This document shows positions 1-64,000 of a DNA stretch of 64,000 nt, piece by piece. The notes beneath the pieces are model-generated. The model had not been told where the DNA came from, searched no databases, and saw nothing but the letters and a program-made list of their open reading frames with translations. Origin of the DNA: a bacterium (lineage in GTDB: Bacteria > Patescibacteriota > Dojkabacteria > SC72). The stretch lies in contig JAJTYH010000002.1 in NCBI GenBank assembly GCA_021463465.1, positions 201,799-265,798 of the forward strand, given 5' to 3'. Within the stretch, counting starts at the first letter, position 1. Every line of letters starts with the position of its first letter. The position numbers were made by a program, and so were the translations under genes.

Positions 1-1
1 A

Positions 2-2512
2 AACCTTATCCCTTCAGCTCACTATCGAAAATCAGCAAAGATTGCTGGAGATACCTCAGGAAACTACCATCCACACGGTGAGGCTGTTATCTACCCTACA
101 ATGGTTAAGTTGGCACAAGAGTTTGCAACTCGATACCCTCTAATTGATGGACAAGGAAACTTCGGCTCAATTGACGGTGACCCACCCGCAGCTATGCGAT
201 ACACAGAGTCAAAGATGACCAAGATTACTGTAGAGATGCTTAAGGATCTTGAAAAAGGTACAGTGACATACTTACCTAACTATGACGGAACAAGATTAGA
301 ACCGACAATTTTGCCTGCAGCTTTTCCGCAATTACTTGCCAATGGTAGTGATGGTATCGCAGTAGGAATGGCAACCAAAATTCCTCCTCATAACCTAGGA
401 GAACTTATTACGGCACTACGAGCAATGATTAAGGCGGGAAATTCTTCTAAAGACGCTCCTATTTATAACGAGCTCCGTCTTTTAAGAGAGAAAACTGAGA
501 CTATTCCAATGACTTTGGATCGTAAACCAGAGAATTACTTAGACAATTATCTCCATAAAGAGGATACAGATTATACTCAGCAATTTGAAGCTCTTAAACA
601 AAGGCTCGAAAGTGGCGAAGTTTTGTACCCTGAGTTTAAATCTGAGCTCACCCCTGAAGACCTAATCGCTATCATTCCTGGTCCGGACTTTCCAACTGGA
701 AGTACTATTTACAACCGACAAGAGATTCTAAATGTGTATTCAACAGGGCGTGGAAAAATTCTCCAGCGAGCCAAAGCCAGTATTGAGGAAAATAGCAAGG
801 GACGTTTCGAAATCGTAGTAACTGAAATTCCTTACCAGGTGAACAAAGCCTACCTGATTGAAAAGATTGCTGATTTAGTTAAAGAGAAGAAGGTTGAAGG
901 AATTGCTGACATCAGAGATGAGTCCAATATCGAAGGTATGAGAGTTGTGATTGTACTCAAAAAGGACGGACAACCTAAAGCTGTACTGAACAAGCTCTAC
1001 AAGTACACCGAAATGCAAAAGGTATTCAGCGCGAATATGATCGCTTTAGTTGAGCAGGAACCCAAAACCCTGACCTTAAAGCACATGCTTGAGCTTTTCT
1101 TAAGCTTTAGAATTTCGGTAGTTGTAAGGCGATTTGAGTTTGATTTAGCACAAGATAGATACAGGGCACATATTCTTGAAGGTCTGCTAAAAGCTTTAGA
1201 CATTATTGATGAGATTATTACCACTATTCGTAAATCTAAGACTCAAGAAGAATCTAAGGAAAACTTGATGACCAAGTTCGAATTCACCTCTGTCCAAGCC
1301 CAAGCTATCTTAGATATGCAACTTAGAAAACTCGCTGCACTTGAGCGTGAAAAATTGCAAGATGAGTTCAAAGAGGTTTCTAACAACATCGATTACTACA
1401 CCAAGACTTTAGCCGACCAAACCAAAATTCTGGAGGTTATTGATAATGAGTTGGAAGAGATAAACAAAGCACATGCTGATGAACGGAGAACAAAGGTAAT
1501 CAAGGGAAAGATAGACGAAATCTCAGAGGAAGACATGGTAGCAGCGGAAGATACCTTGGTAACCATCAGCCATGAGGGTTACATCAAACGAGTTAACCCA
1601 AGCGTATACAAGCTCCAAAATCGTGGTGGAAAAGGCGTAGTTGGAGCTACAACCAAGCAGGACGATTGGGTAGAACATGCACTACTTTGTAATACTCATG
1701 ATGACTTGATGCTCTTTAGTAATCAAGGTAGAGTCTTTAAAATCAGAGTCTTCGAAGTACCAGAATACGGTCGAACTGCTAAAGGTTTACCGCTTGTAAA
1801 CCTTATTCAATTACAACAGGGAGAGTTAGTTACCAGCCTACTAACAATGTCTAAGGAAGGCAAAATCGGAGACAAAGGTATGGAATCAGAAGGAGACCAA
1901 AGAGAGTATAAGTATCTATTTATGGCAACCCGTAAGGGAACTGTAAAGAAAACCGATATCTCAGAGTTTGAAAAGATACGTAGCAACGGCCTTATTGCTG
2001 CTAAATTGGAAGATGGGGATCAACTCCTATGGGTAAAACCTACAACTGGAAATGATGACATACTGTTAGCTTCTATGTTTGGTAAATGTATTCGCTTTGC
2101 TGAAAAGGGTGTACGACCAACCGGTAGAGCTACAATGGGAGTTCGAGGTATTAAGATGAGTAAAGCTGAGGATAATTTAATATCAATGGATGTAGTAACA
2201 GATAACAATGGTCTTGTATTCTCACTCTCACAGAAGGGTTACGGTAAGATGACCAAACTCGACCAATACGCTCAACAGGGCAGGGGAGGGCAAGGTGTAT
2301 TTACATTCAAGGTAAACCCTAAAACGGGCAATTTAATTGTAAACAGGGTAGTTGCTAATATTGATGTTGAGATGGTAGTAATTTCGGAAGGTGGGCAGGT
2401 AATTAAGACACCGTTGAAAGCAATTCCCGTGCTGCTTCAAAGACAAACTTCAGGAGTCAAGGTAATGACTCTGTACGAAGGAGATAGCGTTGCCGCACTC
2501 GCACTACTTTAA
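2..2512 (+). CDS. gyrA: DNA gyrase subunit A, 5'-truncated by window start
   Basis: In-frame upstream translation gives ...NYHPHGEAVIYPTMVKLAQEF (catalytic-Tyr region/KYHPHG motif). GPDFPTG motif and C-terminal beta-pinwheel repeats follow. ~60-aa insertion relative to E. coli between the ALRAMIK and GPDFPT regions. Confidence 0.95.
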   Translation, partial: NLIPSAHYRKSAKIAGDTSGNYHPHGEAVIYPTMVKLAQEFATRYPLIDGQGNFGSIDGDPPAAMRYTESKMTKITVEMLKDLEKGTVTYLPNYDGTRLEPTILPAAFPQLLANGSDGIAVGMATKIPPHNLGELITALRAMIKAGNSSKDAPIYNELRLLREKTETIPMTLDRKPENYLDNYLHKEDTDYTQQFEALKQRLESGEVLYPEFKSELTPEDLIAIIPGPDFPTGSTIYNRQEILNVYSTGRGKILQRAKASIEENSKGRFEIVVTEIPYQVNKAYLIEKIADLVKEKKVEGIADIRDESNIEGMRVVIVLKKDGQPKAVLNKLYKYTEMQKVFSANMIALVEQEPKTLTLKHMLELFLSFRISVVVRRFEFDLAQDRYRAHILEGLLKALDIIDEIITTIRKSKTQEESKENLMTKFEFTSVQAQAILDMQLRKLAALEREKLQDEFKEVSNNIDYYTKTLADQTKILEVIDNELEEINKAHADERRTKVIKGKIDEISEEDMVAAEDTLVTISHEGYIKRVNPSVYKLQNRGGKGVVGATTKQDDWVEHALLCNTHDDLMLFSNQGRVFKIRVFEVPEYGRTAKGLPLVNLIQLQQGELVTSLLTMSKEGKIGDKGMESEGDQREYKYLFMATRKGTVKKTDISEFEKIRSNGLIAAKLEDGDQLLWVKPTTGNDDILLASMFGKCIRFAEKGVRPTGRATMGVRGIKMSKAEDNLISMDVVTDNNGLVFSLSQKGYGKMTKLDQYAQQGRGGQGVFTFKVNPKTGNLIVNRVVANIDVEMVVISEGGQVIKTPLKAIPVLLQRQTSGVKVMTLYEGDSVAALALL

Positions 2513-2528
2513 TTTATATAAATGACAA

Positions 2529-3137
2529 ATGAGAGGTGTATATGCTAGTAGATTGCTGAAAAACAACCATGCAATAAGGTCACTAACATTATCTGACTTT
2601 GGAGTCTGGTCTGGTTCAAACCTGATTGGAGTTGTATTCCCACTATTCGTAATTGGTCAGATTCAAGGCGCAACTGTAACTGACGCGGGAATTTCAACTA
2701 TGATTTATCTTGGTATTGCAGCACTTTGCAATATACCACTAGGAAGATTTATGGATAAGCACGTTGGGTTAAAAGACGAACTCACATTGCTAGCCATTAG
2801 TAATCTTGTTCGTGGAATTTCATTAATTGCTTTAGCTCTAACAACTTCATTGTACTGGCTATTTATTTTGCAAGCTGTACTTGGCATTGCAAAATCAATG
2901 AATACAACATCCTGGAGGATACTATTTAGTAGGTTCTTGGATAAAAACAATATTGGTAGATCCTGGGGAGCTTATGACACTGTAATGTCGATTGGATTTG
3001 GAATTGCTGCATTTCTTGGAGGGTATTTAGGTGAAAACCTGGGCTATAACATTGTAATCTTTATTGGAGGTATTATGTCTTTGATTTCAACTTTTTTCCC
3101 TCTTATGTCATTTAAAGACATAGAGGGGGTACAATAA
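2529..3137 (+). CDS. 6-TM MFS-like half transporter (C-terminal half only; possible truncated remnant)
   Basis: Six hydrophobic helices and a PLGRFMDK loop resembling the MFS motif. Architecture parallels the C-terminal half of the MFS protein at 37046-38314. No N-terminal half is present because gyrA ends 17 bp upstream. Confidence 0.4.
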   Translation: MRGVYASRLLKNNHAIRSLTLSDFGVWSGSNLIGVVFPLFVIGQIQGATVTDAGISTMIYLGIAALCNIPLGRFMDKHVGLKDELTLLAISNLVRGISLIALALTTSLYWLFILQAVLGIAKSMNTTSWRILFSRFLDKNNIGRSWGAYDTVMSIGFGIAAFLGGYLGENLGYNIVIFIGGIMSLISTFFPLMSFKDIEGVQ

Positions 3138-3140
3138 GGG

Positions 3141-4028
3141 ATGTTGAACAAATCCAAACGGATTCGACTCATTCTTACAGGTTTAGTATTGCCGCTGTTT
3201 TTTGCTTTAATTGTATTAGCCTTTTTATTAAATAAATACAGCTATGTATTTTTAACAACTAAACAAGGGCAAACTAGCTATTTAGAGCCAGCACAACAGG
3301 AGCAACCTACTCTAGATATTCCTAAAGTTGAAGCTCCAAAAGTACCCAAAATAAAGACCACGAATTCAGTAGAGGAGAAGCCTAAACCTACCACTAATAG
3401 TACAAACTCCAATTGGTGGGAATATCCACGAAGAATTTACACCACAACTAAATCGGGTAACAATTTGCTAGTACTTGTAAATAAAAAGTATAAATTACCT
3501 AGTAGCTACAAACCAACAGACCTTGTAAGTGTTAAACAGAGCGGTATTCGCACTAAAGGTAACGCTGAATATTCTGTGCGTCAGGTCTTGATAGCCGATC
3601 TTAAAGCAATGAATAAGGCTGCTAAGGCAGATGGCGTTGATATTTCAGTAATATCAGCGTATCGATCGTATTCTACCCAGGTTTCTACTTACGACTACTG
3701 GGTAAAATATAATGGAAGTGCAGCTGCCGCTGACAAAATATCCGCACGTCCTGGCCACAGCCAGCACCAGCTAGGCACTGCAATTGATTTTAGTAGTAAC
3801 CAAATAGGCGATAGATTAGGAGCAGAGTTTAATAATACTAAAGCTAGCAAATGGCTTGTTCAAAACGCTTGGAAGTACGGGTTTGTAATTAGCTATCCTC
3901 AAGGGTACGAAAGTATCACAGGTTATGCATATGAGAGTTGGCATTACAGATATATTGGGGTTGGAAACGCTTTAAAAATGAATACTCAAAATCAAATTCT
4001 TGAAATCTTTCTACAAAAACACCCGTGA
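3141..4028 (+). CDS. D-Ala-D-Ala carboxypeptidase, peptidase M15B (VanY-like), membrane anchored
   Basis: N-terminal TM. SARPGHSQHQLGTAIDF motif (the SxHxxGxAxD zinc-binding signature of VanY/M15) and a later ESWHYRY motif. Confidence 0.75.
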   Translation: MLNKSKRIRLILTGLVLPLFFALIVLAFLLNKYSYVFLTTKQGQTSYLEPAQQEQPTLDIPKVEAPKVPKIKTTNSVEEKPKPTTNSTNSNWWEYPRRIYTTTKSGNNLLVLVNKKYKLPSSYKPTDLVSVKQSGIRTKGNAEYSVRQVLIADLKAMNKAAKADGVDISVISAYRSYSTQVSTYDYWVKYNGSAAAADKISARPGHSQHQLGTAIDFSSNQIGDRLGAEFNNTKASKWLVQNAWKYGFVISYPQGYESITGYAYESWHYRYIGVGNALKMNTQNQILEIFLQKHP

Positions 4029-4251
4029 ATCAGAAATTCGATTTAGATTCTTGGCCATTGTTTTATTAGTGATATTTCACTCAAACCATAGGCTAATCGT
4101 CAAACTTCCTGGATTTCTTGGAACAATCCTGCTGTTTTACAGTTAACTTTTCGTCACGATTACGACTGTAACTGCTTTGCTCTATCATGTGCGTTATGTT
4201 TATACACTGACGCACCTGCGGTTACTTTTACATTAATGAGATATTTTAACC

Positions 4252-5358
4252 CTACTTGAAATTCCCAACAGAAACCTCATATTTAAAGGATTCAAGGGTC
4301 CTCAAACTTGTGTCGACTCCCCAGTTAGCGCCAGGATAGTGAGTATCACTCTCAACTTCCAAAAGAATTAAACCTACAACTTTCTCTCTGGCTTGAATCT
4401 TCCTTAAACAATCACTAAGCCATTCAGCTTTATTGCCTCCTCTTTCAGCTGAACCAAACTCAGCTACCATAACCTTTTTAGGATACTTTGAGATCTGGTC
4501 AAATTGGGCAACGAATAGCTCATCGCAAGACTTCCAACGATTTGCAGGTTCACCCACACCAATTCCATGATTTAAAATAGAAAGCCCTATTACATCAACA
4601 AATCCGTCGCCAGGATAGTACAAACTAACTACGTCTGGCCAATAGGCGAGGGGGCTCCACATAAATTCAACATTGAAGGCCTCTTCCTCTCTAAACAATC
4701 TCACGACGTGTTGATAGGCCTCTTTAAACCCTTCAGGATCACCTTGCCAAGGATAAGCATAAACATCCCCAACCGGAGTTGACTGCTCATGAGCAAACCT
4801 GAGGATTAAGCGGATGTTGGTAGATTTGGAATCTTTAGCCCACTGCCTGATGTAATCATCATGTTTACCTTCAATTATGGTCTTAAAGCTATATTTTTCC
4901 TGTTTTTTCCCTCTAGTTACTTTATTTAAATCTCTTGCCCAAGGTTCCCAGGTAATTACTGGGGTAATGCCGGTTTTCTGCCATCCTTCCACATACTCAA
5001 AGGGGAAAATAGATTCATATTTATCTCCCCAGGCCCTAAAAACCAAATTGTAATTGAGTTTATGGCCAATCATATCTTCAAAAGCCAAGACTGACGCAAA
5101 TGACTTAGGGTTGTTTGATGGATCATAAATTCCTAGTCCGACCCGATTATCGTTCACAAATTCATACTGAGAAACAAAATTGCCAGATTTAGGTTGAATC
5201 TGTAGTAAATCGTAGACAAGTAGCTTAACCCTCGACATCCTAGTTTCAACCTGAAACATAACCTCTTTGACCCCAACTGATCTAACGTAAAAAAGCGCTC
5301 CGACAAAGAGTAAAATAACAATCGTTGCCAACACTAACTTGAATACACGTATAAACAC
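4252..5358 (-). CDS. Glycoside hydrolase, clan GH-A (GH26-like endo-beta-glycanase), membrane anchored
   Basis: N-terminal TM. FAHEQ (candidate acid/base Glu) and VAEFGS (candidate nucleophile Glu) in GH26/GH5-like spacing. Trp/aromatic-rich substrate-binding stretches. Confidence 0.5.
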   Translation of the reverse strand: MFIRVFKLVLATIVILLFVGALFYVRSVGVKEVMFQVETRMSRVKLLVYDLLQIQPKSGNFVSQYEFVNDNRVGLGIYDPSNNPKSFASVLAFEDMIGHKLNYNLVFRAWGDKYESIFPFEYVEGWQKTGITPVITWEPWARDLNKVTRGKKQEKYSFKTIIEGKHDDYIRQWAKDSKSTNIRLILRFAHEQSTPVGDVYAYPWQGDPEGFKEAYQHVVRLFREEEAFNVEFMWSPLAYWPDVVSLYYPGDGFVDVIGLSILNHGIGVGEPANRWKSCDELFVAQFDQISKYPKKVMVAEFGSAERGGNKAEWLSDCLRKIQAREKVVGLILLEVESDTHYPGANWGVDTSLRTLESFKYEVSVGNFK

Positions 5359-5401
5359 TATAGGTTGTTACTTAAAGCTAAATAAGGTATAATTCTTCAT
5401 T

Positions 5402-6958
5402 ATGTTATACAACATATTAACAAAAGCAATAGGAGTTTTGGCCATCGTAGGTGGATTCCTTTATCTGGACTGGACTTTACAGTCACTTAACTGGAGTCAC
5501 CCATTCTTAGCCTTAGCTACTTACTTTTTTAGTGTGTTCAGTTTCCTTCTAACATTAATCCTTGTTATCAATAACTGGTATTCGCATAAAAAGGAAGTTA
5601 AGCCTAATGCTCTTTCTGAAGAAGATTTGCCAAGTGTTGCTATTATTATCCCTACATGGAGAGAGCCTCTTCATGTGCTTGAAAAGACTATATACTCAAT
5701 TCTTAATGGAAGCTATCCTTTAGATAAGCTTCTAATTGTAGTTTCAGATGATGCTGCGGATATTGAGCTGAAAACTCTAGTTCACTACTTAAGAAATAAG
5801 TACAAAGTAAACTTGGTTTACCACAAAGCTCCTGCCAAGGGTTCTACTCAAAGAATAGGTGAAGGTAAAGCCGGAAATCTTAATTCAGCTTATGAACTAA
5901 TCAAAGGATTTGATTTCATTAAATATATAGAGACTCGTGATGCTGACGATTTGGTAGGCGATAGGAACTTCTTAATCAAAGCTGTTACCGAACTTGAAAG
6001 TAACGAAAAACTTGCTTATGTGCAGACTATCAAAGAAGCATATGGGTCAAGAAACGATCCATTTTCAAACAGAGAACGTTTCTTCTATCACAATGTAATG
6101 CTTAACAAACAGGCAGCTAACGCCGTATTTCCATGCGGTTCGGGCTTAGTTTGGCGAAAAATCGCCCTTGAAGATATCAATGGGTTTTCAGCGTGGAATT
6201 TAGTTGAAGACGTACAATCAGGTATCGATGCCCTTAAAAAGGGTTGGGAAGGTAAGTATCTACCTATTATCGGAGCCGTAGTGCAGGTAGCACCTGAAGA
6301 CCTGCAGAATGTAGTAAAGCAGAGAACAACCTGGGCAATGGATTCACTCAGAATGTTTTTCTGGGAGGATATGAAAGGGTTGTCATTTAAACAGAAGTTA
6401 CAGTTTTTAGACGCACCTTTAACCTACCTATTTAGTATTTTCATGTTCTTACAAATGATTGTTGTGTCCTCGACTTTAATAACCGGTGATATCCCTATTA
6501 AAGGCGATATCTTTATCTATGCTTTTCACGTAATGACTTCAATCCTTGCTAATTTCATCTTTATTTCAGCACTACGCAGAAATACTAACGTTAAGATGAT
6601 TGAGGTTATTAAAAGTGTGCTTTTCTTCCTAGGATTAGGTCCACAATTCCTTATTAGTCTGGTAAAGGTACTAGTATACGGTAAGAATAGAAAACCTAAG
6701 TATGTCGTCACTAGAAGGGAAAATATCAACAAAATCTACCTTTCACACGTATTACCTCAAATCGTAATCATTGATCTAATATTGTTTAGTGTCTTGAGGA
6801 ATATCCAAATTTCAGGAGTAGAGAGTGATTGGATCAACATTATTTGGGCAATTGGATATATTGTGATGTATTTCAGGATTATAAAGCTATCCTGGTTTAA
6901 CTACGGATTCTTTAAGAGTCCTTTGGTGATAGCAAATACGCAGCTTAAAGAAGCTTAA
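5402..6958 (+). CDS. Processive family-2 glycosyltransferase (cellulose/chitin-synthase-like), polytopic membrane protein
   Basis: SDDAADIE (D,D) and RDADD (DxD) motifs, VED (TED-like), and KQRTTWAMD (variant of the Q(R/Q)xRW motif). N- and C-terminal TM bundles. Confidence 0.65.
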   Translation: MLYNILTKAIGVLAIVGGFLYLDWTLQSLNWSHPFLALATYFFSVFSFLLTLILVINNWYSHKKEVKPNALSEEDLPSVAIIIPTWREPLHVLEKTIYSILNGSYPLDKLLIVVSDDAADIELKTLVHYLRNKYKVNLVYHKAPAKGSTQRIGEGKAGNLNSAYELIKGFDFIKYIETRDADDLVGDRNFLIKAVTELESNEKLAYVQTIKEAYGSRNDPFSNRERFFYHNVMLNKQAANAVFPCGSGLVWRKIALEDINGFSAWNLVEDVQSGIDALKKGWEGKYLPIIGAVVQVAPEDLQNVVKQRTTWAMDSLRMFFWEDMKGLSFKQKLQFLDAPLTYLFSIFMFLQMIVVSSTLITGDIPIKGDIFIYAFHVMTSILANFIFISALRRNTNVKMIEVIKSVLFFLGLGPQFLISLVKVLVYGKNRKPKYVVTRRENINKIYLSHVLPQIVIIDLILFSVLRNIQISGVESDWINIIWAIGYIVMYFRIIKLSWFNYGFFKSPLVIANTQLKEA

Positions 6959-7069
6959 AACTTTCCCTACGTTTGAAATTTCTGTTGAAATAAAGAGTTA
7001 ATCCTTCTACTAAATACACCTTGCGTATATTCATTAGAAGAATCAGTGAAGATGCTGAAGAGTAGTGTT

Positions 7070-7096
7070 GCCCTGCGGCATTCGCAGCCGCAGGGC
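7070..7096. terminator. GC-rich perfect hairpin (10-bp stem, 7-nt loop) between convergent genes
   Basis: gccctgcggc-attcgca-gccgcagggc. Weak T-run (cacttttac) follows on the + strand. Sits at the left edge of the GC-rich segment. Confidence 0.45.
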
Positions 7097-7106
7097 CAGA
7101 ACACTT

Positions 7107-7739
7107 TTACTCAACCGAACAACCATCCAATTCTTCGCGGACCTCAGCCCATGCATCGACAAACGCCGTCACAAAAGCCTGAGGATCGCCTCCGTCAAAC
7201 TGAATAATTGTTGACATGGGGACATCCCAAGATGACATGAGACTCGTGTAGTGTGGAACGTAGGTTCCGACACACATGTAATGAGTCACCGACCTGGATT
7301 GAACCCATTGATGGTAGTCACGCATCGCAATAAATATCGATCTGTTTTCGGTGACACCGTCAACTGCACCCAGCTTCAGTTCCTCTTCGGCGAATTCACC
7401 CCACGAGACAACGAGTTGTCCGTTTCCCCACGGGATATACGCCTGGAACCAGGATCCGTGATCAATGGAATCAACGCCGTACGTGTCTGAGATGAAATCT
7501 TCAGTCCACGTATAAAATCTCGGCGTCGATGTATCTCCAACGACCGCATGTCCGTCTTCGTCAGTCCACTCAAGAACTTCTCCTGCCTTTTCGTGGCTGA
7601 CAACGTCAACCGCTGAACCTGACTCAGGCCCGGCGGCTTGGATTGAACCGTTAGGACGGAACGCCGTGAATACCAGAGCAATCGCTCCCACGAGTCCAAG
7701 TCCGAACAGAAATCCGAGTAACGTACTGTTTCGCTTCAT
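7107..7739 (-). CDS. Secreted/membrane-anchored hypothetical protein encoded by an anomalously GC-rich segment
   Basis: N-terminal hydrophobic signal/anchor (LLGFLFGLGLVGAIALVFTAF). Trp- and Asp-rich, no recognisable family. Local GC ~50% vs ~38% in flanks. Confidence 0.55.
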   Translation of the reverse strand: MKRNSTLLGFLFGLGLVGAIALVFTAFRPNGSIQAAGPESGSAVDVVSHEKAGEVLEWTDEDGHAVVGDTSTPRFYTWTEDFISDTYGVDSIDHGSWFQAYIPWGNGQLVVSWGEFAEEELKLGAVDGVTENRSIFIAMRDYHQWVQSRSVTHYMCVGTYVPHYTSLMSSWDVPMSTIIQFDGGDPQAFVTAFVDAWAEVREELDGCSVE

Positions 7740-7794
7740 ATGATCATCTCCTTGTTTGTAAGCGAATCTAACTTGATTTGTTTTTACCTATTTA

Positions 7795-7834
7795 CACCCA
7801 CTCAACTCTCTATAATTAAAGAGTTCAGTGGGTG
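7795..7834. promoter_or_regulatory. 15-bp inverted repeat with a TATAAT-like loop in a divergent intergenic region
   Basis: cacccactcaactct-ctataattaa-agagttcagtgggtg (one mismatch), between the start of the GC-rich gene (7739) and the next + strand gene. Confidence 0.4.
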
Positions 7835-8043
7835 AAACAGTTTTTCAAACCAATAAGTTCGCAAGGTGTAAAAATCATCTTCACTGATATATACCCGATA
7901 GTAGTAGATTAAAATCTTACTACCAAGTATTTTAAAAGATCAATCTAAATAAGAAATTCAGATCTGCACAATTATATAATAGGTGAGAAGGGGAAGTCAA
8001 TACTATAGGTTGTATGGCAGATGACAAATTGATATAATTGACG

Positions 8044-9201
8044 ATGGTTAATAATGCTAACACACAAGAAATTAATAGATTAAATGCGTTAAGGGAGCAA
8101 ATTACCTTTCCTATCGGAATGGATTCAGGAGAAATTTTGGATCAAGTACCTCAAGCAGAACAAATTTTAGCAGAGTTAGATGCTGGATTTGTTGAACTAC
8201 CTTCGCTTGATGAAGCCTTAAAGGCAAAACTTGGCGACAATGCGGAAAACCTTTTGAAAGCAGAAGGTTTTAGAGTGTTAGATATCAGAAACAATCAGTG
8301 CACATATCTATCTACCAAGAACCTCCCAAATGGCCGCAAAGAACTAAGGTCGCACTGGAAAAAACTCCTCAAAGAACTCCCAGAGGAAGCCTCTGTTAAG
8401 TCTATTGGTGATATTCTCCTAGTAACTCAGAGCGTTAAAGATGGAGTACTGACAAACAAACTTCATGTACTTGTAGATTTAAGAGAAAATGAATCAAGCA
8501 AAAAGGATGGGATAAGTCTATCAATACTTCAAGAGAAAGAAGACGGACATGTTTGGGATGTTAATAATTTGTACGGAATAAAGAGTAAAGTTTACTTGAA
8601 AAATAACGAACTGGTTTGGTTATTTATCAATCCATTTAAGTACTTTGGACGTATCGCCACAATTGATGGGAAAAATGTAATCCTAAACCGTTTATCACTT
8701 AATCCGGGGAGTCAAAGCTTCATTCCTGACATAGTCAAACATGAAAAGGTGCATATTAAACAGAGCTCAGAAGGAGTCCTTAAAATGGATGATGAGTTAA
8801 AGTTTGTTGCTTTTTCAATCCTTTTTCAAGATTTAGCCTCATTATCCTCACTTGCTGTTTTGATTCAACAAGGCTCACCTTGGCTATTTATGGCAAGTCT
8901 CACTGCAGCTTTAGCACTGTATATTCGTTCTAGACAAAAAGGAACTCCTTTGAACAAAGGACTGAGTAAACTACTAGCTGTTGAGGCAGAAGCATACTTT
9001 TCTTCTATTGCACACGAAAGAATTCTTAGAGATAAAGGGTATGTTGCAAGTAAACCTATACTACAACCCAAAGAGTATGCTAAACAACTTTCTTTATACC
9101 AACCTCTCACTTGGCTTTTGATCCAGAAAATTCATGAGCTTTTTACTAGGCGGAAGATAACAGCTGCTCCCTTACCGGCTACAGGATATTCTTTGAGTTA
9201 A
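8044..9201 (+). CDS. Hypothetical protein with an HExxH motif and C-terminal hydrophobic helices
   Basis: The ORF track starts on TTG at 8038; the first ATG is at 8044. VKHEKVHIKQ (HExxH) is followed by two predicted TM helices. No confident family. Confidence 0.4.
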   Translation: MVNNANTQEINRLNALREQITFPIGMDSGEILDQVPQAEQILAELDAGFVELPSLDEALKAKLGDNAENLLKAEGFRVLDIRNNQCTYLSTKNLPNGRKELRSHWKKLLKELPEEASVKSIGDILLVTQSVKDGVLTNKLHVLVDLRENESSKKDGISLSILQEKEDGHVWDVNNLYGIKSKVYLKNNELVWLFINPFKYFGRIATIDGKNVILNRLSLNPGSQSFIPDIVKHEKVHIKQSSEGVLKMDDELKFVAFSILFQDLASLSSLAVLIQQGSPWLFMASLTAALALYIRSRQKGTPLNKGLSKLLAVEAEAYFSSIAHERILRDKGYVASKPILQPKEYAKQLSLYQPLTWLLIQKIHELFTRRKITAAPLPATGYSLS

Positions 9202-9266
9202 AAGTCATTGACTCCCTACTAAAGAAATGCTTAAGTATATGAGTAAATAAATTTTGTCTCTGCCCA

Positions 9267-9614
9267 ATGGATATAGCGCAAATCAACGCTTTACTCGATT
9301 CACTAGAGGATTTGTTTAATAAAGCCGATGAAACTATTGTAAAACCTGAGAATAAGGTTTTTGTATTGGCCGGAATCTCAAACCTGAGAGATAATCCAAC
9401 TTCTGAAGAATTAGAAGGTTTCTTAGATGTGATAAAAGCTTACGCAACGCTCCCAAGCGAACAGCTTAACGCTATATCTGCCCAAGAATCACATGCAACT
9501 CAGCCACAAGTACCTTCACAAACAGCTGACGACAGTTTAGCGCAGGATCAAGCCAGACTTAAAGAATTACTTGAAAAGTTAAATAAATTAAATCAAAGCG
9601 CAGTTCAGGAGTAG
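9267..9614 (+). CDS. Small acidic hypothetical protein
   Basis: 115 aa, D/E/Q-rich, coiled-coil-like C-terminus. Immediately upstream of the giant ORF. Confidence 0.4.
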   Translation: MDIAQINALLDSLEDLFNKADETIVKPENKVFVLAGISNLRDNPTSEELEGFLDVIKAYATLPSEQLNAISAQESHATQPQVPSQTADDSLAQDQARLKELLEKLNKLNQSAVQE

Positions 9615-9691
9615 GCGAGAATACTCTTGTGCAATTTAGCAGAAAAACTTATATTAGTTGGTAATAACGAGTAAATTAAAAGTATTTTGTT

Positions 9692-10153
9692 ATGTTAAAA
9701 ATGCCAGATGTGTCAGTATTATCCCAAGATATTTTCCAGCTTTTAGGTATGGAAGCATTGGATGAAGTTGAGAAAGAGAAGTTTATGAACGATTTTTTGA
9801 ATTCAGTTTCAAAACAATTTTTCATTTCAAAGATTTTACCTTTCCTCAGTAATGAAGAAAAAGATAACTTATCTGACAAATACGAGAATTTGGATCAAAC
9901 AACTCTTCCAACTTTATTTGGTGAACTTTCAGAAAAGATTCCTAATATCGCTGATCTATATGTTGAATCCTTGAGAGAAGTCAAAGCGAAGCTTGTTACA
10001 GACACATACATCAACAAATCAGATATGCTTGAAGACTTAATTGCAAAAGAGAGTGACTCAGGTAAGGCTTCAGATTTGCGTGAGCAGTATGATTTATGTC
10101 AAAAAAACCTATCTTACGCACAAAACGGAAGATTCGATTTGATAACTAATTAA
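9692..10153 (+). CDS. Small acidic hypothetical protein
   Basis: 153 aa, acidic, helical. Stop lies 18 bp before the giant ORF's ATG. Confidence 0.4.
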   Translation: MLKMPDVSVLSQDIFQLLGMEALDEVEKEKFMNDFLNSVSKQFFISKILPFLSNEEKDNLSDKYENLDQTTLPTLFGELSEKIPNIADLYVESLREVKAKLVTDTYINKSDMLEDLIAKESDSGKASDLREQYDLCQKNLSYAQNGRFDLITN

Positions 10154-10171
10154 TATTTTTTATTGGAAAAC

Positions 10172-13100
10172 ATGTTAGCAGCACCTGGACGAGGAGAACT
10201 ACCAAGCTTTGAAAATCTAAATATTTCTCCAGAGAGCGCTGAAGAGTTAGGGAGAGATTTACGTAAAACTTTAGAGGCACTTGTAACTGGTTTCACTGGT
10301 GACTCTGGAGCAGCAAAAAAACTTCTCGAGAGTATGCTTGACCCGCAAAAAGAGCAAGCAGAGGGAAAAGTTCCAGAACGAACTAATGCTACACCTCTTT
10401 TGTCTGAGCAAAAGGGTGTGAAAAAGGTAGATAATGGACTTGAAATTGAAATTACTTCACCTGCGGTCAAGGAAGCTTTCATTGGCCCAAATGGGCGATC
10501 ATTGACAGAAGATATGTTCCAAGTCATCGCAGGAAGAGAAACGCAGGTAAGTGCCGCAGGTAAACCAGGAAATCTAAACTCGGGTCTTAGTGAAGTTAAA
10601 TCTGTCACTTTAGGCGGTGCCAATGTGAAGACAGGCTTTGATAGGTTAGAGCTTTCTAAAGGTGGTGATAAAGGATCTCCAAATGGTAACGAAGTTCTTA
10701 CTTTTGTAAAATTAGATCCAGAGGGGAAACCTGACCCAAAGAAGTCTGTCTCGATAAGAATTGAGAGAACTCAAAACGATACTAGTGGCATCCCTGATTC
10801 CAAAGTAATACTTTCCTTGGGCCTCCAAGAGACAAGTAACGCTATTACAGATAGTATTGGTAATATTCCAACGCGTTTATCACAAGTTGAATATTTACTG
10901 AAATTCAAACCGGATTTATCACTACAAGAAAAGGATGATTTGTCGGCCGAAGCCGCTTTGTTACGCGAACAGACAGTAACGGGTTTAAATGCAGAATCAA
11001 GACAAGCAAACCAGGCCTTGCTTTTTAAGGATTTGGCCTCAATTATTGCAATCGCTCGAGAAAGAGGACATTCAGTAACGTCTAGAGCTTCAATGGCTGA
11101 TTCAAATGAATCTGTTAGCTCAAGACAGTTTCAGGCTTTAGAAGTTTTCAATAGAATTATTGAGACACCTGGCTCTTTGATTAATCGATCAAAAAAAGCG
11201 GAGAAAAGAAGTGGAGACGTATCTGAAGATCAGAAGCTTTCCGACCTGAAGAGTTTTATAAATAAAGTTAGAGCCGATAGTAATGGAGAAGTTCCTGACC
11301 AAACGCCCAGGCAGGAAGTTCCAACTCCGTTAGGCGGTGAGTTGCAAACTAGCAATACTAAAAAGGAAGCTCCAAAGTCTATTGATGAGCTGAAGAAAGA
11401 TTTTGAAGGTGAACTCTCAGCAATTAAGGACTTGAGAAAGCGAAAAGAAGACTTAGAAGCAGAAATAAAAGCACTTAGTTCTGCTGATGCAGGAACCCTC
11501 TCCGTTGAAGAGAAAAAGAAACTTGAGTCTCTACAGAAGGACCTAGACGAGACAAAGCGCGGGTTAGAAATCTTAAAATCGCTTGGTGACATACAACTAT
11601 TTGACAGGAAAAAAAGTCTCAGAGATAAACTCAAAAACAGATTTCAGGATGAAATTGATTCTAGTACTGTCCTTACCCCTGAACAAATATCAAAACTCTC
11701 AGTTTCAGACTTACTTAGAATTCTTACCTTAAATGCCCAATACGCTAGCAAGAAAGATTCTACACCTGAAACAGCTGAAAAGGACAAACAGAATCTAGAC
11801 AAAATCAACGCTCTTATTGGTTTAGTCAATAGCTTCTCTGAAGCAAACCCTAATGCAGTAAAAGAGAGTAAAGGAAAAGATAAAAAGAAAGCAATCGACT
11901 TACTCACTGAGTGGTTAACTGCAAGAGAAACATCCCTAAGTACTGAAATTGACAAGCTCAACACAGCAGGAGCAACACTTGAAACAACTAACAAAGAGAG
12001 GGAAGAGAAGCTTGCAGCTTTGAAGAAGGAACTCGAGAAATTAGATGTTGATTTTGCAGCTACGCAATTAAAGGCAGCAAGTAGCTTAAGATCTCTTGGC
12101 GATCAAATCCCAACTGATGAATGGATCAAGTTAAGCAGCGCGCTGCATGAAGCTTCATTTGGTGATTTGCCAGAGAACCCCGAAGACACAAAAACAAAGA
12201 CTGAAGCCGCCGCCAATGCTTCTATCGCTTCAAATTGCCTTAGACATATTGATTTAGAGCTTGAGCAACGAATTGAGCCTGAAACTTCTAAGGTTAAGAA
12301 GTTCTTTAAACGAGCAGCTGAGGTACTTACATCTGTATTCGGTGGTATAGCCGCTCGAACAGCAGTTAAAGCTATAATAACTGGAACCCTAGGTTTAGCA
12401 CTTGGCGGTCCAGCAGGCTTATTGCTTGGTGGTGTTGCAGGGGCCTTGGCTGGAGGTGCTTCGAGTGCAATATTTAGTACTTGGATGCATTACAAGGTTT
12501 TCCACAACGACAAACTGCATGCGTTATATGCAGAGAATGCGAATCCTGGCAAATATGATTTCTTCAGATCTAGAATATTTGATAAGGCTAATGAGACTTA
12601 TGGTGTTAAAGCTCGAATCCAAAACATTGCAACCGTATACAATCAATTACTTTCGGGTCAACTAAAAGCCGATCAGTTAACACCTGATTTAGCTAAGACA
12701 GTACTGTCGGTTGTCAAAGACGCCAAGATGCTTAAAAACACCACCAATTTCATTGGTGTAAATAATCTAGGACTCGATGCGAATCTTTTCAAAAATGCTG
12801 CGGGTGAAACGGTTTTACCAGAAGATGCTTTACGAGATTTTGCTTTGAAATTTGATAATTTTGTCAACAACTCTATAAATGCAGGAAAATTAAACACTGA
12901 CGAAGTTTCAAAAGCACTTAGTGAAGCTGACAGTGAATCTAAGACAATGGTTAATGCAATGATAGCTTCAGCTTCTTGGACCAAATTCTTTAAAGGTGCT
13001 CTAATCGGAGGTGCTTCAGGCTTAATCGCACAAGGAATAGGAAATGCCCTCGAAGGAAAGGGCTTCTTAGGAACAGAAACTGGTGGGGTGACAAACTCAG

Positions 13101-15400
13101 CTGTAGGTTCAGTCACAGAATCACAAATGTCTGATGCAGATGTTTTGAAATTTAATGAAGAAGCTATGAAACGATTGGCTCCATACGGACAACAACAAGT
13201 AGCTCTCTTGCATCAAAACTACAGTAATGTTCCCGAAGCAGACTTACAAAAGATGTTTACCCAATTTGATGTAAATGGTAATGGAATACTTGAAGGCACT
13301 GAAGCAAATGCTCTAGTAGATTCACTTAATCAGTCAGGCTCAACTGGAGGTGTACCTACGTTAGTTGGTGCATGGGACGCACCTTATGATGGAAATATTT
13401 CAAAAGATGTACCACCTGAGTGGGTAGATACTTGGACCAAAGCAATCTACAATGTGGGTCGAGGACATGATTTCCATGGAGCTCAGTTTAGTATGCAGGG
13501 TGCTCCTGGAGGCGACTATTACGCTCTAGGACGGGCTTTAGATTACATGTCAAAGCATGTGCCAGCAGAGAGTATGAATACTCCCGAGGCTGGAATTTCG
13601 GTCTCCCATCTTTACGGCCACTTATTACTTGGAGGCCAACCAACCGATGCTCAATTAGCTGAATTCTTGACCAGGGTTGATGCCAAATATGAAGGTACAG
13701 ATTATGATATAAGCAAGATATTTACAGGTTCAGGTGAAGCAGTAACATCTTCTACAACCAATTCATCTGCATTGATTGCAGGAATGAACCAAATCACAAC
13801 GGCGGCCCAAAATGATGTAATGACTCTTTGGTCATCAATGGCTGAGAGCCCAACTATAACTGAGACAGTAAGCAACTCAGTGGCTAATTTTGTTGTTGAT
13901 ACCACAAAAGGTATAAATGAACTTGGCACTTCAGGTGCATTGGCAGGAATGGGTGTTTCTATGTGGCTAGCAAATATGTACACACCTGAGAATAGAGAGT
14001 ATGCCAAGGTGAAAGAGGCTGGCAAAGAAGGAGATAAGTCCGGTACACCTCCAGCAAATCAACCGGGAAATAGTTCAACTTCTGCAGGCTCAACAACACA
14101 AAAGGCAAATAACACACCTGGTAGTAACTCTGCAGACCAAACAGTTGAGACAGCAAACCGAAACAGTGGTCTTACAGATATCTCAGCCGCAAGTGCAAAA
14201 CAAGGAAGTGAATTGAAACCTTTTGGTAAAATTGAGTCTGCAGGAGTAGGCCTTTCTGCTGATAGTGAGAATACTAATCCAAATGTGGTAAATATTAATG
14301 CAGCAAACGGAAGATTTGTGGCATCAACCCCAGTATGGGTTAAGTCGCAAACAGGAAATGTCTCACAATTTGCCTACAGGCATCCAAGATTGGCTGAACT
14401 CTACAAAGAAGTTCTTTATATCGGCAATTTCATCAAACAATACGCCAAAACAACTGTTGGAATGAATAATGATCCTTTTGAGGCCCAAGTACTTGCAGAT
14501 ATTACAAAGTCAGTAGCTGCAAATGATAAGTATGCAGTAAGGAGACACGATGGAGGGGCCGTAAGCGTTGCGAGTTCACAGGTATATAACCTTGATCCCT
14601 ACAGAGCAAGAAAAAATGAACTCACGGCTGGACAAAACTTAAGAGAATTAAATGAAAGTGTTCGCCAGCCATTGGCCAAATTCGTCAAGAAAATGCTTGA
14701 GGTTGAATTTGGTGCAGGTGGATTAGGTCAGCAACACTTAGGTGATATTGATAGGGGAGTTCTTGATCTTTACATGAAGGATGGCGGCGAGAAATATATT
14801 AATAATGAGCAAGTACACGCATTCTTAGCTCTGCTTATGGTGTTGAATGATCCTGAAAATATGGAACCTAAATCCAAGTTCCTAAATCAAAAAGGTACAC
14901 AAGAATTCAATGGAATTGTAAATGTAATGATCTCTAGAGAGAGCGCATGGATGTCAATGTTATCACCAAAACTAAACGGCCAAAATTACCTAGGCTCAGC
15001 ATTCTTAGTGTCTGACGGAATTATTAGATCTGCACTTGAAATGAGCGGATATAATGTAAAGCCAGACCAAAGAGAAGCCCGACAGTACTTTACAAACGTG
15101 GATCAAATTGCGAGATCAGTAGCGTTGGTTAAAGGAGGCTCACCGTATAGTAATGCTCTGCAGTTAGTAAATCTTGCTAATCAAAACGGGGTAGAGTACT
15201 TCGCTCTAATGCGCGAAGCCACAGCAAAGGCACGAGCAGAAAAGAAAGGAAAGAAGAAAAAGCAACAGCAACAGCTAAATGATGCCGTAAGTGCAGTCCC
15301 AACAGTTACACCACAACCTGGCGAGGCCTTGCAAGATGAACCAGCACGTGAAGCAGTAGTAGTTGGAACGAACGAGCCAGCAGGTACAGATGAGATCTAA
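10172..15400 (+). CDS. Giant (1742-aa) multidomain protein with a coiled-coil region, a glycine-zipper membrane segment and a canonical EF-hand
   Basis: The track ORF begins on TTG at 10163; the first ATG is at 10172. Long heptad/KE-rich stretch (~aa 380-640). GxxxG-rich hydrophobic segment TGTLGLALGGPAGLLLGGVAGALAGGASSAIF. EF-hand loop DVNGNGILEGTE flanked by helices. Lys/Gln-rich C-terminal tail. Confidence 0.7.
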   Translation: MLAAPGRGELPSFENLNISPESAEELGRDLRKTLEALVTGFTGDSGAAKKLLESMLDPQKEQAEGKVPERTNATPLLSEQKGVKKVDNGLEIEITSPAVKEAFIGPNGRSLTEDMFQVIAGRETQVSAAGKPGNLNSGLSEVKSVTLGGANVKTGFDRLELSKGGDKGSPNGNEVLTFVKLDPEGKPDPKKSVSIRIERTQNDTSGIPDSKVILSLGLQETSNAITDSIGNIPTRLSQVEYLLKFKPDLSLQEKDDLSAEAALLREQTVTGLNAESRQANQALLFKDLASIIAIARERGHSVTSRASMADSNESVSSRQFQALEVFNRIIETPGSLINRSKKAEKRSGDVSEDQKLSDLKSFINKVRADSNGEVPDQTPRQEVPTPLGGELQTSNTKKEAPKSIDELKKDFEGELSAIKDLRKRKEDLEAEIKALSSADAGTLSVEEKKKLESLQKDLDETKRGLEILKSLGDIQLFDRKKSLRDKLKNRFQDEIDSSTVLTPEQISKLSVSDLLRILTLNAQYASKKDSTPETAEKDKQNLDKINALIGLVNSFSEANPNAVKESKGKDKKKAIDLLTEWLTARETSLSTEIDKLNTAGATLETTNKEREEKLAALKKELEKLDVDFAATQLKAASSLRSLGDQIPTDEWIKLSSALHEASFGDLPENPEDTKTKTEAAANASIASNCLRHIDLELEQRIEPETSKVKKFFKRAAEVLTSVFGGIAARTAVKAIITGTLGLALGGPAGLLLGGVAGALAGGASSAIFSTWMHYKVFHNDKLHALYAENANPGKYDFFRSRIFDKANETYGVKARIQNIATVYNQLLSGQLKADQLTPDLAKTVLSVVKDAKMLKNTTNFIGVNNLGLDANLFKNAAGETVLPEDALRDFALKFDNFVNNSINAGKLNTDEVSKALSEADSESKTMVNAMIASASWTKFFKGALIGGASGLIAQGIGNALEGKGFLGTETGGVTNSAVGSVTESQMSDADVLKFNEEAMKRLAPYGQQQVALLHQNYSNVPEADLQKMFTQFDVNGNGILEGTEANALVDSLNQSGSTGGVPTLVGAWDAPYDGNISKDVPPEWVDTWTKAIYNVGRGHDFHGAQFSMQGAPGGDYYALGRALDYMSKHVPAESMNTPEAGISVSHLYGHLLLGGQPTDAQLAEFLTRVDAKYEGTDYDISKIFTGSGEAVTSSTTNSSALIAGMNQITTAAQNDVMTLWSSMAESPTITETVSNSVANFVVDTTKGINELGTSGALAGMGVSMWLANMYTPENREYAKVKEAGKEGDKSGTPPANQPGNSSTSAGSTTQKANNTPGSNSADQTVETANRNSGLTDISAASAKQGSELKPFGKIESAGVGLSADSENTNPNVVNINAANGRFVASTPVWVKSQTGNVSQFAYRHPRLAELYKEVLYIGNFIKQYAKTTVGMNNDPFEAQVLADITKSVAANDKYAVRRHDGGAVSVASSQVYNLDPYRARKNELTAGQNLRELNESVRQPLAKFVKKMLEVEFGAGGLGQQHLGDIDRGVLDLYMKDGGEKYINNEQVHAFLALLMVLNDPENMEPKSKFLNQKGTQEFNGIVNVMISRESAWMSMLSPKLNGQNYLGSAFLVSDGIIRSALEMSGYNVKPDQREARQYFTNVDQIARSVALVKGGSPYSNALQLVNLANQNGVEYFALMREATAKARAEKKGKKKKQQQQLNDAVSAVPTVTPQPGEALQDEPAREAVVVGTNEPAGTDEI

Positions 15401-15431
15401 CTTTGGCTTTTTAAAAGTTTTAGGATCGAAA

Positions 15432-15457
15432 GGGGGCTAGCACATAGCTCCCTTTTT
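15432..15457 (+). terminator. Rho-independent terminator after the giant ORF
   Basis: gggggcta-gcaca-tagctccc (8-bp stem with one G-U pair) followed by TTTTT. Confidence 0.7.
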
Positions 15458-15461
15458 GATA

Positions 15462-15491
15462 TTGACAAAGTCTCCAGACCTATAGTATAAT
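15462..15491 (+). promoter_or_regulatory. Consensus sigma70-type promoter (TTGACA-18 bp-TATAAT)
   Basis: ttgaca at 15462-15467 and tataat at 15486-15491, with an 18-bp spacer. Drives a ~170-nt leader ahead of the GC-rich ORF at 15666. Confidence 0.6.
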
Positions 15492-15565
15492 ACACTCGTA
15501 ATATCTTAGAATATTACAATCTGCTCTTTTAAAATGCAGTACGATAATAAGATTTCTGTGAGAGC

Positions 15566-15618
15566 CAACTAACCAATATTGTTATTAATCACCTATTGAT
15601 ACCACTATTGGTTAGTTG
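15566..15618 (+). promoter_or_regulatory. 13-bp perfect inverted repeat in the 5' leader (operator or RNA stem)
   Basis: caactaaccaata ...27 nt... tattggttagttg, between the promoter and the SD (aaaggagg, 15651-15658). Confidence 0.45.
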
Positions 15619-15665
15619 TAATATCCAAAATCTTCAAGTGCCAAACACCACAAAGGAGGTCGTCA

Positions 15666-16084
15666 TGGCAGGTTTCTTTAGTTCGGTTTGGAATACGCTC
15701 ACGGGACGCGGTAAGGAGTCGCAATCAATGCAATTCATGCGTGAAACCGGAGCGGGTCAAGGGGACATTCGGGTGGCACGAGCAGCTCTCATTGACGCGG
15801 TCAACGCGGCGTGCATTGAGCTTGATATCGTTCTCAAACCCGGTGGAACCCAGGTAATCGAGAAGGCAATCCTTGAAGCTGTCGACCCAGGGTCGATCCA
15901 AAATCTTCAGCTTCTCCAGAGGATGCGCTCCATGGGAGTCTTAAACACTGGCATGATGATGCAATCGCCAACTCCAGCGATGGACCCAACAATGATTGCG
16001 CAAATCGTCAACCAGGTGATGGACGCTCGTGAAGCCGCCAAGCTCACCCAAACAGACCGGCCCCAAAAATCAGACGAGGTGTAA
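15666..16084 (+). CDS. Small hypothetical protein in a GC-rich (~55%) self-contained cassette
   Basis: Strong SD AAAGGAGG 7 nt upstream of the ATG at 15666; the track ORF start at 15596 lies inside the leader. Own promoter and terminator. No recognisable domain. Confidence 0.6.
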
Positions 16085-16112
16085 CAACCGAGTCAGCGTA
16101 CTGCATTCCCGT

Positions 16113-16141
16113 GGGGAAGCTCTCTTTTAGAAAGCTTCCCC
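16113..16141 (+). terminator. Rho-independent terminator
   Basis: ggggaagct-ctcttttagaa-agcttcccc, a perfect 9-bp stem, followed by a gttttgtgttt T-rich run. Confidence 0.65.
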
Positions 16142-16198
16142 CGGGTGTACGTTTTGTGTTTACATATATCAATATGTTTAGTATTTTTATATGTAAGT

Positions 16199-17425
16199 AT
16201 GAAATCACCTACTCACGAGAGTACAAACAAAAACCCTCGCCATATTGAGAAAATAGGGTTAAAAGCTGAAGCAACAGAAAGTTCACCAAACATCGAGACG
16301 GGACTAAGACTTTTAGGATCTGGTTTTGAAGGCGATACTTATGAATACAGGGCGAGAGATGGAAGTATTAAAGCCATAAAGGTTTTCAGACCTCGTGGGA
16401 AGGTATGGGATGACAACTATCATCAAGAGTTTGATGCTGCAGACCCAAACGACCCGAGAGAATTATCCAAAACAATATTTCGTGCAGCACATACAGCGAG
16501 ATGGGCAGATCGAATACAACATCCAGCACATCTGATTGAGGAGATTAACAAGCTCGATGACGAACTAATGGCGACAGGATCGAGTGCGTATAATATTCGA
16601 ACTCTACAAGAATCCTTTGCTAGGGTAGGTGATTTGAACACTAATGGCTTTAGAAATTATTTAACCCAAAGAGCATTAGCCCTGGGACAAAGGATTTTTG
16701 TTCCTGAAATAAATATTGACCCAAATTTCAAAGGTGGATTAGGCTCAGCGATTAATCGTTTAGTCGAATGGACAAGTACTAATTATCCTCAATTACAGCT
16801 GCCTAAAAGAATATTTCCCAGATTCATACAATTTGGAAAGTTTCCTGAAGACTATCCAAATCTTAAAGTCGCTGGAAGAGAGTATTTAGTTATGGAGAAA
16901 GTGCACTTGATTCTTGGTGACTATATAGAAAAGACTCAATCCAAAATACTTTCAATGGGCAGTATTTTATCTGATAGCCCTGAAATAGCTCAAGTTCAAC
17001 CCCTCCCAATCTCGATTCAACAGATTGCCGGAACTAGAACGAATCTAGAAATTTTAGCTTCTCTAGGATTAACCTTTGGTGATTTAAAATTGGGTAACAT
17101 AGCCTTTGACGCAGACAACACTCCAATTCTCATTGACCCCACTGCGGTGCTCAAAACTGGAAGTATCCAAGATATTGCTACTATGGACTACCTCCCTCCA
17201 CATGTTCAAGCACAAGTAAGAATGATGCAACCAATCAAGGGAGATCCTCAAAACGATATTTATGCTTTAAATCGAATACTTTCTATTATACAGCAGGAAT
17301 GGATGCAGGCTGTAATGCAAGGACTAAGAAAGAATACGCGTAATATAATGCATGATGAGAGGGTTGGGACAGAAACAGCCTCAACAATGCTTCAAAACTC
17401 AAGAAGAAATCAAAATACATTATAA
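16199..17425 (+). CDS. Protein-kinase-like (PKL) superfamily protein, atypical
   Basis: Track start is GTG at 16145; the first ATG is at 16199. LGSGFEGDTYEY (GxGxxG loop) with AIK lysine 14 aa later. FGDLKLGNIAF resembles the HRDLKxxN/HGDxxxGN catalytic loop; IDP may be the DFG-equivalent. The spacing between the Lys and the catalytic loop is unusually long. Confidence 0.45.
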   Translation: MKSPTHESTNKNPRHIEKIGLKAEATESSPNIETGLRLLGSGFEGDTYEYRARDGSIKAIKVFRPRGKVWDDNYHQEFDAADPNDPRELSKTIFRAAHTARWADRIQHPAHLIEEINKLDDELMATGSSAYNIRTLQESFARVGDLNTNGFRNYLTQRALALGQRIFVPEINIDPNFKGGLGSAINRLVEWTSTNYPQLQLPKRIFPRFIQFGKFPEDYPNLKVAGREYLVMEKVHLILGDYIEKTQSKILSMGSILSDSPEIAQVQPLPISIQQIAGTRTNLEILASLGLTFGDLKLGNIAFDADNTPILIDPTAVLKTGSIQDIATMDYLPPHVQAQVRMMQPIKGDPQNDIYALNRILSIIQQEWMQAVMQGLRKNTRNIMHDERVGTETASTMLQNSRRNQNTL

Positions 17426-17429
17426 AAAG

Positions 17430-19346
17430 ATGAGAAACTTTATCAAACCAACAATCCAAAGTTTATTGGAAAATATCTTCGAGAAATCTCAGCTTAAACA
17501 AATCCGTGAATTTGCTGAAAAAGAGCCTCTACTCAATCTAAAAACTCAAAAAACCGTATTTCCGGGTTCAAAGGAGACAGGAAAAGAAAATGTTGTACTG
17601 CCAGAAGTTGAGGTAACAACAAATCTTCCATTAAGTCATGACAAATTGCTACTAAACTCCACAGGGCAAAATGAGTGGCGAAGAGCTATTGGCTTTAGTC
17701 CATTGAATACACCTCAAACCAGAGAACGCATTGATAAGGGAGCAATGGTTATGGTTGTGAAATCAAAGGATGTCACAGCAATTGGAGTTAACCGACCCTC
17801 CACGCTAACATATCATCTTCCGCAAGATGCAAGTGCTATTTCTATTATGGAAGTTGACGGTGAATCAGTAATTGGTCTCCAGGTGGCAGATGGTACGACA
17901 TTCTTGGAGCTTGGAGATACAGAAATTCAAGCATGTAAGAGGCCGATTACAGGTGGAGATAAAATTACAAATCGCACTTCAAAAGTTCATTGCGATAGTG
18001 ATAGATGGGCGCACTTTGTTGCAAGAACTTCTGCGACAATAGGCTTACAAGGAGCTCAAAAGGGTTCAGGAACAATCAAAGGGATCTCGGAGAGTGACAG
18101 AGATAAGCTCGTGGAAGAAAATGGGGTTGGATCTTCAACCGCGCAATCATTATCAATTAAACGTACTGAAAAAGGTTATCATGCTCAAATAGTTGGGACA
18201 GGGGCAGAAAGAGATTTTGGCCAAATCTTCGTTGGGACTGACAAAAGAGCTGACCAGCTTGCACTTCTACCAAATATGGAAAATATTAGCCCCATGAATT
18301 CTAGCTCAAGGGTGCTTGGACTGGTTGGGAGGGAGCGGCTAATCCAACCAACTTTGGATGCCGATTTCGAAGCGGGCACTGCTTTTATTCTGACCTCTGA
18401 CGGTTTTTCACTAAAAAGTCCTCAAATAGGAGAGCTTTTAATCGATTATGCAAAAAACAAAACATCGGAACAGATTATACAAATTCTTCAAGACGCAAAA
18501 ATGCTTGATCTATTATTTGCGCACCCAGATGGAAAGAGACCCGCAAAAGACGATGGAACTCTTTGGTTAGTACTCCTTAACGACCAGGAAAAAGCTCAGT
18601 CTGAAGTTAATCAAAACTTACTCTTAGATGATTTACTTCATAAGGCCAAAGCTCTGTCAAACCTTTTTCCCAAAGCAGCAGAACAGATAAATAGAAGATT
18701 AGAAGAAATAAGGGCTCTTACTGATGAGATACTTCAATGGGTGGAATCAAGAACAAGTGACAGTGTAAGTGTAAATGATTTAAAAGATATTCAAAAAGCA
18801 ACTGAACAGGCCTTAGCAGCTGAAGCAGAACAAAAGGAACTAGAAAAAGAACTGGAATTAGTAAATGAAAGCAAAGTTCTTTTACAACATCATACCCTTA
18901 GTAATCAATATTACTCTGCGGCAATGCTAGATACAGTCGTATCGTTACGCAATGTTATAGGAACTGGAGAAGTTACGAGTAAAATTCTAGCGGAGTGCAT
19001 AGCTACTATTTCATCCGCCTTAAATGGTAACAAGAATATTAAAATTACCAATCAAAAACTCGTAAAGGTTGTTTTCGACGAGTTACTCGAAAAGAGACTA
19101 GCAATAACTAAAGAAGAGAAGTTTTTTGAAACTTTGACCAAATGGATTCAAGATCCTTCACAAGAAAATACTAAGGCTCTGAAATCGCAAATAAGTATTT
19201 CTCTTCCTCATTTAAATTCACTCACTCGCATAATACATAGCGAAGAAGATCAATTTAAAACTAAAGAGTACTTGTATTACTTAGAATATTCAAAAAAATT
19301 AGTACCTACTTGGAAAAACTTAGTAAATACCAAAATTAACGACTAA
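17430..19346 (+). CDS. PP2C-like phosphatase-domain protein with a C-terminal coiled-coil
   Basis: Track ORF begins at 17352, overlapping the upstream gene; an in-frame ATG at 17430 follows that gene's stop. AFILTSDGFS (LASDG-like motif) and DDGTLWLVLL (DD.TVIVV-like terminal motif). A long helical/KE-rich tail follows. Confidence 0.4.
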   Translation: MRNFIKPTIQSLLENIFEKSQLKQIREFAEKEPLLNLKTQKTVFPGSKETGKENVVLPEVEVTTNLPLSHDKLLLNSTGQNEWRRAIGFSPLNTPQTRERIDKGAMVMVVKSKDVTAIGVNRPSTLTYHLPQDASAISIMEVDGESVIGLQVADGTTFLELGDTEIQACKRPITGGDKITNRTSKVHCDSDRWAHFVARTSATIGLQGAQKGSGTIKGISESDRDKLVEENGVGSSTAQSLSIKRTEKGYHAQIVGTGAERDFGQIFVGTDKRADQLALLPNMENISPMNSSSRVLGLVGRERLIQPTLDADFEAGTAFILTSDGFSLKSPQIGELLIDYAKNKTSEQIIQILQDAKMLDLLFAHPDGKRPAKDDGTLWLVLLNDQEKAQSEVNQNLLLDDLLHKAKALSNLFPKAAEQINRRLEEIRALTDEILQWVESRTSDSVSVNDLKDIQKATEQALAAEAEQKELEKELELVNESKVLLQHHTLSNQYYSAAMLDTVVSLRNVIGTGEVTSKILAECIATISSALNGNKNIKITNQKLVKVVFDELLEKRLAITKEEKFFETLTKWIQDPSQENTKALKSQISISLPHLNSLTRIIHSEEDQFKTKEYLYYLEYSKKLVPTWKNLVNTKIND

Positions 19347-19406
19347 TTTACTTGTCCATACCACAAGAGTATAATCCCTCAATAATTACAAAAAACAATT
19401 AAAGTT

Positions 19407-21011
19407 ATGGCACCAAGACCCATAACTGCCCCACTAGAATTAGTTTCCCAGTTAGAGCAATTCAAAGAACACACACGTAATGGTGAAGATTTAACTGCAG
19501 AAGGTTTGACTACAACAATAAAAGCTTTTTCAAAAGCTATAAAGGTTGGATTTGAGGGTGCATCTGAATTCCTTTCAGAAGAAGCTGAACTTTCAAGAGA
19601 TGAGTTTTTCGCGGAGTATGTGCACTGGAGCGACAATGTTTTAGCCCTGGCCTTAAAACAAAAAGGAATAGACAGAGTTCTGGTTTCCACTCCAACGGGA
19701 ATTCAGGGCGCCGGTAAAGGAACATACGGTGACACTCTTCAAGTACTTGCACAGGAACTTGTCGAAGAAATGGCGTCTGGACAACCTAAAAAATACAAAC
19801 AACTGGTTACTCAACCTGACGCAATCACAGAGAAATGTGTTGCCCGAGCGAGATCACAAGAAGTAAAAACGGGTACAGGAGGAATTTTTAACCATAAAAA
19901 CACAAGATCTGAGATAACTACAGACGAAGAACGCGAATATTTCGATCTCTTCAATGATATGAAAAATGCAATGGGTGCTGCAAAGGGCGTTTTTGTAGAG
20001 AACAATATTGTAGCCATTGCATTAAACCTTTATATGGCATTAAAAGTAATGCAGAATGAGGAAGGTATAAGTTCATTCAATATCGACCTCTATCCAAGAT
20101 CTCAGCGTCAGATTGAACTTTTAGAACAGACAACTGGAACACTCCAAGACAACGGGATAGTCCTTGAACATAGCACTATTGATTTTAAACTCCTCAATGA
20201 AGAACAGGTCCAACAGTTACTAAGATACAAAAACAGCGCTCTTGCAATTCTCCCAAAGGTACAAGAAGGTTTTACAACTGTAATTAAAAGGGTCGAAGAA
20301 GTATTTAGAAGCCACTCAGATGATTACACCTTTGATGAACTACGAAAAGATCTGACCGGTATTATAATGAGTGCTTCAGAAGGCGAAACTGATGCAATGA
20401 GAGCAGCTGAGTTGATGCTAAATGAGTGTTTAAGTGCAGCAAATAGAACAGAAAAACGTGGCAAAGAGTCCAAACGACCAGACGATCGTCCAATACCACT
20501 CCTAAAACGATTAAAAGATTACTTTGCCAAGTCATTTGCCATACCATTCCTATTCGAAAACCCTATGATGTTTGCCACAGACTACAAACCCGAAGAGGTT
20601 GCAAGAAAAGTCTTTTGTAAGTATTTCAGTATTGAACATTCTGCACCAGAACTTCAAAATGGCGGTAAGTACTATGATCTTTACAGAAGATACCAATACT
20701 TAGCCGCATGCAAAGTGTATGGAGAGTTTAAAGGTGACTTAGAGCTCAGACAAATAAAAAGGGAAAAGCCTGATTCAACTGAGTTGATTTACTGGGGAGA
20801 AGCTGGGAATGTAATATTTTATTCGTTCATTCAAAAACCTGGTGGTAACTCAGTTATGTACACAATAGGACATAAAGGAACTACTTTTACAGAAGATATC
20901 CCAGGATTAGCTAATACACTTAAGCTAGAAATTCCACAAACCCAAACAATTGCTGAGTTTATTGAGAATAATCCTCCACTTTGGTATCAACTAGAAGGTA
21001 TCTTCATTTAA
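19407..21011 (+). CDS. P-loop kinase-like protein (GxxGxGKGT Walker A, adenylate/nucleotide-kinase-like)
   Basis: STPTGIQGAGKGTYGDTL P-loop; the rest is unrecognised. Convergent 8-bp overlap with the integrase. Confidence 0.45.
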   Translation: MAPRPITAPLELVSQLEQFKEHTRNGEDLTAEGLTTTIKAFSKAIKVGFEGASEFLSEEAELSRDEFFAEYVHWSDNVLALALKQKGIDRVLVSTPTGIQGAGKGTYGDTLQVLAQELVEEMASGQPKKYKQLVTQPDAITEKCVARARSQEVKTGTGGIFNHKNTRSEITTDEEREYFDLFNDMKNAMGAAKGVFVENNIVAIALNLYMALKVMQNEEGISSFNIDLYPRSQRQIELLEQTTGTLQDNGIVLEHSTIDFKLLNEEQVQQLLRYKNSALAILPKVQEGFTTVIKRVEEVFRSHSDDYTFDELRKDLTGIIMSASEGETDAMRAAELMLNECLSAANRTEKRGKESKRPDDRPIPLLKRLKDYFAKSFAIPFLFENPMMFATDYKPEEVARKVFCKYFSIEHSAPELQNGGKYYDLYRRYQYLAACKVYGEFKGDLELRQIKREKPDSTELIYWGEAGNVIFYSFIQKPGGNSVMYTIGHKGTTFTEDIPGLANTLKLEIPQTQTIAEFIENNPPLWYQLEGIFI

Positions 21012-22281
21012 GCGGATGCTTATCTTTGTGAGTATCTGAAGCAAATTTGTCAGATGCATGCACATACCTTGTTGTTGTATTAAGGCTTTCATGACCTAAC
21101 AGGACTTGAATTGCAGCTGGATTAGCACCATTTTCAGCCAAATATGTAGCAAAGCCATGCCTCAGACTGTGAGCTGAAGTGGGAACTAAAATACCCAGTC
21201 TACGCCTATACTGCGCGATTTTCTCTTGAAAGTAGTTTGAAGATATTCGCATATTTTCTTTCTTTTTTCCTCTTCCAGAGAATGGAATAAACAGAGCAGG
21301 GGAGTCAAACTTCGTAAGGAAGTTATTTTTCCTAAAGTCTTCTACTAGAGCTATAAAACGGTAGGAGTGATTTCCATCAGAAACAGCGGCCATCAGCTCA
21401 GAGCCTTTCAATGTTTCACGCTCCGTGTCATGAATATGCTTTAAGCGCACTTCTAAATACTTATCTAACCAACTCATGGCCCTTGGTGTCATGTATACGA
21501 AACGTTGCTTTTTCCCTTTACCTAAAATAAAAAGCTTACCATCCAAATTTACTTGATCCAAGTTAAGGCCAATCAGTTCTGAAATACGCATACCTGTTGA
21601 AAAAAGTAGCTCTAGCATTGCACGATTGCGCACACTTACTTCATAATCCTTTTCAAATTCGCTCGGTGCTTCAATTAAGCTAATCAATTCATCCAGCTCA
21701 GCAACCTGAGACTTTTTCTTCTCAGCCTTAATTAGTTTAATTGCATCCGGCGCAATTGGAATTTCTAAATCTCTATCAATTCTAAATTTTAAATACGAAC
21801 GAATCGCAGATAACATTCGATTCACACTTCGAGCATCCAAACCCGTAGTCGACCTCGCGGAAGCGTTTTGGGGTTTGTTTGACATTCCCAGACTGCCAAA
21901 GACTTTTTTATATACATTATCGAGAAAACCAGGCTGATCCATAGGTGTTGTTAGAGCACCTGATACCTCTTCATCGCTTTTAGGGCCATCGTAGCCCGTC
22001 GCTGGACTTTGTACCGTACTATCAAGCTTTCTAAGACTTTCAGCTCTGAATTTATCCAAATCTTTCAAATGTTCGCCACTTCGAAGATAACCTTTATAAA
22101 TAGTAATCTCTTCTTTGGAGAGTTTAAGGAATTGGACATCTTTGAAATGTAAAAAGACTGCAAAGATAGATAGGTCCCTGGCATAGTTGAAGACTGTCTG
22201 CATACTGTAGTTATTATTCTGAAGATCTAAAAGGAATTTGTCCTGTTCTGGTAGCTTAGGGATTGTTATGTTTTTGGACAT
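21004..22281 (-). CDS. Tyrosine site-specific recombinase / phage-type integrase
   Basis: ARSVNRMLSAIRSYL (Arg I box) and HSLRHGFATYLAENGANPAAIQVLLGHESLNTTTRYVH (box II, HxxR...Y catalytic tyrosine). N-terminal SAM-like core-binding region. Confidence 0.9.
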   Translation of the reverse strand: MSKNITIPKLPEQDKFLLDLQNNNYSMQTVFNYARDLSIFAVFLHFKDVQFLKLSKEEITIYKGYLRSGEHLKDLDKFRAESLRKLDSTVQSPATGYDGPKSDEEVSGALTTPMDQPGFLDNVYKKVFGSLGMSNKPQNASARSTTGLDARSVNRMLSAIRSYLKFRIDRDLEIPIAPDAIKLIKAEKKKSQVAELDELISLIEAPSEFEKDYEVSVRNRAMLELLFSTGMRISELIGLNLDQVNLDGKLFILGKGKKQRFVYMTPRAMSWLDKYLEVRLKHIHDTERETLKGSELMAAVSDGNHSYRFIALVEDFRKNNFLTKFDSPALFIPFSGRGKKKENMRISSNYFQEKIAQYRRRLGILVPTSAHSLRHGFATYLAENGANPAAIQVLLGHESLNTTTRYVHASDKFASDTHKDKHPLK

Positions 22282-22717
22282 AGAGTAGGGGTCTAAAATT
22301 ATATTTTTACTAGGCTAGAAATACAGTGAATAAACCGATAACTTAGATATTCATAGCACGCAAAAGAGAAAAGTTTAATCAAAAACGCTAAAGGTAAGAA
22401 TGTTAGAAATCTGTTGTAAGAAAGCATATTTTATGCAGTACTATATATTTCCCGTACTTAAACCGCATATAAGGGCGATTATACTCGGTAATATTAACTC
22501 GATTTATTTGCCCAGTCAAGCGGGAGAGGCTACTTCACTCTTACTAATCACACATAAAAATCCATGAAAGTATTTTTCGATTATTGGTTACCATTTATAA
22601 CCCATTTAGCATTTGGAAGTAAGCAGAAACTTATCCACACCGCTAAGAAACTATAGGCCGTACAGGGGGTGACGTACTACAGGTCCTTTGTTTCACTACC
22701 CCTACTCCCCACTGAAC

Positions 22718-23518
22718 CTACCTGATAAAAAATCCCAAACCAAATGCCACAACCGTCATTGCAAAAAACTCAAACTTTTGAAGTGATGAAAGGTTTTCTA
22801 CTGTAAGAATGCTGATAATTGAATATGCCACTACTGCAGGAATAAGAGAGAGTACCAAGGAGTTACCACCTACTATCATTAACAGTAATGCACTAATCAG
22901 AACCGAGATCAAAATAAGACGAAGACTCTTCCAAAGCTGATTTCTAGGTATACCTAAGTGCCTAATGTGTGTCAGGATTAACGCTGAAAACATAACAGCA
23001 AAAAGGATAATCGTAACATAAGGATTTAGCTGACTTTCTAATATGAAATATGTAGAGAAATATATACTCAGTAAGGTCAACAGAAACGAAGTTGTCTTCC
23101 CTACTTGCATTAATGGAATCTCCTTAAAATGTCCTACATTAAATATATTAGCCATCAAAAAAGAAGCATAGGTTGAAAAGAACATTAAGCCTGATATCCC
23201 GACTAGAATTGCTATTTCATAAACCCTCCCTACTCTCCTGAAAATAAACATCTCCACAAGCATTGAAAGTACAAAAACAATCAATGAAGCCTGAGAAAGT
23301 ACATAGACCATACTCCTAAGTGTTACTTGGAACTTAAAGGCCCACAGAAGCCCAATATATGATGCTACACCAATAAAAAGACTATTAAGATATACATGAA
23401 AGATACTCAAAGTATCTGACTGTTGGCTTACCTTAAAGAAAAATACAAGAAGAGTCGTTAAGGCTGCAACTATAATTATCCTACCCCGTTTGTCATTATC
23501 ACCAATACCTGTTTGCAT
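22718..23518 (-). CDS. Polytopic membrane protein, hypothetical
   Basis: About 8 predicted TM helices. No motif recognised. Confidence 0.5.
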   Translation of the reverse strand: MQTGIGDNDKRGRIIIVAALTTLLVFFFKVSQQSDTLSIFHVYLNSLFIGVASYIGLLWAFKFQVTLRSMVYVLSQASLIVFVLSMLVEMFIFRRVGRVYEIAILVGISGLMFFSTYASFLMANIFNVGHFKEIPLMQVGKTTSFLLTLLSIYFSTYFILESQLNPYVTIILFAVMFSALILTHIRHLGIPRNQLWKSLRLILISVLISALLLMIVGGNSLVLSLIPAVVAYSIISILTVENLSSLQKFEFFAMTVVAFGLGFFIR

Positions 23519-23520
23519 AA

Positions 23521-24549
23521 CTAGATAATAGAACTTATACCCAAAATCTCAACTGCCCGTTTGATACCGCTCTCTGTCAACACTCTTCCGCGGGATGTTC
23601 GCTTGATAAAGCCACATTTCATTAAGAAAGGCTCATAAACCTCGCTAATAGTATCGACATCCTCTGAAAGTGAAGCTGCAAGAGTAGAAAGTCCCACTGG
23701 ACCACCGTTAAAATGTTGATACATCATGCTTATAATCTTTCGATCAATTGCCTCAAGCCCTTGATCGTCAACATTCAAGAGTTCAAGAGCTTTCCGACTC
23801 TCTGACAAGTCAATTCGCTTGCCCTGAGTAAAGTCTCTGACACGTTTTAACAACCGAAGAGCAATTCTTGCAGTTCCTCTAGCCCTTTTGGCTATCTCAT
23901 CCAATCCAATTTCATCGTACTCAATCCCCCACACATCCGCAGCTCGAACCAAAATCAGCTTTAAGTCTTGATCATCGAAGTAGTCCAGCCTTTGAATCAA
24001 ACCGAATCTATCTCTCATCGGAGAGCTAATTTTACCAATCTGCGTAGTCGCACCAATAAGAGTAAAAGGCTCAAGAGAGAGTCGGATAGTTTTTGCTGAC
24101 GGTCCTTTACCCATAACGATATCAATAACTCTGTCTTCCATAGCAGGATAAAGAACTTCTTCTACAGCTCGAGATAGACGATGAATTTCGTCAACAAAAA
24201 GAATATCATTAGCTTTTAAATTCGTTAAAATAGCAGCCAAATCCCCTTGCCTTTCAATTGCAGGACCAGATGTTACACGAAGAGAAGATCCTAACTCACT
24301 TGCAATTGCCATCGCAAAAGTAGTTTTACCCAGGCCAGGAGGGCCATAAAAGAGTATATGATCCAGCGAATCTCCTCTACTCTTCGCGCCTTTAATCATC
24401 ATCTGCACAGCCTGTTTCTCCTTTTTTCTACCGATTATTTCATCAAACTTATCAGGACGAATACCTCTATCAATGGATATATCTCCAGGTTGGCTTTGAA
24501 TCGGGGATGGCTTGATTTTACTTTTTGGTTTTAAACTGGATTCAATCAA
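23521..24549 (-). CDS. ruvB: Holliday junction branch-migration ATPase RuvB
   Basis: LFYGPPGLGKTT Walker A, DEIHRL Walker B, RuvB winged-helix C-terminus. Confidence 0.95.
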   Translation of the reverse strand: MIESSLKPKSKIKPSPIQSQPGDISIDRGIRPDKFDEIIGRKKEKQAVQMMIKGAKSRGDSLDHILFYGPPGLGKTTFAMAIASELGSSLRVTSGPAIERQGDLAAILTNLKANDILFVDEIHRLSRAVEEVLYPAMEDRVIDIVMGKGPSAKTIRLSLEPFTLIGATTQIGKISSPMRDRFGLIQRLDYFDDQDLKLILVRAADVWGIEYDEIGLDEIAKRARGTARIALRLLKRVRDFTQGKRIDLSESRKALELLNVDDQGLEAIDRKIISMMYQHFNGGPVGLSTLAASLSEDVDTISEVYEPFLMKCGFIKRTSRGRVLTESGIKRAVEILGISSII

Positions 24550-24589
24550 CTCTCTTTGAGAACAATTTTAATTAACTCATCAATGCTTC

Positions 24590-25138
24590 CTACTTTATCA
24601 ACAAGTTTTCCGCCTTTTCAAGGTATCCTTTCAAAGCTTCACCTGAAAAACCTAGGGATTTCAAAGCTTCTGAAAGCTCTCTGTGCATCAGATTCCCTCC
24701 TACTCCACTTTTGCTCAATTTGAGGTCCAATCCCGTTAATCTGTTCTCCAAATCGACAACGATCTTTTGAGCTCCCTTACTACCTAAACCTGAAACTTTA
24801 GACAGACTCTGATGATCTTTATTAACAACAAAAGATGCCACGTCATCAACCGAATATGCCGACAGCACTGCTATCGCAATCTTGGGACCGATACCCGATA
24901 CTGTTAACAACAGTTCAAAGAAATCTCGCACCGATTCTGTAGCAAAGCCATAAAGGGTCTGACTGTCTTCCCTTACTTGAAAGCTTGTGAACAATTTGAC
25001 CAGATTACCTTGTACATAAGAGTCTTTTGCCAATACGATAACCCGATATCCTACCCCTGAATCGGTTAACACATCCACCATATTATATTTATCTCCAACC
25101 ACAATCTTCTCTACCTGACCTTTAAGAATACTAATCAT
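24590..25138 (-). CDS. ruvA: Holliday junction DNA helicase subunit RuvA
   Basis: OB-fold N-terminus, paired HhH motifs (GIGPKIA / VSGLGSKGAQKIV). Operonic with ruvB. Confidence 0.9.
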   Translation of the reverse strand: MISILKGQVEKIVVGDKYNMVDVLTDSGVGYRVIVLAKDSYVQGNLVKLFTSFQVREDSQTLYGFATESVRDFFELLLTVSGIGPKIAIAVLSAYSVDDVASFVVNKDHQSLSKVSGLGSKGAQKIVVDLENRLTGLDLKLSKSGVGGNLMHRELSEALKSLGFSGEALKGYLEKAENLLIK

Positions 25139-25150
25139 TTGAGTTAATAT

Positions 25151-25648
25151 TTAATTTACACCTTTGGCCATTTTATCCATTTTATGGTTATCAAAACAAC
25201 ATAGAGAAATCGCAATTGCATCTGCAGCATCATCCGGTTTAGGAATTTCATCTAAACCAAGCAGCATCTTTATGCTTGCTTGAACTTGTTTTTTATCTGC
25301 TCGACCATTCCCAGTCACACTACTTTTAACCTGAGGCGGGGTAAACTGCAAAACAGGAATATTTGCTTTTTGTAATCCTAACAGCACTACTCCTCTAGCC
25401 TCACCAACACTCATAGCAGTTTTTACATTATTATTAAAAAGTAGCAACTCCACACCTGCTTTTTCTGGCCGAAATTTCTGTAAAATCTGATCCAGATCCT
25501 CGCTTATCTCTACCAACCTTTCAGATTGACTCCGCTCCTTTTGTGTTGATATTACACCAAAGTCTATCAAGTTTGGTTTGCCGTTAATAAAATCAACAAT
25601 TGCCCAACCCGTAGTGGCTACACCTGGATCAATTCCTAGTATTCTCAT
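25151..25648 (-). CDS. ruvC: Crossover junction endodeoxyribonuclease RuvC
   Basis: MRILGIDPGVATTGWAIVD RNase-H-like N-terminus. 165 aa. Confidence 0.9.
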   Translation of the reverse strand: MRILGIDPGVATTGWAIVDFINGKPNLIDFGVISTQKERSQSERLVEISEDLDQILQKFRPEKAGVELLLFNNNVKTAMSVGEARGVVLLGLQKANIPVLQFTPPQVKSSVTGNGRADKKQVQASIKMLLGLDEIPKPDDAADAIAISLCCFDNHKMDKMAKGVN

Positions 25649-25678
25649 GAAATGATTAACAATTTTAATCTCCGAAAT

Positions 25679-26449
25679 TTAGGCAACTAAATCGGTCCAA
25701 ACATTTTGAACGTCCTCGTAATCCTCTAACCCTTCTAGTGCTGCGACAGCCTTTTCAAGCTCTTCACCCACCAACTGCTTACTGGTCTTAGCAATTTTGG
25801 CTATTTGGGCTTTAGTAATGACATATCCCAAGCCTAAGATAGTATCTCTGACCTTACCTAAATCTTGAAAGTTAGTGTAGATATCCAAAGTTCCTTCTTC
25901 CCCTTCTGAAATATCATTAACACCCGAAATATCCATTAAGGCTAATGTGACAACATCTTTACCTTCCTCTTTATATTCATCTTCTTGTCCAAACTTAGCG
26001 GCCTTAACCATTTTGCCTGGCTTAACATTAATCCATCCAACCGTATCAAAATTCCAAGATACAGCACCAGTATCAGCCATATGACCGCCTAAATCCGAGA
26101 AAAGTTTACGCAAATCAGCTACGACCCTATTAGTGTTGGATGTAAGTACATCGACTATGATTGTAATACCACTAGGACCAAAACCTTCATACGAAGCCTC
26201 TTCCAACTGCTCACCACCACCAGCTCCAGTTCCTTTATCTATCGCCTTTTTGACATTGTCAGCAGAAAAACCCTCTCTTTTAGCTTCATCCAAAACCAAC
26301 CGAAGCGCTGGGTTCATTGATGGATCACCACCACCTTGCCGTGCAGCTAAGGTTATTTGTACTGAAAGGCGTGAGAAAACTTTACCCTTCTTAGCATCGT
26401 TAATAGCCTTCTTATGCTTTATTGTCGACCATTTACTGTGACCAGACAT
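25679..26449 (-). CDS. yebC: YebC/PmpR family DNA-binding transcriptional regulator
   Basis: MSGHSKWSTIKHKKA N-terminus, typical ~250 aa length. Conserved ruvC-adjacent context. Confidence 0.9.
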   Translation of the reverse strand: MSGHSKWSTIKHKKAINDAKKGKVFSRLSVQITLAARQGGGDPSMNPALRLVLDEAKREGFSADNVKKAIDKGTGAGGGEQLEEASYEGFGPSGITIIVDVLTSNTNRVVADLRKLFSDLGGHMADTGAVSWNFDTVGWINVKPGKMVKAAKFGQEDEYKEEGKDVVTLALMDISGVNDISEGEEGTLDIYTNFQDLGKVRDTILGLGYVITKAQIAKIAKTSKQLVGEELEKAVAALEGLEDYEDVQNVWTDLVA

Positions 26450-26502
26450 CCGAAGAAAATCAAAAGTATATAGGTCAATTCTAGCAGAAAATACTCATAA
26501 AT

Positions 26503-27336
26503 TCACTTCCAAAGCTCTCTATCGTAAAGAGCTAGAAACTCCCGATGTCTAGAACCTTTTGGCTGGTCACTATGAATCAATTGAACCCCGCTAGCGAGAT
26601 AAAGATAAGGAAGCATCTGTGAGTATTCCAAGTCAAAACGGGAAATATAAAGCCTATCCAGCCTTACTAACCTCTTACCCACTTCATACAAATTTCTGTA
26701 GAAAGTTGGTACATGACCCGGAGCATCCGAGACCACAGCCGTAACAGCCGTCATAGCTATATCTAAAAGATGATTACCCGAAAAGGCATCACTCCAATCT
26801 AAAATATAGATTCCGTTATCTTGATTAACAATTAAGTTTCCGTGATGGAAGTCCCCATGACACAAACAAACCTTATGAGGACGGCTTAGAGTCTCTAACA
26901 TTCTATCTTTCTCAACATCACTTAACTCCTTTGAAGCTTTAATCTCCGGACTGATTTTATCCCACTGTGAAAGAATATCTACTTCAATATTTGCAAGTGT
27001 TGAATGTGCCTCTGAGACTTTACGAACCACGTCAAAGTATGTCCAGGGTTTTCTCATCAATCCATTCATCAAAGACTCTCCAGTAACGAATTCAAAGATA
27101 ATGCCACGCTTACCTTCTGTCTGAATAAGTTCTAATGGTGTCGCGACGTTCAAGTCCCCTACCTTCGAGATTTTCAGAGTTTTCTCAAACTCTTCTGTTA
27201 TATAACTTTCGGGAACATCTGCGTTATACAGTTTGACTGACTCATTCTTACTGAAACGAAAAACAGTGGACCTACGACCGTGATCAATAATTGGAAGTTT
27301 ATCCAGTAGCTCCTTCGAATCTAAATACTTACTCAC
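26503..27336 (-). CDS. Phosphotransferase (APH/choline-kinase-like) family protein
   Basis: LCHGDFHHGNLIV (HGDxxxxN brace/catalytic loop) and ILDWSDA (metal-binding Asp). Confidence 0.7.
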   Translation of the reverse strand: MSKYLDSKELLDKLPIIDHGRRSTVFRFSKNESVKLYNADVPESYITEEFEKTLKISKVGDLNVATPLELIQTEGKRGIIFEFVTGESLMNGLMRKPWTYFDVVRKVSEAHSTLANIEVDILSQWDKISPEIKASKELSDVEKDRMLETLSRPHKVCLCHGDFHHGNLIVNQDNGIYILDWSDAFSGNHLLDIAMTAVTAVVSDAPGHVPTFYRNLYEVGKRLVRLDRLYISRFDLEYSQMLPYLYLASGVQLIHSDQPKGSRHREFLALYDRELWK

Positions 27337-29893
27337 CTCTATCCTTTCCCTCCTCTACTACTGGAACTATATCGTTGGACTGTTCTTCTACAACCATCAG
27401 TGGATTTACAGGATTATCAACAACCATAAGATTATCCTTGAGCTTGTCATGTCTTTCCCTGCGTCCCTCTTTTGGGCCAGATTTTACTTCCAAAGACCTA
27501 TTACCTTTTTCACTATATTTCTGCTCACTCCATCTCTTAATCTTATCTTCTATTGTCTCCTGATCAACCGAATACTGCTGCCTGCTCGAAGCTACAATTT
27601 CATTCTTTAGCCCAAATTTCTGGTATCGGAGATCCAAAGATTTAGCACTAAAAGGCTTTGACGTCATTCCGTTAATACATAATTTCACATAGATTGAATG
27701 TGCCTCGAGCGAAACTAAATCTTCTGCCTGGAATATTGGTGCGAATTCATTAGCTAAAATGGAAGCGTCAGATTGCGAAACAACAAAAGATGCCAACGTT
27801 CCAACGTTACCAAAAATAGCTTGTCTGACGGTCAAAGGTAACTGGTCAATATACTGGTTAGTCATTGTAAGGTTTAAGCGGAATTTGCGCGCTTCAGACA
27901 GAATCTTTGCAAATGAATCTGTAGCAAAGTTCTGGAACTCATCAACATATAGGAAGAAGTCTCTTCGTTGATCTATAGGTAAATCTACCCTCTCCATTGC
28001 AGTTGATTGGAGTCGAGTAATTATCATTCCTCCCAAGAGTGCGGAACTTTCCTCTCCCAACTTACCTTGAGCCAGATTAACCAAGAGAATTTTCCCTTCG
28101 TCCATAATCTTACGCAAATCAATAGTAGATTTAACTTGACCGACAATATTTCTTATAACCGCCGAAGAAAGAAATCTTCCAACCTTGTTTTGAATAGGTG
28201 CGATAGCTTCTGTAACTAGCTTAGGGTTTTGTGACATCTGAGCATACTCTTCCTCCCAGAATTTCGTAAGGATTGGATCTTTGACCTGTTTAAGAACGAA
28301 CTTGCGGTAGTTACGATCCATCAACAGTCTGATAACAGATAAGAGGGTCGTTCCTTGCGCCTCCAGAGCTGTTGCTACAGTGTTTGTAAGCAGATATTGC
28401 AATCTAGGACCCCATGAGAAGTCAAACTGCTTCTTGAACACTTCAACCACGCCATCAGCCACCAAATCTCGTTGAGCTGGATCGTTAAGTTGTAACAAGT
28501 TGAAACCTACTGGATATTTTGAATCTCCTGGATTAAAGTACACTACATCCTTCAGTCGATCCTGGGGAATGTAGTCCAAAAGTTCGTCAACAGTATCTCC
28601 ATGCGGATCAATAAAGCAAGCTCCATCCCCTGCAAGAATGTCAGATATAAACATATTTTTAAAGACTGTGGACTTACCTACACCAGTTTTACCCAATATA
28701 TAGAAGTGTCTACGTCTGTCTTCTCGTCTAATACCAAATTGTATCTTCTGGCCACGATAATCCGTTTGCCCAAAGACATTCACATCATCCATTCCCGAAA
28801 CTGGCAAGTCCATAGGGGGTTCAGCCTTACGTGCCCTACTCCAGATAATATTTGGTGTCTCTACTGAGATGTTTGGAAGATGGTAAACCGAAGCTAACTC
28901 CTCAATGTTTAGAATATCTGGAGTATCCTTTTCTAGGAACCTACTAATGTATTCATCATACATCTGCTCTCCACCCTTACCCTGATCACTATGAATAAAG
29001 CTATTAAGATGAGCAGTTGTAAACTGTTTAAATGATGCAACTACATCCCGCAAAATCTGTTCGGACCTTAACTGGTCTCCTGCCTTCGTCACCACCCTAA
29101 TTCCTACATCGAAACCTAACTTGAGCATCTTTGTTTCAACCTGTGTAAGTTCTTCCTGTTGACCTGGAGCCAACTTAACCACGTCTTTTTTAACTGCAGC
29201 ACCGTCAGTACTAGTCTGCAAGCTTTTAGCCATTGCTCCAACAAACCCTGAAATCATATCCAAAAGACTTTTACCACCTAATGATTCACCTTCCTTTATA
29301 GCTGTGATGTACTTCTTGGAGGCTTCCTGCCAATAATTGGACACTGGACGCACAATAAGCTGCACCCAAGCCTCTTCACCTACTTTAAGTCCTGAAATAG
29401 CAGAAGTAATTGCAGAAAGTGGATCTACTTCAAAATTCCTAAAAGTCTTTATCGGGAAAATGTAATCTTTGTCATACTCTATTACACCTGTGGAAACATA
29501 TACCTGCCCTTCTGAGCGCACCTGCGTGTAATCTGATACCAAACGAATCTCTGCATTAGGATACTGTGCATAAATCTGCCCTTCAACAAATTTCACTAGA
29601 TGGTCAGGAGCAACAGCAAAGAATCGGATCCCTCCCTCACCTGTTGAGACAATTTCAAATGAAATCATATCCATAGATTTCTTGCTATCACGCATAATTC
29701 CGTGAAGTGAGGAAAACATCTGTTCGGCAGCTAGCGGCGTCTTATCATTCTCTCTTGGAACCAGAATCTGTAGCACTTGAAGGTTACGAATACTTTCAAA
29801 AACATTCACTGGTTCTGGCTTTTTGCCCACCGTAAAGACAAACACCAGAAAAAGTGCTGAAAGGACGAGTAGTAGGAATATCAACCCAACCAT
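27329..29893 (-). CDS. Membrane-anchored FtsK/HerA-superfamily ATPase, VirD4/TraG/TrwB coupling-protein-like
   Basis: N-terminal TM plus ~380-aa unknown domain. Walker A ILGKTGVGKST, DPHGD motif, Walker B FFLYVDEFQNF. ARKFRL...TNQYIDQL matches the TraG-D_C/arginine-finger region. Confidence 0.6.
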   Translation of the reverse strand: MVGLIFLLLVLSALFLVFVFTVGKKPEPVNVFESIRNLQVLQILVPRENDKTPLAAEQMFSSLHGIMRDSKKSMDMISFEIVSTGEGGIRFFAVAPDHLVKFVEGQIYAQYPNAEIRLVSDYTQVRSEGQVYVSTGVIEYDKDYIFPIKTFRNFEVDPLSAITSAISGLKVGEEAWVQLIVRPVSNYWQEASKKYITAIKEGESLGGKSLLDMISGFVGAMAKSLQTSTDGAAVKKDVVKLAPGQQEELTQVETKMLKLGFDVGIRVVTKAGDQLRSEQILRDVVASFKQFTTAHLNSFIHSDQGKGGEQMYDEYISRFLEKDTPDILNIEELASVYHLPNISVETPNIIWSRARKAEPPMDLPVSGMDDVNVFGQTDYRGQKIQFGIRREDRRRHFYILGKTGVGKSTVFKNMFISDILAGDGACFIDPHGDTVDELLDYIPQDRLKDVVYFNPGDSKYPVGFNLLQLNDPAQRDLVADGVVEVFKKQFDFSWGPRLQYLLTNTVATALEAQGTTLLSVIRLLMDRNYRKFVLKQVKDPILTKFWEEEYAQMSQNPKLVTEAIAPIQNKVGRFLSSAVIRNIVGQVKSTIDLRKIMDEGKILLVNLAQGKLGEESSALLGGMIITRLQSTAMERVDLPIDQRRDFFLYVDEFQNFATDSFAKILSEARKFRLNLTMTNQYIDQLPLTVRQAIFGNVGTLASFVVSQSDASILANEFAPIFQAEDLVSLEAHSIYVKLCINGMTSKPFSAKSLDLRYQKFGLKNEIVASSRQQYSVDQETIEDKIKRWSEQKYSEKGNRSLEVKSGPKEGRRERHDKLKDNLMVVDNPVNPLMVVEEQSNDIVPVVEEGKDRGE

Positions 29894-29935
29894 AGTAGTA
29901 GATAATAGCGAATATCGGTATTTTGTACAATCAAA

Positions 29936-31159
29936 TTACTTCCAGACTGCCTCTACTTCCATATCCTTACCCAACACTACAACAATGTCTGCGGTAGTCA
30001 TAAAATCAGGTCGGGAATGAACGGTAGTAGACGGTACTACAATAAGTTTTTTAACCACTTCAAGCGATTTAGGGAAAGTTTCAGGTTTAGGGACATACAC
30101 GACAGTATGATCTTGTGGCGAAGGTGCATTCTCATACCTAACAACATCAACCCCTGAGTTTTGGAATTTTCGGAAATATCTGCTGGCTAACCCTTCAATC
30201 TCACTAGCATTGTATACCTCTATCTTAACCTGCTCGCGCTCAATATCCCTGCCCTTAAGATTTTTTACTATTTCTGAAAGTTTTTGATCCACCTGACTGT
30301 AATTAACTAGGTTAATATCAAGACCTGAGGATGTTTTAGATGCGGTTGTAGCCCACAGTTGTCCCAAATCAACCATATGTAGTTGAGAAGAATTCAACGT
30401 AGTTTTAAGCTCATCAATCTTAATCAAAAGATCAGCAAGTGAAAGATTTGTACTTATTCCCTGAATTAAATGCTTGTATTCATTCTGATTCATGACCAGC
30501 TTTAGAAATGAGAACTTATCAAAAACCGAATTAATGGTAAATGATGGCTCAGTCATAAGATCTCCTTCTATATATAAGGAGGAATAGTTAGACTTTTCAA
30601 ATTCTGATACATCGCCAAACATATGTGAAAATGCTGTCAAAGAATTTGAATCAAACCAGATATATGAATCAGGCGTCATACCTGTAAGGTTGCCTAACTG
30701 CCAAACCGCATACTCTATCTTCCTGGGCTGAGAAATCGTATCACCAACAAACTTCAAATCCCCGACTGACACATACTCAGAAATCCTGTTAAGATATTCT
30801 CTCATGTATACCCTCGGAGGTATTGAGTAAACCACAACAAAACCACTTCTTAAATTCTTAACTATATACCAAGCACCCAAAATCTTGGACTGACCATTGT
30901 CGTCCAAGACAACTAATGTGCTAGTTAGATCATCTCGAGTTATCATCAGCTTTGATTTTGCCTCATCAGAAAGGCTTTTTTGCGGTTTTGCTTGCAAAAA
31001 ACCATATGACCAATAGCCAGCGATAGCTAAAAGTATCGCGAAGAAGGTTGATAACACAAAAGTAATAATCACTCCCCACTTTTTTTGTTTTTTGACAGAC
31101 CCCACTCCCACTCGACTTAACACTCGGCTATGACTTCGTGCAGTAATTTTTTTAGACAT
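29936..31159 (-). CDS. Membrane-anchored extracellular protein, LytR-CpsA-Psr (LCP)-like
   Basis: N-terminal TM. ITRDDLTSTLVVLD...VVYSIPPRVYM resembles the LCP RxDT...SIPRDTYV core. Same strand as, and upstream of, the ATPase. Confidence 0.4.
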   Translation of the reverse strand: MSKKITARSHSRVLSRVGVGSVKKQKKWGVIITFVLSTFFAILLAIAGYWSYGFLQAKPQKSLSDEAKSKLMITRDDLTSTLVVLDDNGQSKILGAWYIVKNLRSGFVVVYSIPPRVYMREYLNRISEYVSVGDLKFVGDTISQPRKIEYAVWQLGNLTGMTPDSYIWFDSNSLTAFSHMFGDVSEFEKSNYSSLYIEGDLMTEPSFTINSVFDKFSFLKLVMNQNEYKHLIQGISTNLSLADLLIKIDELKTTLNSSQLHMVDLGQLWATTASKTSSGLDINLVNYSQVDQKLSEIVKNLKGRDIEREQVKIEVYNASEIEGLASRYFRKFQNSGVDVVRYENAPSPQDHTVVYVPKPETFPKSLEVVKKLIVVPSTTVHSRPDFMTTADIVVVLGKDMEVEAVWK

Positions 31160-31522
31160 GACTAACTACATAATAGGCCATATATTTGGGCAAAACAACA
31201 CACCCTATAACCTAAGTGCCACCGTTTCACCCCCCCCGACACCACATACTCTCCACCCTTCGGTACCGTTACCGTAAAGTTACGAGACAGGGTCGCTGTA
31301 CTGAAACTTACCAACTACGTAAATACTTATCACCCCTACCCTCTCCAGGTTGATTCGTCAGTAGAAACAATATCTAAACTAGAATATCCAAGAACAATCC
31401 GCAGTTCAAATAATGTACTCTCCAAAAGTATCCTTTTGTAACGGCGTTTAGGGATTTAGCACTATTATCAACGTATCCCCTTCTAAACTATCTTCTCACC
31501 GAAGAGTTTACCTATAGGAAAA

Positions 31523-32470
31523 CTATATAAGACTAAAGGTGTGGGTAACATCAGGCGCTGTCTCAATACTCAACAGAATCTGTTCAAGCTCAATTCCACT
31601 TCTTAACTTACCCTTAGTGTCACCGTACAGTACATCGCCCTGAATACACCACCCTAATTTCTTCAATGTAGCTCTAATCTGATGATTCCGCCCCGTTTTA
31701 ATACATATAAGCACGAAATCTCCATCAAGTGGCAATATATAACTCAATGCTGATCTACCATGATCATCCGAAAGTACCATGCGCATTCTATTAGCCTTAT
31801 CTCTCATTATTTTCCCCTCAACCTGTATCCATCTTTCATTGGGCTTCAAGCCATTTTGAACAAACTTAGCTACTTCGTCCTTTGCTTTGTACTTTGACTT
31901 CATTAACGGCTTATTTAGAGCCACGACTCGACCCAGATAAAGCTTTGCTACCTTTCTTTGCTCGAACTGATTTTGTAAAAAGATTTGAGTTTCACGGGTC
32001 TTTGCGCATAGTAAGATACCAGAAACCACTTTATCTAATCGATGGACTATCCCTCCCCGTTTAATATTAGGGTCATATTCTCCTTTATCTGTCAGGTACG
32101 CTTTCAAATAATTGGCTATAGTATTGTTCTCATTCCCTATTCCAGGGTGCACGGCGACTCCCTTTGGTTTGTTTAGCACAATATACTCGCTCGTCTCCTC
32201 AAGGATTTTTAGATCACCTTTTACAGCTTCAAGCTTATCCTGTCCAGGTTGTCCTAACACACTACTCAGTAAAGCATCATCAACCTCTACTAAATCACCT
32301 TCAGATAATTTCAAACCCTTTTTCCCAGCCTTTTTATTAACCTTTACTGCCTCAGAAATTACAGAAGCTAGAGCTGAGCGGGTAACAGGAAAAGGGATTA
32401 AAAGGCTCTGCAATAAGAAACTATCCAGCCTCAGACCTGCCTGAGCAGTTCTCACTTCATACCTGGTCAT
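31523..32470 (-). CDS. rluD: RluA-family 23S rRNA pseudouridine synthase (RluD-like)
   Basis: S4-like N-terminus; HRLDKVVSGILLCAKT catalytic motif. Confidence 0.8.
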   Translation of the reverse strand: MTRYEVRTAQAGLRLDSFLLQSLLIPFPVTRSALASVISEAVKVNKKAGKKGLKLSEGDLVEVDDALLSSVLGQPGQDKLEAVKGDLKILEETSEYIVLNKPKGVAVHPGIGNENNTIANYLKAYLTDKGEYDPNIKRGGIVHRLDKVVSGILLCAKTRETQIFLQNQFEQRKVAKLYLGRVVALNKPLMKSKYKAKDEVAKFVQNGLKPNERWIQVEGKIMRDKANRMRMVLSDDHGRSALSYILPLDGDFVLICIKTGRNHQIRATLKKLGWCIQGDVLYGDTKGKLRSGIELEQILLSIETAPDVTHTFSLI

Positions 32471-33300
32471 ATTTTTACCGGTTGATTAGCTGAAATGCTC
32501 ACAGAACGAGTTCGATACTCAGTTTTAATCTTTACCTCTTTTCTAAACACATCCACAATAAATATGAGGTGAGCCAATACAGCAAAAATCACAAATGCGT
32601 ACATATTGTACCTGTCCCAATCGGTAATCTCACTGCTTAAAAGTGCCGAAGGCACATATAAACAGATAATTGAGGTGAAAAAGAATATGAGAAGGTAGTT
32701 AAGTCTCTCCCACAACCTTGTAAGTGAATCGTGAAGTGCCTTACCCAAAGTCCTTGCAAGGATGAAATATACCAAACAAACACCTAGGATTACCCCTCCC
32801 TGGGTAAGAACTACACTACTTCCAATAAGGAAACCGAAAATCGAAAGTAACACACCTAGATATACAGCTCCTCCTGAGATTACTGCAGGAAAAACTTCTC
32901 GCCATCTCCAGCGCTTATATGCTAAACAGAATAGTGTTGCAGCAAAAATAAAACCGACAAAGAGTCCTGTGAAAAGAAACTCTCCATCCCATACCCTGAA
33001 ATACCTCCATGGGAGTAATCTAAAAAGATAAAATCCGTCTGGATAACGTTCATAGGGAATCAGCGACCAGATCAAACCATCATAATCAATTGGTTTGGTA
33101 AGAATGTAGCTTACGCGCCCCCAAATCACTGCAATTATTAACGAGAAAAGATATCCATCAAATATAGAGTTCTTGTTTTTGTGAGTAAATCTGGCTTCTC
33201 TCCAGTAAACATAAACTGAAACTAGTGTTGCAAAAAGAATAATAGGCAAAAAACCTAGTTGGAAAAGAAGTTCTCTTGTTTGACTCAAAACAACATCCAT
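32467..33300 (-). CDS. lgt: Prolipoprotein diacylglyceryl transferase-like membrane protein
   Basis: 7-TM topology and IWGRVSYIL (Lgt GxRxxY-like signature); length typical. Assignment is tentative. Confidence 0.4.
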   Translation of the reverse strand: MDVVLSQTRELLFQLGFLPIILFATLVSVYVYWREARFTHKNKNSIFDGYLFSLIIAVIWGRVSYILTKPIDYDGLIWSLIPYERYPDGFYLFRLLPWRYFRVWDGEFLFTGLFVGFIFAATLFCLAYKRWRWREVFPAVISGGAVYLGVLLSIFGFLIGSSVVLTQGGVILGVCLVYFILARTLGKALHDSLTRLWERLNYLLIFFFTSIICLYVPSALLSSEITDWDRYNMYAFVIFAVLAHLIFIVDVFRKEVKIKTEYRTRSVSISANQPVKI

Positions 33301-34010
33301 TAATTCTTCTTTTTGTTGCCCTTCTTCTTGTTAGGTTTAGGGGTAGATTTAACTTTCTTCTTTCCTAAAACTCTGTCCCCGATATCTTTAACGAAAGCGG
33401 CAAAATCTTTACGAACCTTGCTGACAACCCCATGCCTATCAACGTATTTGGTCTGATCACCTTCAACTACTTTAATTGCCTCTTCCTTGGCTTTATTTAC
33501 CTCGGTAGCCATTTGCTCAACACTCTCAACCTTTTCTGTAACTTTAACTACATCCTCAAAAGGAGCCCTACAAAAGGGACAAAATCTGTAGCTCTTATCA
33601 ACCCATATATTGCAACCCTTGCACTGCTTCTTGATATCGTAACCACATCTTGGACAGATATTAAAACCCGGTTGGAAACTAAGTTTACAGTTAGGACAAT
33701 CTCCTAATTCAGATGTCTCGTACTTCAGATATCTTCTTTCCAAATCAGCCCAGTACAAGTCCTGGATAGTCTGTTTAGGCCTAACAATCAAGTAAACAAT
33801 AAGACCAACGACATTAAAGACAGCAACCAAAACCGTACTCGTAACTCGCACCAGGAGATTAGTAGTTCTTTCACCAGAATCAACCCAAATCCAACCCACG
33901 ACGATAATCCAGAATCCTATGAAAAGGAACTGTATGAGCATTATCATCAAAGAAAAATCAGTATTGCTGATATTTTCAACAAAAGCTAGGAGAGCTTGTT
34001 CGAGATTCAT
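33300..34010 (-). CDS. Membrane protein with a double zinc-ribbon and a Lys-rich C-terminal tail
   Basis: Two TMs, then CPNCK...CPRCG...CKGCN...CPFCR (four CxxC pairs). KKKVKSTPKPNKKKGNKKKN tail. Confidence 0.5.
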   Translation of the reverse strand: MNLEQALLAFVENISNTDFSLMIMLIQFLFIGFWIIVVGWIWVDSGERTTNLLVRVTSTVLVAVFNVVGLIVYLIVRPKQTIQDLYWADLERRYLKYETSELGDCPNCKLSFQPGFNICPRCGYDIKKQCKGCNIWVDKSYRFCPFCRAPFEDVVKVTEKVESVEQMATEVNKAKEEAIKVVEGDQTKYVDRHGVVSKVRKDFAAFVKDIGDRVLGKKKVKSTPKPNKKKGNKKKN

Positions 34011-34038
34011 GGTTTTTAAATTACAATTAAGTTTTAAC

Positions 34039-34122
34039 TGGTCGGAGAGGGAGTTGAACCCTCACACTATTGCTAGTACGGGATTTTGAGTCCCGCGTGT
34101 CTGCCAATTCCACCATCCGACC
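34039..34122 (-). tRNA. tRNA-Leu (anticodon CAA)
   Basis: Minus-strand sequence GGTCGGATGGTGGAATTGGCAGACACGCGGGACTCAAAATCCCGT...GGGTTCAACTCCCTCTCCGACCA. 7-bp acceptor, anticodon loop CTCAAAA, long variable arm, discriminator A. Confidence 0.85.
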
Positions 34123-34143
34123 ACGCAGTGGATTATATCTGAA

Positions 34144-35481
34144 TTACTTTGATTTGTCCTCTTTTGGAGCCTTCTCTTTATACAGGTTGCGGTAGCTTGC
34201 CAGCTCTTTTACGAAGGCAATGTCTACGTTACCAGTCGGACCGTTTCTGTGTTTGGCTAAAATCAGTTCAGCAATACCTTTACGTTCGGTATCTGGGTTG
34301 TAAGTTTCTTCTCTATCAATAAAAATTACCACATCAGCATCCTGTTCAATCGACCCTGAATCGCGTAAATCCGATAGTTGTGGTCTTCTGGAGGTTCGAC
34401 TTTCCACTGCACGAGAAAGCTGAGAGAGAGCAATTACAGGTACTTCTAACTCTCTAGCTATATTTTTGAGTCCCTGAGAAATTTCAGAAACCTCCTGAGT
34501 TCTCCCCTCACGACTGCTTCCATGTAGTAGCTGAAGATAGTCCACAATGATTAGGTCAATTCCCCGTTCTAAGGCCAATCTTCTGGCTTTGGTTCTTATC
34601 TCATTAATATGCTGTCCAGGAGTATCATCGACCATTACAACTCCTTCTGCTAACTCACCCATCGCATCCGCATACTTAGCAAACATTTCATCGGTCATTT
34701 TTCCTGTTCTCGTATCCCAGAAAGGGATTCCGGACTGCATACTAATTAATCGATCAATAATCTGTACACGCGACATTTCCAGCGAGAAGATAACAACCTT
34801 CTTCTTTTCAGAAAGTGAGGCATGCCTGACTACGTCCAATGCCAATGAGGTCTTACCTACCGAAGGTCTAGCTGCAAGAATTATCAAGTCGGATTTTTGC
34901 ATACCACCTAGCAGTGCATCCAAATCTCTAAATCCTGTAGAGATGCCTAAATAGCTTTCTTCATGTTCTGCCCTCTCTGCACGCTCATAAGCTTCCTTGA
35001 GTAGGTCTTTGATATGTACAAAATTGGTCTTTACACCCACTTGAGCTACATCGAAAAGAAGCTTCTCTGAATTATCAACTACATCTTTTAACTCCTGACT
35101 TTCATCAAATGCCAGTTCAGTTATCTCCGCAGCAGATTGAATAAGTCCCCTTCGAACTGCATTAGCTTTAACAATCTCTCCGTACTCACTAGCATGAGCA
35201 CTTGTAGGCACCATAGCTACCAGATCGGCTAAGTATGCTTTACCCCCTACTTTCGTGAGTACACCTTTCCCTTTAAGCTTATCTGATAGTGTGACCAGGT
35301 CTATTGGTAAACCTTGTTCAAAAAGTTCAATGATATTCTCAAAGATTAAACTATGACGCTGTTCATAAAAATGAGGTGGCAATAACCAACCAGCCACATT
35401 AATCACTGCTTCCTTATCCAACAACATCGCGCCAAGCACCGACTGCTCGGCTTCGACATTTTGTGGCGGCAATTTAGACAT
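34144..35481 (-). CDS. dnaB: Replicative DNA helicase DnaB
   Basis: N-terminal QNVEAEQSVLGAML, Walker A ARPSVGKTSLAL, RecA-like C-terminal domain. Confidence 0.95.
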   Translation of the reverse strand: MSKLPPQNVEAEQSVLGAMLLDKEAVINVAGWLLPPHFYEQRHSLIFENIIELFEQGLPIDLVTLSDKLKGKGVLTKVGGKAYLADLVAMVPTSAHASEYGEIVKANAVRRGLIQSAAEITELAFDESQELKDVVDNSEKLLFDVAQVGVKTNFVHIKDLLKEAYERAERAEHEESYLGISTGFRDLDALLGGMQKSDLIILAARPSVGKTSLALDVVRHASLSEKKKVVIFSLEMSRVQIIDRLISMQSGIPFWDTRTGKMTDEMFAKYADAMGELAEGVVMVDDTPGQHINEIRTKARRLALERGIDLIIVDYLQLLHGSSREGRTQEVSEISQGLKNIARELEVPVIALSQLSRAVESRTSRRPQLSDLRDSGSIEQDADVVIFIDREETYNPDTERKGIAELILAKHRNGPTGNVDIAFVKELASYRNLYKEKAPKEDKSK

Positions 35482-35490
35482 AGCTCCAAA

Positions 35491-36186
35491 CTAGTTTAAA
35501 AATACAATTTCCATTGCACTTTCATCTTCCTCAATCCTCGCAGTAACCTTAAGAGTTTTCTCTTCTCTTGGGTTGGAATAACCGAAATGATGCATGAATT
35601 CTTCCTTGCTCTTTAAACCTTCGACTCCTTTAAGTTCATCAGATTTGAAGCCGTAAGGTACTAAAACCCCTGGTTCAATCTCCGAAATGATTTCACCAAG
35701 TAAATCATAGTCTAAGAAAATCTCTCCATTTCCAACAGGGGCAATTAATACATCAACATTTCCTAAGTCTTTGAATACCTTCAAATCAGATCCTTTAGAA
35801 TCCAATCCTACATAAACAATACGGGAGTATCCTGAATCAAAAATATAGTAAGGAGTTCCAATGGGTCGTTGTATCAAAAGTTGACTAATTTCAAACTCAC
35901 CAGCTCCGTTCACCTCAAAGATTTCAGATTTTTTCTTAGGAACCAGTTTTTCAAACCCTTTGAGCAAATTAGCCTTCCCTCCAAGTTTCTTTTGTGAGAA
36001 AACAGCCAAATCGACCTCAGTTTTAGGGAATTTTGTACCGAAATCTACTGAAGCAAGTGGGTCAGTAGCTACAGTTACATCGTCAGTAGAAATTTCAAAA
36101 GAGATGGCGTTAATTCTTCTTACTTTCATTTCAGTTTCAGGAGTACAAAATAATGTTAGTAATGAGTATACCAAAGAGTCACTCAA
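35491..36186 (-). CDS. Hypothetical protein (possibly a degenerate MBL-fold); start uncertain
   Basis: No HxHxDH motif. An alternative ATG at 36129 would remove the overlap with the sortase gene. Confidence 0.35.
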   Translation of the reverse strand: MSDSLVYSLLTLFCTPETEMKVRRINAISFEISTDDVTVATDPLASVDFGTKFPKTEVDLAVFSQKKLGGKANLLKGFEKLVPKKKSEIFEVNGAGEFEISQLLIQRPIGTPYYIFDSGYSRIVYVGLDSKGSDLKVFKDLGNVDVLIAPVGNGEIFLDYDLLGEIISEIEPGVLVPYGFKSDELKGVEGLKSKEEFMHHFGYSNPREEKTLKVTARIEEDESAMEIVFLN

Positions 36187-36655
36187 TACTCACTAGTTTA
36201 GCCACTACAACTAGCCGCTTAATTGGATTAAATATCGGAGTACAGGTAATTAAGGTCAATAAACTTTCCTGACTCCCATGTGTTACCCATAAATCTTCCG
36301 GTGTAACTACAAGTATGCTTTCTACTACATATCGCCTTCTTCCACTTTCTAAAGTGAGGTACACACTATCCCCTTTCATAACATGCTCAAGTTTAGCAAA
36401 AGCCGAATCCAATGGATTGTTATGCGTAAAACTGTGACCGTAGACCACCAGATTATTTCCTTTTCGAGAAACAGGATCCAATAGAACTCGATTGCCTTTA
36501 CTTAATATTGACATCGAATATCCTTCAACTACATCAGCAGTTATCCCTAAAGAAGGAATCTCCAACACATGCGAGGCTAGTCTAGGCAAGGGAAATTCAA
36601 AAATAGCTAGACTTAGTAACGAGATGGCGCATACGAAAAGTTTAGAGCTAAACAC
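36179..36655 (-). CDS. Sortase-family transpeptidase
   Basis: N-terminal signal/anchor. VVYGH (catalytic His) and LTLITCTP (TLxTC catalytic Cys). ~158 aa. Confidence 0.7.
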   Translation of the reverse strand: MFSSKLFVCAISLLSLAIFEFPLPRLASHVLEIPSLGITADVVEGYSMSILSKGNRVLLDPVSRKGNNLVVYGHSFTHNNPLDSAFAKLEHVMKGDSVYLTLESGRRRYVVESILVVTPEDLWVTHGSQESLLTLITCTPIFNPIKRLVVVAKLVSIE

Positions 36656-36694
36656 TTAGTAAAGAGTAGCTTACGGTAATTATCCTAGGGTGAA

Positions 36695-36922
36695 CTATTT
36701 AAGGAGTGTAACGACACTGTCCAATTGAGCTAAAAGGCTCTCTTTCATCTGTTTTTTTACTAACTCTAACTTTAGACTATTCAATGACGAAATAACAGCC
36801 TCAATCTGAATCAGAACTTTATGAATATCCTGCTCATTATTAATGAGTTTTTCAATCCCACGAATCTGACCTTCAATCCTATGAAGTCGATCTTGGAATG
36901 TAGACGGTCCTTTTTTAGCCAT
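36695..36922 (-). CDS. CsoR/RcnR/FrmR-family (DUF156) small regulator lacking the canonical metal-ligand Cys
   Basis: RLHRIEGQIRGIEKLI matches the family signature (R-x-x-RIEGQ-x-RG). 75 aa, all-helical, no Cys. Confidence 0.55.
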   Translation of the reverse strand: MAKKGPSTFQDRLHRIEGQIRGIEKLINNEQDIHKVLIQIEAVISSLNSLKLELVKKQMKESLLAQLDSVVTLLK

Positions 36923-37045
36923 TTAAAAAGAAAAGCACATTTAAGTACCGAGAGTATATTATACCCGGGAGGGTATCGTCAAAGGAAACCAGCTATAAGA
37001 CTCTGATGACAAAGGTAAACCTTAGACTGTATACTGATTAAACAT

Positions 37046-38314
37046 ATGTTAGCTCTACTTTCAGAGAAAATCGAAGATTTCCGTCTTCAGTACTACACTC
37101 AACTTCGTAACGTGATTTACATCCTAATAACACTCTTTTTTATATCTCTTTTCGATAGCGTGATGACTTTCTTAACCCCTGTTGTAATGACGGATTCTGG
37201 GCTTACTGAATTCCAAATGAGCCTTGTCTACGCCTCCTCATCAGTTTTTGGATTGGTCTTCGACTTTATCTTAGCCAGGTATCTACATACAACCCACTAC
37301 AAGAGACTTCTGACCTATACTCTCCTAATTACCCTTCTCTTTCCCGTTACAATGCTACTCAAACAAACCCTATTTTTTTTCCTAATAGGTATGCTCGTTT
37401 GGGGGTTATACTGCAATCTATGGGGTTTCGCACGCGATGATTTTGTCGCAAGAGAAAGCAAAATGGCTTTCCATGCCGCCAGTATGTCACTACTTTTCAT
37501 TTTTTCAGATGTCGGCAGTATTGTTGGGACACTAATTGCTGAACCTATATCTCTACTTAGTTCAAATAATCAACAACTGTTAACCCTACTGGCCATTCCA
37601 TTCCTAGGATTGATTACATTAAACCTTTCTTCTGTGAAAATACGTAAAGAATCTATGACGAAACCAGAATCCGAGAAGGTAATACATCAAGAAAAACCTA
37701 ATCAAAGAGAATTATGGTACTTGCTGAAAGTCACACAAAAACTTTGGCCCTTAATGCTTTTAGGGATTCTTGCGATAACGGTTGAGGCGATAATATGGAC
37801 TGTCACGCCAATAATAGGCAATATCTCAAGTGAGTTAGAAGGTTTAGGAGGAGTTATTTTAGCTACCAGCCTAACCGCTTCCCTTATCTCTTTTCCCATA
37901 AGTATTACTCTATCTCAGAAATTTGGTAAAAAGCGCACAGCAACTTACGCTCTCGTTGCAGGCTCATTAATGCTTATAGTACAAGGTTTTGTATCTGACC
38001 CTACCACTTATCTACTCATCACATTCATTAACTCAGCAATGTTTTCCGTCCTTTATCCAGCTATTGGGGCCGCATATGCAGACTACCTACGAGAATCAAA
38101 ATCTTTAGACAATAAAATTTTAAGCGTAAAAGACATGGGAACTAACTTCGCATACATAACAGGACCATTAATTGCAGGTATATTACTCACTACCATCGAT
38201 TCTACCAAGCTATTTTCAGTACTTGGCGCGTTTACACTAATAATAGGGCTTTTTGTCTTAGCAGTTATGCCCAAAAAGATTGATTTCCACGATAAGCGCG
38301 TTCTAGCAGATTAA
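37046..38314 (+). CDS. MFS transporter
   Basis: 12 predicted TMs in 6+6 arrangement with basic loops. Divergent from the CsoR-like gene. Confidence 0.7.
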   Translation: MLALLSEKIEDFRLQYYTQLRNVIYILITLFFISLFDSVMTFLTPVVMTDSGLTEFQMSLVYASSSVFGLVFDFILARYLHTTHYKRLLTYTLLITLLFPVTMLLKQTLFFFLIGMLVWGLYCNLWGFARDDFVARESKMAFHAASMSLLFIFSDVGSIVGTLIAEPISLLSSNNQQLLTLLAIPFLGLITLNLSSVKIRKESMTKPESEKVIHQEKPNQRELWYLLKVTQKLWPLMLLGILAITVEAIIWTVTPIIGNISSELEGLGGVILATSLTASLISFPISITLSQKFGKKRTATYALVAGSLMLIVQGFVSDPTTYLLITFINSAMFSVLYPAIGAAYADYLRESKSLDNKILSVKDMGTNFAYITGPLIAGILLTTIDSTKLFSVLGAFTLIIGLFVLAVMPKKIDFHDKRVLAD

Positions 38315-38355
38315 TTTTGCAACACGCGAGGTCATCTGATATAATCGAATCCGTT

Positions 38356-38682
38356 ATGAAGAAAGAGATTCATCCAAAATATAGCCACAACGTCAAGGTT
38401 ACCTGCTCATGCGGGAATACTTTCATAACTGGATCTATACTCGAATCAATCAACACGGAACTCTGCTCAAACTGTCACCCTTTCTATACCGGTGAACAGA
38501 AAATCGTTGATACCGATAACTTGGTTTCCAAATTCCAGGCCAGACAAGAGCGATCAGGTGCTATGTCTTTCCGAACTAAGAAAGCCAAAATGGAAGCTAG
38601 AAAGCAGCGATTTGCCAAGGCTGAGAAGTCTTCATCCAAAGGCCTTACTCTTAAAGATATGCTTGCACAAATCAGCAAGTAG
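38356..38682 (+). CDS. rpmE: 50S ribosomal protein L31 with a ~40-aa basic C-terminal extension
   Basis: MKKEIHPKY...CSCGN...CSNCHPFYTG zinc-ribbon signature. The track ORF starts 13 codons earlier; MKKEIHPKY matches the canonical L31 N-terminus. Confidence 0.85.
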   Translation: MKKEIHPKYSHNVKVTCSCGNTFITGSILESINTELCSNCHPFYTGEQKIVDTDNLVSKFQARQERSGAMSFRTKKAKMEARKQRFAKAEKSSSKGLTLKDMLAQISK

Positions 38683-38717
38683 CTATTTCCCTCTAAATTT
38701 TCTATCCTTTTCCTGTA

Positions 38718-39821
38718 ATGGATACGTTAACAGTAAAGAGTAAGTACAATTTAGATGCTGTAAAGGCTAAAAAGGAAGAGATCGAGTCCGAGATGTCCAC
38801 CGGTCACCTGACAGGGTCCAATATGTCGGCACTTTCAATTGAATTAACTCACTACTCTACTCTCTTTAGCTATATCACCCAGCTGTATAAGCAGTTAGAT
38901 ATCTTAGAACAGGCACAAAGCCTAATCGCTTCCGAAACAGACCAAGAGCTTATTGCACTAGCACAAAAAGATATCGCTAGCTCTACACAAGAGATTGGAA
39001 GAATAGAAGCGCAAATACTAGATATTGAGATTGAGCGACAATTCAAAGATCCAGACGACGAAAAACCAGCAATCATGGAGATCCGGGCTGGCGCAGGAGG
39101 CGAAGAAGCAGCTCTATTTGCTGCAGAACTTTACCGCATGTACACTCTATTTTCCAAAAATAAAGGATGGGCCGTAGAGGTTATTGATATGAGTCTGAGT
39201 GAAAATGGCGGATACAAAGAAATCATCGCTCATATTCAAGGCAAAAATGTATTTAAGTCACTAAAATATGAAAGTGGAGTACACCGAGTTCAAAGAGTCC
39301 CAGTAACTGAATCCTCAGGCAGAATCCACACCTCTACAGCATCTGTGGCCATCCTTCCTGAAGCCAAGGATGTAGATGTTCAGATTAACCCTGAAGACTT
39401 AAGAATTGATGTTATGAGGGCATCAGGCGCTGGAGGTCAAAATGTAAATCGTACAGACTCAGCAGTCAGAATTACCCATCTACCCAGTGGTATCGTAGTA
39501 TCGTGCCAAGAGACCAAACATCAAGACCAAAATAAGGTTAAAGCTATGAACATTCTACGTGCAAGGCTTTATGAAAAGCAGAAAATGGAAGCGGACCAAG
39601 CACGTGCAGATATGAGATCTTCACAAATTGGGTCAGCCAACCGTTCTGAGAAGATTAGAACCTTCAACTTTCCTCAAAATCGAATCACCGATCACCGAGT
39701 TAAGAAATCATGGTTCAATCTCGAAGAAGTCTTAAACGGTAATTTGGATGAAATTCTCAGCACCGTAAAGGATATGATTCAAAAGGGTCAAGTCGCGATT
39801 GGAGATGATTACGATGAATAA
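38718..39821 (+). CDS. prfA: Peptide chain release factor 1
   Basis: RVPVTES (PxT-type tripeptide) and [25 protein letters not shown] (GGQ motif). Confidence 0.95.
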
Positions 39822-40599
39822 CTCCCAACTCGTCGTATTGGCAGAAATAATCCGCGAACTGGATAGTTTTAACCACCCTGATTCAACACGGATCGGCAAA
39901 GAGATTGCAGAATTCACTTCATATAAAAAATCTAATTACCAGGAAGTCATTTCAAAATTAAAAACAGCGGAGCCATGGGAATACATCTGCGGTCATACTG
40001 AATTCGACGGGAATGTACTGAAAGTAAACTCAAATGTTTTAATCCCTAGGTTGGAAACTTTAGAGTTACTTGATTTAGCCGATAAATACGCAACAGAAGT
40101 GAAAGAGATACTGGACGTAGGTACAGGCTCTGGAGCTATTACTATCTCCATAGCTAAACGTTATCCCTCAATTAAAGTCACAGGTATAGATATATCTGTA
40201 AAAGCAATAGATTTAGCCAAACATAATGCAGTACAAAATCAGGTACAGGCGAAATTTATACAATCCGACCTACTCTCAAAATTCTCCTTCAAACAAACAA
40301 CCCTTGTAATGGCAAACTTACCTTACATTCCAACTAATGAGTACACCAATCTTGATAAAAGTGTAAAAGATTTTGAGCCTAAACTTGCATTACACGGAGG
40401 TAAAGACGGGTTAGATATAATAAAAAGATTAATCAATCAGGTATCAAAACAATCCAAAATCAGAGCGGTGATCCTTGAAATTGATCCTTCACAAAGGGAT
40501 TTACTTCAAACTTACGTAAAAGAAGTCATACCAGAATTCAAACAGGTCTTTCATCAAGATTTCAGAGGATTACTTCGCTTCCTCGAGCTTTACCGTTAA
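39799..40599 (+). CDS. prmC: Release-factor glutamine N5-methyltransferase PrmC (HemK)
   Basis: [11 protein letters not shown]-binding motif and NLPYIP (NPPY motif). Overlaps the prfA 3' end, the usual arrangement. Confidence 0.9.
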
Positions 40600-41709
40600 T
40601 TCCAAAGTCTTTCCTAATCTCCACACCTCTACTTTAACCTCTTCACCTACTTTATGTTCTTGAATAAGGGTTGAAAGTGAACCCTCGACCTTCTTACCAC
40701 CGAAAGTAGTTATAATATCATCTTTCTTGATTCCAGCTCGGCTGGCTGGGCTATTAGCTACAACACGCATGATAAGGGCACCAGCCTGGATATTATCGTA
40801 ATAATCAGCCTCATACTGGCTAATCATCTGATATTCAACCCCCATATAAGGATGAATAAATTTGCCGTACTTACGGTATTCATCCAATCTCTGAGTCACC
40901 CTGTTCACAGGAAGAGCAAAAGATATGTTATCTGCACCTGAAGTAGTTGCAAAATTTACTCCAATCACCTGACCACTTGAGTTTAGTAATGGTCCACCAG
41001 AATTTCCTGGATTAATAGCGGCATCGGTCTGAATTACATCCTCATATACCTTAGATGTCTGACTCCAGAAGCTACCAGAGCTGGTTGTAACGGATCTATT
41101 AAGTCCGCTTACAACTCCTGTAGTAACACTTCCTGCGTACTCACCTAAAGGTGTCCCAATAGCAATAACTAGTTGCCCTACTTTCAACTTTGAAGCATCT
41201 CCTAATTCGATTGTAGGTAAGTTATCGGCCTTGATTTTGAGCAGTGCCAAATCGCTGGAATTATCGATTATTATATCTTCAACGTCGTAAGCTTCTCCCG
41301 CAGCAGTTAGAACTCTGTATTTCTGATTGGCTAGAGAAACCACATGCTGATTAGTAATTATCAATCCGGCTTTATCAACTATAAAACCTGTACCGATCTT
41401 ATCATCACGGCTAACAATTCGATTACCACTTGCTTCTTCTTTGGTAAGAGCAATTGATACAACGGCGTCTTTTGATTTTTCAACCACTTCAATCACCGCA
41501 CTCTCTTCGCTGGTAACTTTGACCTGTTCATCAAGTACCGCCACTGGACTCATAAGTCTCTCTCTAAGACTTTGCACCCACTCTTTGCCTTTTGGAACAC
41601 CAAACCATACAGCAATTAATGCAAATATCAGTAGTAATAAAACTCCTAACCATTTAAGAACTGGTCCAAGGATACTCGGGTTCTTTTCTATTTTTGTTTC
41701 ATTTTCCAT
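40570..41709 (-). CDS. htrA: HtrA/DegP-family serine protease with PDZ domain, membrane anchored
   Basis: N-terminal TM. TNQHVV (His), DLALLKI (Asp), GNSGGPLLN (Ser) triad. C-terminal PDZ. Confidence 0.9.
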   Translation of the reverse strand: MENETKIEKNPSILGPVLKWLGVLLLLIFALIAVWFGVPKGKEWVQSLRERLMSPVAVLDEQVKVTSEESAVIEVVEKSKDAVVSIALTKEEASGNRIVSRDDKIGTGFIVDKAGLIITNQHVVSLANQKYRVLTAAGEAYDVEDIIIDNSSDLALLKIKADNLPTIELGDASKLKVGQLVIAIGTPLGEYAGSVTTGVVSGLNRSVTTSSGSFWSQTSKVYEDVIQTDAAINPGNSGGPLLNSSGQVIGVNFATTSGADNISFALPVNRVTQRLDEYRKYGKFIHPYMGVEYQMISQYEADYYDNIQAGALIMRVVANSPASRAGIKKDDIITTFGGKKVEGSLSTLIQEHKVGEEVKVEVWRLGKTLELTVKLEEAK

Positions 41710-41726
41710 TCTTATACTTGATTAAG

Positions 41727-42968
41727 TTAAATTCGATCCTTTAAAAGTCCAAAAGCTTTGTTGAGCTGGACATCATTACCTTTTTTAAACTCCTCTTCAG
41801 GATACTCCTGTACGATATCAGGCTTAATCGGGTTATCTCTATTTAACCACTGCCCATCAGGAAGAAGCCATTTCAAAATAGTTAGATGAAGACTTGATCC
41901 ATCTGGATATGTCATCACGGTCTGTGCAGTACCCTTTCCATAAGTGTTAACGCCAACTACCTGCGCTCGTTTGTTTTGCTGTAAAGCTCCTGCTAGGATT
42001 TCTGATGCCGAAGCACTTCCTTCGTCAACTAAAATAACCAATGGAATATCTTTCAACTTACCCTCTCGAGTAACTCGAAAAACTTCTTCTTTACCATCTT
42101 TGTCTGATTGCTTAGAAAGAACTGTACCTTTAGGCAGAAATTCATTACCGGCATAAATAGCGCTATCAAAATACCCACCTGGATTACCTCTCAAATCAAG
42201 GATTAATCCTTTGGCTTTGGAGGCTACAACCTCTTTTACAACCCTATCCCAATTGTTCTCCCATACTTTGACGCTTTCATCTGTGAACCTGGACACCCTA
42301 AGTATTTTTACCTCAGAATTCTCGCTATGATTAACCAGTTCCATACTTGGGACATCAATCTCTCCACGAGTAATAGTAATATCCACTGGTTTTATCTCGC
42401 TTTTATGTAGGACTGTCAGGTTCACATCAGTACCTGCCTTACCACGGATTCTACCTACAACATCAAATATTGTGTCAGTGCTAGAAATTTCCTTACCATC
42501 GACTTTCAAAATCACATCTCCAGGTTTTAAACCAGCCTTACTCGCTGGTGAACCTTTAAGAGGGGAAACTATTACTATTCTTCCAGCTTCATAACTAAGC
42601 TCTGCACCTATACCCTCAAACGCCTTCCCTTCAATACTCTTGTTAAACTCACTTGTTTCTTCAGGGTCCAAATATGTAGTAGCAGGATCTCCTAACGACT
42701 GAACCAAACCTTTAATTGCACCATAATACAGTTCTTTTTCGTTAACTTTTGATCCATCTACATATTCTAATTGTAAAGTGTCCCATACATCCCAAAACAG
42801 TTCTAAATTTGTTCGTGTAGAGTTACCTCCAAAGAAGCTAGCAATCGACGGTGCCTGGCTCATTCGGCCCAACATAAATCCAATAGCGAAGAAGCACACT
42901 ACGGATATTAAAACACCTATAAGGGGCGATTTCATAATCTTTTCTGGAGTTTTTGATGATGATTTCAT
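41727..42968 (-). CDS. ctpA: C-terminal processing peptidase (S41, CtpA-like)
   Basis: N-terminal TM, PDZ domain, ILDLRGNPGGYFDSAI S41 core motif. Confidence 0.9.
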   Translation of the reverse strand: MKSSSKTPEKIMKSPLIGVLISVVCFFAIGFMLGRMSQAPSIASFFGGNSTRTNLELFWDVWDTLQLEYVDGSKVNEKELYYGAIKGLVQSLGDPATTYLDPEETSEFNKSIEGKAFEGIGAELSYEAGRIVIVSPLKGSPASKAGLKPGDVILKVDGKEISSTDTIFDVVGRIRGKAGTDVNLTVLHKSEIKPVDITITRGEIDVPSMELVNHSENSEVKILRVSRFTDESVKVWENNWDRVVKEVVASKAKGLILDLRGNPGGYFDSAIYAGNEFLPKGTVLSKQSDKDGKEEVFRVTREGKLKDIPLVILVDEGSASASEILAGALQQNKRAQVVGVNTYGKGTAQTVMTYPDGSSLHLTILKWLLPDGQWLNRDNPIKPDIVQEYPEEEFKKGNDVQLNKAFGLLKDRI

Positions 42969-43025
42969 GTCACTAAATTACAGATTAACTATAAAGTATA
43001 CACTCACACTGCCTTTTTCCCAAAA

Positions 43026-44042
43026 TCAACTGATTATTTCCAAACATTCATTCGCTAAGAGCTTTCGTTGTCCGTTAGAAAGTAGAACAGTGTAATATCC
43101 AGGCTCATTAGAGGTATCTACTACTTTCCCTATACCAGCATAACCCTCCACATCTATTACCCTTACAAGGTCATTTACTTTTAACTCATGCGTAATATGC
43201 TCAAAATCATCTTTAATCAGGTACTGCCCTACATCACTCCAGAAAAGTTTTCCCTCGCTAATATGAACCAAAGTTCCATTCATAGACGAAATCGCATGTG
43301 AAATAGCAAAATCATATGCAATCTGGCCAAAACCCCCAAGTACTACTAGCTTTCCATTGTAGAGTTCATAGTCAACATAATCAGTGGCCCATACAATTAC
43401 AGCAAGAGCATCTTTTTCCAAGATTTCAGACACAAGCTTCGAATAGACGAAGCGTCCTGCAAAAACAATTTTTCCGCTGTAATCTTCTTTAAGGTCTCGG
43501 GATGTATAAACAGAATCACCTTTATCAATAACTACAAATTCTCCGCTGGCATATGTTTGTTCAGATAAATGGCCAAATGCAATGTCAACATAAAAGGCTT
43601 CCGATTCAATAGTGATTCCCCTGTTTAAATCAATATCAACAACCTCTCCTCTTATTTGCGCGTATACTTCCTCATCTGAATGCTCGGCTAATAGATCGAT
43701 ATAACCCTGGTCAATTCTTTCAAAACTAACTATCCCATCTCCTGTTGCATAAATCTTTTTCACTACTAAGCCAGCTTTGGTTATTCTTTCTGCTAAAACT
43801 TCTCCTTTGACTACAAATTCCCCATTAAGTCGGACTACAAATTCTCGAGCATTCTTTCCTTCAACTCCTAACTCCTTCATGACACTGTAAGATTGAAGGA
43901 TTTTCTTATAGCTTTTCTCAAATAACAGGTCGTTTCTTCTGACCTTATCTCCTTTGCTTACCTTCACCTTACACTTTCCTTCAAAAGGCAAAAGAAATTG
44001 ATGCCCGGATACACGTTGTATGAAAGGTTTAATTATTTTCAT
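43026..44042 (-). CDS. Hypothetical protein
   Basis: 338 aa, no motif recognised. 14-bp overlap with the upstream gene, so cotranscribed. Confidence 0.4.
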   Translation of the reverse strand: MKIIKPFIQRVSGHQFLLPFEGKCKVKVSKGDKVRRNDLLFEKSYKKILQSYSVMKELGVEGKNAREFVVRLNGEFVVKGEVLAERITKAGLVVKKIYATGDGIVSFERIDQGYIDLLAEHSDEEVYAQIRGEVVDIDLNRGITIESEAFYVDIAFGHLSEQTYASGEFVVIDKGDSVYTSRDLKEDYSGKIVFAGRFVYSKLVSEILEKDALAVIVWATDYVDYELYNGKLVVLGGFGQIAYDFAISHAISSMNGTLVHISEGKLFWSDVGQYLIKDDFEHITHELKVNDLVRVIDVEGYAGIGKVVDTSNEPGYYTVLLSNGQRKLLANECLEIIS

Positions 44043-45384
44043 TTATCCAACTATTCATTTTAAACCTATTACTTCTAACATCAGGCCCATAAACCACAGG
44101 CTTATGTCGTCCATCAATAACAAACGAAGAATAACTTATATTTTTTGGATCTGAGTACACCTCAAATGCTTGATATTGGTTACCCCAAAAAGCTTTCTGG
44201 ACAAAGTTACCAGTAATAAAAGCCTTGCTATTCTCGAGTTGCACTGTAGTCATTTCAGGTGCCAAAGCATATACTTCTTTTTCTCCCAGCTCAGCTGATT
44301 CCAATTTCCCAGAGAAAATTACTTTTCTAGCTTGTGAAGCTTGGGTATCTGCAACCACAACTTTCACCATATCCTGAAATAAATCATGGACAGCAAAAAC
44401 GAAATTCTCGCTCTTTCCGCCCGTGACAAGCGTCTTACCAAAAGTCATTGTCTTGCCGTACTCGTCAAAAAGAAAATCTATCTCCCCACGCATCTCAAAA
44501 CCATCTAAGAGGGCTATAAGAAGTTTTTTTTGCTTCAAAGTTCGGGTTAAAGCACCTGTAATAATAACCAAGGTCGATTTACCTTTCAAACCTATCTCTT
44601 CAAATTTACTTCCATTGTCATTGAGAATTGAAAGCATTTGGACAGTAACATAACTTCGAATCAGGTCTTCAAGTACAACTGAGGTTGTGCGGGTAGTCGG
44701 ATTTATTACAAAATTAGCCCAAATATTATTAATTTTGCTCACCTCCGTCTCTATAGAAAGAAAAGCTTTAAGTTTCGAGTTATGAATATTTGCAACCAAA
44801 TTCGCTCTGTTATCCCAGTGAATATCTGCACTATACAAATCACCTCCAGAGCGTATATCACGATTCAATAATTGCTTGACACCAGCACTAGTATACCGAG
44901 TAACTGAAAAATCATACGGATCTAAATTTATTTGCAAAATGTCGTCATATTCAACTTTACGTGATAATCCGGCAAGCAGATTTCGAATATATTCACCGGT
45001 TACAACTACAACATTGATATTAAAAGAGACCTCACGAATATTGCCTAAAAGCTCTTCTTTGTTAATCTTTGAATCTAAGATATGAAAAACAATATTTGAA
45101 ACTCCTATCCCCTCTCCAATCACAGGTAAAATCTCCTTCTCTCTAAAGAACTGCCAATTAAATTTCTTAGACAAAGATTGAAAATACGCTTTCCAAAATT
45201 CAGTACTCAAAATCTTTTCTTCCGCTCCAAACAGATATGTAATATCCGAAAGAATATAATTTCTCCCCGAATCATAATCTGCGTAAGCTAAATTGGCATA
45301 AATACCCTGGTTATTAAGGTGAATTGCGAGATACGCGTTTTTGTCGAAATTTGGCAGTTTCAAAAAAGTGCTTACAAAAATCAA
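44029..45384 (-). CDS. Hypothetical protein (possible actin-like ATPase fold)
   Basis: 451 aa. Gly-rich stretches (VIITGALTRT, VTGGKS) vaguely FtsA/PilM-like. Assignment is weak. Confidence 0.35.
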   Translation of the reverse strand: MIFVSTFLKLPNFDKNAYLAIHLNNQGIYANLAYADYDSGRNYILSDITYLFGAEEKILSTEFWKAYFQSLSKKFNWQFFREKEILPVIGEGIGVSNIVFHILDSKINKEELLGNIREVSFNINVVVVTGEYIRNLLAGLSRKVEYDDILQINLDPYDFSVTRYTSAGVKQLLNRDIRSGGDLYSADIHWDNRANLVANIHNSKLKAFLSIETEVSKINNIWANFVINPTTRTTSVVLEDLIRSYVTVQMLSILNDNGSKFEEIGLKGKSTLVIITGALTRTLKQKKLLIALLDGFEMRGEIDFLFDEYGKTMTFGKTLVTGGKSENFVFAVHDLFQDMVKVVVADTQASQARKVIFSGKLESAELGEKEVYALAPEMTTVQLENSKAFITGNFVQKAFWGNQYQAFEVYSDPKNISYSSFVIDGRHKPVVYGPDVRSNRFKMNSWINENN

Positions 45385-45439
45385 GCTCTCAACAATTTAA
45401 CGCAAAATAAAGAGATTTTCAAACTTTCAACACTACCAG

Positions 45440-45766
45440 TTATTCGGAAGCAACGTAAGGAAGAAGGCCCATAATCCTAGCTCGCTTAATAGCAGTAGTT
45501 AATTGTCTTTGGTGCTTAGCACAAACTCCAGACTTTTCTGTAGAGATAATCTTTCCCCTGACCGAGGTAAACTTCTTTAATTGATACACATCTTTATAAG
45601 TAACTTCACCAACACCTGACTCGCAAAGAGGACATTTCAGATTCAAGATAATTTTTCGTTTTCTTCTCTTTTTATCTTTTCTTCCACCTCTTTCGTCGTC
45701 ATTCCCAGTGATGGTTTTCTCGTCAAATACACCTTCCATTTCTGAGTTCTTTTCAATCTCTACCAT
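45440..45766 (-). CDS. rpsR: 30S ribosomal protein S18 with a basic N-terminal extension
   Basis: YKDVYQLKKFTSVRGKII...RQLTTAIKRARIMGLLPY matches the S18 core. A ~35-aa Lys/Arg-rich N-terminal extension is present. Confidence 0.85.
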   Translation of the reverse strand: MVEIEKNSEMEGVFDEKTITGNDDERGGRKDKKRRKRKIILNLKCPLCESGVGEVTYKDVYQLKKFTSVRGKIISTEKSGVCAKHQRQLTTAIKRARIMGLLPYVASE

Positions 45767-45786
45767 ATATTTAAACTAATAATTAA

Positions 45787-46293
45787 TTAAAAGGGTAAGT
45801 CCTCTGCCCATGGATCCGAAACTTCCTCTTTGACATCTTCTTTAGATGTTTTTTTAGAAGATTTCTTCTTATTAGGAGCATCTTCGTCCATATTCATTCC
45901 GTCATTAACATGAGCATCAGATTGAACATTCTCATCCATACCTGCACCTTGTCGACCCTTGCTATCAAGCAAAATCATATCATCGACACGAACCTCTGTT
46001 CTGTATCTCATTACCCCGCTCTCATCCTGCCATGATCTTGTTGTAAGGGAGCCCTGAATATAAACTTTCATTCCCTTTGCTAGTAATTGCTGGCAAATCT
46101 CAGCGAGTTTCCCCCAAGCAACTACGTTATGAAATTCGGTTAATTCTTTCTGCTCCCCAGACTCGTCTTTCCATGACTTATTAGTAGCCAAACCAAATGT
46201 AACCACAGGTGCGCCACTAGTGGTATATCTCATCTCCGGATCTCTAGTTAGATTCCCAATCAATTGAACTAAATTGAGTGATCTTGCTGACAT
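45787..46293 (-). CDS. ssb: Single-stranded DNA-binding protein
   Basis: OB-fold N-terminus (LVQLIGNLTRDPEMRYTTSG...FHNVVAWGKLAE), Gly/Asp-rich linker, acidic C-terminal tail ending EDLPF. Confidence 0.9.
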   Translation of the reverse strand: MSARSLNLVQLIGNLTRDPEMRYTTSGAPVVTFGLATNKSWKDESGEQKELTEFHNVVAWGKLAEICQQLLAKGMKVYIQGSLTTRSWQDESGVMRYRTEVRVDDMILLDSKGRQGAGMDENVQSDAHVNDGMNMDEDAPNKKKSSKKTSKEDVKEEVSDPWAEDLPF

Positions 46294-46357
46294 TACTCTT
46301 AAAATACTTAAATTAATCTAACCCTATTCTAATACAGGAATATTAAACATTCCTTAA

Positions 46358-46699
46358 CTAAACCTCAACATCAATTTCCTTCTTTTTAATACTTTTACCA
46401 ATCAATTCTGGGTGCTCAACTTCAACGATTACGTATCTAAGAAATTCTTGTTTGAGTTCAAACTGCCTCTTTATTTCAGTAACCTGATCTGAAGGAAGTT
46501 TGAAATTATAAACAATATAATAAGCTTCGTTATGACCCCGAATGTTGTATGCTAAATATCTTTTCCCCCATACATCTACATCCACAACTTCACCACCCAA
46601 TCCTGATACCATATCAACGATTTCCTTATGTAAAGCCTTGCGCACATCATCTGGCAACAACGGCTTAAGGGCAATCATCATTTCGTAATTATTCAACAT
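46358..46699 (-). CDS. rpsF: 30S ribosomal protein S6
   Basis: YEMMIALKP...GKRYLAYNIRGH S6 signature. Conserved rpsF-ssb-rpsR order. Confidence 0.9.
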   Translation of the reverse strand: MLNNYEMMIALKPLLPDDVRKALHKEIVDMVSGLGGEVVDVDVWGKRYLAYNIRGHNEAYYIVYNFKLPSDQVTEIKRQFELKQEFLRYVIVEVEHPELIGKSIKKKEIDVEV

Positions 46700-46789
46700 G
46701 TTCCTTTTAATTCAATTTGATATTAAAGCCAACAAATCTTTTAAGGCAGGCAATTGTAACAAAAAACTGCCGTGCTGACAAATAACTGA

Positions 46790-47485
46790 CTACAAAAGCT
46801 CCATATAATCCTCTACCACATATTTTTCGCTTTCAACATACCTGTCATTCATACCTTTAGTAAGGACGCACACATAATCAATACCAGAGTTTTTGGCTGA
46901 CAGAACACCATTCTTGGAATCTTCAAAAATAACCGCTTCCTCTGGCTTCCCTTGAGCAAGCCTCAAACCTGTGTAAAAACATTCTGGATCTGGCTTGGTC
47001 CTTTTCATATCTTCAATAGTCACAAGATGATCAAAAAATCCAAGCATACCAACCTTTTCTAATATGAACTGGGCAAATACTCGAGCACTGGAAGTACACA
47101 GTACAATCATTTTACCTTTCTTTTTGCTGACTTTCAGAAACTCCACGGCACCATCTTTCACAGCCACAACCTTCTCGAAATCGTTCTTAAGAGCGTGCCA
47201 CTTCAACTTTCTGTAACTTCTCCTCCAACTCATAAACACAGAATCTAAAAAAGACGGCTCAATTCCTTTTGCTTCAAAGTATCTCTCAAAACCGCCTTTC
47301 GAACCACTTCCTGAAAAATATTCCAAGTACTCTTCATATGTTAATTCTTTTTCCCAAAATTCTCTTACTGTATTTCTAAAAGATGTGTAATTGAGCTGCT
47401 CTAAGTCAACTAGGGTACCATCCAAATCAAACAGTAAAACCCTTTTACTTTCTATTAAAGCTTTAACCTTCACCCTAGTTAGCAT
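46790..47485 (-). CDS. HAD-superfamily hydrolase (beta-phosphoglucomutase-like subfamily)
   Basis: LLFDLDGTLVD motif I, a Thr/Ser motif II and a K...EDS-type motif III/IV. Confidence 0.75.
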   Translation of the reverse strand: MLTRVKVKALIESKRVLLFDLDGTLVDLEQLNYTSFRNTVREFWEKELTYEEYLEYFSGSGSKGGFERYFEAKGIEPSFLDSVFMSWRRSYRKLKWHALKNDFEKVVAVKDGAVEFLKVSKKKGKMIVLCTSSARVFAQFILEKVGMLGFFDHLVTIEDMKRTKPDPECFYTGLRLAQGKPEEAVIFEDSKNGVLSAKNSGIDYVCVLTKGMNDRYVESEKYVVEDYMELL

Positions 47486-48593
47486 AAATGATTATGTAAT
47501 CTCCATCTTGAATGAGATAGTCCCTTCCATTGTTCTTTACCAAACCTTTCTCTTTAGCGCTAACCCATCCCCCTATTTCAATTAATTTCTCCACATTAAC
47601 AACATCCGCAGTAATGAATCCATTAGCTAAATCTGTGTGGATTACTCCTGACGCCTCCTTAATTGTAGCCCCTCTCGCAATAGTCCATGCATTTACCTCT
47701 TTTTCACTACCAGTATAAAAGGTCAGAAGATTCAAACGGTCATAAACTACCTTCAAAACCTCTTCCATCAAATTCGGCTTATCTTCAAGCATGGAGAGAT
47801 ACTCTATTTTTTCTTGGACATTCATCTCACTAAGCTCACCAATCATCTTCACATCAGCAGTTAACATATAGTTCTTAGAATCATTAGCAATCATACTCTG
47901 CAATTTCTCAACCCACTGCTCAACCTGCGACGATTCAATTCCCTCCCTGACATTAAGCACGTACATCATTCGCTTATTTGTTAGTAGCCACAACTCATTG
48001 AGCCATTCTCGCTCGTCATCTTTTACATCCATATCTATTGCAGGCTTACCCTCGCCAAGCCATCTCAACGTTCTCTCATAGAACTGTTGGGTTAAAACCC
48101 AATTCTTATCATTTAAATTTTTAGAGTTTTTCTTCGCTTCTCCCAATTTTTTCTCAACGGTTTCTACATCTCGTAAAATTAATTCGGAGAGAACGATTTC
48201 AAGATCATCAGCAGGATCAACGCGATCATATACATGCACGATATTCTCACTATTAAACGCACGAAGTACAAACATGATGACATCAACTTCTCGAATATGG
48301 GATAGGAACTGGTTACCCAAACCTTCACCTTGTGAAGCACCTTTGACTAATCCAGCAATATCAACAAACGTCATTGCAGAAGGAACTTTTTTTGTCGCCT
48401 TAAAAAATGCTTCCAATTTATCTAACCTACTATCAGGTATCCCAATTACCCCAACATTCTTGTCGATTGTAGTGAAAGGAAAGTTTTGAGCCGGAACTGA
48501 ATTTTTAGTAATCGAATTAAAGAGTGTAGACTTACCTGCGTTAGGTAGACCTACAATTCCAACTGATAATGAGTGCGAACGTGTAACAGCCAT
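47475..48593 (-). CDS. ychF: Ribosome-binding ATPase YchF (Obg-like)
   Basis: VGIVGLPNAGKSTLFN, NFPFTTI, DIAGLVKGASQGEGLGNQFL motifs. C-terminal TGS domain. Confidence 0.9.
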   Translation of the reverse strand: MAVTRSHSLSVGIVGLPNAGKSTLFNSITKNSVPAQNFPFTTIDKNVGVIGIPDSRLDKLEAFFKATKKVPSAMTFVDIAGLVKGASQGEGLGNQFLSHIREVDVIMFVLRAFNSENIVHVYDRVDPADDLEIVLSELILRDVETVEKKLGEAKKNSKNLNDKNWVLTQQFYERTLRWLGEGKPAIDMDVKDDEREWLNELWLLTNKRMMYVLNVREGIESSQVEQWVEKLQSMIANDSKNYMLTADVKMIGELSEMNVQEKIEYLSMLEDKPNLMEEVLKVVYDRLNLLTFYTGSEKEVNAWTIARGATIKEASGVIHTDLANGFITADVVNVEKLIEIGGWVSAKEKGLVKNNGRDYLIQDGDYIIIYAN

Positions 48594-48635
48594 TAAATTT
48601 CAATTTCGTAAAACAATAATGTAGAATTATACATC

Positions 48636-50468
48636 ATGCCAAGACAAATACTCCAAAGTATTCTTATTTTTTTAATTCTGATAGCCCCACTGCTTACTCC
48701 TTTTACCATTAAGGCAGCGTCAGATTTTGAAGTTATCTCTGATTACAACCTAAATTATGAAAAAGGCTCGGATTTGGTAACCGTGGAAGACTTCATCACC
48801 TATAAGGTAAACAACGATAAGTACTTCTATCAACCTGGATTAGTCCAGTATTTCTTTCTCAGTGATTATTCTGCAAATAAGTTATCGGCAGAGCGTAAGT
48901 TCAAGTTAAACTCCTTAAAGGTAATTAACAATATACAAATCCCCCTCAAATACACTGCAAACGAAGAGACAGACGGGATTAGCATAAAAGTTACAATCAA
49001 TGAAAGAATCTCCCCTTACGAAGATTACACCATTAAACTCACCTATAAAACCCATGATTTAGTCAATGTGAACGGCAACATTGTTAACATCTACGTCCCT
49101 GGACTTGCCAAAAATGCTCAGTTTGAAGAAATCGGACAATTCGGTCTCAAAACAACCTACACTTACAATGCAAAAGTAAACACGCCTATAGATCTTCCGT
49201 TACCCTCGTATACCCAGCCGAGTAAAGTAAGCTATAAAGAAAAGGATAATTTGCGAATATTCGATATTCCAGCTTCCAACCGTTTAGGACATGTTTCCTG
49301 GTTACAAATTGGATCAAGTCAGTACTATAAATTCAAACTAGTTCAACATTCACTGCAAACTGATAAGCTTACTCCCACACAACTCTCTGACCTTTCACCA
49401 ATTGTTTCTACCAACGTATATAAGATTGCCTTGCCCAGGGAGTATGACGAAACTTCACAGAAAGTTTTTATCCAGAGCATCAATCCTCAACCTAAAAACC
49501 TTGAACGTGACGAAGAAGGTAACCTGATTGCAGTATTTGATGTACCGGCAAACAAGGATTCAACAATTACCATTGAAGGGTTAATATCACTTTTCAAAAA
49601 GGACGTAAAGAGTAGCAAGCCAGTTACGGATATGAACCTTGCAGATTATAAAGAGCGACTGGCGGATCTTCCTGACTTAAATACTTATCTGCAGCCAGAT
49701 AAGTATTGGGAAGTAGATGATCCGCTTATCATCAGTACTGCAGAAACCTTAGCAAAAAAAGCCTCCTCCGTATTGGAACTAATCGAAGCTGATTACAAAT
49801 ATATCGTCGACACTTTCGAATATAGTCACGAGAAGTTAGGCAAAGGAAACATCCGATTAGGGGCAAAAGCTGCGCTTGGAGGTTCGCAGACGATATGCAT
49901 GGAATATTCCGACGCTCTGACCGCCCTACTCCGAGCTCAAGGAATCCCTGCCAGAATAGCTATTGGGTATGGTAATGACCCTAAGAGTGCCGAAAACAAA
50001 ATCTCTAACGACCAGTTACTTGAACAAACCATTGGCCATCAATGGACTCAGGTTTGGATACCTGATTACGGATGGCTTTCGGTCGACCCTACTTGGGGTG
50101 AGTCACAAAGAAAATATATAGGGAGTGACTTAGACCATATTCTCTGGTACACACTTGGCTCATCACAACAGAGTGTAACAGATGCGATTTTCTATTCTGC
50201 TGAGCAAGGCAGTATTGGCAATCACGGAGTTCATCTCCAAGCACTAACTCAATCTCAATTCGAAGACGAGAAAAAAGAGGCAATTCCACTTACAAACATG
50301 AATATCATAGAACAAAGAGATACAGAGAGTCTCGATTTCTATCTTAAAACTTCACTTGCAGGGAGAGTTATGGTTTACTTGATACCTATATTAGCAACAG
50401 TGTTAGTATCAATAGCTATTACAACAGTAATATACTATCTCAAAAGGAAAATCATGCGGAAAATTTAA
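48636..50468 (+). CDS. Transglutaminase-like cysteine protease superfamily protein, secreted with a C-terminal membrane anchor
   Basis: Signal peptide. CMEYSDALTALLRAQGIPARIAIGY (catalytic Cys), HQWTQVWIP (His) and SVDPTWG (Asp). C-terminal TM plus basic tail. Confidence 0.75.
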   Translation: MPRQILQSILIFLILIAPLLTPFTIKAASDFEVISDYNLNYEKGSDLVTVEDFITYKVNNDKYFYQPGLVQYFFLSDYSANKLSAERKFKLNSLKVINNIQIPLKYTANEETDGISIKVTINERISPYEDYTIKLTYKTHDLVNVNGNIVNIYVPGLAKNAQFEEIGQFGLKTTYTYNAKVNTPIDLPLPSYTQPSKVSYKEKDNLRIFDIPASNRLGHVSWLQIGSSQYYKFKLVQHSLQTDKLTPTQLSDLSPIVSTNVYKIALPREYDETSQKVFIQSINPQPKNLERDEEGNLIAVFDVPANKDSTITIEGLISLFKKDVKSSKPVTDMNLADYKERLADLPDLNTYLQPDKYWEVDDPLIISTAETLAKKASSVLELIEADYKYIVDTFEYSHEKLGKGNIRLGAKAALGGSQTICMEYSDALTALLRAQGIPARIAIGYGNDPKSAENKISNDQLLEQTIGHQWTQVWIPDYGWLSVDPTWGESQRKYIGSDLDHILWYTLGSSQQSVTDAIFYSAEQGSIGNHGVHLQALTQSQFEDEKKEAIPLTNMNIIEQRDTESLDFYLKTSLAGRVMVYLIPILATVLVSIAITTVIYYLKRKIMRKI

Positions 50469-50579
50469 CTTTTCTCTGTGTCAGAATAGATTTCATAAAT
50501 TGCAATTAACAAAATCGGAGCGAAAACATAGAATAAAACGAAATTGATAATTTTTGTATCTATATCACTACTTCAACCT

Positions 50580-52091
50580 TTAGATATATGTGTAAAGTGT
50601 ATCAATACTCACTGCTTTCTTGGCACTCTCAAGTCGCTCCAAACTAGTAGCATAAAGCGTCATGAGAATATCTCCTCTTTTAACCGAGTCACCTGCCATT
50701 TTATGCACATAAATACCAGCGGTTTTAAGTGCTGGGCAACCCAAAGCTCTCGTAATCTTTACAATGTCTCGATTGTTAATGATATCTATAATCCCGTCTT
50801 TTTCGGCAACAATATCCCACGTAATTTTACCCAATTCGATATCCTCCGATTTGAGAGTTGCTGAAGCACCCTGTGCCTTCGCTATCTCCGAAAATTTAGC
50901 CAAAGCCTCACCTGAGTTAAGCTTGGAAATTGCCAATGACTTACCTTCTCCTGTTGCAGCTTTACCGGACATCTCCAAGACAACCGCAGCCATGTCAGTA
51001 GCAATGTCTTCCAAATGCAGTGCCCTATCATCTTTCCGCTCAAGAATTTTGAGAGTCTCTCTCATCTCCATATTCGGTCCAATTCCATTGCCATCAGGTC
51101 CTTTTGCAACCCTTGAATACACTTCACAAATAATTCCAACCTTCTTAAAAAGCGAAATGAATTGCTCCTTAAGCATTTTTGCATCCTCAGGATTTTGAAT
51201 CTTAGTACCCTTCCCCTGTGGAATATCAATTACGATATGAGTAATACCCATCGCAATCTTTTTGGCAACAATACTCACTAACACTTTTTGGAATGACTCA
51301 AGGTGAATACCTCTTTCAGCATGAATAATTACGTCATCAGCAGGGGCCAAATCTAAAGCGCCACCCCAGACCATACAAGCACCAGTCTTCTTCACTACAT
51401 CCATAATCTGTTCTGAAGTCAGATGTACTGGCATAGCAACCTCTAGGATATCTGATGTCCCAGCAGGGGTTGTAATGGCACGTGTAGAGGTATTAGGTAC
51501 AACTAAATCACTAGCAGCCAAAATCGGTACAACTAAAGGAGTAACGGCTTTTCCAGCTACACCGCCAATTGAATGTTTGTCTACAACAATAGCTCCATTC
51601 CCCCTAACATCCTTGAAAGAAAGCACAACGCCTGAATTAGCCATACCCTTAGTCATCCAGAGTGTTTCGTCTTCATCAAATCCAGGGTTAAAGAATGTAC
51701 TCATAAAAAAGGCAACATCGACTTCAGTGAGCTTCCTTGCGCCAACCTCTTTCATAATTACGTTCAATTCCTCTTCAGTAAGTTTGTGGCCTAAAATCTT
51801 CTTCTTAATCGCCTCCATCGATTCAGGCCTCTGAATAAGGTCGATACTCACATACTCCCCATTTTGAATCTGATACTGCTGCCAAATCTCTTCGTAAATA
51901 CCAACCTCCCCTGGCAAAACATTACTGTCGGTGACATTCACCTCAACATACACTTCATTGTCCTTCCATCTAAACGCGACGACATCACCTTCGTTAACCC
52001 CAATTCGGTTAGAATCATTCTCATGAACCAAGATATTTATCTCGTCACCAGCTCCAATATCGACCTTTTTAGTTCTTAAGTATAGTGCCAT
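50580..52091 (-). CDS. deoA: AMP phosphorylase / thymidine phosphorylase-family (archaeal-type, with N-terminal extension)
   Basis: 503 aa, VDKHSIGGVAG (DKHSTGGVGD-like phosphate loop). The N-terminal ~90-aa extension is typical of AMP phosphorylases. Confidence 0.8.
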   Translation of the reverse strand: MALYLRTKKVDIGAGDEINILVHENDSNRIGVNEGDVVAFRWKDNEVYVEVNVTDSNVLPGEVGIYEEIWQQYQIQNGEYVSIDLIQRPESMEAIKKKILGHKLTEEELNVIMKEVGARKLTEVDVAFFMSTFFNPGFDEDETLWMTKGMANSGVVLSFKDVRGNGAIVVDKHSIGGVAGKAVTPLVVPILAASDLVVPNTSTRAITTPAGTSDILEVAMPVHLTSEQIMDVVKKTGACMVWGGALDLAPADDVIIHAERGIHLESFQKVLVSIVAKKIAMGITHIVIDIPQGKGTKIQNPEDAKMLKEQFISLFKKVGIICEVYSRVAKGPDGNGIGPNMEMRETLKILERKDDRALHLEDIATDMAAVVLEMSGKAATGEGKSLAISKLNSGEALAKFSEIAKAQGASATLKSEDIELGKITWDIVAEKDGIIDIINNRDIVKITRALGCPALKTAGIYVHKMAGDSVKRGDILMTLYATSLERLESAKKAVSIDTLYTYI

Positions 52092-52106
52092 TGTGGTACA
52101 AATTAT

Positions 52107-53051
52107 TTAATATGCCCAAGGATACGTTTCATGCAATTTCGATAAAACATCCTCTGGTTTAACTATTCCTGATTCAGTAATATACCCTGTTATCAGTTCT
52201 TTGTTAACTAGTTCAAATGCTGGGTTATAAATTTTAATATCTTTCGGGGCATCTTCCCAGACTTCTGAAGGTTCACGCATCTCAATTTGGACATTGTTAG
52301 AGGTCATTTCAGGATTTACCTTCAAAAGAGATGCTACAACATACACGGGCGTACCTGAAGACTTTGCAGCTACAGCAATACCATAGCTTCCGATTTTGTT
52401 AATTACACCCCCATCGGCGGTAATTTCGTCCGCTCCAATAAGTAGAACATCTATCGGGAAAAAGGACCTATCGGCAGCAAAGTTAGGAGCTCCACTATCT
52501 ACTACCAAAGTGGTATCAACTCCTTGGTTACTTAAATTAGCAGCAGTTATCCTACCTTGGAAAAGAGGGCGGGTCTCAGAGCACGCCACCTTAAACCCAG
52601 TGTTCTTTTCGGACAGGTTTTTAAGTATTCTCTCCACTGTACTGGAGTGACAATGAGTAAAAGCGTACTTAACAGGGCCTAATCCTTCACTACTTTTGAG
52701 TACCCCATCCTTCATACGCTCAACCAAGTTGAGATATTCGCTGTTAATTTGTGAAACCGCAATCGCATCGACCCTACCACCTGTGGAACTGAACTTTTCT
52801 TCAAGCTTTTTCTCCAAGAACCTCACAGCATTCCTTGCCATCGGTTCATTGTGTCTTGCATTAGCAAGCATCTTACCTACTTTCACTACTTCGCCAGCTA
52901 GTTGGGATGATTCACCCTTAAAACTCTCAATGAAAACCTCCATACCACGTACTACAGCCAATGCTACGTTAGTTGCTCCCTGAATTTTGACACTCTTAAT
53001 GTTATCCCTGAGCTGTTCAATACTTGTATACTTTGACCAGTTTATTTTCAT
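52107..53051 (-). CDS. Ribose-1,5-bisphosphate isomerase (eIF-2B alpha/beta/delta family)
   Basis: CSETRPLFQG...LVVDSGAP...IGADEITADGGVINKIGSY: eIF2B-like fold motifs. Adjacent to the AMP phosphorylase gene. Confidence 0.7.
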   Translation of the reverse strand: MKINWSKYTSIEQLRDNIKSVKIQGATNVALAVVRGMEVFIESFKGESSQLAGEVVKVGKMLANARHNEPMARNAVRFLEKKLEEKFSSTGGRVDAIAVSQINSEYLNLVERMKDGVLKSSEGLGPVKYAFTHCHSSTVERILKNLSEKNTGFKVACSETRPLFQGRITAANLSNQGVDTTLVVDSGAPNFAADRSFFPIDVLLIGADEITADGGVINKIGSYGIAVAAKSSGTPVYVVASLLKVNPEMTSNNVQIEMREPSEVWEDAPKDIKIYNPAFELVNKELITGYITESGIVKPEDVLSKLHETYPWAY

Positions 53052-54475
53052 TCTAAAGTGATCTCCTCGTAAAGTGATGGTATGTGGGTTTCTACACCCA
53101 ACTCTTTATTGACTTGTCCAGCAAATTCGGTTGCGACATCCTCTTCTCCATGAACAATAAAGACCTTTCTTGGGGTATGACCAAAACTTCGCAACCAGTA
53201 CATCAAATCTTCCTTATCAGCATGTGCAGAAAAACCGCCAAGTGTATGGACCTTAGCTCTCACTTCATACCTCTTACCTTTAATCATTACATCAGGCTCA
53301 CCATCTACTAACCTTCTACCTAAGGTTCCAGGTACCTGGAACCCAACAAAAATGATGCTTGTTTTGGCATTCTGAATATTATTTTCCAAATGGTGTACAA
53401 TCCTACCTCCTGTACACATACCACTACCCGCAATAATGACTACACCTCTTTTGGAAATAAGTCGCTTGGACTCCTCAACGGATTCAATTTCATGCAAACC
53501 AGGAAAAGAGAAAGGGTCATCGCCCTTCTCAAGCAACCTATGTGCATCTTCATCATAGAATCCAGGGTATCTTCTAAATACCTCAGTCGCTCTGGAAGCC
53601 ATCGGACTGTCGATATATACAGGTAAATCGCTAAGCAATCGATTTTCAAAGAAAAGATTAAGCTCATACATGATCTCCTGACAACGTTCAATGGCAAACG
53701 CCGGAATCAAAATATTCCCACCGTGGGTCTGAGCCTCCTTAAGAATGGAAAGGAATTCCAAAACTGTATCATCCTTATTCTTATGAACCCTATTCCCATA
53801 AGTACTCTCTACTAAGACATAATCACTCTCACGAACCAAATCCGCATCGCGCACTATTCGTTGCCCTTGCTGACCTAAATCCCCTGAAAAGACAATCTTG
53901 CGAACCCGTCCTGCTTCATTCTTGATCCAGAATTCAAACATAGCTGAACCCAAGATATGACCTGAATCACGAAGTCTGAACTCAATACCGTTGTGCAAAT
54001 CTACTGAGTCACCGTACGGATATAAGTCAAAGAATGGCATGAGATTCTCTACGTCTTCTTCTGTGTACATAGGTTCTCTATTTTCATAAAGTGCACCTTC
54101 AGAAGCAGCTCCTTCATTAAAACTCCTCTGTTCAGGACGGGCTCTCCACCTTTTAAACTCTTCTTCCTGAAGTCTAGCTGCATCTTTGAGGATGATATGC
54201 GCTAAGTCTCTACTAGGCTGGGTAGCAATAATTCGACCTTTAAAACCTTGCTTGATAAGTATTGGTAGACGGCCAGAGTGGTCGAAATGTGCATGAGTAA
54301 GGAAAACGTAATCAAGAGCCGCAGGATCAAAAGGAAAAGCATCTAAGTTATGTTTTTCAATCTCCCACCCACCCTGGAAAGCTCCACAGTCAACAAGGAA
54401 TTTCACATTACCAGTGTCAACAAAATAGCAAGATCCAGTAACAGTCTTAGTAGCACCACAGAATTGTATTTTCAT
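53048..54475 (-). CDS. MBL-fold beta-CASP ribonuclease (RNase J/CPSF-like, without N-terminal KH domains)
   Basis: LTHAHFDHSGRLP (HxHxDH), then beta-CASP motifs (D, H) and a C-terminal His motif. 475 aa. Confidence 0.75.
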   Translation of the reverse strand: MKIQFCGATKTVTGSCYFVDTGNVKFLVDCGAFQGGWEIEKHNLDAFPFDPAALDYVFLTHAHFDHSGRLPILIKQGFKGRIIATQPSRDLAHIILKDAARLQEEEFKRWRARPEQRSFNEGAASEGALYENREPMYTEEDVENLMPFFDLYPYGDSVDLHNGIEFRLRDSGHILGSAMFEFWIKNEAGRVRKIVFSGDLGQQGQRIVRDADLVRESDYVLVESTYGNRVHKNKDDTVLEFLSILKEAQTHGGNILIPAFAIERCQEIMYELNLFFENRLLSDLPVYIDSPMASRATEVFRRYPGFYDEDAHRLLEKGDDPFSFPGLHEIESVEESKRLISKRGVVIIAGSGMCTGGRIVHHLENNIQNAKTSIIFVGFQVPGTLGRRLVDGEPDVMIKGKRYEVRAKVHTLGGFSAHADKEDLMYWLRSFGHTPRKVFIVHGEEDVATEFAGQVNKELGVETHIPSLYEEITLE

Positions 54476-54554
54476 AGGGCAGTTTTATGATGTGATGGAC
54501 TTATATTATCAGGAAATTTGGAGTATAATCAAGCAAACTCCCCACGTTTAACTA

Positions 54555-55079
54555 ATGCTTTTACAAATGGCTCCAAAATTAAACCGTATTGGCAATGAAC
54601 TTGCAAAACTTCAACAAACAGAATTCAGACCTATTGAGTTTGCAACTTTGTTGGGATTAGCCCCAATTACTCCTAACAACAATGTTTGGGAGAAAATAAA
54701 GGTCGAGCCATTAAATGCAGAAGGGCATCATGTTATTAAGTTCCTACAAAAGGGTGGCGGCCCAGGTATATATGCACATCTTAAGGATGGAATTTTAATT
54801 GGCCTTGATGATCAAAGAGAATGTCCATTGGAACAAATCCCAGGTGATAATGAATATATAACGGTAGCAGATGGCAAACTTTCAATCCACGCTCAATCAA
54901 TACTAAGGCCGGGAGAACACCAACAAAATACTCGTATCTACACTATAACAACCGAAAATATATCTTCGAAAAGAGATGGAATAACTACCTTAGAAGTGCT
55001 TGATTTAATCCTAGGCGCTAATGATAATGGTAACTCTAGCTTTAACATTGTTTCTAATTTAGTAGGAGCTAACAGTTAA
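54555..55079 (+). CDS. Hypothetical protein
   Basis: 174 aa, no motif recognised. Confidence 0.35.
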   Translation: MLLQMAPKLNRIGNELAKLQQTEFRPIEFATLLGLAPITPNNNVWEKIKVEPLNAEGHHVIKFLQKGGGPGIYAHLKDGILIGLDDQRECPLEQIPGDNEYITVADGKLSIHAQSILRPGEHQQNTRIYTITTENISSKRDGITTLEVLDLILGANDNGNSSFNIVSNLVGANS

Positions 55080-55095
55080 TTTTTACAAAACGATA

Positions 55096-55596
55096 ATGAC
55101 CACAGAAACAGAGCAGCCGACAACATTATCAGTGGATGATTTTGCTAAATTCTACAGTTTAGAATTTAATGAAACGTACTCAGACCTATTGGTTTGGAAG
55201 AAAATTAAACTAGAGTCACCTTATACAAATCAATCAGTTGATCTAACATTCTACCCAAAATCAGAAGGTTCACCTCTACTTTTTATAACTCTGTATAAGG
55301 ATAAAATCCTCTCAGTAAGGGATCCAAGGGTCAAAAAAATTTATAACTCTAAGCACTTCACCGAACAAACACTCTTCGAAGATAAAACGTTTTATATTTT
55401 ACATTCAGCTCCCAGCGAAAATGGTTCAAACCTAACTAAAACAGTTTGCCAAAGTATGATTTTGACGGACCAGGAAGGTGACATGATTACCACCATTAGT
55501 ACCAAACAAATTCTAGCTCTGTTTTTAAACGCGAAAAAAGACGAGAACGGTCAATTCATAATTATTGAATATTCACTCCTTGACAATGGAGGCTAA
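55096..55596 (+). CDS. Hypothetical protein
   Basis: 166 aa, no motif recognised. 17 bp downstream of the previous ORF. Confidence 0.35.
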   Translation: MTTETEQPTTLSVDDFAKFYSLEFNETYSDLLVWKKIKLESPYTNQSVDLTFYPKSEGSPLLFITLYKDKILSVRDPRVKKIYNSKHFTEQTLFEDKTFYILHSAPSENGSNLTKTVCQSMILTDQEGDMITTISTKQILALFLNAKKDENGQFIIIEYSLLDNGG

Positions 55597-57014
55597 TCTG
55601 AAAACTTTTTAGCTTCAGCTAGCAAACTTTCTTTTGTATTAAGCATTGGATCTTCAATAACCATATCTAAAAGCTTATTCAAAGTTTGACCAACTTTTGG
55701 CCCTTTCATAATCCCAATACTCATTAAATCTTCACCGTCAACTTTTAAGTCAGTAAGCTTAATTGCCATATCCTTTGACCTAACTTCAGAGATTCTCATT
55801 TGAAGCTGAGATATCTCTTCAGGATTAAATGCACTCTTAGGATTTGCACTTGCATCTGCAATTCTCAGAGCAAACAAGTCATCTAAGTTTTCCTCCCCTA
55901 CCCTAGCAATAAATCTACGGACGGCTGCATCAGTCCATTCTTTTTCTCGAATCTTGGCTCGCTCCTGTTCACTCATCTGAGCTTGTTCATAAGGGAAATA
56001 GAACATATGATTTTTTACAAGCAAACTCACCTTACGAATCTCTGACTTAGAAAATCGCATCCTCGTCATTATCTCCTCTGACATCCTTGCCCCTTCAATA
56101 TCGTGACCATAAAAGTGGCCATTATGCATATCTTTCCTGGGTTTACCTATATCATGAAAGAGTGCAGCAAGCTTAATGCCGTCTGGAGCATGGTCGCACG
56201 TGTTTAAATTGTGAGTATAAACATCATCTGCATGAAAAAGTTTCTGTTCTACTCCATACCCCTCTAATAGTTCAGGCAGGAACAACTGTAAAAGGCCAGT
56301 TTGTCTCATCAAATCAATCCCCTTTGAAGGTTTCGATGAATGTAACAACATCTTCAGAAACTCATCTCTAACCCTCTCCATGGAAACTTGAGCGGCAACA
56401 GGCAAAGATTCTTTAATCGCATTAAAGGTATCGGGCTCTACCGAAAAATCAAGCTGGGAAGCCATCCTACATGCCTTAAATGCCCTCAATCCATCCTCCT
56501 TGAAGCGTTCCAGAGGTGTCCCAACCGCCCTCACCACCTTCAAATTCAAATCATTGACGCCTCCAAATGGATCGTAAATCTCCCATTCTTTTGTCTCATT
56601 AGCTCCATCTAGGGTCGCACTATTAAGATCCAACGCCATCGCATTAAAAGTGAAGTCCCGACGCCCTAAATCCTTATCAATTTCTTTAATGAATGTTACC
56701 TTGGAAGGCCACCTTCCATCCACATACTCCTCTTCACTTCTGAAGGTCGTAACCTGTACCTCATAGACCTCACCCTTTCCATCAGGTATCAAAGCAGAAA
56801 CCATACCAAACCTAGCTCCTGTGGAAACTGACTTAGGGAAAATACTCAACATCTCATCAGGAGTAGCGTCTGTTGCAATATCATAATCGTCAGGTTGTAT
56901 CCCCAAAACAACATCTCTTAAGGCACCACCAACCAAATAGCAAACATAACCTTCTTTCAAAAGCATCCTTGCTACCTTTTGAACGTAATCGGGAATAGTG
57001 AATTTAACTTTCAT
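55593..57014 (-). CDS. cca: CCA-adding enzyme / poly(A) polymerase-family nucleotidyltransferase with HD domain
   Basis: Start moved to the internal ATG (MKVKFTIPDYV) at 57014; the 110 codons upstream in the track ORF are low-complexity. LVGGALRD...DYDIATDA nucleotidyltransferase motif; HDIGKP HD motif. Confidence 0.8.
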   Translation of the reverse strand: MKVKFTIPDYVQKVARMLLKEGYVCYLVGGALRDVVLGIQPDDYDIATDATPDEMLSIFPKSVSTGARFGMVSALIPDGKGEVYEVQVTTFRSEEEYVDGRWPSKVTFIKEIDKDLGRRDFTFNAMALDLNSATLDGANETKEWEIYDPFGGVNDLNLKVVRAVGTPLERFKEDGLRAFKACRMASQLDFSVEPDTFNAIKESLPVAAQVSMERVRDEFLKMLLHSSKPSKGIDLMRQTGLLQLFLPELLEGYGVEQKLFHADDVYTHNLNTCDHAPDGIKLAALFHDIGKPRKDMHNGHFYGHDIEGARMSEEIMTRMRFSKSEIRKVSLLVKNHMFYFPYEQAQMSEQERAKIREKEWTDAAVRRFIARVGEENLDDLFALRIADASANPKSAFNPEEISQLQMRISEVRSKDMAIKLTDLKVDGEDLMSIGIMKGPKVGQTLNKLLDMVIEDPMLNTKESLLAEAKKFSD

Positions 57015-57039
57015 AGCCACATTGTATATACTGCTATTG

Positions 57040-58083
57040 ATGAAAGCAATTCTGGACATAATAAGGGGGCTGCTAGGTTTAATCATTCTAATACTATTTA
57101 TCTTCATCTTAACCGTAACCCCCACCCTTCTGTCTTTCTCTACCTTAATTACCAACCGCAATACACTAATTAACTGGCTCGAGCAGGGAGATATGCATGA
57201 CCAGATTTCAAAGGCAGCGATAAAAGATATTACAGATGATTTGGGTAAAGAAGGAGGTAGAAAGCCCGACGCCAACACTGAAGCTTTCAAGAAACAGGTC
57301 ACCAAAACACTTTCAGAAAACTTTTTTGAAGATAACATCAAAAGAGTGACAGATGGTACTTACGATTGGTTAGAAGGTAAAACGTCAAGTATCGAAATTA
57401 GTACTCTAGGATTAGATGTGGTAGGAATGGCTAAGGATTTTATCCCCAAAGAACAGCTCAAAAACTATGAGTTCATGAAATTTCTCAACTCAGTTAAACC
57501 TTGCACTGAAGCTCAAGCTTTTAACTATGAAGAACAGGGTGGTTTTAAAGATTTGAAAGATATATGTATTCCTCCGAAATTTGAGTTACTACCCGTTGCT
57601 GACGAAGCTTATGATGCAACTATTGGTAAACAGAACTTAAATCTAGCAAGTGCTTTTCAAATACCTCCGATACCACATGAGACAGCTCAACAAATTCTTA
57701 CCGTTTATAGAGTACTCGATTGGTTAGGCGCAATCTTATCCACCTCGTTGTTAATCTTATTACTCCTCTACTTGTTAATTGTACCTATGAAAGAAGCCAA
57801 GGTTTATATTGTTGCCAGTATTACTTTCCTTACAGGCTTAATCAATCTAATTCTTTGGAAAGGGCTATTGCTCAAAGATCTAATCGGAAACTTCGTAACC
57901 ACCAATCTTAATACCAAAGATCTACCATTTGAAATAAGCACAGTAACAAACCTCACTAACATCGTATTTGATGATTTAGCTAGAAACGGCTCACACTACT
58001 CAATTTTAATAATGCTTATTGGGGTTTTGATAGCTGCATCCCCTAAGGTTTACCAATATTTCGTCTCCTTGAAAAAGAAATAG
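57040..58083 (+). CDS. Membrane protein, hypothetical
   Basis: N- and C-terminal TM helices flank a soluble domain. An in-frame ATG at 57040 avoids head-on overlap with the cca start. Confidence 0.45.
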   Translation: MKAILDIIRGLLGLIILILFIFILTVTPTLLSFSTLITNRNTLINWLEQGDMHDQISKAAIKDITDDLGKEGGRKPDANTEAFKKQVTKTLSENFFEDNIKRVTDGTYDWLEGKTSSIEISTLGLDVVGMAKDFIPKEQLKNYEFMKFLNSVKPCTEAQAFNYEEQGGFKDLKDICIPPKFELLPVADEAYDATIGKQNLNLASAFQIPPIPHETAQQILTVYRVLDWLGAILSTSLLILLLLYLLIVPMKEAKVYIVASITFLTGLINLILWKGLLLKDLIGNFVTTNLNTKDLPFEISTVTNLTNIVFDDLARNGSHYSILIMLIGVLIAASPKVYQYFVSLKKK

Positions 58084-58111
58084 ATATAGGTACGGGGGTA
58101 TACACAAACTC

Positions 58112-58471
58112 TTACATCCAAACAGTGTCGTCACCTTCTCCTGGTTTATCTATTTTGAAGACCACAAGCTTAAACTCCTTATCAGTTCTATTCCACAAAT
58201 AATGCCTATCACCAGGTTCGCATACAAAAGCATCGCCTGGAACGGCAATATGTTCAGTATCATTTATGTAGATTGAGCATTCACCTTCAAGGATATAGAA
58301 AATCTCAGTTTGAGCGTTGTGATAATGGGCTCTCTGCTTAGTATTTGCTGGAATGGCAACAACTTGAAGCAGGTGACCTTCTCCAGGTAGCTCAGTATTT
58401 CCAAAGATAATAGCCTTGGAATAATCCTTTTTAATCTCTGGGGAAATTTCTGAAAGCTTTTTCTTTTTCAT
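58112..58471 (-). CDS. Cupin-domain protein
   Basis: HYHNAQTEIFYILEG...PGDRHYL, a two-His/Glu cupin motif pair. The start is placed at MKKKKLSEISP so that it does not overlap the tRNA. Confidence 0.6.
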   Translation of the reverse strand: MKKKKLSEISPEIKKDYSKAIIFGNTELPGEGHLLQVVAIPANTKQRAHYHNAQTEIFYILEGECSIYINDTEHIAVPGDAFVCEPGDRHYLWNRTDKEFKLVVFKIDKPGEGDDTVWM

Positions 58472-58491
58472 AAACCTAAAGATTCTAAACA

Positions 58492-58578
58492 CGGAGAGAC
58501 AGGGATTCGAACCCTGGATGGAGTTTCCCCCATAACGGTTTTCAAGACCGTCCCATTCAGCCTCTCTGGCATCTCTCC
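58492..58578 (-). tRNA. tRNA-Ser (anticodon UGA)
   Basis: Minus-strand GGAGAGATGCCAGAGAGGCTGAATGGGACGGTCTTGAAAACCGTTATGGGGGAAACTCCATCCAGGGTTCGAATCCCTGTCTCTCCG. Long variable arm, discriminator G. Near-identical in layout to E. coli tRNA-Ser. Confidence 0.85.
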
Positions 58579-58615
58579 AAACGTGTGATATTTTAGCAAA
58601 AACCTAATTATTAGG

Positions 58616-59407
58616 CTACAAAGCGATATCTGAAATATCCGGAGCGGCTCCCCCCCACCTTTCCGCTAATTCTTTTATCGCCCCAGCTTTCCATTCCCTA
58701 CGATTAAATAATTTCCTTCCTTGTGCCCTTAGGGCTAATTCTACCGAAGAAGCAAACTTAACATCTCTACCCAGATCTTTAGCACCAACGATACACCTTG
58801 TTCCTGTATCAGCGATGAACGCATGCTGCATTACTCTATTTTGAGAATTTGCGCCATCACCTTCTGCAAAAGTAATTTCTGTATTTGGAAACAGTATTGA
58901 ATCTGGTACTTTATTTGTAATTGGAAGTACTATACCTCCGTTATCTCCATTTGGATGGATTGATTGAATCAAATCTTTTAATGGTTTGACGTTGTTATGT
59001 CCATAGGGAAAAGTAAATACAGGGACTCCATTAAAAATAAAGCATCTAACAACTTCAGTATACATTAACAAACTTGGCTCTTTAACACCTCTTTTAGCTA
59101 AATCCTCAAGCAATTTAAAAACAGAAACATCCTTTTCTCTTTGAGAAACCGAGAACGGACTTACTGATAATCCCTCTACACGATTAATTTCTTCAAGTAA
59201 TGTTCGCTTATCATTAATTCGTATACCCATACTGGACTCAGGGGTGATTAATTCAACACTTACGGGAGCAACTAACCCTGTATCAACTGTAAATGTTAAC
59301 TCTGTCTGGAAGTGCTGCATTCCAGAATCTTTAGCAAACTTTGAGTCAATTCTCCTTAACTGACCATCTCCTGTACTTAAACGTTCAATAAAAGTTGAAT
59401 CAATCAT
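58616..59407 (-). CDS. Hypothetical protein
   Basis: 263 aa, no confident family. Confidence 0.35.
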   Translation of the reverse strand: MIDSTFIERLSTGDGQLRRIDSKFAKDSGMQHFQTELTFTVDTGLVAPVSVELITPESSMGIRINDKRTLLEEINRVEGLSVSPFSVSQREKDVSVFKLLEDLAKRGVKEPSLLMYTEVVRCFIFNGVPVFTFPYGHNNVKPLKDLIQSIHPNGDNGGIVLPITNKVPDSILFPNTEITFAEGDGANSQNRVMQHAFIADTGTRCIVGAKDLGRDVKFASSVELALRAQGRKLFNRREWKAGAIKELAERWGGAAPDISDIAL

Positions 59408-59433
59408 TTAAAGATATACACAGTTAAATTTAA

Positions 59434-60429
59434 CTATTCATTAGTAAAAATCTGCCTAATAACACCCTCCAAACTCATCTCTGCAATGTCCAAATCTTCC
59501 ACTGGAAACGCCTTTAAGAGCTTAGCTGATGCATTTGCAACATCATTTCTATCTACATGTATGACACCACCTGTATCATTAAGCGATACCACTTGCCCTA
59601 TCTTCTCCAAATCTGCCCTATCAATCTTTTTACTTACAACAAAACTTATCGTTTTATACTTCACATGTTCCCTAATCAAATCAGATATTTTTCCGTCATA
59701 CATGATATGACCTCCGTCAACAATAATCACTCTCTTACATAATTCCTTAACGTCATCCATATTGTGGCTAGTCAAAATGACAGTAGTACCGAACTTCTGA
59801 TTATATTCTTTGAAGAAGATTCTAAGTCTTCTTTGCATTACTACATCAAGTCCAATAGTAGGCTCATCTAAAAACACTACACTCGGTGCATGTAATAGCG
59901 CAGAAACCAACTCACATTTCATTCTTTGACCCAGAGAAAGTTTTCTAACAGGGATATTAACTACTCTCCCAAGAGAGAGAAGATCTATAAGTTCATCAAT
60001 CTTGTTTTTAAAATCCTGTTCATCAACTTCATAAATCTCTTTATTCAACAAAAAAGAATCATAAGCAGGTAAATCCCACCAGAGTTGATTCTTCTGCCCC
60101 ATTACTAGTGAAATTTTCTTCAAGAAGCTGCGCTCACGATGCCATGGCGTATGCCCTAAAACACCCACTTCACCAGATGTAGGATAAAGGAGACCTGAAA
60201 GACACTTCAAAGTGGTCGTCTTACCTGCCCCATTTGGACCGATAAAGCCAACAAACTCACCTTTTTGTATTTCAAAAGAGATATCATTTACAGCTTGAAT
60301 TTCTGAGTAATCTCGGGAAAAAAGACTTTTGACTGAGCCGAGTAACCCTGGCTCCTTTTTATATACTTTAAAGTACTTCCTCAACCTTTTTACTGAGACC
60401 ACTGGCGACATATGAATACATTTTAGCAT
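59434..60429 (-). CDS. ABC transporter ATP-binding protein (ABC-2 exporter type)
   Basis: GPNGAGKTTT Walker A, LSLGQRMK signature, VVFLDEPTIGLD Walker B, and an H-loop. Confidence 0.85.
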   Translation of the reverse strand: MLKCIHMSPVVSVKRLRKYFKVYKKEPGLLGSVKSLFSRDYSEIQAVNDISFEIQKGEFVGFIGPNGAGKTTTLKCLSGLLYPTSGEVGVLGHTPWHRERSFLKKISLVMGQKNQLWWDLPAYDSFLLNKEIYEVDEQDFKNKIDELIDLLSLGRVVNIPVRKLSLGQRMKCELVSALLHAPSVVFLDEPTIGLDVVMQRRLRIFFKEYNQKFGTTVILTSHNMDDVKELCKRVIIVDGGHIMYDGKISDLIREHVKYKTISFVVSKKIDRADLEKIGQVVSLNDTGGVIHVDRNDVANASAKLLKAFPVEDLDIAEMSLEGVIRQIFTNE

Positions 60430-60474
60430 ATCGCTGATTGACTGTACCCTTTTAAAACAATAATATTAAGACGT

Positions 60475-61689
60475 ATGAATAAACTGCTCTGTTTCTTTCT
60501 AACCTTAGTGATTTTCTCTCTGAACTTTTTGCCAGTATTTGCCGAGGATCTTAACTCTACAAACTTCAAAATTACTGGTGCGACTATGAATTCCGGAGGC
60601 GAAACTTCTCAAGCAGGTTCAGGCAACTTCAAGCTTTTAAATACAATGGGCGATTTCTCTGGCGACCCTAGAGTGCTTAGCACAAACTATCGCGCAGGAA
60701 TTGGGGAAGTAGAAATCTTTACTGCGAATGTCCCACAAATCTCATGTTTTGAAACTACAACTAGCGGATCATCATCTTGTACCACTGGTCCTGCCTATTT
60801 AAATACTAATGGTATGGTCAGAGTGTGCGGACCAACAGGTTGTTACGATCGGGCAAGGTTTGAAATTGATTCTCAAAGTAATCCGAGTGATACCCTTTAT
60901 GCAATCCAACTCTCAACTGATAATTTTGCTTCGGATATAAGATACATAGATGGGGTTACTCATAAACCCATCACTTCGTCCAACGTAACTATTGATGATT
61001 ACTTAACGAAATCTGCTTGGGAAACTGATGCAACAAATGTGTTAGGTCTTGATGCAAGTACAACCTACAAATTGCGAGCTAAAGCGTTACACGGAGACTT
61101 TACCGAAAGTGATCCAGGTCCCAGTGCAACTGCAACTACAGCATCCGCCACGATGAGCTTTGATATTGATATTGCTGATACTACAGGCGTCTCTACAGAA
61201 TCAAGTGCGCCGTATACAGTGAATTTCAATAACAGTGACAGATTGGTACAAACAGGTCCAGCTCAAACCTCTGATGATTTGATATGGCTTGATGGTCAAA
61301 CTAATGGTTCCGGAGGGTTATCAATACTTTTCAAAGGTCAAAACGGAGGACTTAATTCCACAACAGCTTCGTATACTATTACTTCAGCGAGTGCCGATTT
61401 AGACGGAGTTGTAGAGGGTTTTGGGATTCAGAGTTACTATAAGTCGCAGCTATACGAATTAGGAAGCGGTAACGGTAGTTTGGCTACTCTTTCTGTCATT
61501 TCACCCTATAACGGAGCTGGAAATAACGTTGGAATTATCGATGCAGTTTTTAGCAAAGTGTACGAGAGCAATGGCCCAACTCATACAGGTCGGGTCGGAC
61601 TACTTCTCAAAGCTCGAGCCTCCGGCTCAGCAACCCCCGCCACAGACTACACAGAAACAGTGACAATAGTAATAGTCCCAAAGTACTAG
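60475..61689 (+). CDS. Secreted protein with SCPU/Csu-pilin-like C-terminal motif
   Basis: Signal peptide (LPVFA/ED). Ser/Thr/Gly-rich beta-type composition. C-terminal ATDYTETVTIVIVPKY resembles the G-x-Y-x-D-T-V-T-V terminal strand of spore-coat-protein-U/CsuA-B domains. Confidence 0.45.
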   Translation: MNKLLCFFLTLVIFSLNFLPVFAEDLNSTNFKITGATMNSGGETSQAGSGNFKLLNTMGDFSGDPRVLSTNYRAGIGEVEIFTANVPQISCFETTTSGSSSCTTGPAYLNTNGMVRVCGPTGCYDRARFEIDSQSNPSDTLYAIQLSTDNFASDIRYIDGVTHKPITSSNVTIDDYLTKSAWETDATNVLGLDASTTYKLRAKALHGDFTESDPGPSATATTASATMSFDIDIADTTGVSTESSAPYTVNFNNSDRLVQTGPAQTSDDLIWLDGQTNGSGGLSILFKGQNGGLNSTTASYTITSASADLDGVVEGFGIQSYYKSQLYELGSGNGSLATLSVISPYNGAGNNVGIIDAVFSKVYESNGPTHTGRVGLLLKARASGSATPATDYTETVTIVIVPKY

Positions 61690-61738
61690 TGAAATTGACA
61701 CACTAGCGCAAAATATATATCCTAGTATGATTGGATAA

Positions 61739-62905
61739 TTGACTGCTTACTTTATGAGTTTACAAAAAATCAAACTGCCTAGTCAGTTCGCAAAAATTAT
61801 AATTGTCCTTGTATTTTCTGTGGGTATATTCTTGTTATCAACTCCACTCTTTTTCTCAAAAGCAAACGCGCTAACTGCTGCCTACTTCTATCTCAGCCGA
61901 ATGGCAACAAACATTAACGGCTCATCAGCTACAGTCACCTACACAATTGCAGTAGCGCCAACACAATCAATGTCTTCCAGCGGGACTGTTGCGATTATCT
62001 TTCCTGATGCGGACGATGGTAACTGGTGTAGAACAGCAGGAAGTTTAACTGTAACTGCAGTTTCATCTGCTCTTCCCGATTTGGCAAGCACTAACTGGGC
62101 TATAGACGCAAGCCTTCCTAACAACGGCTCTGCTCTTACGGCTAGCTGCGTACAAGGTTCAGGTTCAAGCTCTTTTGACACAATAACGGTATCCAATGTA
62201 GGTGCACTTACAGGTGGCACAACTTACGGCTTCAGAATTTCTAATGGAAGTTCTGCAGGTGTTGTGGGGACTGACGACACCTCTGGCACTCATACTACAA
62301 CGCTTCGAGTCCAAAGTGGAGCTACAATTGACGCCAGCACTTTTGATTTGTACCTTGTATCTACCGATTCTGTAACAGTCTCTGCTACAGTACAAGCTGT
62401 ACCAACTGTTAACTGCTCAATTAGTTCCAACTCAGTCAGTTTGGGAACTCTTTATCCCGGGGGTGCTTACTCAACAGCCACAAACACAATCACCACATCA
62501 ACTTCATCTAGTACCATTGGGTACTACTGGTCATCTTTTGGTACAGGCGATGGGAGTACAGATGCAGGTTTGTATAAATCATCTGCCACTACATATTTGA
62601 TAGCATCTACTGGTAGCTCAACTATAAACCTGTCAGGTCTGGGTACGGAAGGTTTCGGAATTACAGTCTCAGATCCTGACGCAGGTGGGGCAGCAGTCGT
62701 CCCAGCGGATTTCAGTGATGGCAGTGCCGGAACCTTTGGTGCCTTAGATCGTGATAGTACGAACGCACAATTAATTCTCTATCAAAACGGCGCACAGACA
62801 AGCCCTGACAACTCAACTGTAACTTATGGAGGTAAGGCAGGAGCATCTGCTGAAGCAGGTAGCTATTCAGAAACAGTCTACTTTGTTTGCGGTGCATACT
62901 ACTAA
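61739..62905 (+). CDS. Secreted Ser/Thr-rich protein with SCPU-like N- and C-terminal signature
   Basis: Signal peptide (FSKANA/LT). ATVQAVPTVNCSISSNSVSLGTL resembles the SCPU domain start (conserved Cys). C-terminal AGSYSETVYFVCGAYY resembles the SCPU terminal strand. Confidence 0.45.
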   Translation: MTAYFMSLQKIKLPSQFAKIIIVLVFSVGIFLLSTPLFFSKANALTAAYFYLSRMATNINGSSATVTYTIAVAPTQSMSSSGTVAIIFPDADDGNWCRTAGSLTVTAVSSALPDLASTNWAIDASLPNNGSALTASCVQGSGSSSFDTITVSNVGALTGGTTYGFRISNGSSAGVVGTDDTSGTHTTTLRVQSGATIDASTFDLYLVSTDSVTVSATVQAVPTVNCSISSNSVSLGTLYPGGAYSTATNTITTSTSSSTIGYYWSSFGTGDGSTDAGLYKSSATTYLIASTGSSTINLSGLGTEGFGITVSDPDAGGAAVVPADFSDGSAGTFGALDRDSTNAQLILYQNGAQTSPDNSTVTYGGKAGASAEAGSYSETVYFVCGAYY

Positions 62906-62930
62906 ATCGCGGATACTTTAAAAGGTTGAA

Positions 62931-63962
62931 ATGAAAAATCTCACGCAAAAGTTATCCCTCACACTAATTATTCTAGTTTCCCTATTTGCACTATTTGCAC
63001 TATTCCCCCACCCATCCTATGCACAACAATTAGGTAATAACAGTTTGTCTCTGGGTTTTGCTCCCACTTCACAATTCCTAACTCTCTCAGCAGGCTCTAG
63101 ACACACAGGAGAGGTTACAGTATGGAATCTTTCACCTGTACCCAGAGTCTATAATGTTATCATTCGAGGTTTTAAACAGATTGAAAACTATCCAGGCACA
63201 GCTCGAATTCATTCCGAAGCAGAAGAGGAAAGAGATGTATTTAGTGCTGCAAAATGGGTCCAGATTCCTTACACTCAAGTTAACCTTATGCCCAACCAGT
63301 ACACTAAAATCCCATATGAAATAACTGTACCCGCTAATTCTGCCTCCGGTGAATTTCATGCTATGATTTTCCTAGTATCCCAAGCCCCTCATGTAGATTT
63401 GGACATTAATTCTACCTCAACATCCAACTTAGGTTCTGGTCCTGTTATTTTTGTAAAAGTGGGTGACAAGATAGTAGAGCAAGCAGAAATTGAATACTTC
63501 AGAAGCGAAAAAAGCTTTTACGAACTACCTCCGATTAGCTTTCAAACCCGATACATAAATAAGGGGAACACTCACATCACACCTGCGGGAGACATAATCA
63601 TTGAGAATTTTTTAGGACAAGAAATAGACAAAGTAACCTTCAATAGTAACCGTCAAAGTTTGTTGCGAGGAAATGCCGGCAATTATACAGACGAGTGGCA
63701 CCATCAAGGGGTCTTTTTACGAAACGGTAAGCTCGCAATCGGGCCTCTAAAAGCCCGTCTCATAACTACTTATAGATCTGAAAACCCAGGTCACGCACCA
63801 CTTAGTGCTGTTACTACCTTCTGGGTACTACCTTGGAAACATATACTAGCAATTGTATTGATTGTAGGTATAATATACAGACTTATTTCATCCTTGCGTA
63901 AGAGAAATGAACAAAAGATCCGTTCTTACGACCCTATTGCTAGTTATCCTAAGTATAACTAG
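62931..63962 (+). CDS. Signal-peptide protein with a C-terminal TM anchor and basic tail (cell-surface anchoring/assembly component candidate)
   Basis: SP (FPHPSYA/QQ), a ~270-aa beta-rich ectodomain, TM ILAIVLIVGIIYRLI, and RKRNEQK tail. Architecture like the DUF916/DUF3324 anchors of Gram-positive surface-protein clusters. Confidence 0.4.
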   Translation: MKNLTQKLSLTLIILVSLFALFALFPHPSYAQQLGNNSLSLGFAPTSQFLTLSAGSRHTGEVTVWNLSPVPRVYNVIIRGFKQIENYPGTARIHSEAEEERDVFSAAKWVQIPYTQVNLMPNQYTKIPYEITVPANSASGEFHAMIFLVSQAPHVDLDINSTSTSNLGSGPVIFVKVGDKIVEQAEIEYFRSEKSFYELPPISFQTRYINKGNTHITPAGDIIIENFLGQEIDKVTFNSNRQSLLRGNAGNYTDEWHHQGVFLRNGKLAIGPLKARLITTYRSENPGHAPLSAVTTFWVLPWKHILAIVLIVGIIYRLISSLRKRNEQKIRSYDPIASYPKYN

Positions 63963-64000
63963 CTACCTACCAACCCCTGCAAACGCTACCAATATTACCC
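63907..64000 (+). CDS. Start of a further signal-peptide protein (3'-truncated by window end)
   Basis: ATG at 63907 gives MNKRSVLTTLLLVILSITSYLPTPANATNIT (classic signal peptide), overlapping the previous gene's end. Confidence 0.4.
   Translation, partial: MNKRSVLTTLLLVILSITSYLPTPANATNIT

Follow-up and report, generated by a model that had tools for sequence, protein, structure and literature searches.

We propose, with a probability of about one half, that gene X is a long-standing resident in a self-contained unit, that the two ends of its mRNA pair, and that its GC richness is maintained for message stability. Gene X lies in a 64,000-nucleotide (64-kb) stretch of DNA (the window) from a low-GC candidate-phyla-radiation (CPR) bacterium related to Ca. 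Dojkabacteria. It occupies a predicted minus-strand transcription unit of approximately 1 kb (from about 8009 to about 7001) that appears to be self-contained. Its product is predicted to be exported and usually lipid-anchored, and the gene is linked to a putative envelope-polysaccharide locus with GT2 (cellulose-synthase-like) and GH26-like genes. In this view, the transcribed coding region is kept GC-rich.

The earlier note on this DNA had described a GC-anomalous gene, and recalculation of windowed GC and GC3 confirmed the anomaly (GC 51% and GC3 0.51 vs. 39.5% GC in the window).

7107-7739, minus strand: gene X coding sequence (CDS), 210-aa predicted exported protein, GC 0.512

Gene X deviates from its host genome in both GC (0.512 vs. 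0.395) and GC3 (0.512 vs. about 0.33), and its GC1/2/3 values are 0.583/0.441/0.512. The other genes of the window have GC3 values of 0.25-0.40, about 0.33, and ribosomal protein L31 has 0.467. A scan in segments of 300 nt (mean GC 0.395, sd 0.036) placed gene X at a peak of +4 SD. Only two peaks exceeded 0.50 GC, 0.543 at gene X and 0.553 at 15546-15927.

The junctions of gene X were compared with nine other assemblies, comprising at least eight sequencing runs and one GenBank MAG. Each matched the window over the junctions with an identity of at least 99.96% and had gene X in the same orientation. Because ten independent assemblies share these junctions, gene X is not chimeric, and the misassembly considered in the earlier note is ruled out. 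Hallmarks of mobility were not found at the gene X borders: the nearest tRNA gene is 27 kb away, direct repeats were at chance level, and no target-site duplication or flanking direct repeat surrounded the unit. A single tyrosine recombinase, which is Xer-like, is encoded in the window, 13 kb from gene X.

Local GC deviation is routinely taken as a sign of recent horizontal transfer. We compared the window (W) with the related lineages L010-L015, L033, and L129. X orthologues were present in six further lineages of low-GC CPR bacteria related to Dojkabacteria, with 29-53% identity. The orthologous CDS had 50-55% GC in 7/7 lineages, and the flanks had 28-49% GC. GC/GC3 values were.512/.512 in W,.507/.510 in L010,.530/.590 in L011,.536/.619 in L012,.550/.643 in L013, and.533/.620 in L129. 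Since the excess extends across deeply diverged orthologues and varied flanks, it is old and actively maintained; a deviation that survives protein divergence to 29-53% identity, in genomes of 28-49% GC, must be maintained by something.

These results contradict the recent acquisition from a higher-GC donor that the earlier note had proposed. The excess is common to seven lineages despite X protein identities of only 29-53%, a search of 1.84 billion representative proteins revealed no high-GC relative of protein X, and the wider relatives that carry names were Bacteroidota. A recently acquired genomic island was rejected for gene X, as the orthologues in six other lineages were all GC-rich. 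We therefore regard recent transfer from a host or another higher-GC donor, or an assembly chimera, as very improbable; host-to-symbiont transfer in particular is speculative. GC rises locally by 12 points with sharp boundaries, and the GH26 neighbour is 40-45% identical to homologues in high-GC Anaerolineae, as recent transfer would predict. However, the Anaerolineae loci hold the GH26 neighbour and no X, every other high-GC source found likewise lacks an X homologue, the AT-rich regulatory flanks were co-inherited with gene X, the anomaly recurs in seven diverged lineages, and the ten assemblies agree.

X orthologues usually adjoin GT2 and GH26-like genes. The order GT2(-) GH26(+) X(+) was found in L011, L012, and L013, and GH26(+) X(+) in L010, with VanY close downstream in L010 and L013. 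GH26 neighbours were 38-51% identical between lineages. The window and four relatives have the unit on opposite sides of the GT2 gene; in the window it has thus been relocated. No scaffold remnant was detected between GH26 and VanY, at the former site of X (window 4029-4251).

Protein X begins with a charged stretch, after which comes a hydrophobic helix of 21 residues (read by eye). It consists of an N-terminal membrane helix or signal, a disordered linker, and an alpha/beta domain of approximately 145 aa. Lipoboxes (LSAC, LTAC) occur in the orthologues, and two Cys residues are conserved in most members. The helix or signal and the lipoboxes, judged by eye, agree with the secreted protein suggested in the earlier note. 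A profile search yielded 39 representatives at E<=1e-3, including 31 at E<=1e-10. They occurred as single domains, as two to four tandem copies, or fused to Sde182_NH-like (DUF1593), GH10, dockerin, or Laminin_G_3 domains. Protein X had no match in Pfam or NCBIfam and nothing better than E>=0.13 among PDB sequences. The pLDDT of its AlphaFold model was 44 from two sequences and 75 from seven; when Foldseek compared the latter with PDB structures, no match was better than E 0.02, and TM was <0.25. Protein X belongs to an uncharacterised extracytoplasmic domain family of approximately 130 aa, and the domain defined here recurs in polysaccharide-degrading proteins of Bacteroidota. A scan of genome contigs with peptide patterns of protein X was without match.

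The elements of the unit around the CDS were as follows, in the order of transcription.

7971-8009, minus strand: promoter, with CCTATAGT motif (8009-8002), -35 element TTGACT (8000-7995), 18-nt spacer, and -10 element TATAAT (7976-7971)
7889-7964, minus strand: first part of the 5' leader, with hairpins H0 (approximately 7964-7943) and H1 (approximately 7927-7895) and the TCTTTTAAAATAC motif
7876-7888, minus strand: 5' box (IR-L), ATCAGTGAAGATG, complement of the 3' box
7792-7837, minus strand: leader hairpin H2 (inverted-repeat scan and folding), the "palindromic operator" of the earlier note
7748-7753, minus strand: Shine-Dalgarno sequence AAGGAG, 8 nt before the ATG, read from the sequence
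7058-7108, minus strand: GC-rich hairpin directly 3' of the stop codon, perfect core 7070-7096 (GCCCTGCGGC / ATTCGCA / GCCGCAGGGC)
7042-7054, minus strand: 3' box (IR-R), CATCTTCACTGAT, complement of IR-L, which lies 822 nt upstream in the transcript
7001-7043, minus strand: AT-rich hairpin closing the unit (inverted repeat and RNAalifold)

Promoter, structured leader, box pair, GC hairpin, and then AT hairpin were common to all lineages with sequenced flanks. This bears out the earlier description of a "cassette" for an exported protein, in the sense of a unit that appears self-contained. The scaffold DNA was conserved far beyond the proteins: W and L010 share an identical 29-nt block that begins at the 3' box, and promoter and leader remain alignable. 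The gene X promoter matches the consensus at 11/12 positions, and the arrangement CCTATAGT-TT(T/G)(A/C)CA-N17/18-TATAAT aligns in L010, L011, L012, L013, L015, and L129.

The leader is approximately 225 nt long for gene X and 140-260 nt across lineages. It folds with an MFE of -46.6 kcal/mol (z -6.6) for gene X. RNAalifold on a leader alignment of five lineages predicted 25 pairs, and compensatory changes were present in 5; hairpin H0 had 7 pairs with 0 broken and 3 compensatory, plus G.U pairs. A search of Rfam at E<=1 gave no match within the gene X unit and only a chance match in L033.

The palindrome at H2 had been read in the earlier note as the operator of a repressor-controlled promoter. 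The inverted repeat exists: its 15-nt arms match at 14/15 positions, and an inverted-repeat tool extended them to 21 nt (7792-7812 and 7817-7837, 86% complementary). The -10-like TATAAT is indeed present in its loop, but on the plus strand, which is the wrong strand for gene X. The palindrome itself is located inside the 5' leader, approximately 150 nt downstream of the conserved promoter (8000-7971, minus strand). A long, very stable hairpin occupied the H2 position in 6/6 lineages folded (z -4.3 to -10.5), with unrelated sequences. We rejected the operator because the position of the hairpin is kept across lineages and its sequence is not, and because TATAAT lies on the opposite strand. A constant hairpin of differing sequence fits an RNA structure rather than an operator.

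The GC hairpin, reported earlier as a perfect 10-bp stem, is present at 7070-7096 with a 7-nt loop, and an imperfect extension reaches to 7058-7108. It was found at the post-stop position in 7/7 lineages. Its sequence differs among W, L010-L013, and L015, and that of L129 is close to that of W. The terminator scan did not call this hairpin because no T-run follows it. RNAalifold on six lineages predicted 12 pairs in the AT hairpin, including an invariant G.U and compensatory changes. The AT hairpin is a likely candidate for the real 3' end or terminator of the unit. As both the leader and the AT hairpin contain G.U pairs and compensatory changes, we argue that they are sense-strand RNA structures. 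The G.U-containing structures downstream of the 3' box further suggest that the transcript would reach beyond this box. However, the GC hairpin could end transcription before the 3' box is made, which argues against a panhandle.

The box core CAGTGAAGAT occurs exactly twice in the 64 kb, inverted and flanking the gene X CDS, vs. 0.20 copies expected by chance. The same CDS-flanking pair was also found in L010, L012-L015, and L129, and a covarying variant in L011. The 5' and 3' boxes are complementary over 13 nt for gene X and 13-16 nt in seven lineages, and the 5' box sits 60-180 nt upstream of the Shine-Dalgarno sequence. Compensatory changes were observed in 6/17 pairs, and 1/500 shuffles reached the covariation score. 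In the box alignment, 84% of cells pair, vs. 31-59% with partners slid. When the flanks of 52 window genes were searched for complements between 5' and 3' sides, the two longest (13 and 11 nt) belonged to the two GC-anomalous genes, and the other 50 genes had at most 10 nt. In the full gene X transcript, IR-L and IR-R were predicted to pair with a probability of 0.94-1.0; the ensemble probability was 0.87-1.0 across five transcripts of X and of Y, another gene described below. Thus complementary segments were found in silico in the predicted 5' and 3' UTRs, as in 5'/3'-UTR-paired mRNAs. Removal of the 3' box caused no consistent change in how accessible the ribosome-binding site is predicted to be, so a translational switch like that of hok or icaR is not supported.

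Perfect inverted repeats of 13-16 bp with the gene inside and the promoter outside could also be recombination sites of an invertible DNA switch. Inversion of approximately 830 bp would then cut the gene off from the promoter, as in phase variation, for which a surface protein is a typical target, and a tyrosine recombinase gene is present at 21004-22281. We consider this switch unlikely. All ten assemblies of the species and every related lineage hold only the ON orientation, and three cassette types have three unrelated box sequences. The paired register slides between lineages, with G.U in L011, as it would in RNA helices. Moreover, the recombinase is XerC/D-like and below family cut-offs, and no adjacent invertase was found.

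The second GC peak in the window proved to have the same plan with other box sequences.

15462-15491, plus strand: cassette 2 promoter, TTGACA-18-TATAAT, read from the sequence
15533-15543, plus strand: cassette 2 5' box, AATGCAGTACG, perfect 11-nt complement of 16097-16107
15665-16084, plus strand: cassette 2 CDS, 139 aa, GC 0.536, GC3 0.579
16097-16107, with hairpin at 16113-16141, plus strand: cassette 2 3' box, CGTACTGCATT, and GC hairpin (inverted repeats)

The cassette 2 protein has no signal peptide and no Pfam or NCBIfam match. Its boxes pair with a probability of 0.76-1.0. The plan also recurs around an unrelated GC-rich gene in another Dojkabacteria genome. In cassette 2 and gene Z, a third unrelated GC-rich gene found in L033 at another position of the same locus, most box positions pair at or near 1.0 (range 0.45-1.0). 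Two close relatives, L010 and L015, carry unrelated GC-rich genes inside the same scaffold. Their GH26 proteins are 95.5% identical, and their slot genes are unrelated (X vs. the orphan Y, hhalign probability 1%). Their DNA is 86.6% identical through GH26, promoter, and leader, and identity ends exactly after CAGTGAAGATG, at the end of the 5' box. Genes Y and Z had no Pfam or NCBIfam assignment. Replacement of the slot gene, like relocation of the unit in the window, was thus observed as an occasional event. When metagenomes were scanned for a pattern of the 3' scaffold, only the L015 type was re-found, and scans of viral contigs gave one and 91 chance matches, 0 of them with a box pair.

The L010/L015 break also fits recombination at the boxes, which counts against the panhandle. 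It points to another origin of the GC richness, in which foreign or mobile GC-rich cassettes circulate among Dojkabacteria and enter a conserved scaffold by exchange, through recombination at the boxes or beside them. Composition would then mirror this pool or its ultimate high-GC source, and repeated replacement, not RNA selection, would keep GC high. We hold this to be somewhat unlikely. Near-identity of L010 and L015 up to the box with unrelated genes inside, the relocated unit in the window, the unrelated Z elsewhere in the same locus, and a CpG o/e of about 1.0 in the cassettes vs. 0.66 in the genome are all consistent with exchange. However, X and the gene next to it show a similar depth of divergence, X occupies the same locus in five lineages, and the search of 1.84 billion representative proteins yielded no donor. 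The conserved unit also exceeds the boxes on both sides (promoter, leader, AT hairpin), and box sequences differ by cassette type. In addition, no recombinase is linked (the Xer-like enzyme 13 kb off is the sole tyrosine recombinase of the window), no target-site duplication is visible, and the viral contigs scanned held no copy. Against long residence, the identity patterns of X and GH26 are not clearly congruent (L010-L013: 51% in GH26, 29% in X).

We further examined codon usage and CDS folding. CpG is not depleted in the cassettes, and CGN and NNG codons are raised, a pattern that looks like foreign DNA. GC skew of the cassettes was only 0.01-0.14. The fraction of C in two-fold pyrimidine-ending codons was 0.58 in X and 0.61 in L31 vs. 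0.35, and that in four-fold boxes was 0.29 in both vs. 0.14. G-ending four-fold codons made up 0.23 in X vs. 0.12, and 0.11 in L31. These values bear on codon adaptation, in which gene X would be very highly expressed and G/C-ending codons translationally preferred. The strong promoter of gene X (11/12 consensus), the L31 GC3 of 0.467, and the rise of C that L31 shares with X in two-fold and four-fold codons speak for it, with this one ribosomal protein gene as the reference for high expression. The doubled G-ending four-fold codons, raised CGN, and lost CpG avoidance of X are absent from L31, however, and GC1 and GC2 of X are raised too, making codon adaptation an improbable cause.

Compared with dinucleotide shuffles, the CDS of five X genes showed folding z values of -3.4 (W), -4.1, -2.8, -5.4, and -6.1, vs. 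-2.4 to +1.9 in nineteen control genes. Excess folding was absent from Y (-1.5), cassette 2 (-1.25), and Z (+0.2); selection for extra structure is therefore not a general cause of GC richness.

For gene X itself, the proposal of a maintained, paired-end message would work as follows. Transcription would begin at the conserved sigma-70-type promoter. It would proceed through the leader of approximately 225 nt and the GC-rich CDS, pass the GC hairpin, and end at the AT hairpin. The 13-nt leader box and the 13-nt 3' UTR box would then pair to give a panhandle mRNA. With a folded GC-rich CDS and hairpins at the termini, single-stranded AU-rich stretches would be scarce and the ends shielded. An abundant surface protein would then be expected to have a message of unusual stability. 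We infer that the boxes may pair in RNA, that this pairing would stabilise the message, and that selection for message stability would be the cause of the GC content.

The recurrence of the plan raises the possibility, still doubtful, of a previously undescribed class of Dojkabacteria-type CPR units: interchangeable, mostly surface-protein cassettes with a CDS of 50-55% GC kept by RNA-level selection regardless of genome composition, panhandles of 11-16-nt boxes, and GC-hairpin caps. If true, such mRNAs would resist nucleases and be insulated in composition. It is more speculative still that cassette composition is tuned to work at or in a higher-GC host cell.

Gene X offers a clean natural case for asking what keeps composition off the mutational equilibrium of a genome. 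The GC deviation coincides every time with 5'/3'-UTR complementarity and terminal hairpins, yielding a testable hypothesis of mRNA closure and stability. To our knowledge, genetics is lacking in the phylum, and hardly any post-transcriptional regulation is known from it. The conserved envelope locus, with GT2, GH26-like, and a variable exported protein, may influence the surface that these episymbiotic cells present.

Several known systems share features with the gene X unit. Phage morons are autonomous promoter-gene-terminator units of deviant composition, attributed to recent acquisition. Like morons, gene X is single, has its own predicted promoter and terminator, lies between unrelated genes, and deviates in composition. 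Unlike morons, it is set in a chromosome, keeps its deviation across deep divergence, and had no copy in the viral contigs scanned. A single-gene unit with inverted repeats and unrelated genes in the same slot also resembles integron and other mobile insertion cassettes, but the gene X unit has its own promoter and extends beyond the repeats. The best integron-integrase score was 69 bits vs. a cut-off of 265, attI was not found, and inspection by eye revealed no attC-like consensus at the unit. An integron gene cassette was rejected on the conserved promoter of its own, the lack of IntI, and the lack of an attC-like consensus.

In hok-family type I toxin mRNAs, the two ends pair through fbi and tac. 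The 3' UTR of Staphylococcus aureus icaR mRNA likewise pairs with the 5' UTR (PMC3868564). Complementary mRNA ends are common to icaR, hok, and gene X; they form a regulatory device in the former two, and their pairing is predicted in gene X. The 3' element of icaR and hok masks the ribosome-binding region and represses translation, whereas predicted accessibility in gene X is unchanged without the 3' box.

The vls surface-lipoprotein locus of Borrelia has approximately 49% GC in a genome of approximately 28.6% GC in all strains, and its inverted repeats, like those of gene X, are always present with a sequence that is not conserved (PMC11499132). It comprises silent cassette arrays, is very strongly skewed in GC (0.52), and undergoes segmental gene conversion (PMC11499132); the skew of the cassettes described here is only 0.01-0.14. 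The repeats of gene X flank the whole transcription unit, and the 64-kb window holds no extra or silent copy of the gene; vls-like gene conversion is therefore rejected for these 64 kb.

In Bacillus subtilis hbs mRNA, a 14-bp interaction of the 5' and 3' UTRs modulates RNase Y cleavage (PMC5737220). Gene X resembles hbs in its predicted monocistronic message for a presumably abundant small protein and in its highly structured 5' UTR (PMC5737220). In contrast to gene X, hbs is not compositionally anomalous, and its interaction is experimental, whereas the pairing in gene X is predicted (PMC5737220). Unlike in hbs, predicted pairing of the gene X type is seen in several genes without relation to each other, in every case with a GC-rich CDS and a GC hairpin.

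The GC-rich minus-strand gene (here X) proved to be a genuine compositional outlier. This 210-aa ORF (7107-7739) has a GC content of 0.512 (GC1/2/3 = 0.583/0.441/0.512), against 0.395 for the window and a GC3 of about 0.25-0.40 in the other genes. GC exceeded 0.50 in just two regions (300-nt windows; mean 0.395, sd 0.036): X (0.543) and 15546-15927 (0.553), the latter presumably the "cassette 2" of the earlier note. Misassembly was excluded, because nine further assemblies (from eight or more sequencing runs, plus GenBank MAG GCA_020853275.1) matched the window at 99.96% identity or better over both junctions and had the same orientation. The GC excess is common to related low-GC CPR lineages (L010-L013, L129) and not peculiar to the window genome.

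GC/GC3 of the X coding region and composition of its surroundings
Window lineage (W):.512/.512; neighbouring genes.33-.41, window.395
L010:.507/.510; flanks.36-.43
L011:.530/.590; flanks.38-.41
L012:.536/.619; flanks.32-.35
L013:.550/.643; flanks.45-.49
L129:.533/.620; flanks.277

X proteins are only 29-53% identical between lineages and the adjoining GH26-like proteins 38-51%, so synonymous sites of X have long been saturated. An imported gene would have drifted toward host composition; something therefore maintains the excess. All X subfamily members on fetchable contigs lie in low-GC genomes. The proposed recent acquisition from a high-GC donor was unsupported, and such a transfer, or an artefact, is very improbable.

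Comparison of the lineages revealed that the flanking non-coding DNA has diverged far less than X. Only the CDS and the GC hairpin are GC-rich; the leader is AT-rich.

Elements of the X unit
8009-7971, minus: promoter CCTATAGT-TTGACT-N18-TATAAT, 11 of 12 consensus positions
Leader: two small hairpins, with compensatory changes and G.U pairs
7888-7876, minus: 5' box ATCAGTGAAGATG
7837-7792, minus: long leader hairpin, the previously suggested operator
Between the long leader hairpin and the GC hairpin: Shine-Dalgarno sequence, then X CDS
7070-7096, after the CDS: GC hairpin, confirmed with a perfect 10-bp stem and 7-nt loop; sequence differs among W, L010-L013 and L015 (a further related lineage), that of L129 being close to the window's
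7054-7042, minus: 3' box CATCTTCACTGAT, starting a 29-nt block identical in the window and L010
7043-7001, minus: AT-rich hairpin, with an invariant G.U and compensatory changes

The inverted repeat upstream of X exists but is not perfect, with 14 of 15 positions matching; an inverted-repeat tool gave arms of 21 nt at 86%. Its reading as a repressor operator found no support: the promoter is about 150 nt upstream of the repeat, and the TATAAT in the loop is on the wrong strand. Each of six folded lineages has a very stable hairpin at this position (z -4.3 to -10.5). The shape is kept while the sequences are unrelated, which suits a structured RNA better than a repressor site.

The two boxes are complementary. 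The 64-kb window contains exactly two copies of CAGTGAAGAT (0.2 expected), and each cassette locus likewise has exactly two, in inverted orientation. A DNA inversion switch is unlikely, as none of the assemblies has the inverted orientation. L010, L129 and the window have ...CACTGAT in common in the 3' box; its partner in the window and L129 is ATCAG.. in the 5' box, and in L010 the helix is lengthened at its other end (GATGGT/ACCATC). L012, L013 and L015 have AGCAG../..CTGCT, and in L011 one core position is altered in both boxes (AGAGAAGATGGTGG / CCACCATCTTCTCT). Judged from the six-lineage alignment, complementarity is preserved through compensatory change: 84% of cells pair, compared with 31-59% when partners are slid, 6 of 17 pairs changed on both sides, and the covariation score was matched by 1 of 500 shuffles. 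ViennaRNA predicted the box helix in full-length transcripts of five lineages with probabilities of 0.87-1.0. Removing the 3' box caused no consistent shift in predicted ribosome-binding-site accessibility, which gives no indication of a translational switch such as those of hok or icaR.

Folding of the X CDS significantly exceeded that of dinucleotide shuffles in five lineages (z = -3.4, -4.1, -2.8, -5.4 and -6.1), all below the 19 control genes (-2.4 to +1.9). No excess was found in the CDSs of three unrelated GC-rich genes, Y (in L015), cassette 2 and Z (in L033, a Dojkabacteria MAG), with z of -1.5, -1.25 and +0.2. Extra structure thus characterises X, not the class; what the class has in common is absolute stability arising from GC content.

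A codon bias linked to expression might also raise GC. The ribosomal protein L31 gene (38317-38682) has a clearly raised GC3 of 0.467; it prefers C- and T-ending codons and avoids A-ending ones, which suggests such a bias in the window genome. Codon usage of X is mixed: it resembles L31 in its additional C-ending codons, but is also raised in G-ending four-fold codons, CGN arginine codons and CpG, which L31 is not. CpG observed/expected was 1.0 in X, 1.0-1.1 in the GC-rich cassettes and 0.66 in background genes, whose GpC ratio is normal (1.07) despite CpG avoidance. We regard expression-linked bias as an unlikely explanation.

Flank complementarity was scanned in 52 genes of the window (260 nt upstream versus 130 nt downstream). 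The longest complements belonged to exactly the two GC-anomalous genes (13 and 11 nt); the remaining genes had 10 nt or less.

Other GC-rich units
15462-16141: cassette 2 unit, near-consensus promoter, leader motif TCTTTTAAAATGC resembling that of X
15665-16084: cassette 2 CDS, 139 aa, GC.536, GC3.579
15533-15543 and 16097-16107: cassette 2 boxes, perfect 11-nt complement, GC hairpin next
L033 4572-5740 (Ca. Dojkabacteria MAG JBLGEO010000001.1): Z unit, between GT2 (cellulose-synthase-like) and GH26

The cassette 2 protein has no signal peptide and no family match. Z encodes an exported 218-aa protein unrelated to X (GC.534 versus.35 for the genome), with a partly GC-rich leader of about 430 nt, a GC hairpin and a perfect 15-nt box complement of yet another sequence (ATACTAACTAACTAA). 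That a single architecture comes with three different box sequences speaks for pairing at the RNA level and against any one sequence-specific protein or recombinase.

GH26 of the closely related L010 and L015 is 95.5% identical in protein and 86.6% in DNA. The DNA identity between these two lineages spans promoter and leader and ends exactly after CAGTGAAGATG, and the same scaffold holds X in L010 (886-1900) and Y, an orphan lipoprotein gene (GC.502) with perfect 15-nt boxes, in L015 (7084-8215). Cassettes are therefore occasionally replaced, besides being relocated. The interval from cassette to VanY contains one 235-aa gene in L010 versus 299-aa and 107-aa ORFs in L015, and looks like a local variable hotspot. 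A circulating pool of cassettes recombining at the boxes would account for such replacement; we consider it possible, at lower odds than maintenance in a resident unit.

In L010-L013 the GH26-like gene precedes X (both plus), GT2 (minus) lies upstream wherever the contig extends that far (L011-L013), and VanY (minus) follows X closely in L010 and L013. The window has the same neighbours, but X is found on the opposite side of GT2; the unit has therefore been relocated. This left no visible scar: the GH26-VanY space (4029-4251), X's place in L010 and L013, retains no promoter, boxes or hairpins. Among species-representative genomes, GH26-like relatives occur in Ca. Dojkabacteria, WWE3, one Saccharibacteria and many high-GC Anaerolineae, the Anaerolineae loci being devoid of X. 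The window organism is accordingly most probably a CPR bacterium allied to Dojkabacteria. Homologues in many high-GC Chloroflexota (Anaerolineae and Ardenticatenia MAGs) are 39-45% identical, about as close as those of other CPR lineages, which hints at an old exchange of the GH26-like gene between the two groups; none of these Chloroflexota loci carries X.

Cassette 2 adjoins the downstream side of a gene for a 1745-aa protein. Eight consecutive genes at 8038-21011 lack Pfam matches (387, 115, 153, 1745, 139, 426, 664 and 534 aa) and are bordered by an N-terminally extended, XerC/D-like tyrosine recombinase (21004-22281, minus); the block could be a CPR-specific surface/secretion module or an island. 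An 854-aa protein (27329-29893) weakly matches TrwB/VirD4-type coupling proteins and HerA/DUF87 ATPases and may be a component of a type IV-like system for secretion or DNA uptake.

X has no match in Pfam, NCBIfam or PDB sequences, and a word-indexed search recovered nothing beyond X and a single 41% relative. When 1.84 billion representative proteins were searched with a profile, 39 relatives emerged, which define an uncharacterised domain of about 130 aa. Some proteins carry a single copy and others 2-4 in tandem; the domain is also joined to Sde182 nucleoside-hydrolase-like (DUF1593), GH10, dockerin or Laminin_G_3 modules. Relatives with a named source come from Bacteroidota (Algoriphagus, Imperialibacter, Prolixibacteraceae). 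The family is thus associated with polysaccharide-active modules. The closer subfamily (P0002, P0005-8, P0016, P0027, P0037) shares the motif W-x-DEDG-x-AVVGD-x-STPR and, in most members, two conserved cysteines and an N-terminal signal with lipobox. An AlphaFold model from seven sequences (pLDDT 75 overall, 80-97 in the domain) joins a membrane helix through a disordered linker to an alpha/beta domain; Foldseek found no significant PDB match for it. X is probably an exported, usually lipid-anchored protein of uncharacterised biochemical role.

Taken together, we favor, with a probability of about 0.5, the reading that X is a resident, self-contained transcription unit for a surface protein with an end-paired, GC-rich mRNA. 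Box pairing would close the transcript, the GC-rich coding region and terminal hairpins would probably make it exceptionally stable, and its GC content would be maintained rather than freshly imported. The nearest experimental precedent is the hbs mRNA of B. subtilis, with a 14-bp interaction between its 5' and 3' UTRs (PMC5737220), whereas the pairing in X is predicted. The nearest compositional precedent is the vls locus of Borrelia, a surface-lipoprotein locus kept at about 49% GC in a genome of about 28.6% GC, for which strong selection was inferred (PMC11499132).

Follow-up and report, generated by a model that had tools for sequence, protein, structure and literature searches.

Consecutive (GxxxG)n motifs lead to tight homo-oligomeric packing of helices, as in VacA, MscL and the membrane-depolarising toxins of T6SS and T7SS, and glycine zippers are used by several pore-forming toxins. 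EF-hands, known from calmodulin and S100 proteins, normally act in pairs, and in bacteria those with a full set of ligands are found more typically in proteins that are extracytoplasmic or exposed to Ca2+. STIM1- and LETM1-type eukaryotic proteins combine an EF-hand with one or more membrane spans and cytosolic coiled coils, and chlamydial Inc proteins carry a bilobed hydrophobic segment whose two ends lie on the same side of the membrane. Phage tape-measure proteins are typically long and coiled-coil, with Gly-rich hydrophobic segments. A single gene in the window analyzed here, a 64-kb stretch of DNA, invites comparison with all of these systems.

The giant gene (10172–15400, + strand) runs from an ATG at 10172 to a stop codon ending at 15400 and encodes 1742 aa; as the preliminary description had stated, it is the largest ORF of the window. 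Its ATG lies 18 nt past the stop of the upstream ORF o153, and the gene corresponds to IT417_02855 in GCA_020853275.1. A sequence scan revealed no N-terminal hydrophobic segment, and the protein is therefore taken to lack a signal peptide, as had been noted at first sight. The protein can be divided into the following parts.

10172..11341, + strand: fast-diverging N-terminal region (residues 1–390)
11351..12271, + strand: charged helix-rich region with heptad-like segments (residues ~394–700)
12290..12487, + strand: basic amphipathic helix and glycine-zipper helical hairpin (residues 707–772), the best-conserved part of the protein
12503..12985, + strand: helical domain after the hairpin (residues 778–938), with HYKVFH...EN and the invariant T-N of LTNFVGL
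12995..13051, + strand: second, weaker hydrophobic segment GALIGGASGLIAQGIGNAL (residues 942–960), putative TM3
13232..13333, + strand: predicted EF-hand helix-loop-helix (residues 1021–1054), with the loop DVNGNGILEGTE at residues 1033–1044 (13268–13303)
13349..13711, + strand: conserved domain after the EF-hand (residues ~1060–1180), with a W...HG motif
13922..13978, + strand: third hydrophobic segment LGTSGALAGMGVSMWLANM (residues 1251–1269), putative TM4
14009..14296, + strand: low-complexity linker rich in S, T, N, P and G (residues ~1280–1375)
14303..15211, + strand: conserved C-terminal helical domain (residues 1378–1680)
15227..15397, + strand: K/Q-rich, then acidic, C-terminal tail (residues 1686–1742)

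Searches of Pfam, NCBIfam, PHROG, PADLOC and PDB, by sequence and by fold, gave no match explaining any part beyond the EF-hand, and no homology tied the protein or its relatives to a function. An exhaustive HMMER scan of 1.84 billion representatives yielded ~10 relatives, each 1200–2350 aa long, and every relative that could be placed genomically lay in a Patescibacteria-type neighbourhood. The word-indexed homolog search matched only the protein itself when the whole sequence was used, and gave no matches with the N-terminal 350 residues or the core alignment; because low-complexity and Gly-rich words swamp the word index, the family was found by exhaustive HMMER alone. Candidatus Dojkabacteria UBA2022, the sole match in the species-representative genome collection and the sole named genome, encodes a full-length ortholog with 37% identity over 1721 aa, compared with 66–70% for RuvB of the same genome pair, and a pattern scan derived from a four-sequence alignment found one locus in the genome collection and one in the metagenome collection. 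Members share a core (alignments A1 and A6) comprising the basic amphipathic helix, the Gly-zipper hairpin, [HR]Y..F..(x)EN, the invariant T-N in LTNFVGL, KGAxIGGxxG, the EF-hand site and a terminal hydrophobic segment, and the core-bearing gene is preceded by an o153-family gene (alignment A8). The window contains genes typical of CPR bacteria (sortase, LytR_C, VanY, AMP-phosphorylase-like and IF-2B-like); a nucleoside pathway has been reported in Dojkabacteria (PMC5113843). Judged from these searches, the giant protein founds a small family of very large membrane proteins that has not been described before and is confined to Dojkabacteria-like CPR bacteria. A weak DUF1978 match (E 0.005, below threshold), which belongs to an ORF neighbouring the giant gene, had raised a chlamydial origin; this was rejected because the gene content is of CPR type and an ortholog occurs in Dojkabacteria.

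Conservation along the protein was highly uneven. For residues 1–390, similarity was confined to the L005 ortholog (E 5e-24), and no other family member gave a detectable match. Charged, Gly/Pro-poor windows cover residues ~337–714, and by a crude heptad score the stretches 394–441 and 565–645 exceeded the 99.5th percentile of shuffles; the long charged heptad region of the preliminary description is thus heptad-like and charged, but segmented, with no single long coil. The one strongly hydrophobic stretch of the protein, residues 718–770, includes TGTLGLALGGPAGLLLGGVAGALAGGASSAIF and corresponds to a hairpin of ~55 aa, in which six glycines spaced four apart (G741-745-749-753-757-761) form five consecutive GxxxG motifs, bearing out the hydrophobic GxxxG-repeat helix described earlier. 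Only 1.6% of shuffles reached this count, and Gly makes up 21% of the stretch as against 8% of the whole protein. Residues 701–800, which contain the hairpin, are 86% identical to the ortholog, far above the overall 37% and the 66–70% of RuvB, and the hairpin aligns in all core-bearing members.

Both AF2 models were of low confidence overall (pLDDT 52–55). The hairpin was rendered as two helices with a break at GGPAG, at low pLDDT, and only the helical domain at residues 778–938 was modelled confidently (pLDDT 80–92); this domain has five invariant alignment columns (Y76, F79, E90, T160 and N161) and no fold match. The C-terminal domain at residues 1378–1680 was modelled as all-helical (pLDDT 55), had no match in PDB by sequence or fold, and is common to P0003, P0004, P0005, P0006, P0007 and the L005 ortholog, with the motifs NPF, N.E.V..F..L..LNDP.N and N[IV]DQ..R. 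The linker that precedes it (residues ~1280–1375) shows 18–24% identity to the ortholog. The Lys/Gln-rich C-terminus reported initially is present, as KKGKKKKQQQQ at residues ~1690–1701, although this tail is not conserved in the ortholog.

Two further hydrophobic segments follow the hairpin. TM3 carries the conserved KGAxIGGxxG motif, in which G244 and G248 are invariant, and throughout the family the sequence leading into the segment is basic and that following it neutral or acidic; a hydrophobic equivalent of TM4 is present in every member, and residues 1251–1300 are 60% identical to the ortholog. In 7–8 members the net charge was positive before the hairpin, after the hairpin and before TM3, and neutral or negative after TM3. 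Hydrophobicity is no more than moderate in TM3 and TM4 (mean Kyte-Doolittle 0.7–1.7), and TM3 contains polar residues; the predicted four-TM topology could therefore be wrong, and with it the extracytoplasmic position of the EF-hand.

The EF-hand loop DVNGNGILEGTE has fitting oxygen ligands at positions 1, 3, 5 and 12 (D1, N3, N5, E12), Gly at position 6 and a hydrophobic residue at position 8 (L8), and departs from the PROSITE pattern at position 13 alone; PS00018 is unmatched because this residue is Ala. The Pfam EF-hand_1 score was sub-threshold (14 bits vs a gathering cut-off of 25.4, E 0.038). What had been called a textbook EF-hand loop flanked by helices therefore retains the 12-residue loop and predicted flanking helices, but falls short of PROSITE position 13 and of the Pfam threshold. 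Exhaustive phmmer matched multi-EF-hand proteins to this stretch (E 4e-7), the best PDB matches of the family profile A6 were calmodulins (E 9e-5), and five of ten family members had a single strict EF-hand loop, located at the homologous site. Taking the phmmer matches, the calmodulin matches of the profile and the same-site strict loops together, we regard the EF-hand signature as more than chance. The site is kept across the family, contrary to the unconserved loop that the preliminary description had named as its refutation; the Ca2+ ligands are nevertheless degenerate in ~4 of 10 members, so Ca2+ binding cannot be essential family-wide. The giant protein has one canonical loop, whose partner would at best be a pseudo-EF-hand. 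In the domain that follows (residues ~1060–1180), AF2 confidence was low; residues 1101–1150 share 70% identity with the ortholog, and W390 and G412 are invariant in alignment A6.

Our preferred reading, held tentatively and at slightly less than even confidence, is that the giant protein stays in the membrane of its producer as a polytopic scaffold that oligomerises and exposes a loop of Ca2+-binding type on the extracytoplasmic side; we infer its topology, oligomerisation, Ca2+ binding and role. The N-terminal ~700 residues, comprising the variable domain and the coiled-coil segments, would be cytoplasmic, the basic amphipathic helix and glycine-zipper hairpin would enter or cross the membrane and turn back, and the ~160-residue helical domain after the hairpin would again be cytoplasmic. 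TM3, the weaker third hydrophobic segment, would lead the chain outward, so that the ~290-residue loop with the EF-hand and the conserved W...HG domain would face the cell envelope, and TM4, the fourth, would return it to the inside, where the low-complexity linker and conserved helical C-terminal domain would lie. The glycine zipper would provide tight helix-helix packing, probably for homo-oligomerisation or for docking on a conserved membrane partner, and the outward EF-hand might bind Ca2+, which would either keep the loop domain stable or signal conditions in the envelope or at host contact. The protein would act with the always-adjacent ~155-aa helical protein, and probably also with the upstream HExxH membrane protein, as an envelope-associated scaffold of an epibiotic, ultra-small bacterium.

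Among the alternatives, the one that survives best, though unlikely, is a membrane tether or cytoskeletal scaffold on the cytoplasmic face, in which only the hairpin is embedded, the weaker segments are amphipathic, the EF-hand is cytoplasmic and the coiled coil organises division, shape or membrane curvature, as in proteins that pair a hairpin with a coiled coil. Both ends of the hairpin are basic, which places them on the same side, and the weak hydrophobicity of TM3 and TM4 would suit such a protein, as would the 700–1200 residues of charged helical sequence that precede the hairpin in relatives and the proximity of ruvABC and the Xer-like recombinase. The weak Pfam matches of relatives to ZapB and APG6_N point the same way, but are of coiled-coil type and were read as coiled-coil noise. 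The charge asymmetry of TM3 is, however, consistent in seven members, all members have a hydrophobic TM4 equivalent, and the usual occurrence of full-ligand EF-hands in Ca2+-exposed settings, noted above, also speaks against a cytoplasmic site. No division or cytoskeletal domain was detected in Pfam or NCBIfam; the SMC-like or cell-division housekeeping protein that the preliminary description had envisaged as a contrary outcome likewise finds no counterpart, as neither a Pfam or NCBIfam domain nor an ATPase head was present.

The gene neighbourhood bears on the remaining explanations. Four features flank the giant gene.

8044..9201, + strand: o385, a 385-aa membrane protein with invariant HExxH, putative Zn-metalloprotease-like partner
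9267..9614, + strand: o115, a small helical ORF with conservation limited to the close relative L005 (40% identity)
9692..10153, + strand: o153, a soluble helical protein of ~155 aa, directly preceding the giant gene
15462..15491, + strand: sigma-70-type promoter consensus, TTGACA-18-TATAAT, 12/12 positions, a pattern match only

Two hydrophobic segments and an invariant E..AY come after the HExxH of o385. Loci L005, L006 and L007 each encode an ortholog, the four sequences of alignment A7 agree without exception at H233, E234, H237 and E314, and searches of Pfam and PDB gave no match. No family match was found for o115. A homolog of o153 lay immediately upstream of the giant gene in all eight loci having upstream sequence (alignment A8), and by this adjacency the two genes form a conserved two-gene module; the only other match of o153 was a weak one to phrog_34670, a PHROG without assigned function. 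The kept order consists of envelope glycosyltransferases, the HExxH membrane protein, the ~155-aa helical protein, the giant gene, a Xer-like recombinase and ruvBAC. It was observed in L005–L009, L011 and L012, most loci having the glycosyltransferases upstream and the Xer-like recombinase and ruvBAC-yebC downstream, and in several the upstream neighbours were envelope glycosyltransferases, GH26 or VanY. Pfam matches were absent from the ORFs between 7107 and 21011 around the giant gene. The sigma-70-type consensus just 3' of the giant gene suggests that the downstream ORFs form a separate transcription unit, and conservation of these downstream genes stops at the closest relative. Readings of o636 and the P0007 C-terminus as PP2C-like and of o408 as a protein kinase were unsupported by BLASTP, Pfam and PDB phmmer, and the link of the giant protein to Ser/Thr signalling that they would have provided was dropped.

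The preliminary description had placed the giant gene inside a putative island and expected it to be strain-variable, and neither expectation held. The chromosomal position is the same across genomes whose RuvB is only 58–70% identical, the GC content is unremarkable, and the window differs from four public assemblies by 1–2 nt in this gene. The tyrosine recombinase at 21004–22281 is 50–67% identical across loci and always lies beside ruvBAC, as would suit a chromosomal Xer better than an island integrase. Because the ortholog is full-length and the gene order conserved, the giant gene is best described as a vertically inherited, core-like chromosomal gene and not part of a strain-variable island. 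Synteny among related genomes may, however, mirror shared descent rather than functional linkage.

It is less probable still than a cytoplasmic-face tether that the protein is exported as an effector or toxin that forms pores in membranes or inserts into them, being released by non-classical secretion, for example through a VirD4-like ATPase, with the zipper forming a pore in the host membrane and the EF-hand sensing high Ca2+. The extended glycine zipper in a hairpin and the missing signal peptide would fit such a protein, fast-evolving N-terminal regions would suit host interaction, and CPR bacteria are epibionts that must manipulate their hosts (PMC10633639, PMC12102498). The nearby VirD4-like ATPase mentioned in the preliminary description was indeed found, at 27329–29893, 12 kb from the giant gene and syntenic also in L006 and L011; it stands alone, however, and the 64-kb window contains no further T4SS gene. 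Patescibacterial genomes mostly carry their VirD4-like genes at a distance from virB4, and the one of S. epibionticum was dispensable for epibiotic growth (PMC12102498). We found no homology to toxin families in Pfam, NCBIfam, PADLOC or PDB, no meaningful fold match and no immunity-like neighbour at the loci examined, which leaves the proposed export of a toxin through the VirD4-like ATPase unsupported. Moreover, the gene is single-copy on each contig examined, syntenic and vertically inherited, the conserved positive-inside charges around the four hydrophobic segments suit a protein inserted co-translationally in the cell that makes it, and conservation of the hairpin above that of RuvB would be unusual for an effector in an arms race.

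A mobile-element remnant, namely a phage tape-measure-like or conjugative-element protein that arrived with the neighbouring integrase, is very improbable: the length, coiled coil and Gly-rich hydrophobic segments, the recombinase at 21004–22281, the surrounding ORFs without Pfam match and the weak PHROG match of o153 could be cited for it, but the giant protein itself has no PHROG match, relatives were found neither in 2.9 million viral contigs (pattern scan) nor in 50,697 phage genomes or 72,556 plasmids (tblastn), capsid, terminase, tail and relaxase genes are absent nearby, the flanks are housekeeping genes, and the Xer-like recombinase, GC content and constant chromosomal position described above all argue against it. 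A T7SS-like reading was rejected because FtsK/SpoIIIE, WXG100 and YukC domains were absent, a defence-system reading was rejected by PADLOC, and FHA-like C-termini, seen by eye in P0008 and P0012, had no Pfam support.

A bolder and quite unlikely reading is that the o153–giant pair and the HExxH protein constitute an unrecognised envelope machine of Dojkabacteria-like CPR bacteria, a Ca2+-sensing scaffold or channel oligomerised through the glycine zipper. Such a machine would couple events at the cell surface or at host contact to a giant cytoplasmic coiled-coil platform, and would represent a new type of component of bacterial transmembrane signalling or of an attachment organelle. Patescibacteria account for a large share of bacterial diversity, and little is known of their envelope construction and host attachment; a defined family with a conserved partner gene, a domain plan and a candidate Ca2+ site offers a point of entry into the lineage-specific envelope biology of Dojkabacteria. 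The analysis further guards against an attractive error, as a giant orphan near an "integrase" and a VirD4-like ATPase resembles a secreted island effector, whereas synteny indicates a core-like gene. No family member is cultivated, and practical value is limited for now.

Comparison with the described systems places the giant protein apart from each of them. It resembles VacA, MscL and the T6SS/T7SS membrane-depolarising toxins in its consecutive (GxxxG)n run on a predicted transmembrane helix, but has no homology to them, and it is encoded in a conserved chromosomal module, not in a secretion or toxin-immunity locus. The loop, with D1, N3, N5, G6, a hydrophobic residue at position 8, E12 and predicted flanking helices, is like those of calmodulin and S100 (EF-hand_1/EF-hand_7), except that it is a single canonical loop embedded in a 1742-aa membrane protein, scores below the Pfam gathering threshold, does not satisfy PROSITE position 13 and has degenerate ligands in ~40% of the family. 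The set of elements (an EF-hand on one side of a membrane, a membrane anchor, long coiled coils and, in the giant protein, a polybasic tail) recalls STIM1- and LETM1-type proteins, but the elements come in a different order, the polybasic tail is unconserved in the ortholog and no sequence or fold relationship was detected; this resemblance is functional speculation, not homology. With chlamydial Inc proteins the giant protein shares a bilobed hydrophobic segment of ~50–60 residues with a short turn (here GGPAG), ends on the same side and coiled-coil regions adjoining the hairpin; in contrast to them, it shows no sequence similarity, comes from a CPR bacterium in whose 64-kb window no T3SS genes were found, is 5–10 times larger, and has extra hydrophobic segments and conserved domains.

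The giant gene occupies window 10172–15400 (+ strand) as one ORF of 1742 codons, its ATG 18 nt past the stop of the preceding ORF. It is the largest ORF of the 64-kb window, as stated in the preliminary description, and every part of the feature list given there was located in the protein sequence. A Kyte-Doolittle scan revealed residues 718–770 as the sole strongly hydrophobic stretch and none at the N-terminus; the protein therefore has no signal peptide, in agreement with the earlier remark. The hydrophobic helix described as a GxxxG repeat contains five consecutive GxxxG motifs (Gly at 741, 745, 749, 753, 757 and 761), a count matched in just 1.6% of shuffles (any window of that size), and the Lys/Gln-rich C-terminus corresponds to a KKGKKKKQQQQ tail. 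The long charged heptad region was recovered as heptad-like segments (394–441 and 565–645, by a crude score), not as a continuous coil.

Pfam returned only sub-threshold EF-hand matches for the giant protein (E 0.04), searches of NCBIfam, PHROGs and PADLOC gave no match, and phmmer against all PDB sequences gave nothing significant. In a word-indexed search of 5.8 billion proteins the sole match was the protein itself, annotated 'hypothetical protein IT417_02855 [bacterium]' (GCA_020853275.1). An exhaustive phmmer search with residues 720–1742 against 1.84 billion representatives yielded 12 other proteins: 10 relatives (nine of 1200–2350 aa and one fragment of 453 aa) and two eukaryote-like multi-EF-hand proteins, which align to residues about 1012–1084 only (E 4e-7 and 9.5e-4). 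A pattern scan with the C-terminal alignment, covering 185,579 species-representative genomes, revealed one locus, L005, in Candidatus Dojkabacteria bacterium UBA2022. The target and 8/10 relatives share a collinear core of ~550 residues (alignments A1 and A6).

Elements of the conserved core, in order.
1: basic amphipathic helix, W/F-K-K-F-x-R-x-x-A-E-V-L-T
2: Gly/Ala-rich hydrophobic hairpin, 53–60 residues
3: [HR]-Y-x-x-F ... E-N
4: helical domain with invariant T-N (LTNFVGL)
5: second, weaker hydrophobic segment, K-G-A-x-I-G-G-x-x-G
6: EF-hand site
7: W...HG domain
8: final hydrophobic segment

The core is followed by a helical C-terminal domain of ~300 residues, common to the target, five relatives and the L005 ortholog, with the motifs NPF, N-x-E-M-V-D-S-F-x-x-L-M-x-x-L-N-D-P-x-N and N-I-D-Q-x-x-R; conservation of the N-terminal ~350 residues was recognisable solely in the L005 ortholog. 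Termini are swapped among family members P0008, P0012, P0007, P0009 and P0011 (loci L008, L011, L009, L012 and L013). P0008 and P0012 have, in place of the NDP-type C-terminal domain and also at their N-termini, repeated beta-rich modules of ~60 residues, and P0007 has its hairpin close to the N-terminus and its NDP domain mid-protein, with an extra C-terminal region of ~450 residues; none of these swapped or extra parts matched Pfam.

The L005 ortholog (1755 aa) is 37% identical to the giant protein over 1721 residues, and this identity is unevenly distributed.

Identity to the L005 ortholog along the giant protein.
1–650: N-terminal region and coiled coil, 16–40%
701–800: amphipathic helix, hairpin and HYKVFH, 86%
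801–950: helical domain past the hairpin, 52–58%
1101–1150: W...HG domain, 70%
1251–1300: last hydrophobic segment, 60%
1301–1350: low-complexity linker, 18%
1351–1650: rest of the linker and C-terminal domain, 24–48%

Since RuvB of the window genome and UBA2022 are 66–70% identical, the hairpin is more strongly constrained than RuvB. Such conservation argues for specific helix-helix contacts, in oligomerisation or with a fixed partner, over a passive anchor.

The 12-residue EF-hand loop of the preliminary description was confirmed at residues 1033–1044 (DVNGNGILEGTE), with PROSITE position 13 as the sole failure. Five members (the target, the L005 ortholog, P0005, P0008 and P0012) each have a single strict canonical loop, placed at the homologous position, and P0002 has a near-canonical loop close to the site. 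In P0003 the loop is a variant of 13 residues, with an EF-hand_5 match below threshold; P0004, P0009 and P0011 have lost ligands 1 and 3 and kept Gly6, hydrophobic-8 and Glu12. The best PDB matches of the family profile were calmodulins, which align to precisely this segment (E 9e-5 to 4e-4), and AF2 predicted it as helix-loop-helix (pLDDT 59–77). Judged from these results, the site is of genuine EF-hand type, though below the Pfam threshold, and in the giant protein it probably binds Ca2+.

The neighbourhood bears on the earlier placement of the gene inside a putative, probably strain-variable island. Features of the window considered here are as follows.
8044–9201, + strand: 385-aa ORF with HExxH
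9692–10153, + strand: 153-aa helical ORF
15462–15491, + strand: 12/12 sigma-70 consensus, TTGACA-18 nt-TATAAT
16199–17425, + strand: 408-aa ORF
19407–21011, + strand: 534-aa ORF
21004–22281, − strand: 'phage integrase' family gene
27329–29893, − strand: VirD4-like ATPase (TrwB_AAD_bind, DUF87; DUF8128 in relatives)
50580–53051, − strand: AMP-phosphorylase-like gene (Glycos_transf_3 + PYNP_C) beside a ribose-1,5-bisphosphate-isomerase-like (IF-2B family) gene

The gene order of the window is conserved in L005, where it reads (with the ORF sizes of that locus) GH26-like, GT2, HExxH membrane protein (inverted in L005), 113-aa ORF, 159-aa ORF and giant gene, followed by 152-, 418- and 641-aa ORFs, tyrosine recombinase, TM protein, ruvB, ruvA, ruvC and yebC. 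Seven other family members have loci with the same theme, several of them with glycosyltransferases or VanY farther upstream. In every locus but one that reaches far enough downstream, the giant gene is followed by the recombinase, and contigs long enough to show the next genes have ruvBAC-yebC beyond it; L013 is the sole locus with different downstream genes. The 'phage integrase' family gene shows 50–67% identity across eight divergent loci, adjoins ruvBAC where the contig reaches, and is most likely a chromosomal Xer-type recombinase of unusual length (425–538 aa), not an island integrase. GC of the giant gene (0.40–0.43) falls inside the window's range, and searches of viral contigs, phage genomes and plasmids found no relatives of its product. 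Logan assemblies from three sequencing runs also contain the gene, with 1–2 nt differences. The island and strain-variable readings are therefore unsupported. At 14612 (codon 1481) the window is one nt apart from all four public assemblies (A versus C, K1481Q), the surrounding 25 kb being 99.98% identical.

Gene content is Patescibacteria-typical (sortase, LytR_C, VanY, a lone VirD4-like ATPase, AMP-phosphorylase-like and IF-2B-like genes). A CPR nucleoside salvage pathway with the latter two was reported for Dojkabacteria (PMC5113843); no RuBisCO gene was found among the scanned window ORFs. The VirD4-like ATPase is syntenic in family loci L006 (70% identical) and L011, and no other T4SS genes were found in the 64-kb window. 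Downstream of the giant gene, the promoter consensus in the 264-nt gap suggests that the following ORFs may be transcribed separately, and these (139, 408, 636 and 534 aa) show no conservation beyond the nearest relative. The 408-aa ORF, conserved in L005 only, has kinase-like motifs by eye (GSGFEGDTY, AIKVF, GDLKLGN, a possible DFG-equivalent IDP) and no significant match in Pfam or, by phmmer, PDB, the best being ribulosamine kinase at the catalytic-loop stretch (E 0.21). The 534-aa ORF, without a Pfam match, contains a P-loop of adenylate-kinase type (GIQGAGKGT); missing from the syntenic L005 locus, it is therefore the one clearly variable gene of the block.

Upstream, a ~160–170-aa homolog of the 153-aa ORF lies directly 5' of the giant gene in 8/8 loci with upstream sequence (alignment A8), a constancy that speaks for an obligatory partner; the sole database match of the 153-aa ORF was weak (phrog_34670, function unknown, E 1.5e-4). 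The 385-aa ORF, a conserved upstream neighbour, had no Pfam match; across four orthologs its HExxH, the following pair of hydrophobic segments and the E..AY do not vary.

For membrane orientation, we compared the net charge of the 15 residues on either side of the hairpin and of the second hydrophobic segment across 7–8 family members, applying the positive-inside rule. The hairpin is preceded by +2 to +5 in all members but one and followed by 0 to +4, and the second segment is flanked by +1 to +5 before and −1 to 0 after; right after the last segment come a KKAKKGKKGKKG run in P0004 and R/K-rich sequence in the target. These charges fit a path in which the N-terminus would lie inside, the hairpin would enter the membrane and return, the domain at residues 778–938 would stay inside, TM3 would lead outward to an external loop of ~290 residues bearing the EF-hand and W...HG domain, and TM4 would return the chain to an internal C-terminal domain. 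Given the merely moderate hydrophobicity of TM3 and TM4, this topology is still hypothetical.

In the best-supported reading, tentative and given somewhat less than an even chance, the giant protein would be a polytopic membrane scaffold that resides in a Dojkabacteria-like epibiont, oligomerises there and bears an outward Ca2+-binding loop; the ~155-aa protein would act together with it as obligatory partner, and the upstream HExxH membrane protein would probably join its work. An all-cytoplasmic tether anchored by the hairpin, without the outward loop, is unlikely, and the secreted pore-former of the preliminary description is improbable. A mobile-element protein is highly improbable. The overall finding is solid; it corrects the island interpretation and yields testable predictions.

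AF2 models were weak overall (pLDDT 55 for the C-terminal domain, 52 for the core), with a confident helical domain at residues 778–938 (pLDDT 80–92), and fold searches with them gave no meaningful match. Profile searches against PDB sequences found nothing for the C-terminal domain, the 153-aa ORF family or the HExxH protein. The EF-hand aside, no description of the giant protein or its partner gene was found in the family libraries and literature searched, and a survey of Patescibacteria T4SS makes no mention of the giant protein (PMC12102498). The EF-hand is the sole part belonging to a known family, and the giant protein is a new family by sequence and fold. Giant proteins of uncharacterised type are common in CPR genomes. 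The layout of the HExxH protein presumably resembles that of M48/M56 membrane zinc peptidases, and by kind the giant protein, a membrane-anchored coiled-coil protein with a putative Ca2+-binding loop, is a variant of known things.

Follow-up and report, generated by a model that had tools for sequence, protein, structure and literature searches.

Cassette 2 occupies positions 15432-16141 of a 64-kb bacterial sequence (the whole stretch of DNA analysed, 64,000 nt, referred to here as the window), between a gene for a giant protein of 1742 aa and a gene for a kinase-like protein. A preliminary description of the sequence had placed an upstream terminator, a perfect promoter, a leader with an inverted repeat, a Shine-Dalgarno (SD) site, a 139-aa ORF and a 3′ hairpin at this locus, and all of these features are present ( Table 1 ). 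The TTGACA-18-TATAAT promoter is the sole 12/12 site on either strand of the window; under a first-order Markov null, at least one perfect site arose in 4.5% of simulations. Just three sites reach 11/12, and two of these precede the two GC-rich ORFs of the window, both with 18-nt spacers. The transcription start site predicted from the promoter spacing is G15498 and the leader is ~167 nt long, with promoter and leader at 33% GC, AT-rich as in the host. A 65-nt stretch, 15398-15462, has a folding energy of −22.5 kcal/mol (z −4.2), and the terminator predicted there would insulate cassette 2 from read-through out of the giant gene. At the other end, the core of the 3′ hairpin (GGGGAAGCU/AGCUUCCCC) is extended by CCCG/CGGG and GCGUAC/GUACGU, and the 81-nt region containing it folds at −33.3 kcal/mol (z −5.0). 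This hairpin abuts the promoter-like site of the next gene (16159-16187). It had been described as a terminator with a 9-bp stem; the hairpin is there, and the U-tract UUUUGUGUUU trails the extended stem only, not the 9-bp core. The initial picture of a self-contained, monocistronic and probably autonomously expressed unit, differing from its neighbours in composition and in expression signals, agrees with these results, and the sequence of cassette 2 (15462-16160) is probably that of a genuine monocistronic gene that is independently expressed. The bacterium is uncultured and AT-rich, and its gene content resembles that of the candidate phyla radiation (CPR), to which it may belong.

Table 1. 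Predicted features of cassette 2 and of its sister unit, cassette 1, in window coordinates.
Feature	Position	Strand	Remarks
Terminator of upstream 1742-aa gene	15425-15460	+	Hairpin ~15425-15455, then U5
Sigma-70-type promoter, TTGACA-18-TATAAT	15462-15491	+	12/12 match
5′-terminal stem-loop, GUAAUAU/AUAUUAC	15498-15517	+	Begins at predicted +1
AU-rich leader motif, UCUUUUAAAAU...UAAGAUUU	15525-15555	+	Also in cassette 1 leader
5′ arm of 11-bp 5′UTR-3′UTR duplex, AAUGCAGUACG	15533-15543	+	
Long leader hairpin, ~22 bp	15566-15618	+	Contains 13-bp perfect inverted repeat
Shine-Dalgarno site, AAAGGAGG	15651-15658	+	7 nt upstream of ATG 15665
139-aa ORF (P0001)	15665-16084	+	ATG 15665, TAA 16082-16084
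3′ arm of duplex, CGUACUGCAUU	16097-16107	+	13 nt past stop codon
GC-rich 3′ hairpin, probable terminator	16108-16160	+	Core 16113-16141, then GUACGU and UUUUGUGUUU tail
Cassette 1	6995-8011	−	TTGACT-18-TATAAT, ~236-nt structured leader, AAGGAG
Cassette 1 ORF	7107-7739	−	210 aa, GC-rich
Cassette 1, further parts within the unit	6995-8011	−	GC hairpin, 13-nt 5′-3′ complement (7888-7876 / 7054-7042), AT-rich terminal hairpin

The cassette 2 locus was found at 99.5-100% identity in the NCBI assembly GCA_020853275.1 and in eight Logan assemblies that derive from different runs. Base-by-base comparison of three assemblies shows zero differences across 15432-16141, and the other five show at most two differences anywhere. 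Runs in which this genome occurs include SRR17318674/76, SRR30163053/54, SRR35280563 and ERR10655372/75. Because the locus recurs at this identity in the NCBI MAG and in eight independent metagenome assemblies, cassette 2 is not an assembly artefact, which was part of the outcome that the preliminary description had named as fatal to its reading.

Translation initiation in this genome appears to follow a different pattern from that of cassette 2. The anti-SD duplex has a median of −1.0 kcal/mol over 49 gene starts, of which 5 reach −8 kcal/mol or below; the value at cassette 2 is −12.3 kcal/mol. The combination of AAGGAG with ATG at a gene start is confined to the two cassettes, and many gene starts have a TATAAT-like box 5-10 nt upstream. 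The genome looks as though it seldom uses SD sites and is largely leaderless, and an SD-led gene with a long leader would therefore be exceptional in it.

The composition of the 139-aa ORF is also distinct. It was said to be ~55% GC and foreign-looking; the computed value is 53.6% (GC1/2/3 of 0.61/0.42/0.58), and the composition does stand out from that of the neighbouring genes (GC3 0.27-0.39, n=19; GC 33-41%). Across 84 kb of genome, comprising the window and 10 kb beyond each end, 400-nt windows exceed 48% GC solely in this ORF and in the cassette 1 ORF, and no further GC-rich unit was found in the 10 kb past either end. GC content varies with codon position in the 139-aa ORF (chi-square p=0.003). 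Under a codon table trained only on the cassette 1 ORF and that of its orthologue, frame +1 reaches +8.8 bits, against −28 to −84 for the other five frames. For 2000 shuffles the score was −64 ± 15 with a maximum of −17, which places the annotated frame 4.9 sd above them. The coding status of the ORF is supported by these intrinsic tests. It is conceivable instead that the GC-rich stretch is a structured RNA gene and that its 139-codon frame arose by accident: a GC-rich island in an AT-rich genome is often an RNA gene, the ORF has no protein homologue, its AlphaFold model reaches a pLDDT of 44, and an open run of 139 codons arises in 3.3% of shuffles. This reading is very improbable, in view of the high codon score in the annotated frame only, the strong SD at ideal spacing, and the structurally identical cassette 1, which has a protein-level orthologue with a conserved frame. 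A structured RNA within the ORF was rejected on folding, the ORF body being unremarkable against shuffles (z −1.2 and −1.0). Rfam gave no match at gathering score anywhere in the window, nothing meaningful for 15380-16220 even at E≤5, and nothing meaningful for cassette 1 (6980-8020) at E≤1.

The homology search proposed for the 139-aa protein recovered only the protein itself, both by word-indexed HMMER against 5.8 billion clusters and by exhaustive phmmer against 1.84 billion representatives; conservation in relatives was not found, and it is the intrinsic coding signal that stands. No family match was obtained in Pfam, PHROGs, NCBIfam or PADLOC, nothing was found in IMG/VR, and blastn of cassette 2 against phage and plasmid collections (INPHARED, with 50,697 phage records, and PLSDB) gave no match. 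The protein is a true orphan among ~15 billion sequences. A PDB match to a designed helical-repeat protein (6xr1, E=6e-6) had no individually significant stretch and was judged compositional. Neither the AlphaFold model of this protein, which yields no confident fold, nor that of the cassette 1 protein, built from a two-sequence alignment, exceeds a pLDDT of 44, and both are therefore too poor for a fold search. The product is probably a lineage-restricted, all-helical, cytoplasmic protein. Since there is no homologue and, in the assemblies examined, no variation inside the unit, evolution adds nothing on the translation or the RNA pairs of cassette 2.

The neighbouring genes offer few functional clues. 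The giant 1742-aa protein has no significant match in Pfam, NCBIfam, PHROG or PADLOC and no recognisable toxin domain, and the downstream kinase-like protein shows weak APH and fructosamine-kinase matches around ‘GDLKLGN’ (a motif read by eye). A 408-aa neighbour matches only itself, and the searched collections hold no related genome with the flanking genes. Elsewhere in the window, a gene for a beta-CASP/RMMBL ribonuclease lies at 53048-54475. The preliminary description suggested that cassette 2 could encode, for example, an immunity or regulatory protein for neighbouring effector-like genes. As in polymorphic-toxin loci, the small ORF might be an antidote gene downstream of a giant protein that is possibly secreted. 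The position of the ORF, after the 1742-aa protein and before the kinase-like protein, would fit such a role, and some immunity genes have their own strong promoter, as cassette 2 does. However, the giant protein has no detectable toxin domain and no defence or immunity family was matched, and the 265-nt gap between the two genes, with its terminator (z −4.2), separate promoter and 167-nt leader, is unlike typical toxin-immunity coupling. Across the 8 assemblies, the C-terminus of the giant gene and the small ORF differ at a few positions at most and the small-ORF protein is identical in all, with no strain-to-strain swapping. Cassette 1, which is built identically, adjoins no such protein. 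An immunity function is accordingly improbable.

Cassette 1 provides the best comparison for the anomalous composition. In codon usage, neither cassette is matched by any of 28 native genes as well as by the other cassette, so that the shared signature for which a comparison had been proposed is indeed found, with a G/C-ending bias in both. Kinship between the two proteins was rejected, a profile comparison having shown no relationship. The cassette 1 protein has an orthologue on L012, with a conserved frame, 41-46% identity and an apparent lipoprotein signal (read by eye). The species that carries it has diverged past synonymous saturation, and the L012 orthologue, within AT-rich flanks, has a GC3 of 0.51 against 0.28-0.36 in its native neighbours. 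The GC anomaly is therefore maintained in this class, which comprises two units in 84 kb and one orthologue, and it provides no insertion clock. The GC-rich make-up of cassette 2 is probably a maintained property and not proof of recent import.

Cassette 2 had nonetheless been described as recently inserted, and a moron-like import from a GC-richer phage or plasmid donor, to a position between the giant and kinase-like genes, deserves consideration. The GC3 of 0.58 contrasts with ~0.30 in native genes, and nothing in the window has a poorer likelihood under native codon usage. The unit has a promoter and a terminator of its own, as phage morons are defined (PMC3594210), and it sits inside a block of genes without homologues. 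In addition, the gene for a tyrosine recombinase (21004-22281; 425 aa, N-terminally extended) is 5 kb distant, beyond three large genes. The best models for this recombinase are XerC/XerD, at 173 bits and below their cut-offs, whereas it scores 69 bits against an integron-integrase model with a cut-off of 265. A PHROG scan of the 139-aa ORF and 9 surrounding ORFs matched nothing but the Xer-like recombinase and a single family of unknown function, with no phage structural or replication genes; the recombinase aside, no neighbour matches a phage family. No donor was found among 15 billion proteins, IMG/VR, INPHARED phages or PLSDB plasmids, there are neither flanking direct repeats nor mobile-element genes, and the promoter and leader are host-like in GC. 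The sister cassette keeps its composition past synonymous saturation, which means that the GC anomaly does not indicate recency. Import of this kind is unlikely, and both the recent-insertion and the immunity readings are unsupported.

The leader of cassette 2 is predicted to be rich in secondary structure. A hairpin comparable to its 5′-terminal stem-loop occurs at the predicted +1 of cassette 1 and of L012. Further downstream, the 13-bp inverted repeat extends to 24-nt arms (15566-15589 and 15595-15618) that are 88% complementary and fold as RNA at −21.4 kcal/mol (z −6.2), compared with −18.6 kcal/mol for the antisense strand. All three leaders are highly structured (z −4.7, −7.6 and −5.9), and in every case the sense strand is the more stable. 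The preliminary description had left a choice between a regulator-binding site and an RNA stem, and the computed folds favour the latter. The repeat is better read as an RNA stem because one of its pairs is G-U and would be a mismatch on the opposite strand, because sense outfolds antisense, and because the sister leaders have long stems of unrelated sequence. A hairpin occluding the SD and AUG of cassette 2 was rejected as being at chance level (z −0.6).

The AU-rich leader motif is shared less clearly. Clear homology of the cassette 1 and cassette 2 leaders was considered and then lowered to ‘suggestive’ by controls, which were weak (blastn E=0.34; Smith-Waterman p ~0.02-0.03); cassette 2 also escapes an HMM trained on cassette 1 and L012. 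The resemblance is only suggestive. By nhmmer, just the two window copies of the motif were found; 3 matches among 185,579 species genomes, in unrelated organisms, were taken as chance, and 23 matches in JGI metagenomes were judged likewise.

The two ends of the predicted cassette 2 transcript are complementary to each other. RNAduplex on whole UTRs gave long, uninformative duplexes and was replaced by an exact-complement test together with whole-transcript partition functions. The perfect 5′-3′ complement is 11 nt in cassette 2 (p=0.010 by dinucleotide shuffle; genomic null 4/542), where it was spotted post hoc, so that p is ~0.01 for cassette 2 on its own, and 13 nt in both cassette 1 (p=0.001) and L012 (p<0.001). 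Thus, a contiguous complement of at least ~10 nt between 5′ and 3′ UTR, beyond chance, of the hbs/icaR type, is found in three units. The duplex sits in the minimum free energy (MFE) structure of the 668-nt cassette 2 transcript with a mean pair probability of 0.97, and the whole-transcript MFE structures of cassette 1 and L012 also include it (pair probabilities 0.91 and 0.99). The arm sequences differ between cassettes 1 and 2, and it is therefore complementarity, rather than sequence, that is common to them.

Viewed as DNA, the same complement is an inverted repeat flanking the ORF, and it could have another meaning. The 11-13-bp repeats, which enclose the rest of the leader, the SD and the ORF, could be sites at which a tyrosine recombinase, perhaps the Xer-like one, flips the ORF relative to a fixed promoter, rendering it phase-variable. 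Each of the three units has its ORF between perfect inverted repeats, the 425-aa recombinase is encoded nearby, and a fast-evolving cargo (41-46% identity for cassette 1) with a lipoprotein-like signal in L012 would be typical of phase-variable surface genes. However, cassette 2 has the same orientation in 8 of 8 independent assemblies, and the cassette 1 and cassette 2 repeats have no common consensus, although one recombinase should need one. The position of the arms with respect to the 3′ hairpins also differs from one cassette to the other, and the recombinase is closest to the chromosome-dimer resolvases XerC/XerD. An explanation at the RNA level covers the same data and, in addition, the sense-strand bias of the leader structure. 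An invertible segment has little probability.

On balance, we lean towards the view that cassette 2 yields an mRNA whose design serves stability and the control of translation, as in hbs mRNA, and which carries a fast-evolving, lineage-specific protein. The near-ideal promoter, the stem-loop at +1, an AU-rich single-stranded stretch, the ~22-bp leader hairpin and the strong SD would together make up this design, with the 11-bp duplex between leader and 3′ UTR closing the message on itself directly beside the 3′ hairpin. Such an architecture may yield high, controllable output. The structures at the two ends, together with a ribosome initiating at the strong SD, would protect the message against 5′- and 3′-dependent ribonucleases, and the 5′-3′ duplex could govern how accessible the AU-rich leader site is and possibly how efficiently the terminator works, for which hbs is the model. 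Cassettes 1 and 2 would then form a small class that shares this design together with a bias towards G/C-ending codons, kept over evolutionary time.

A broader proposal, more tentative and in our judgement rather doubtful, is that the two cassettes belong, with the L012 orthologue, to a gene class not described before, in a bacterium that is AT-rich, largely leaderless and perhaps a member of the CPR. Such genes would encode fast-evolving, lineage-specific proteins on SD-dependent, closed-loop mRNAs with paired 5′ and 3′ UTRs, and their G/C-rich synonymous codons would be actively maintained against mutational bias. Possible reasons for such maintenance are resistance to AU-directed ribonucleases or a separate translation regime. 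In cassette 2, the 5′-3′ pairing may also compete with the outer stem of the terminator and so tune read-through into the kinase-like operon.

The sister locus, with an anomaly that persists past synonymous saturation, is a clean counter-example to routine composition-based calls of ‘recent horizontal transfer’, and this persistence points to synonymous sites being under selection in a bacterium with a small genome. Functional pairing of 5′ and 3′ UTRs in bacteria has been studied experimentally in a handful of cases, and three units in which complementarity is kept while sequence differs would offer a comparative handle on it. The few SD-led, long-leader genes in a mostly SD-less genome are also candidates for specially regulated proteins, possibly involved in host interaction.

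Several known systems resemble parts of this arrangement. Like an integron cassette, cassette 2 is a small single-ORF unit with an imperfect palindrome at its 3′ end and a tyrosine recombinase in the vicinity. Integron cassettes, however, are promoterless, end in attC and are arrayed beside intI, attI and Pc, whereas cassette 2 comes with a promoter of its own and a 167-nt leader, outside any array; on reading the sequence, no GTTRRRY-type core sites were seen around its 3′ hairpin. In the E. coli ompA leader and in B. thuringiensis cryIIIA, 5′-terminal stabiliser stem-loops or STAB-SD elements block 5′-end-dependent decay. Cassette 2 shares with these a 5′-flush hairpin and a strong SD, but the ompA and cryIIIA elements are experimentally defined and come without 3′ UTR pairing or an anomalous ORF composition. 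Phage morons possess a promoter and a terminator of their own, and a GC content unlike that of the surrounding genes (PMC3594210), and cassette 2, through its predicted signals and its GC difference, resembles them in both respects. Morons by definition insert in phage or prophage genomes, however, and no phage context was found for cassette 2; moreover, the composition of the sister cassette has been maintained over long divergence and is not a mark of recent addition.

The closest precedents are messages whose UTRs interact. In icaR of S. aureus, the 3′ UTR pairs with the SD region, which blocks initiation and makes a substrate for RNase III (Ruiz de los Mozos et al. 2013, PMC3868564). In cassette 2, by contrast, the 5′ arm lies ~110-135 nt upstream of the SD, and the SD is not convincingly occluded. 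The hbs mRNA of B. subtilis combines a strong SD with a structured 5′ UTR, and a 14-bp interaction between its 5′ and 3′ UTRs modulates RNase cleavage (Braun, Durand and Condon 2017, PMC5737220). It differs from cassette 2 in encoding HBsu rather than an orphan protein and in not being known to have an anomalous ORF composition, and the pairing in the cassettes is a prediction from sequence and computed folds. Both, even so, are small monocistronic messages in which a strong SD follows a highly structured 5′ UTR, with a long-range UTR duplex (~14 bp in hbs, a predicted 11-13 bp here). The hbs duplex covers part of an AU-rich leader site where cleavage occurs, and that of cassette 2 overlaps the end of the UCUUUUAAAAU motif.

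The elements listed for cassette 2 in the preliminary description were all found in the sequence 15398-16200, and its standing as an autonomous unit is borne out (see the table of features). No other perfect sigma-70 site exists in the 64 kb of the window, both strands considered; under a first-order Markov null, 4.5% of simulations contain at least one. Just three sites in the window score 11/12 or better, two of which stand exactly upstream of the two GC-rich ORFs, both with 18-nt spacers. The third-best match (TTGATA-16-TATAAT, 11/12, 17446-17419 on the minus strand) reads antisense into the kinase-like gene at its 3' end, where the following gene adjoins, and may be a chance match or an antisense promoter. 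The 13-bp inverted repeat reported in the leader is the core of a longer repeat. The 9-bp perfect core of the 3' hairpin is likewise present, together with outer extensions, and the U-rich tail adjoins only the outermost of them.

Features of cassette 2 and of its sister unit, cassette 1, with the 5'-3' complementarities of both and of the cassette 1 orthologue on contig L012
Unit	Feature	Position	Details
Cassette 2	End of giant gene (1742 aa)	15400	
Cassette 2	Hairpin and U5 after giant gene	~15425-15460	Region -22.5 kcal/mol, z -4.2
Cassette 2	Promoter	TTGACA (15462)-18 nt-TATAAT (15491)	12/12 consensus match
Cassette 2	Predicted message, 5' to 3'	15498-15517 (5'-terminal hairpin)	5'-terminal hairpin; AU-rich single strand; long-range duplex; GC hairpin
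Cassette 2	Leader inverted repeat, 24-nt arms	15566-15589 / 15595-15618	As RNA -21.4 kcal/mol, z -6.2
Cassette 2	Shine-Dalgarno (SD)	Upstream of ATG 15665	AAAGGAGG
Cassette 2	139-aa ORF	ATG 15665 to 16084	GC 53.6%; GC1/2/3 0.61/0.42/0.58
Cassette 2	5'-3' complementarity, 11 nt	15533-15543 with 16097-16107	AAUGCAGUACG with CGUACUGCAUU; dinucleotide-shuffle p=0.010
Cassette 2	3' hairpin region		-33.3 kcal/mol, z -5.0
Cassette 1	Promoter	Minus strand	TTGACT-18-TATAAT
Cassette 1	Leader, ~236 nt		z -7.6; stem-loop at predicted +1, long hairpin
Cassette 1	SD and 210-aa ORF	ORF 7107-7739, minus strand	AAGGAG; GC3 0.51
Cassette 1	3' region		GC-rich hairpin, then AT-rich terminal hairpin
Cassette 1	5'-3' complementarity, 13 nt		AUCAGUGAAGAUG with CAUCUUCACUGAU; p=0.001
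L012	5'-3' complementarity, 13 nt		CAGUGAAGAUGGU with ACCAUCUUCACUG; p<0.001

NCBI assembly GCA_020853275.1 and eight Logan assemblies of different sequencing runs carry the locus at 99.5-100% identity. There are zero differences in the unit interior in the three assemblies compared base by base, and at most two differences anywhere in the remaining five. Because the locus is near-identical across independent assemblies, cassette 2 is no assembly artefact. Its inverted repeats could in principle bound an invertible or recombining segment, but the segment has a single orientation in all assemblies, the repeats of cassettes 1 and 2 lack a common consensus and the nearby recombinase best matches XerC/XerD models, making this reading very improbable.

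A perfect 14-nt direct repeat, ATCCAAAATCTTCA, is found at 15623-15636 (in the leader, just past the long hairpin) and at 15896-15909 (within the ORF), both copies being complementary to the conserved leader motif AAGAUUU (15549-15555). The octamer CCTATAGT, with a palindromic CTATAG core, occurs four times (5357-5364, 8002-8009, 15479-15486 and 22650-22657; 1.7 expected), always in intergenic sequence and twice overlapping a cassette promoter. It may be an operator or promoter-associated motif, a count of four being attained in 11 of 100 shuffles and so not significant alone.

For the 139-aa protein (P0001), a search of 5.8 billion protein clusters and an exhaustive phmmer search of 1.84 billion representatives recovered nothing but the protein itself. 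Pfam, PHROG, NCBIfam and PADLOC gave no hit, and nothing turned up in IMG/VR, INPHARED phages or PLSDB plasmids. By eye the protein lacks both a signal peptide and a transmembrane segment. AlphaFold, run on the single sequence, gives an all-helical but unreliable model (pLDDT 44); the sole PDB match, a designed helical repeat, was taken as compositional. With neither relatives nor polymorphism, evidence for coding must be intrinsic. The consensus SD lies at ideal spacing before the ATG, GC is unequal across codon positions (chi-square p=0.003), and 66% of first positions are purines; an open run of 139 codons arises in 3.3% of shuffles of this GC-rich segment. Scored with a codon table learnt solely from cassette 1 and its orthologue, the annotated frame reaches +8.8 bits and the other five -28 to -84 bits, with 2000 shuffles at -64 +/- 15 (maximum -17). 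The idea that the locus instead encodes a non-coding RNA, or that the ORF is spurious, has little to recommend it, given this frame-specific score and an ORF body free of excess RNA structure (z -1.2 sense, -1.0 antisense); Rfam likewise gave no match. The ORF is very probably protein-coding.

GC3 in 19 neighbouring genes is 0.27-0.39, against 0.58 in the cassette 2 ORF. In the window plus 10 kb on each side (84 kb), only two segments exceed 48% GC in 400-nt windows, this ORF and that of cassette 1, a unit on the minus strand at 6995-8011. None of 28 native genes fits the codon usage of either ORF as well as the two fit each other, which confirms the common signature that had been proposed for comparison. 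Their promoters and leaders also look alike (TATTGAC..CCTAT..TATAAT, then UCUUUUAAAAU...UAAGAUUU at similar distance). This resemblance is only suggestive at the sequence level: blastn gave E=0.34, among shuffles 2.7%, and among genomic windows 1.7%, scored as high by Smith-Waterman, and an HMM trained on cassette 1 together with its orthologue failed to recover cassette 2.

The one homologue of the cassette 1 protein, P0005 (41-46% identity), is encoded on L012, a 3.2-kb contig from another organism, a related species, with the same neighbourhood (VanY 67% and GH26 43% identical to those of the window). Synonymous sites are saturated between the two organisms, alike for cassette 1 and native genes (identical-codon fractions 0.32-0.44 vs 0.40-0.44 at random). 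The orthologous unit (880-1900) retains the complete layout: promoter and leader are AT-rich (leader z -5.9), AAGGAG is present, the ORF has a GC3 of 0.51 between native genes of GC3 0.28-0.36, and there are a GC hairpin of different sequence and a conserved AT-rich hairpin. The flanking non-coding parts of the pair are more conserved than the protein (80% over 76 nt, 88% over 57 nt), and the N-terminus resembles a lipoprotein signal (…LSAC|G) in the L012 orthologue and a signal anchor in the window copy. Since the orthologue keeps its GC3 despite synonymous saturation, the sequences indicate that anomalous GC is a maintained property of this kind of unit, and it cannot support the recent arrival of cassette 2 that had been suggested. 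An own promoter, an own terminator and deviant GC are what define a moron (PMC3594210), and cassette 2 has all three; nevertheless, phage context, donor and insertion scars are lacking and the sister cassette undermines the argument from composition, so that a recent foreign insertion of this kind is unlikely.

Genes in the window include GyrA, a YebC-RuvC-RuvA-RuvB cluster, LytR_C, type-IV-pilus ATPases, a VirD4/TrwB-like coupling ATPase (27329-29893), an AMP-phosphorylase-like gene adjoining an IF-2B-family (ribose-1,5-bisphosphate-isomerase-like) gene (50580-53051) and a beta-CASP/RMMBL ribonuclease (53048-54475), a content that suggests candidate phyla radiation bacteria. At the 49 gene starts the anti-SD duplex energy has a median of -1.0 kcal/mol and is -8 or lower at just five: three that, judged by position, are operon-internal or overlapping, and the two cassettes, which alone have AAGGAG at a gene start. 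Upstream of many first genes (e.g. at 5402, 8044, 38356 and 48636), 5-10 nt from the ATG, stands a TATAAT-like box, as is characteristic of leaderless mRNAs. These sequence patterns suggest that leaderless mRNAs are widespread and SD sites rare in this genome, against which a leader of 167 nt carrying a strong SD stands out as exceptional.

From 8044 to 21011 run seven genes in succession, all native in composition (385, 115, 153, 1742, 408, 636 and 534 aa), in which Pfam shows no significant domain. Both GC-rich cassettes fall within this block or at its margin, and their transcription runs away from its four-gene core (8044-15400). The 408-aa protein matches only itself among 5.8 billion clusters, with weak kinase-fold matches around 'GDLKLGN'. 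An immunity function for cassette 2 towards the giant or kinase-like neighbour appears unlikely, as no toxin domain was found, the genes are set apart by a terminator and cassette 1 lacks a neighbour of this kind. Of the 77 differences between the window and the assembly L002, 72 are grouped at 19706-22604, in the 534-aa gene towards its 3' end, the gene for the Xer-like recombinase and the 436 nt of intergenic sequence upstream of the latter; just five (four substitutions, one 1-nt indel) lie in 7282-19700. The cluster, seen for both L002 and L005, otherwise near-identical strains, looks like a recombination tract. At 19291, close to where the 636-aa gene (17430-19346) ends, three other assemblies have an extra A that would alter its last ~17 codons; this is either length variation or a difference that arose in sequencing or assembly.

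All three units show perfect complementarity between 5' leader and 3' UTR, a feature absent from the preliminary description. The length of the cassette 2 complement is equalled in 4 of 542 genomic chunks, and that of cassette 1 is reached by none. The arm sequences differ between cassettes 1 and 2, so the shared feature is complementarity itself; in L012 the paired window is displaced relative to cassette 1 by changes on both arms. When the whole predicted transcripts (668-980 nt) are folded by partition function, the duplexes belong to the MFE structure, with mean pair probabilities of 0.97 (cassette 2), 0.91 (cassette 1) and 0.99 (L012). Because leaders and 3' regions fold better in sense than in antisense in nearly every comparison, the modelling favours a function at the RNA level. 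In the predicted fold of cassette 2, the duplex encloses the ORF and what remains of the leader, with the GC hairpin directly 3' of it, and the 3' arm of the duplex competes with the outer GCGUAC/GUACGU terminator extension, the only configuration setting the U-tract beside a stem. Given this competition it is conceivable, though purely inferred, that end-pairing is linked to termination or to read-through into the next gene (16199).

We classify cassette 2 as an orphan gene of a largely leaderless genome, with a maintained codon bias and a predicted mRNA that is hbs-like, end-pairing and SD-dependent, its product being predicted to be helical. The single elements are already known; what is unexpected is that they are combined, that GC3 is conserved and that 5'-3' complementarity occurs three times, all directly testable. 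The closest tested precedent is the hbs mRNA of B. subtilis, in which a highly structured 5' UTR is joined to a strong SD, the initiating ribosome blocks RNase J1, and a 14-bp interaction that links the 5' UTR with the 3' UTR overlaps and modulates an RNase Y site of the leader (PMC5737220). In the other known case of 5'-3' pairing, icaR of S. aureus, the 3' UTR occludes the SD (PMC3868564), whereas the SD of cassette 2 is not convincingly occluded (z -0.6). On the hbs precedent, we propose that the mRNA of the cassette 2 gene is designed to be stable and to give a controlled output, an adaptation that its G/C-rich codons might, speculatively, serve as well by offering fewer AU-rich cleavage sites.
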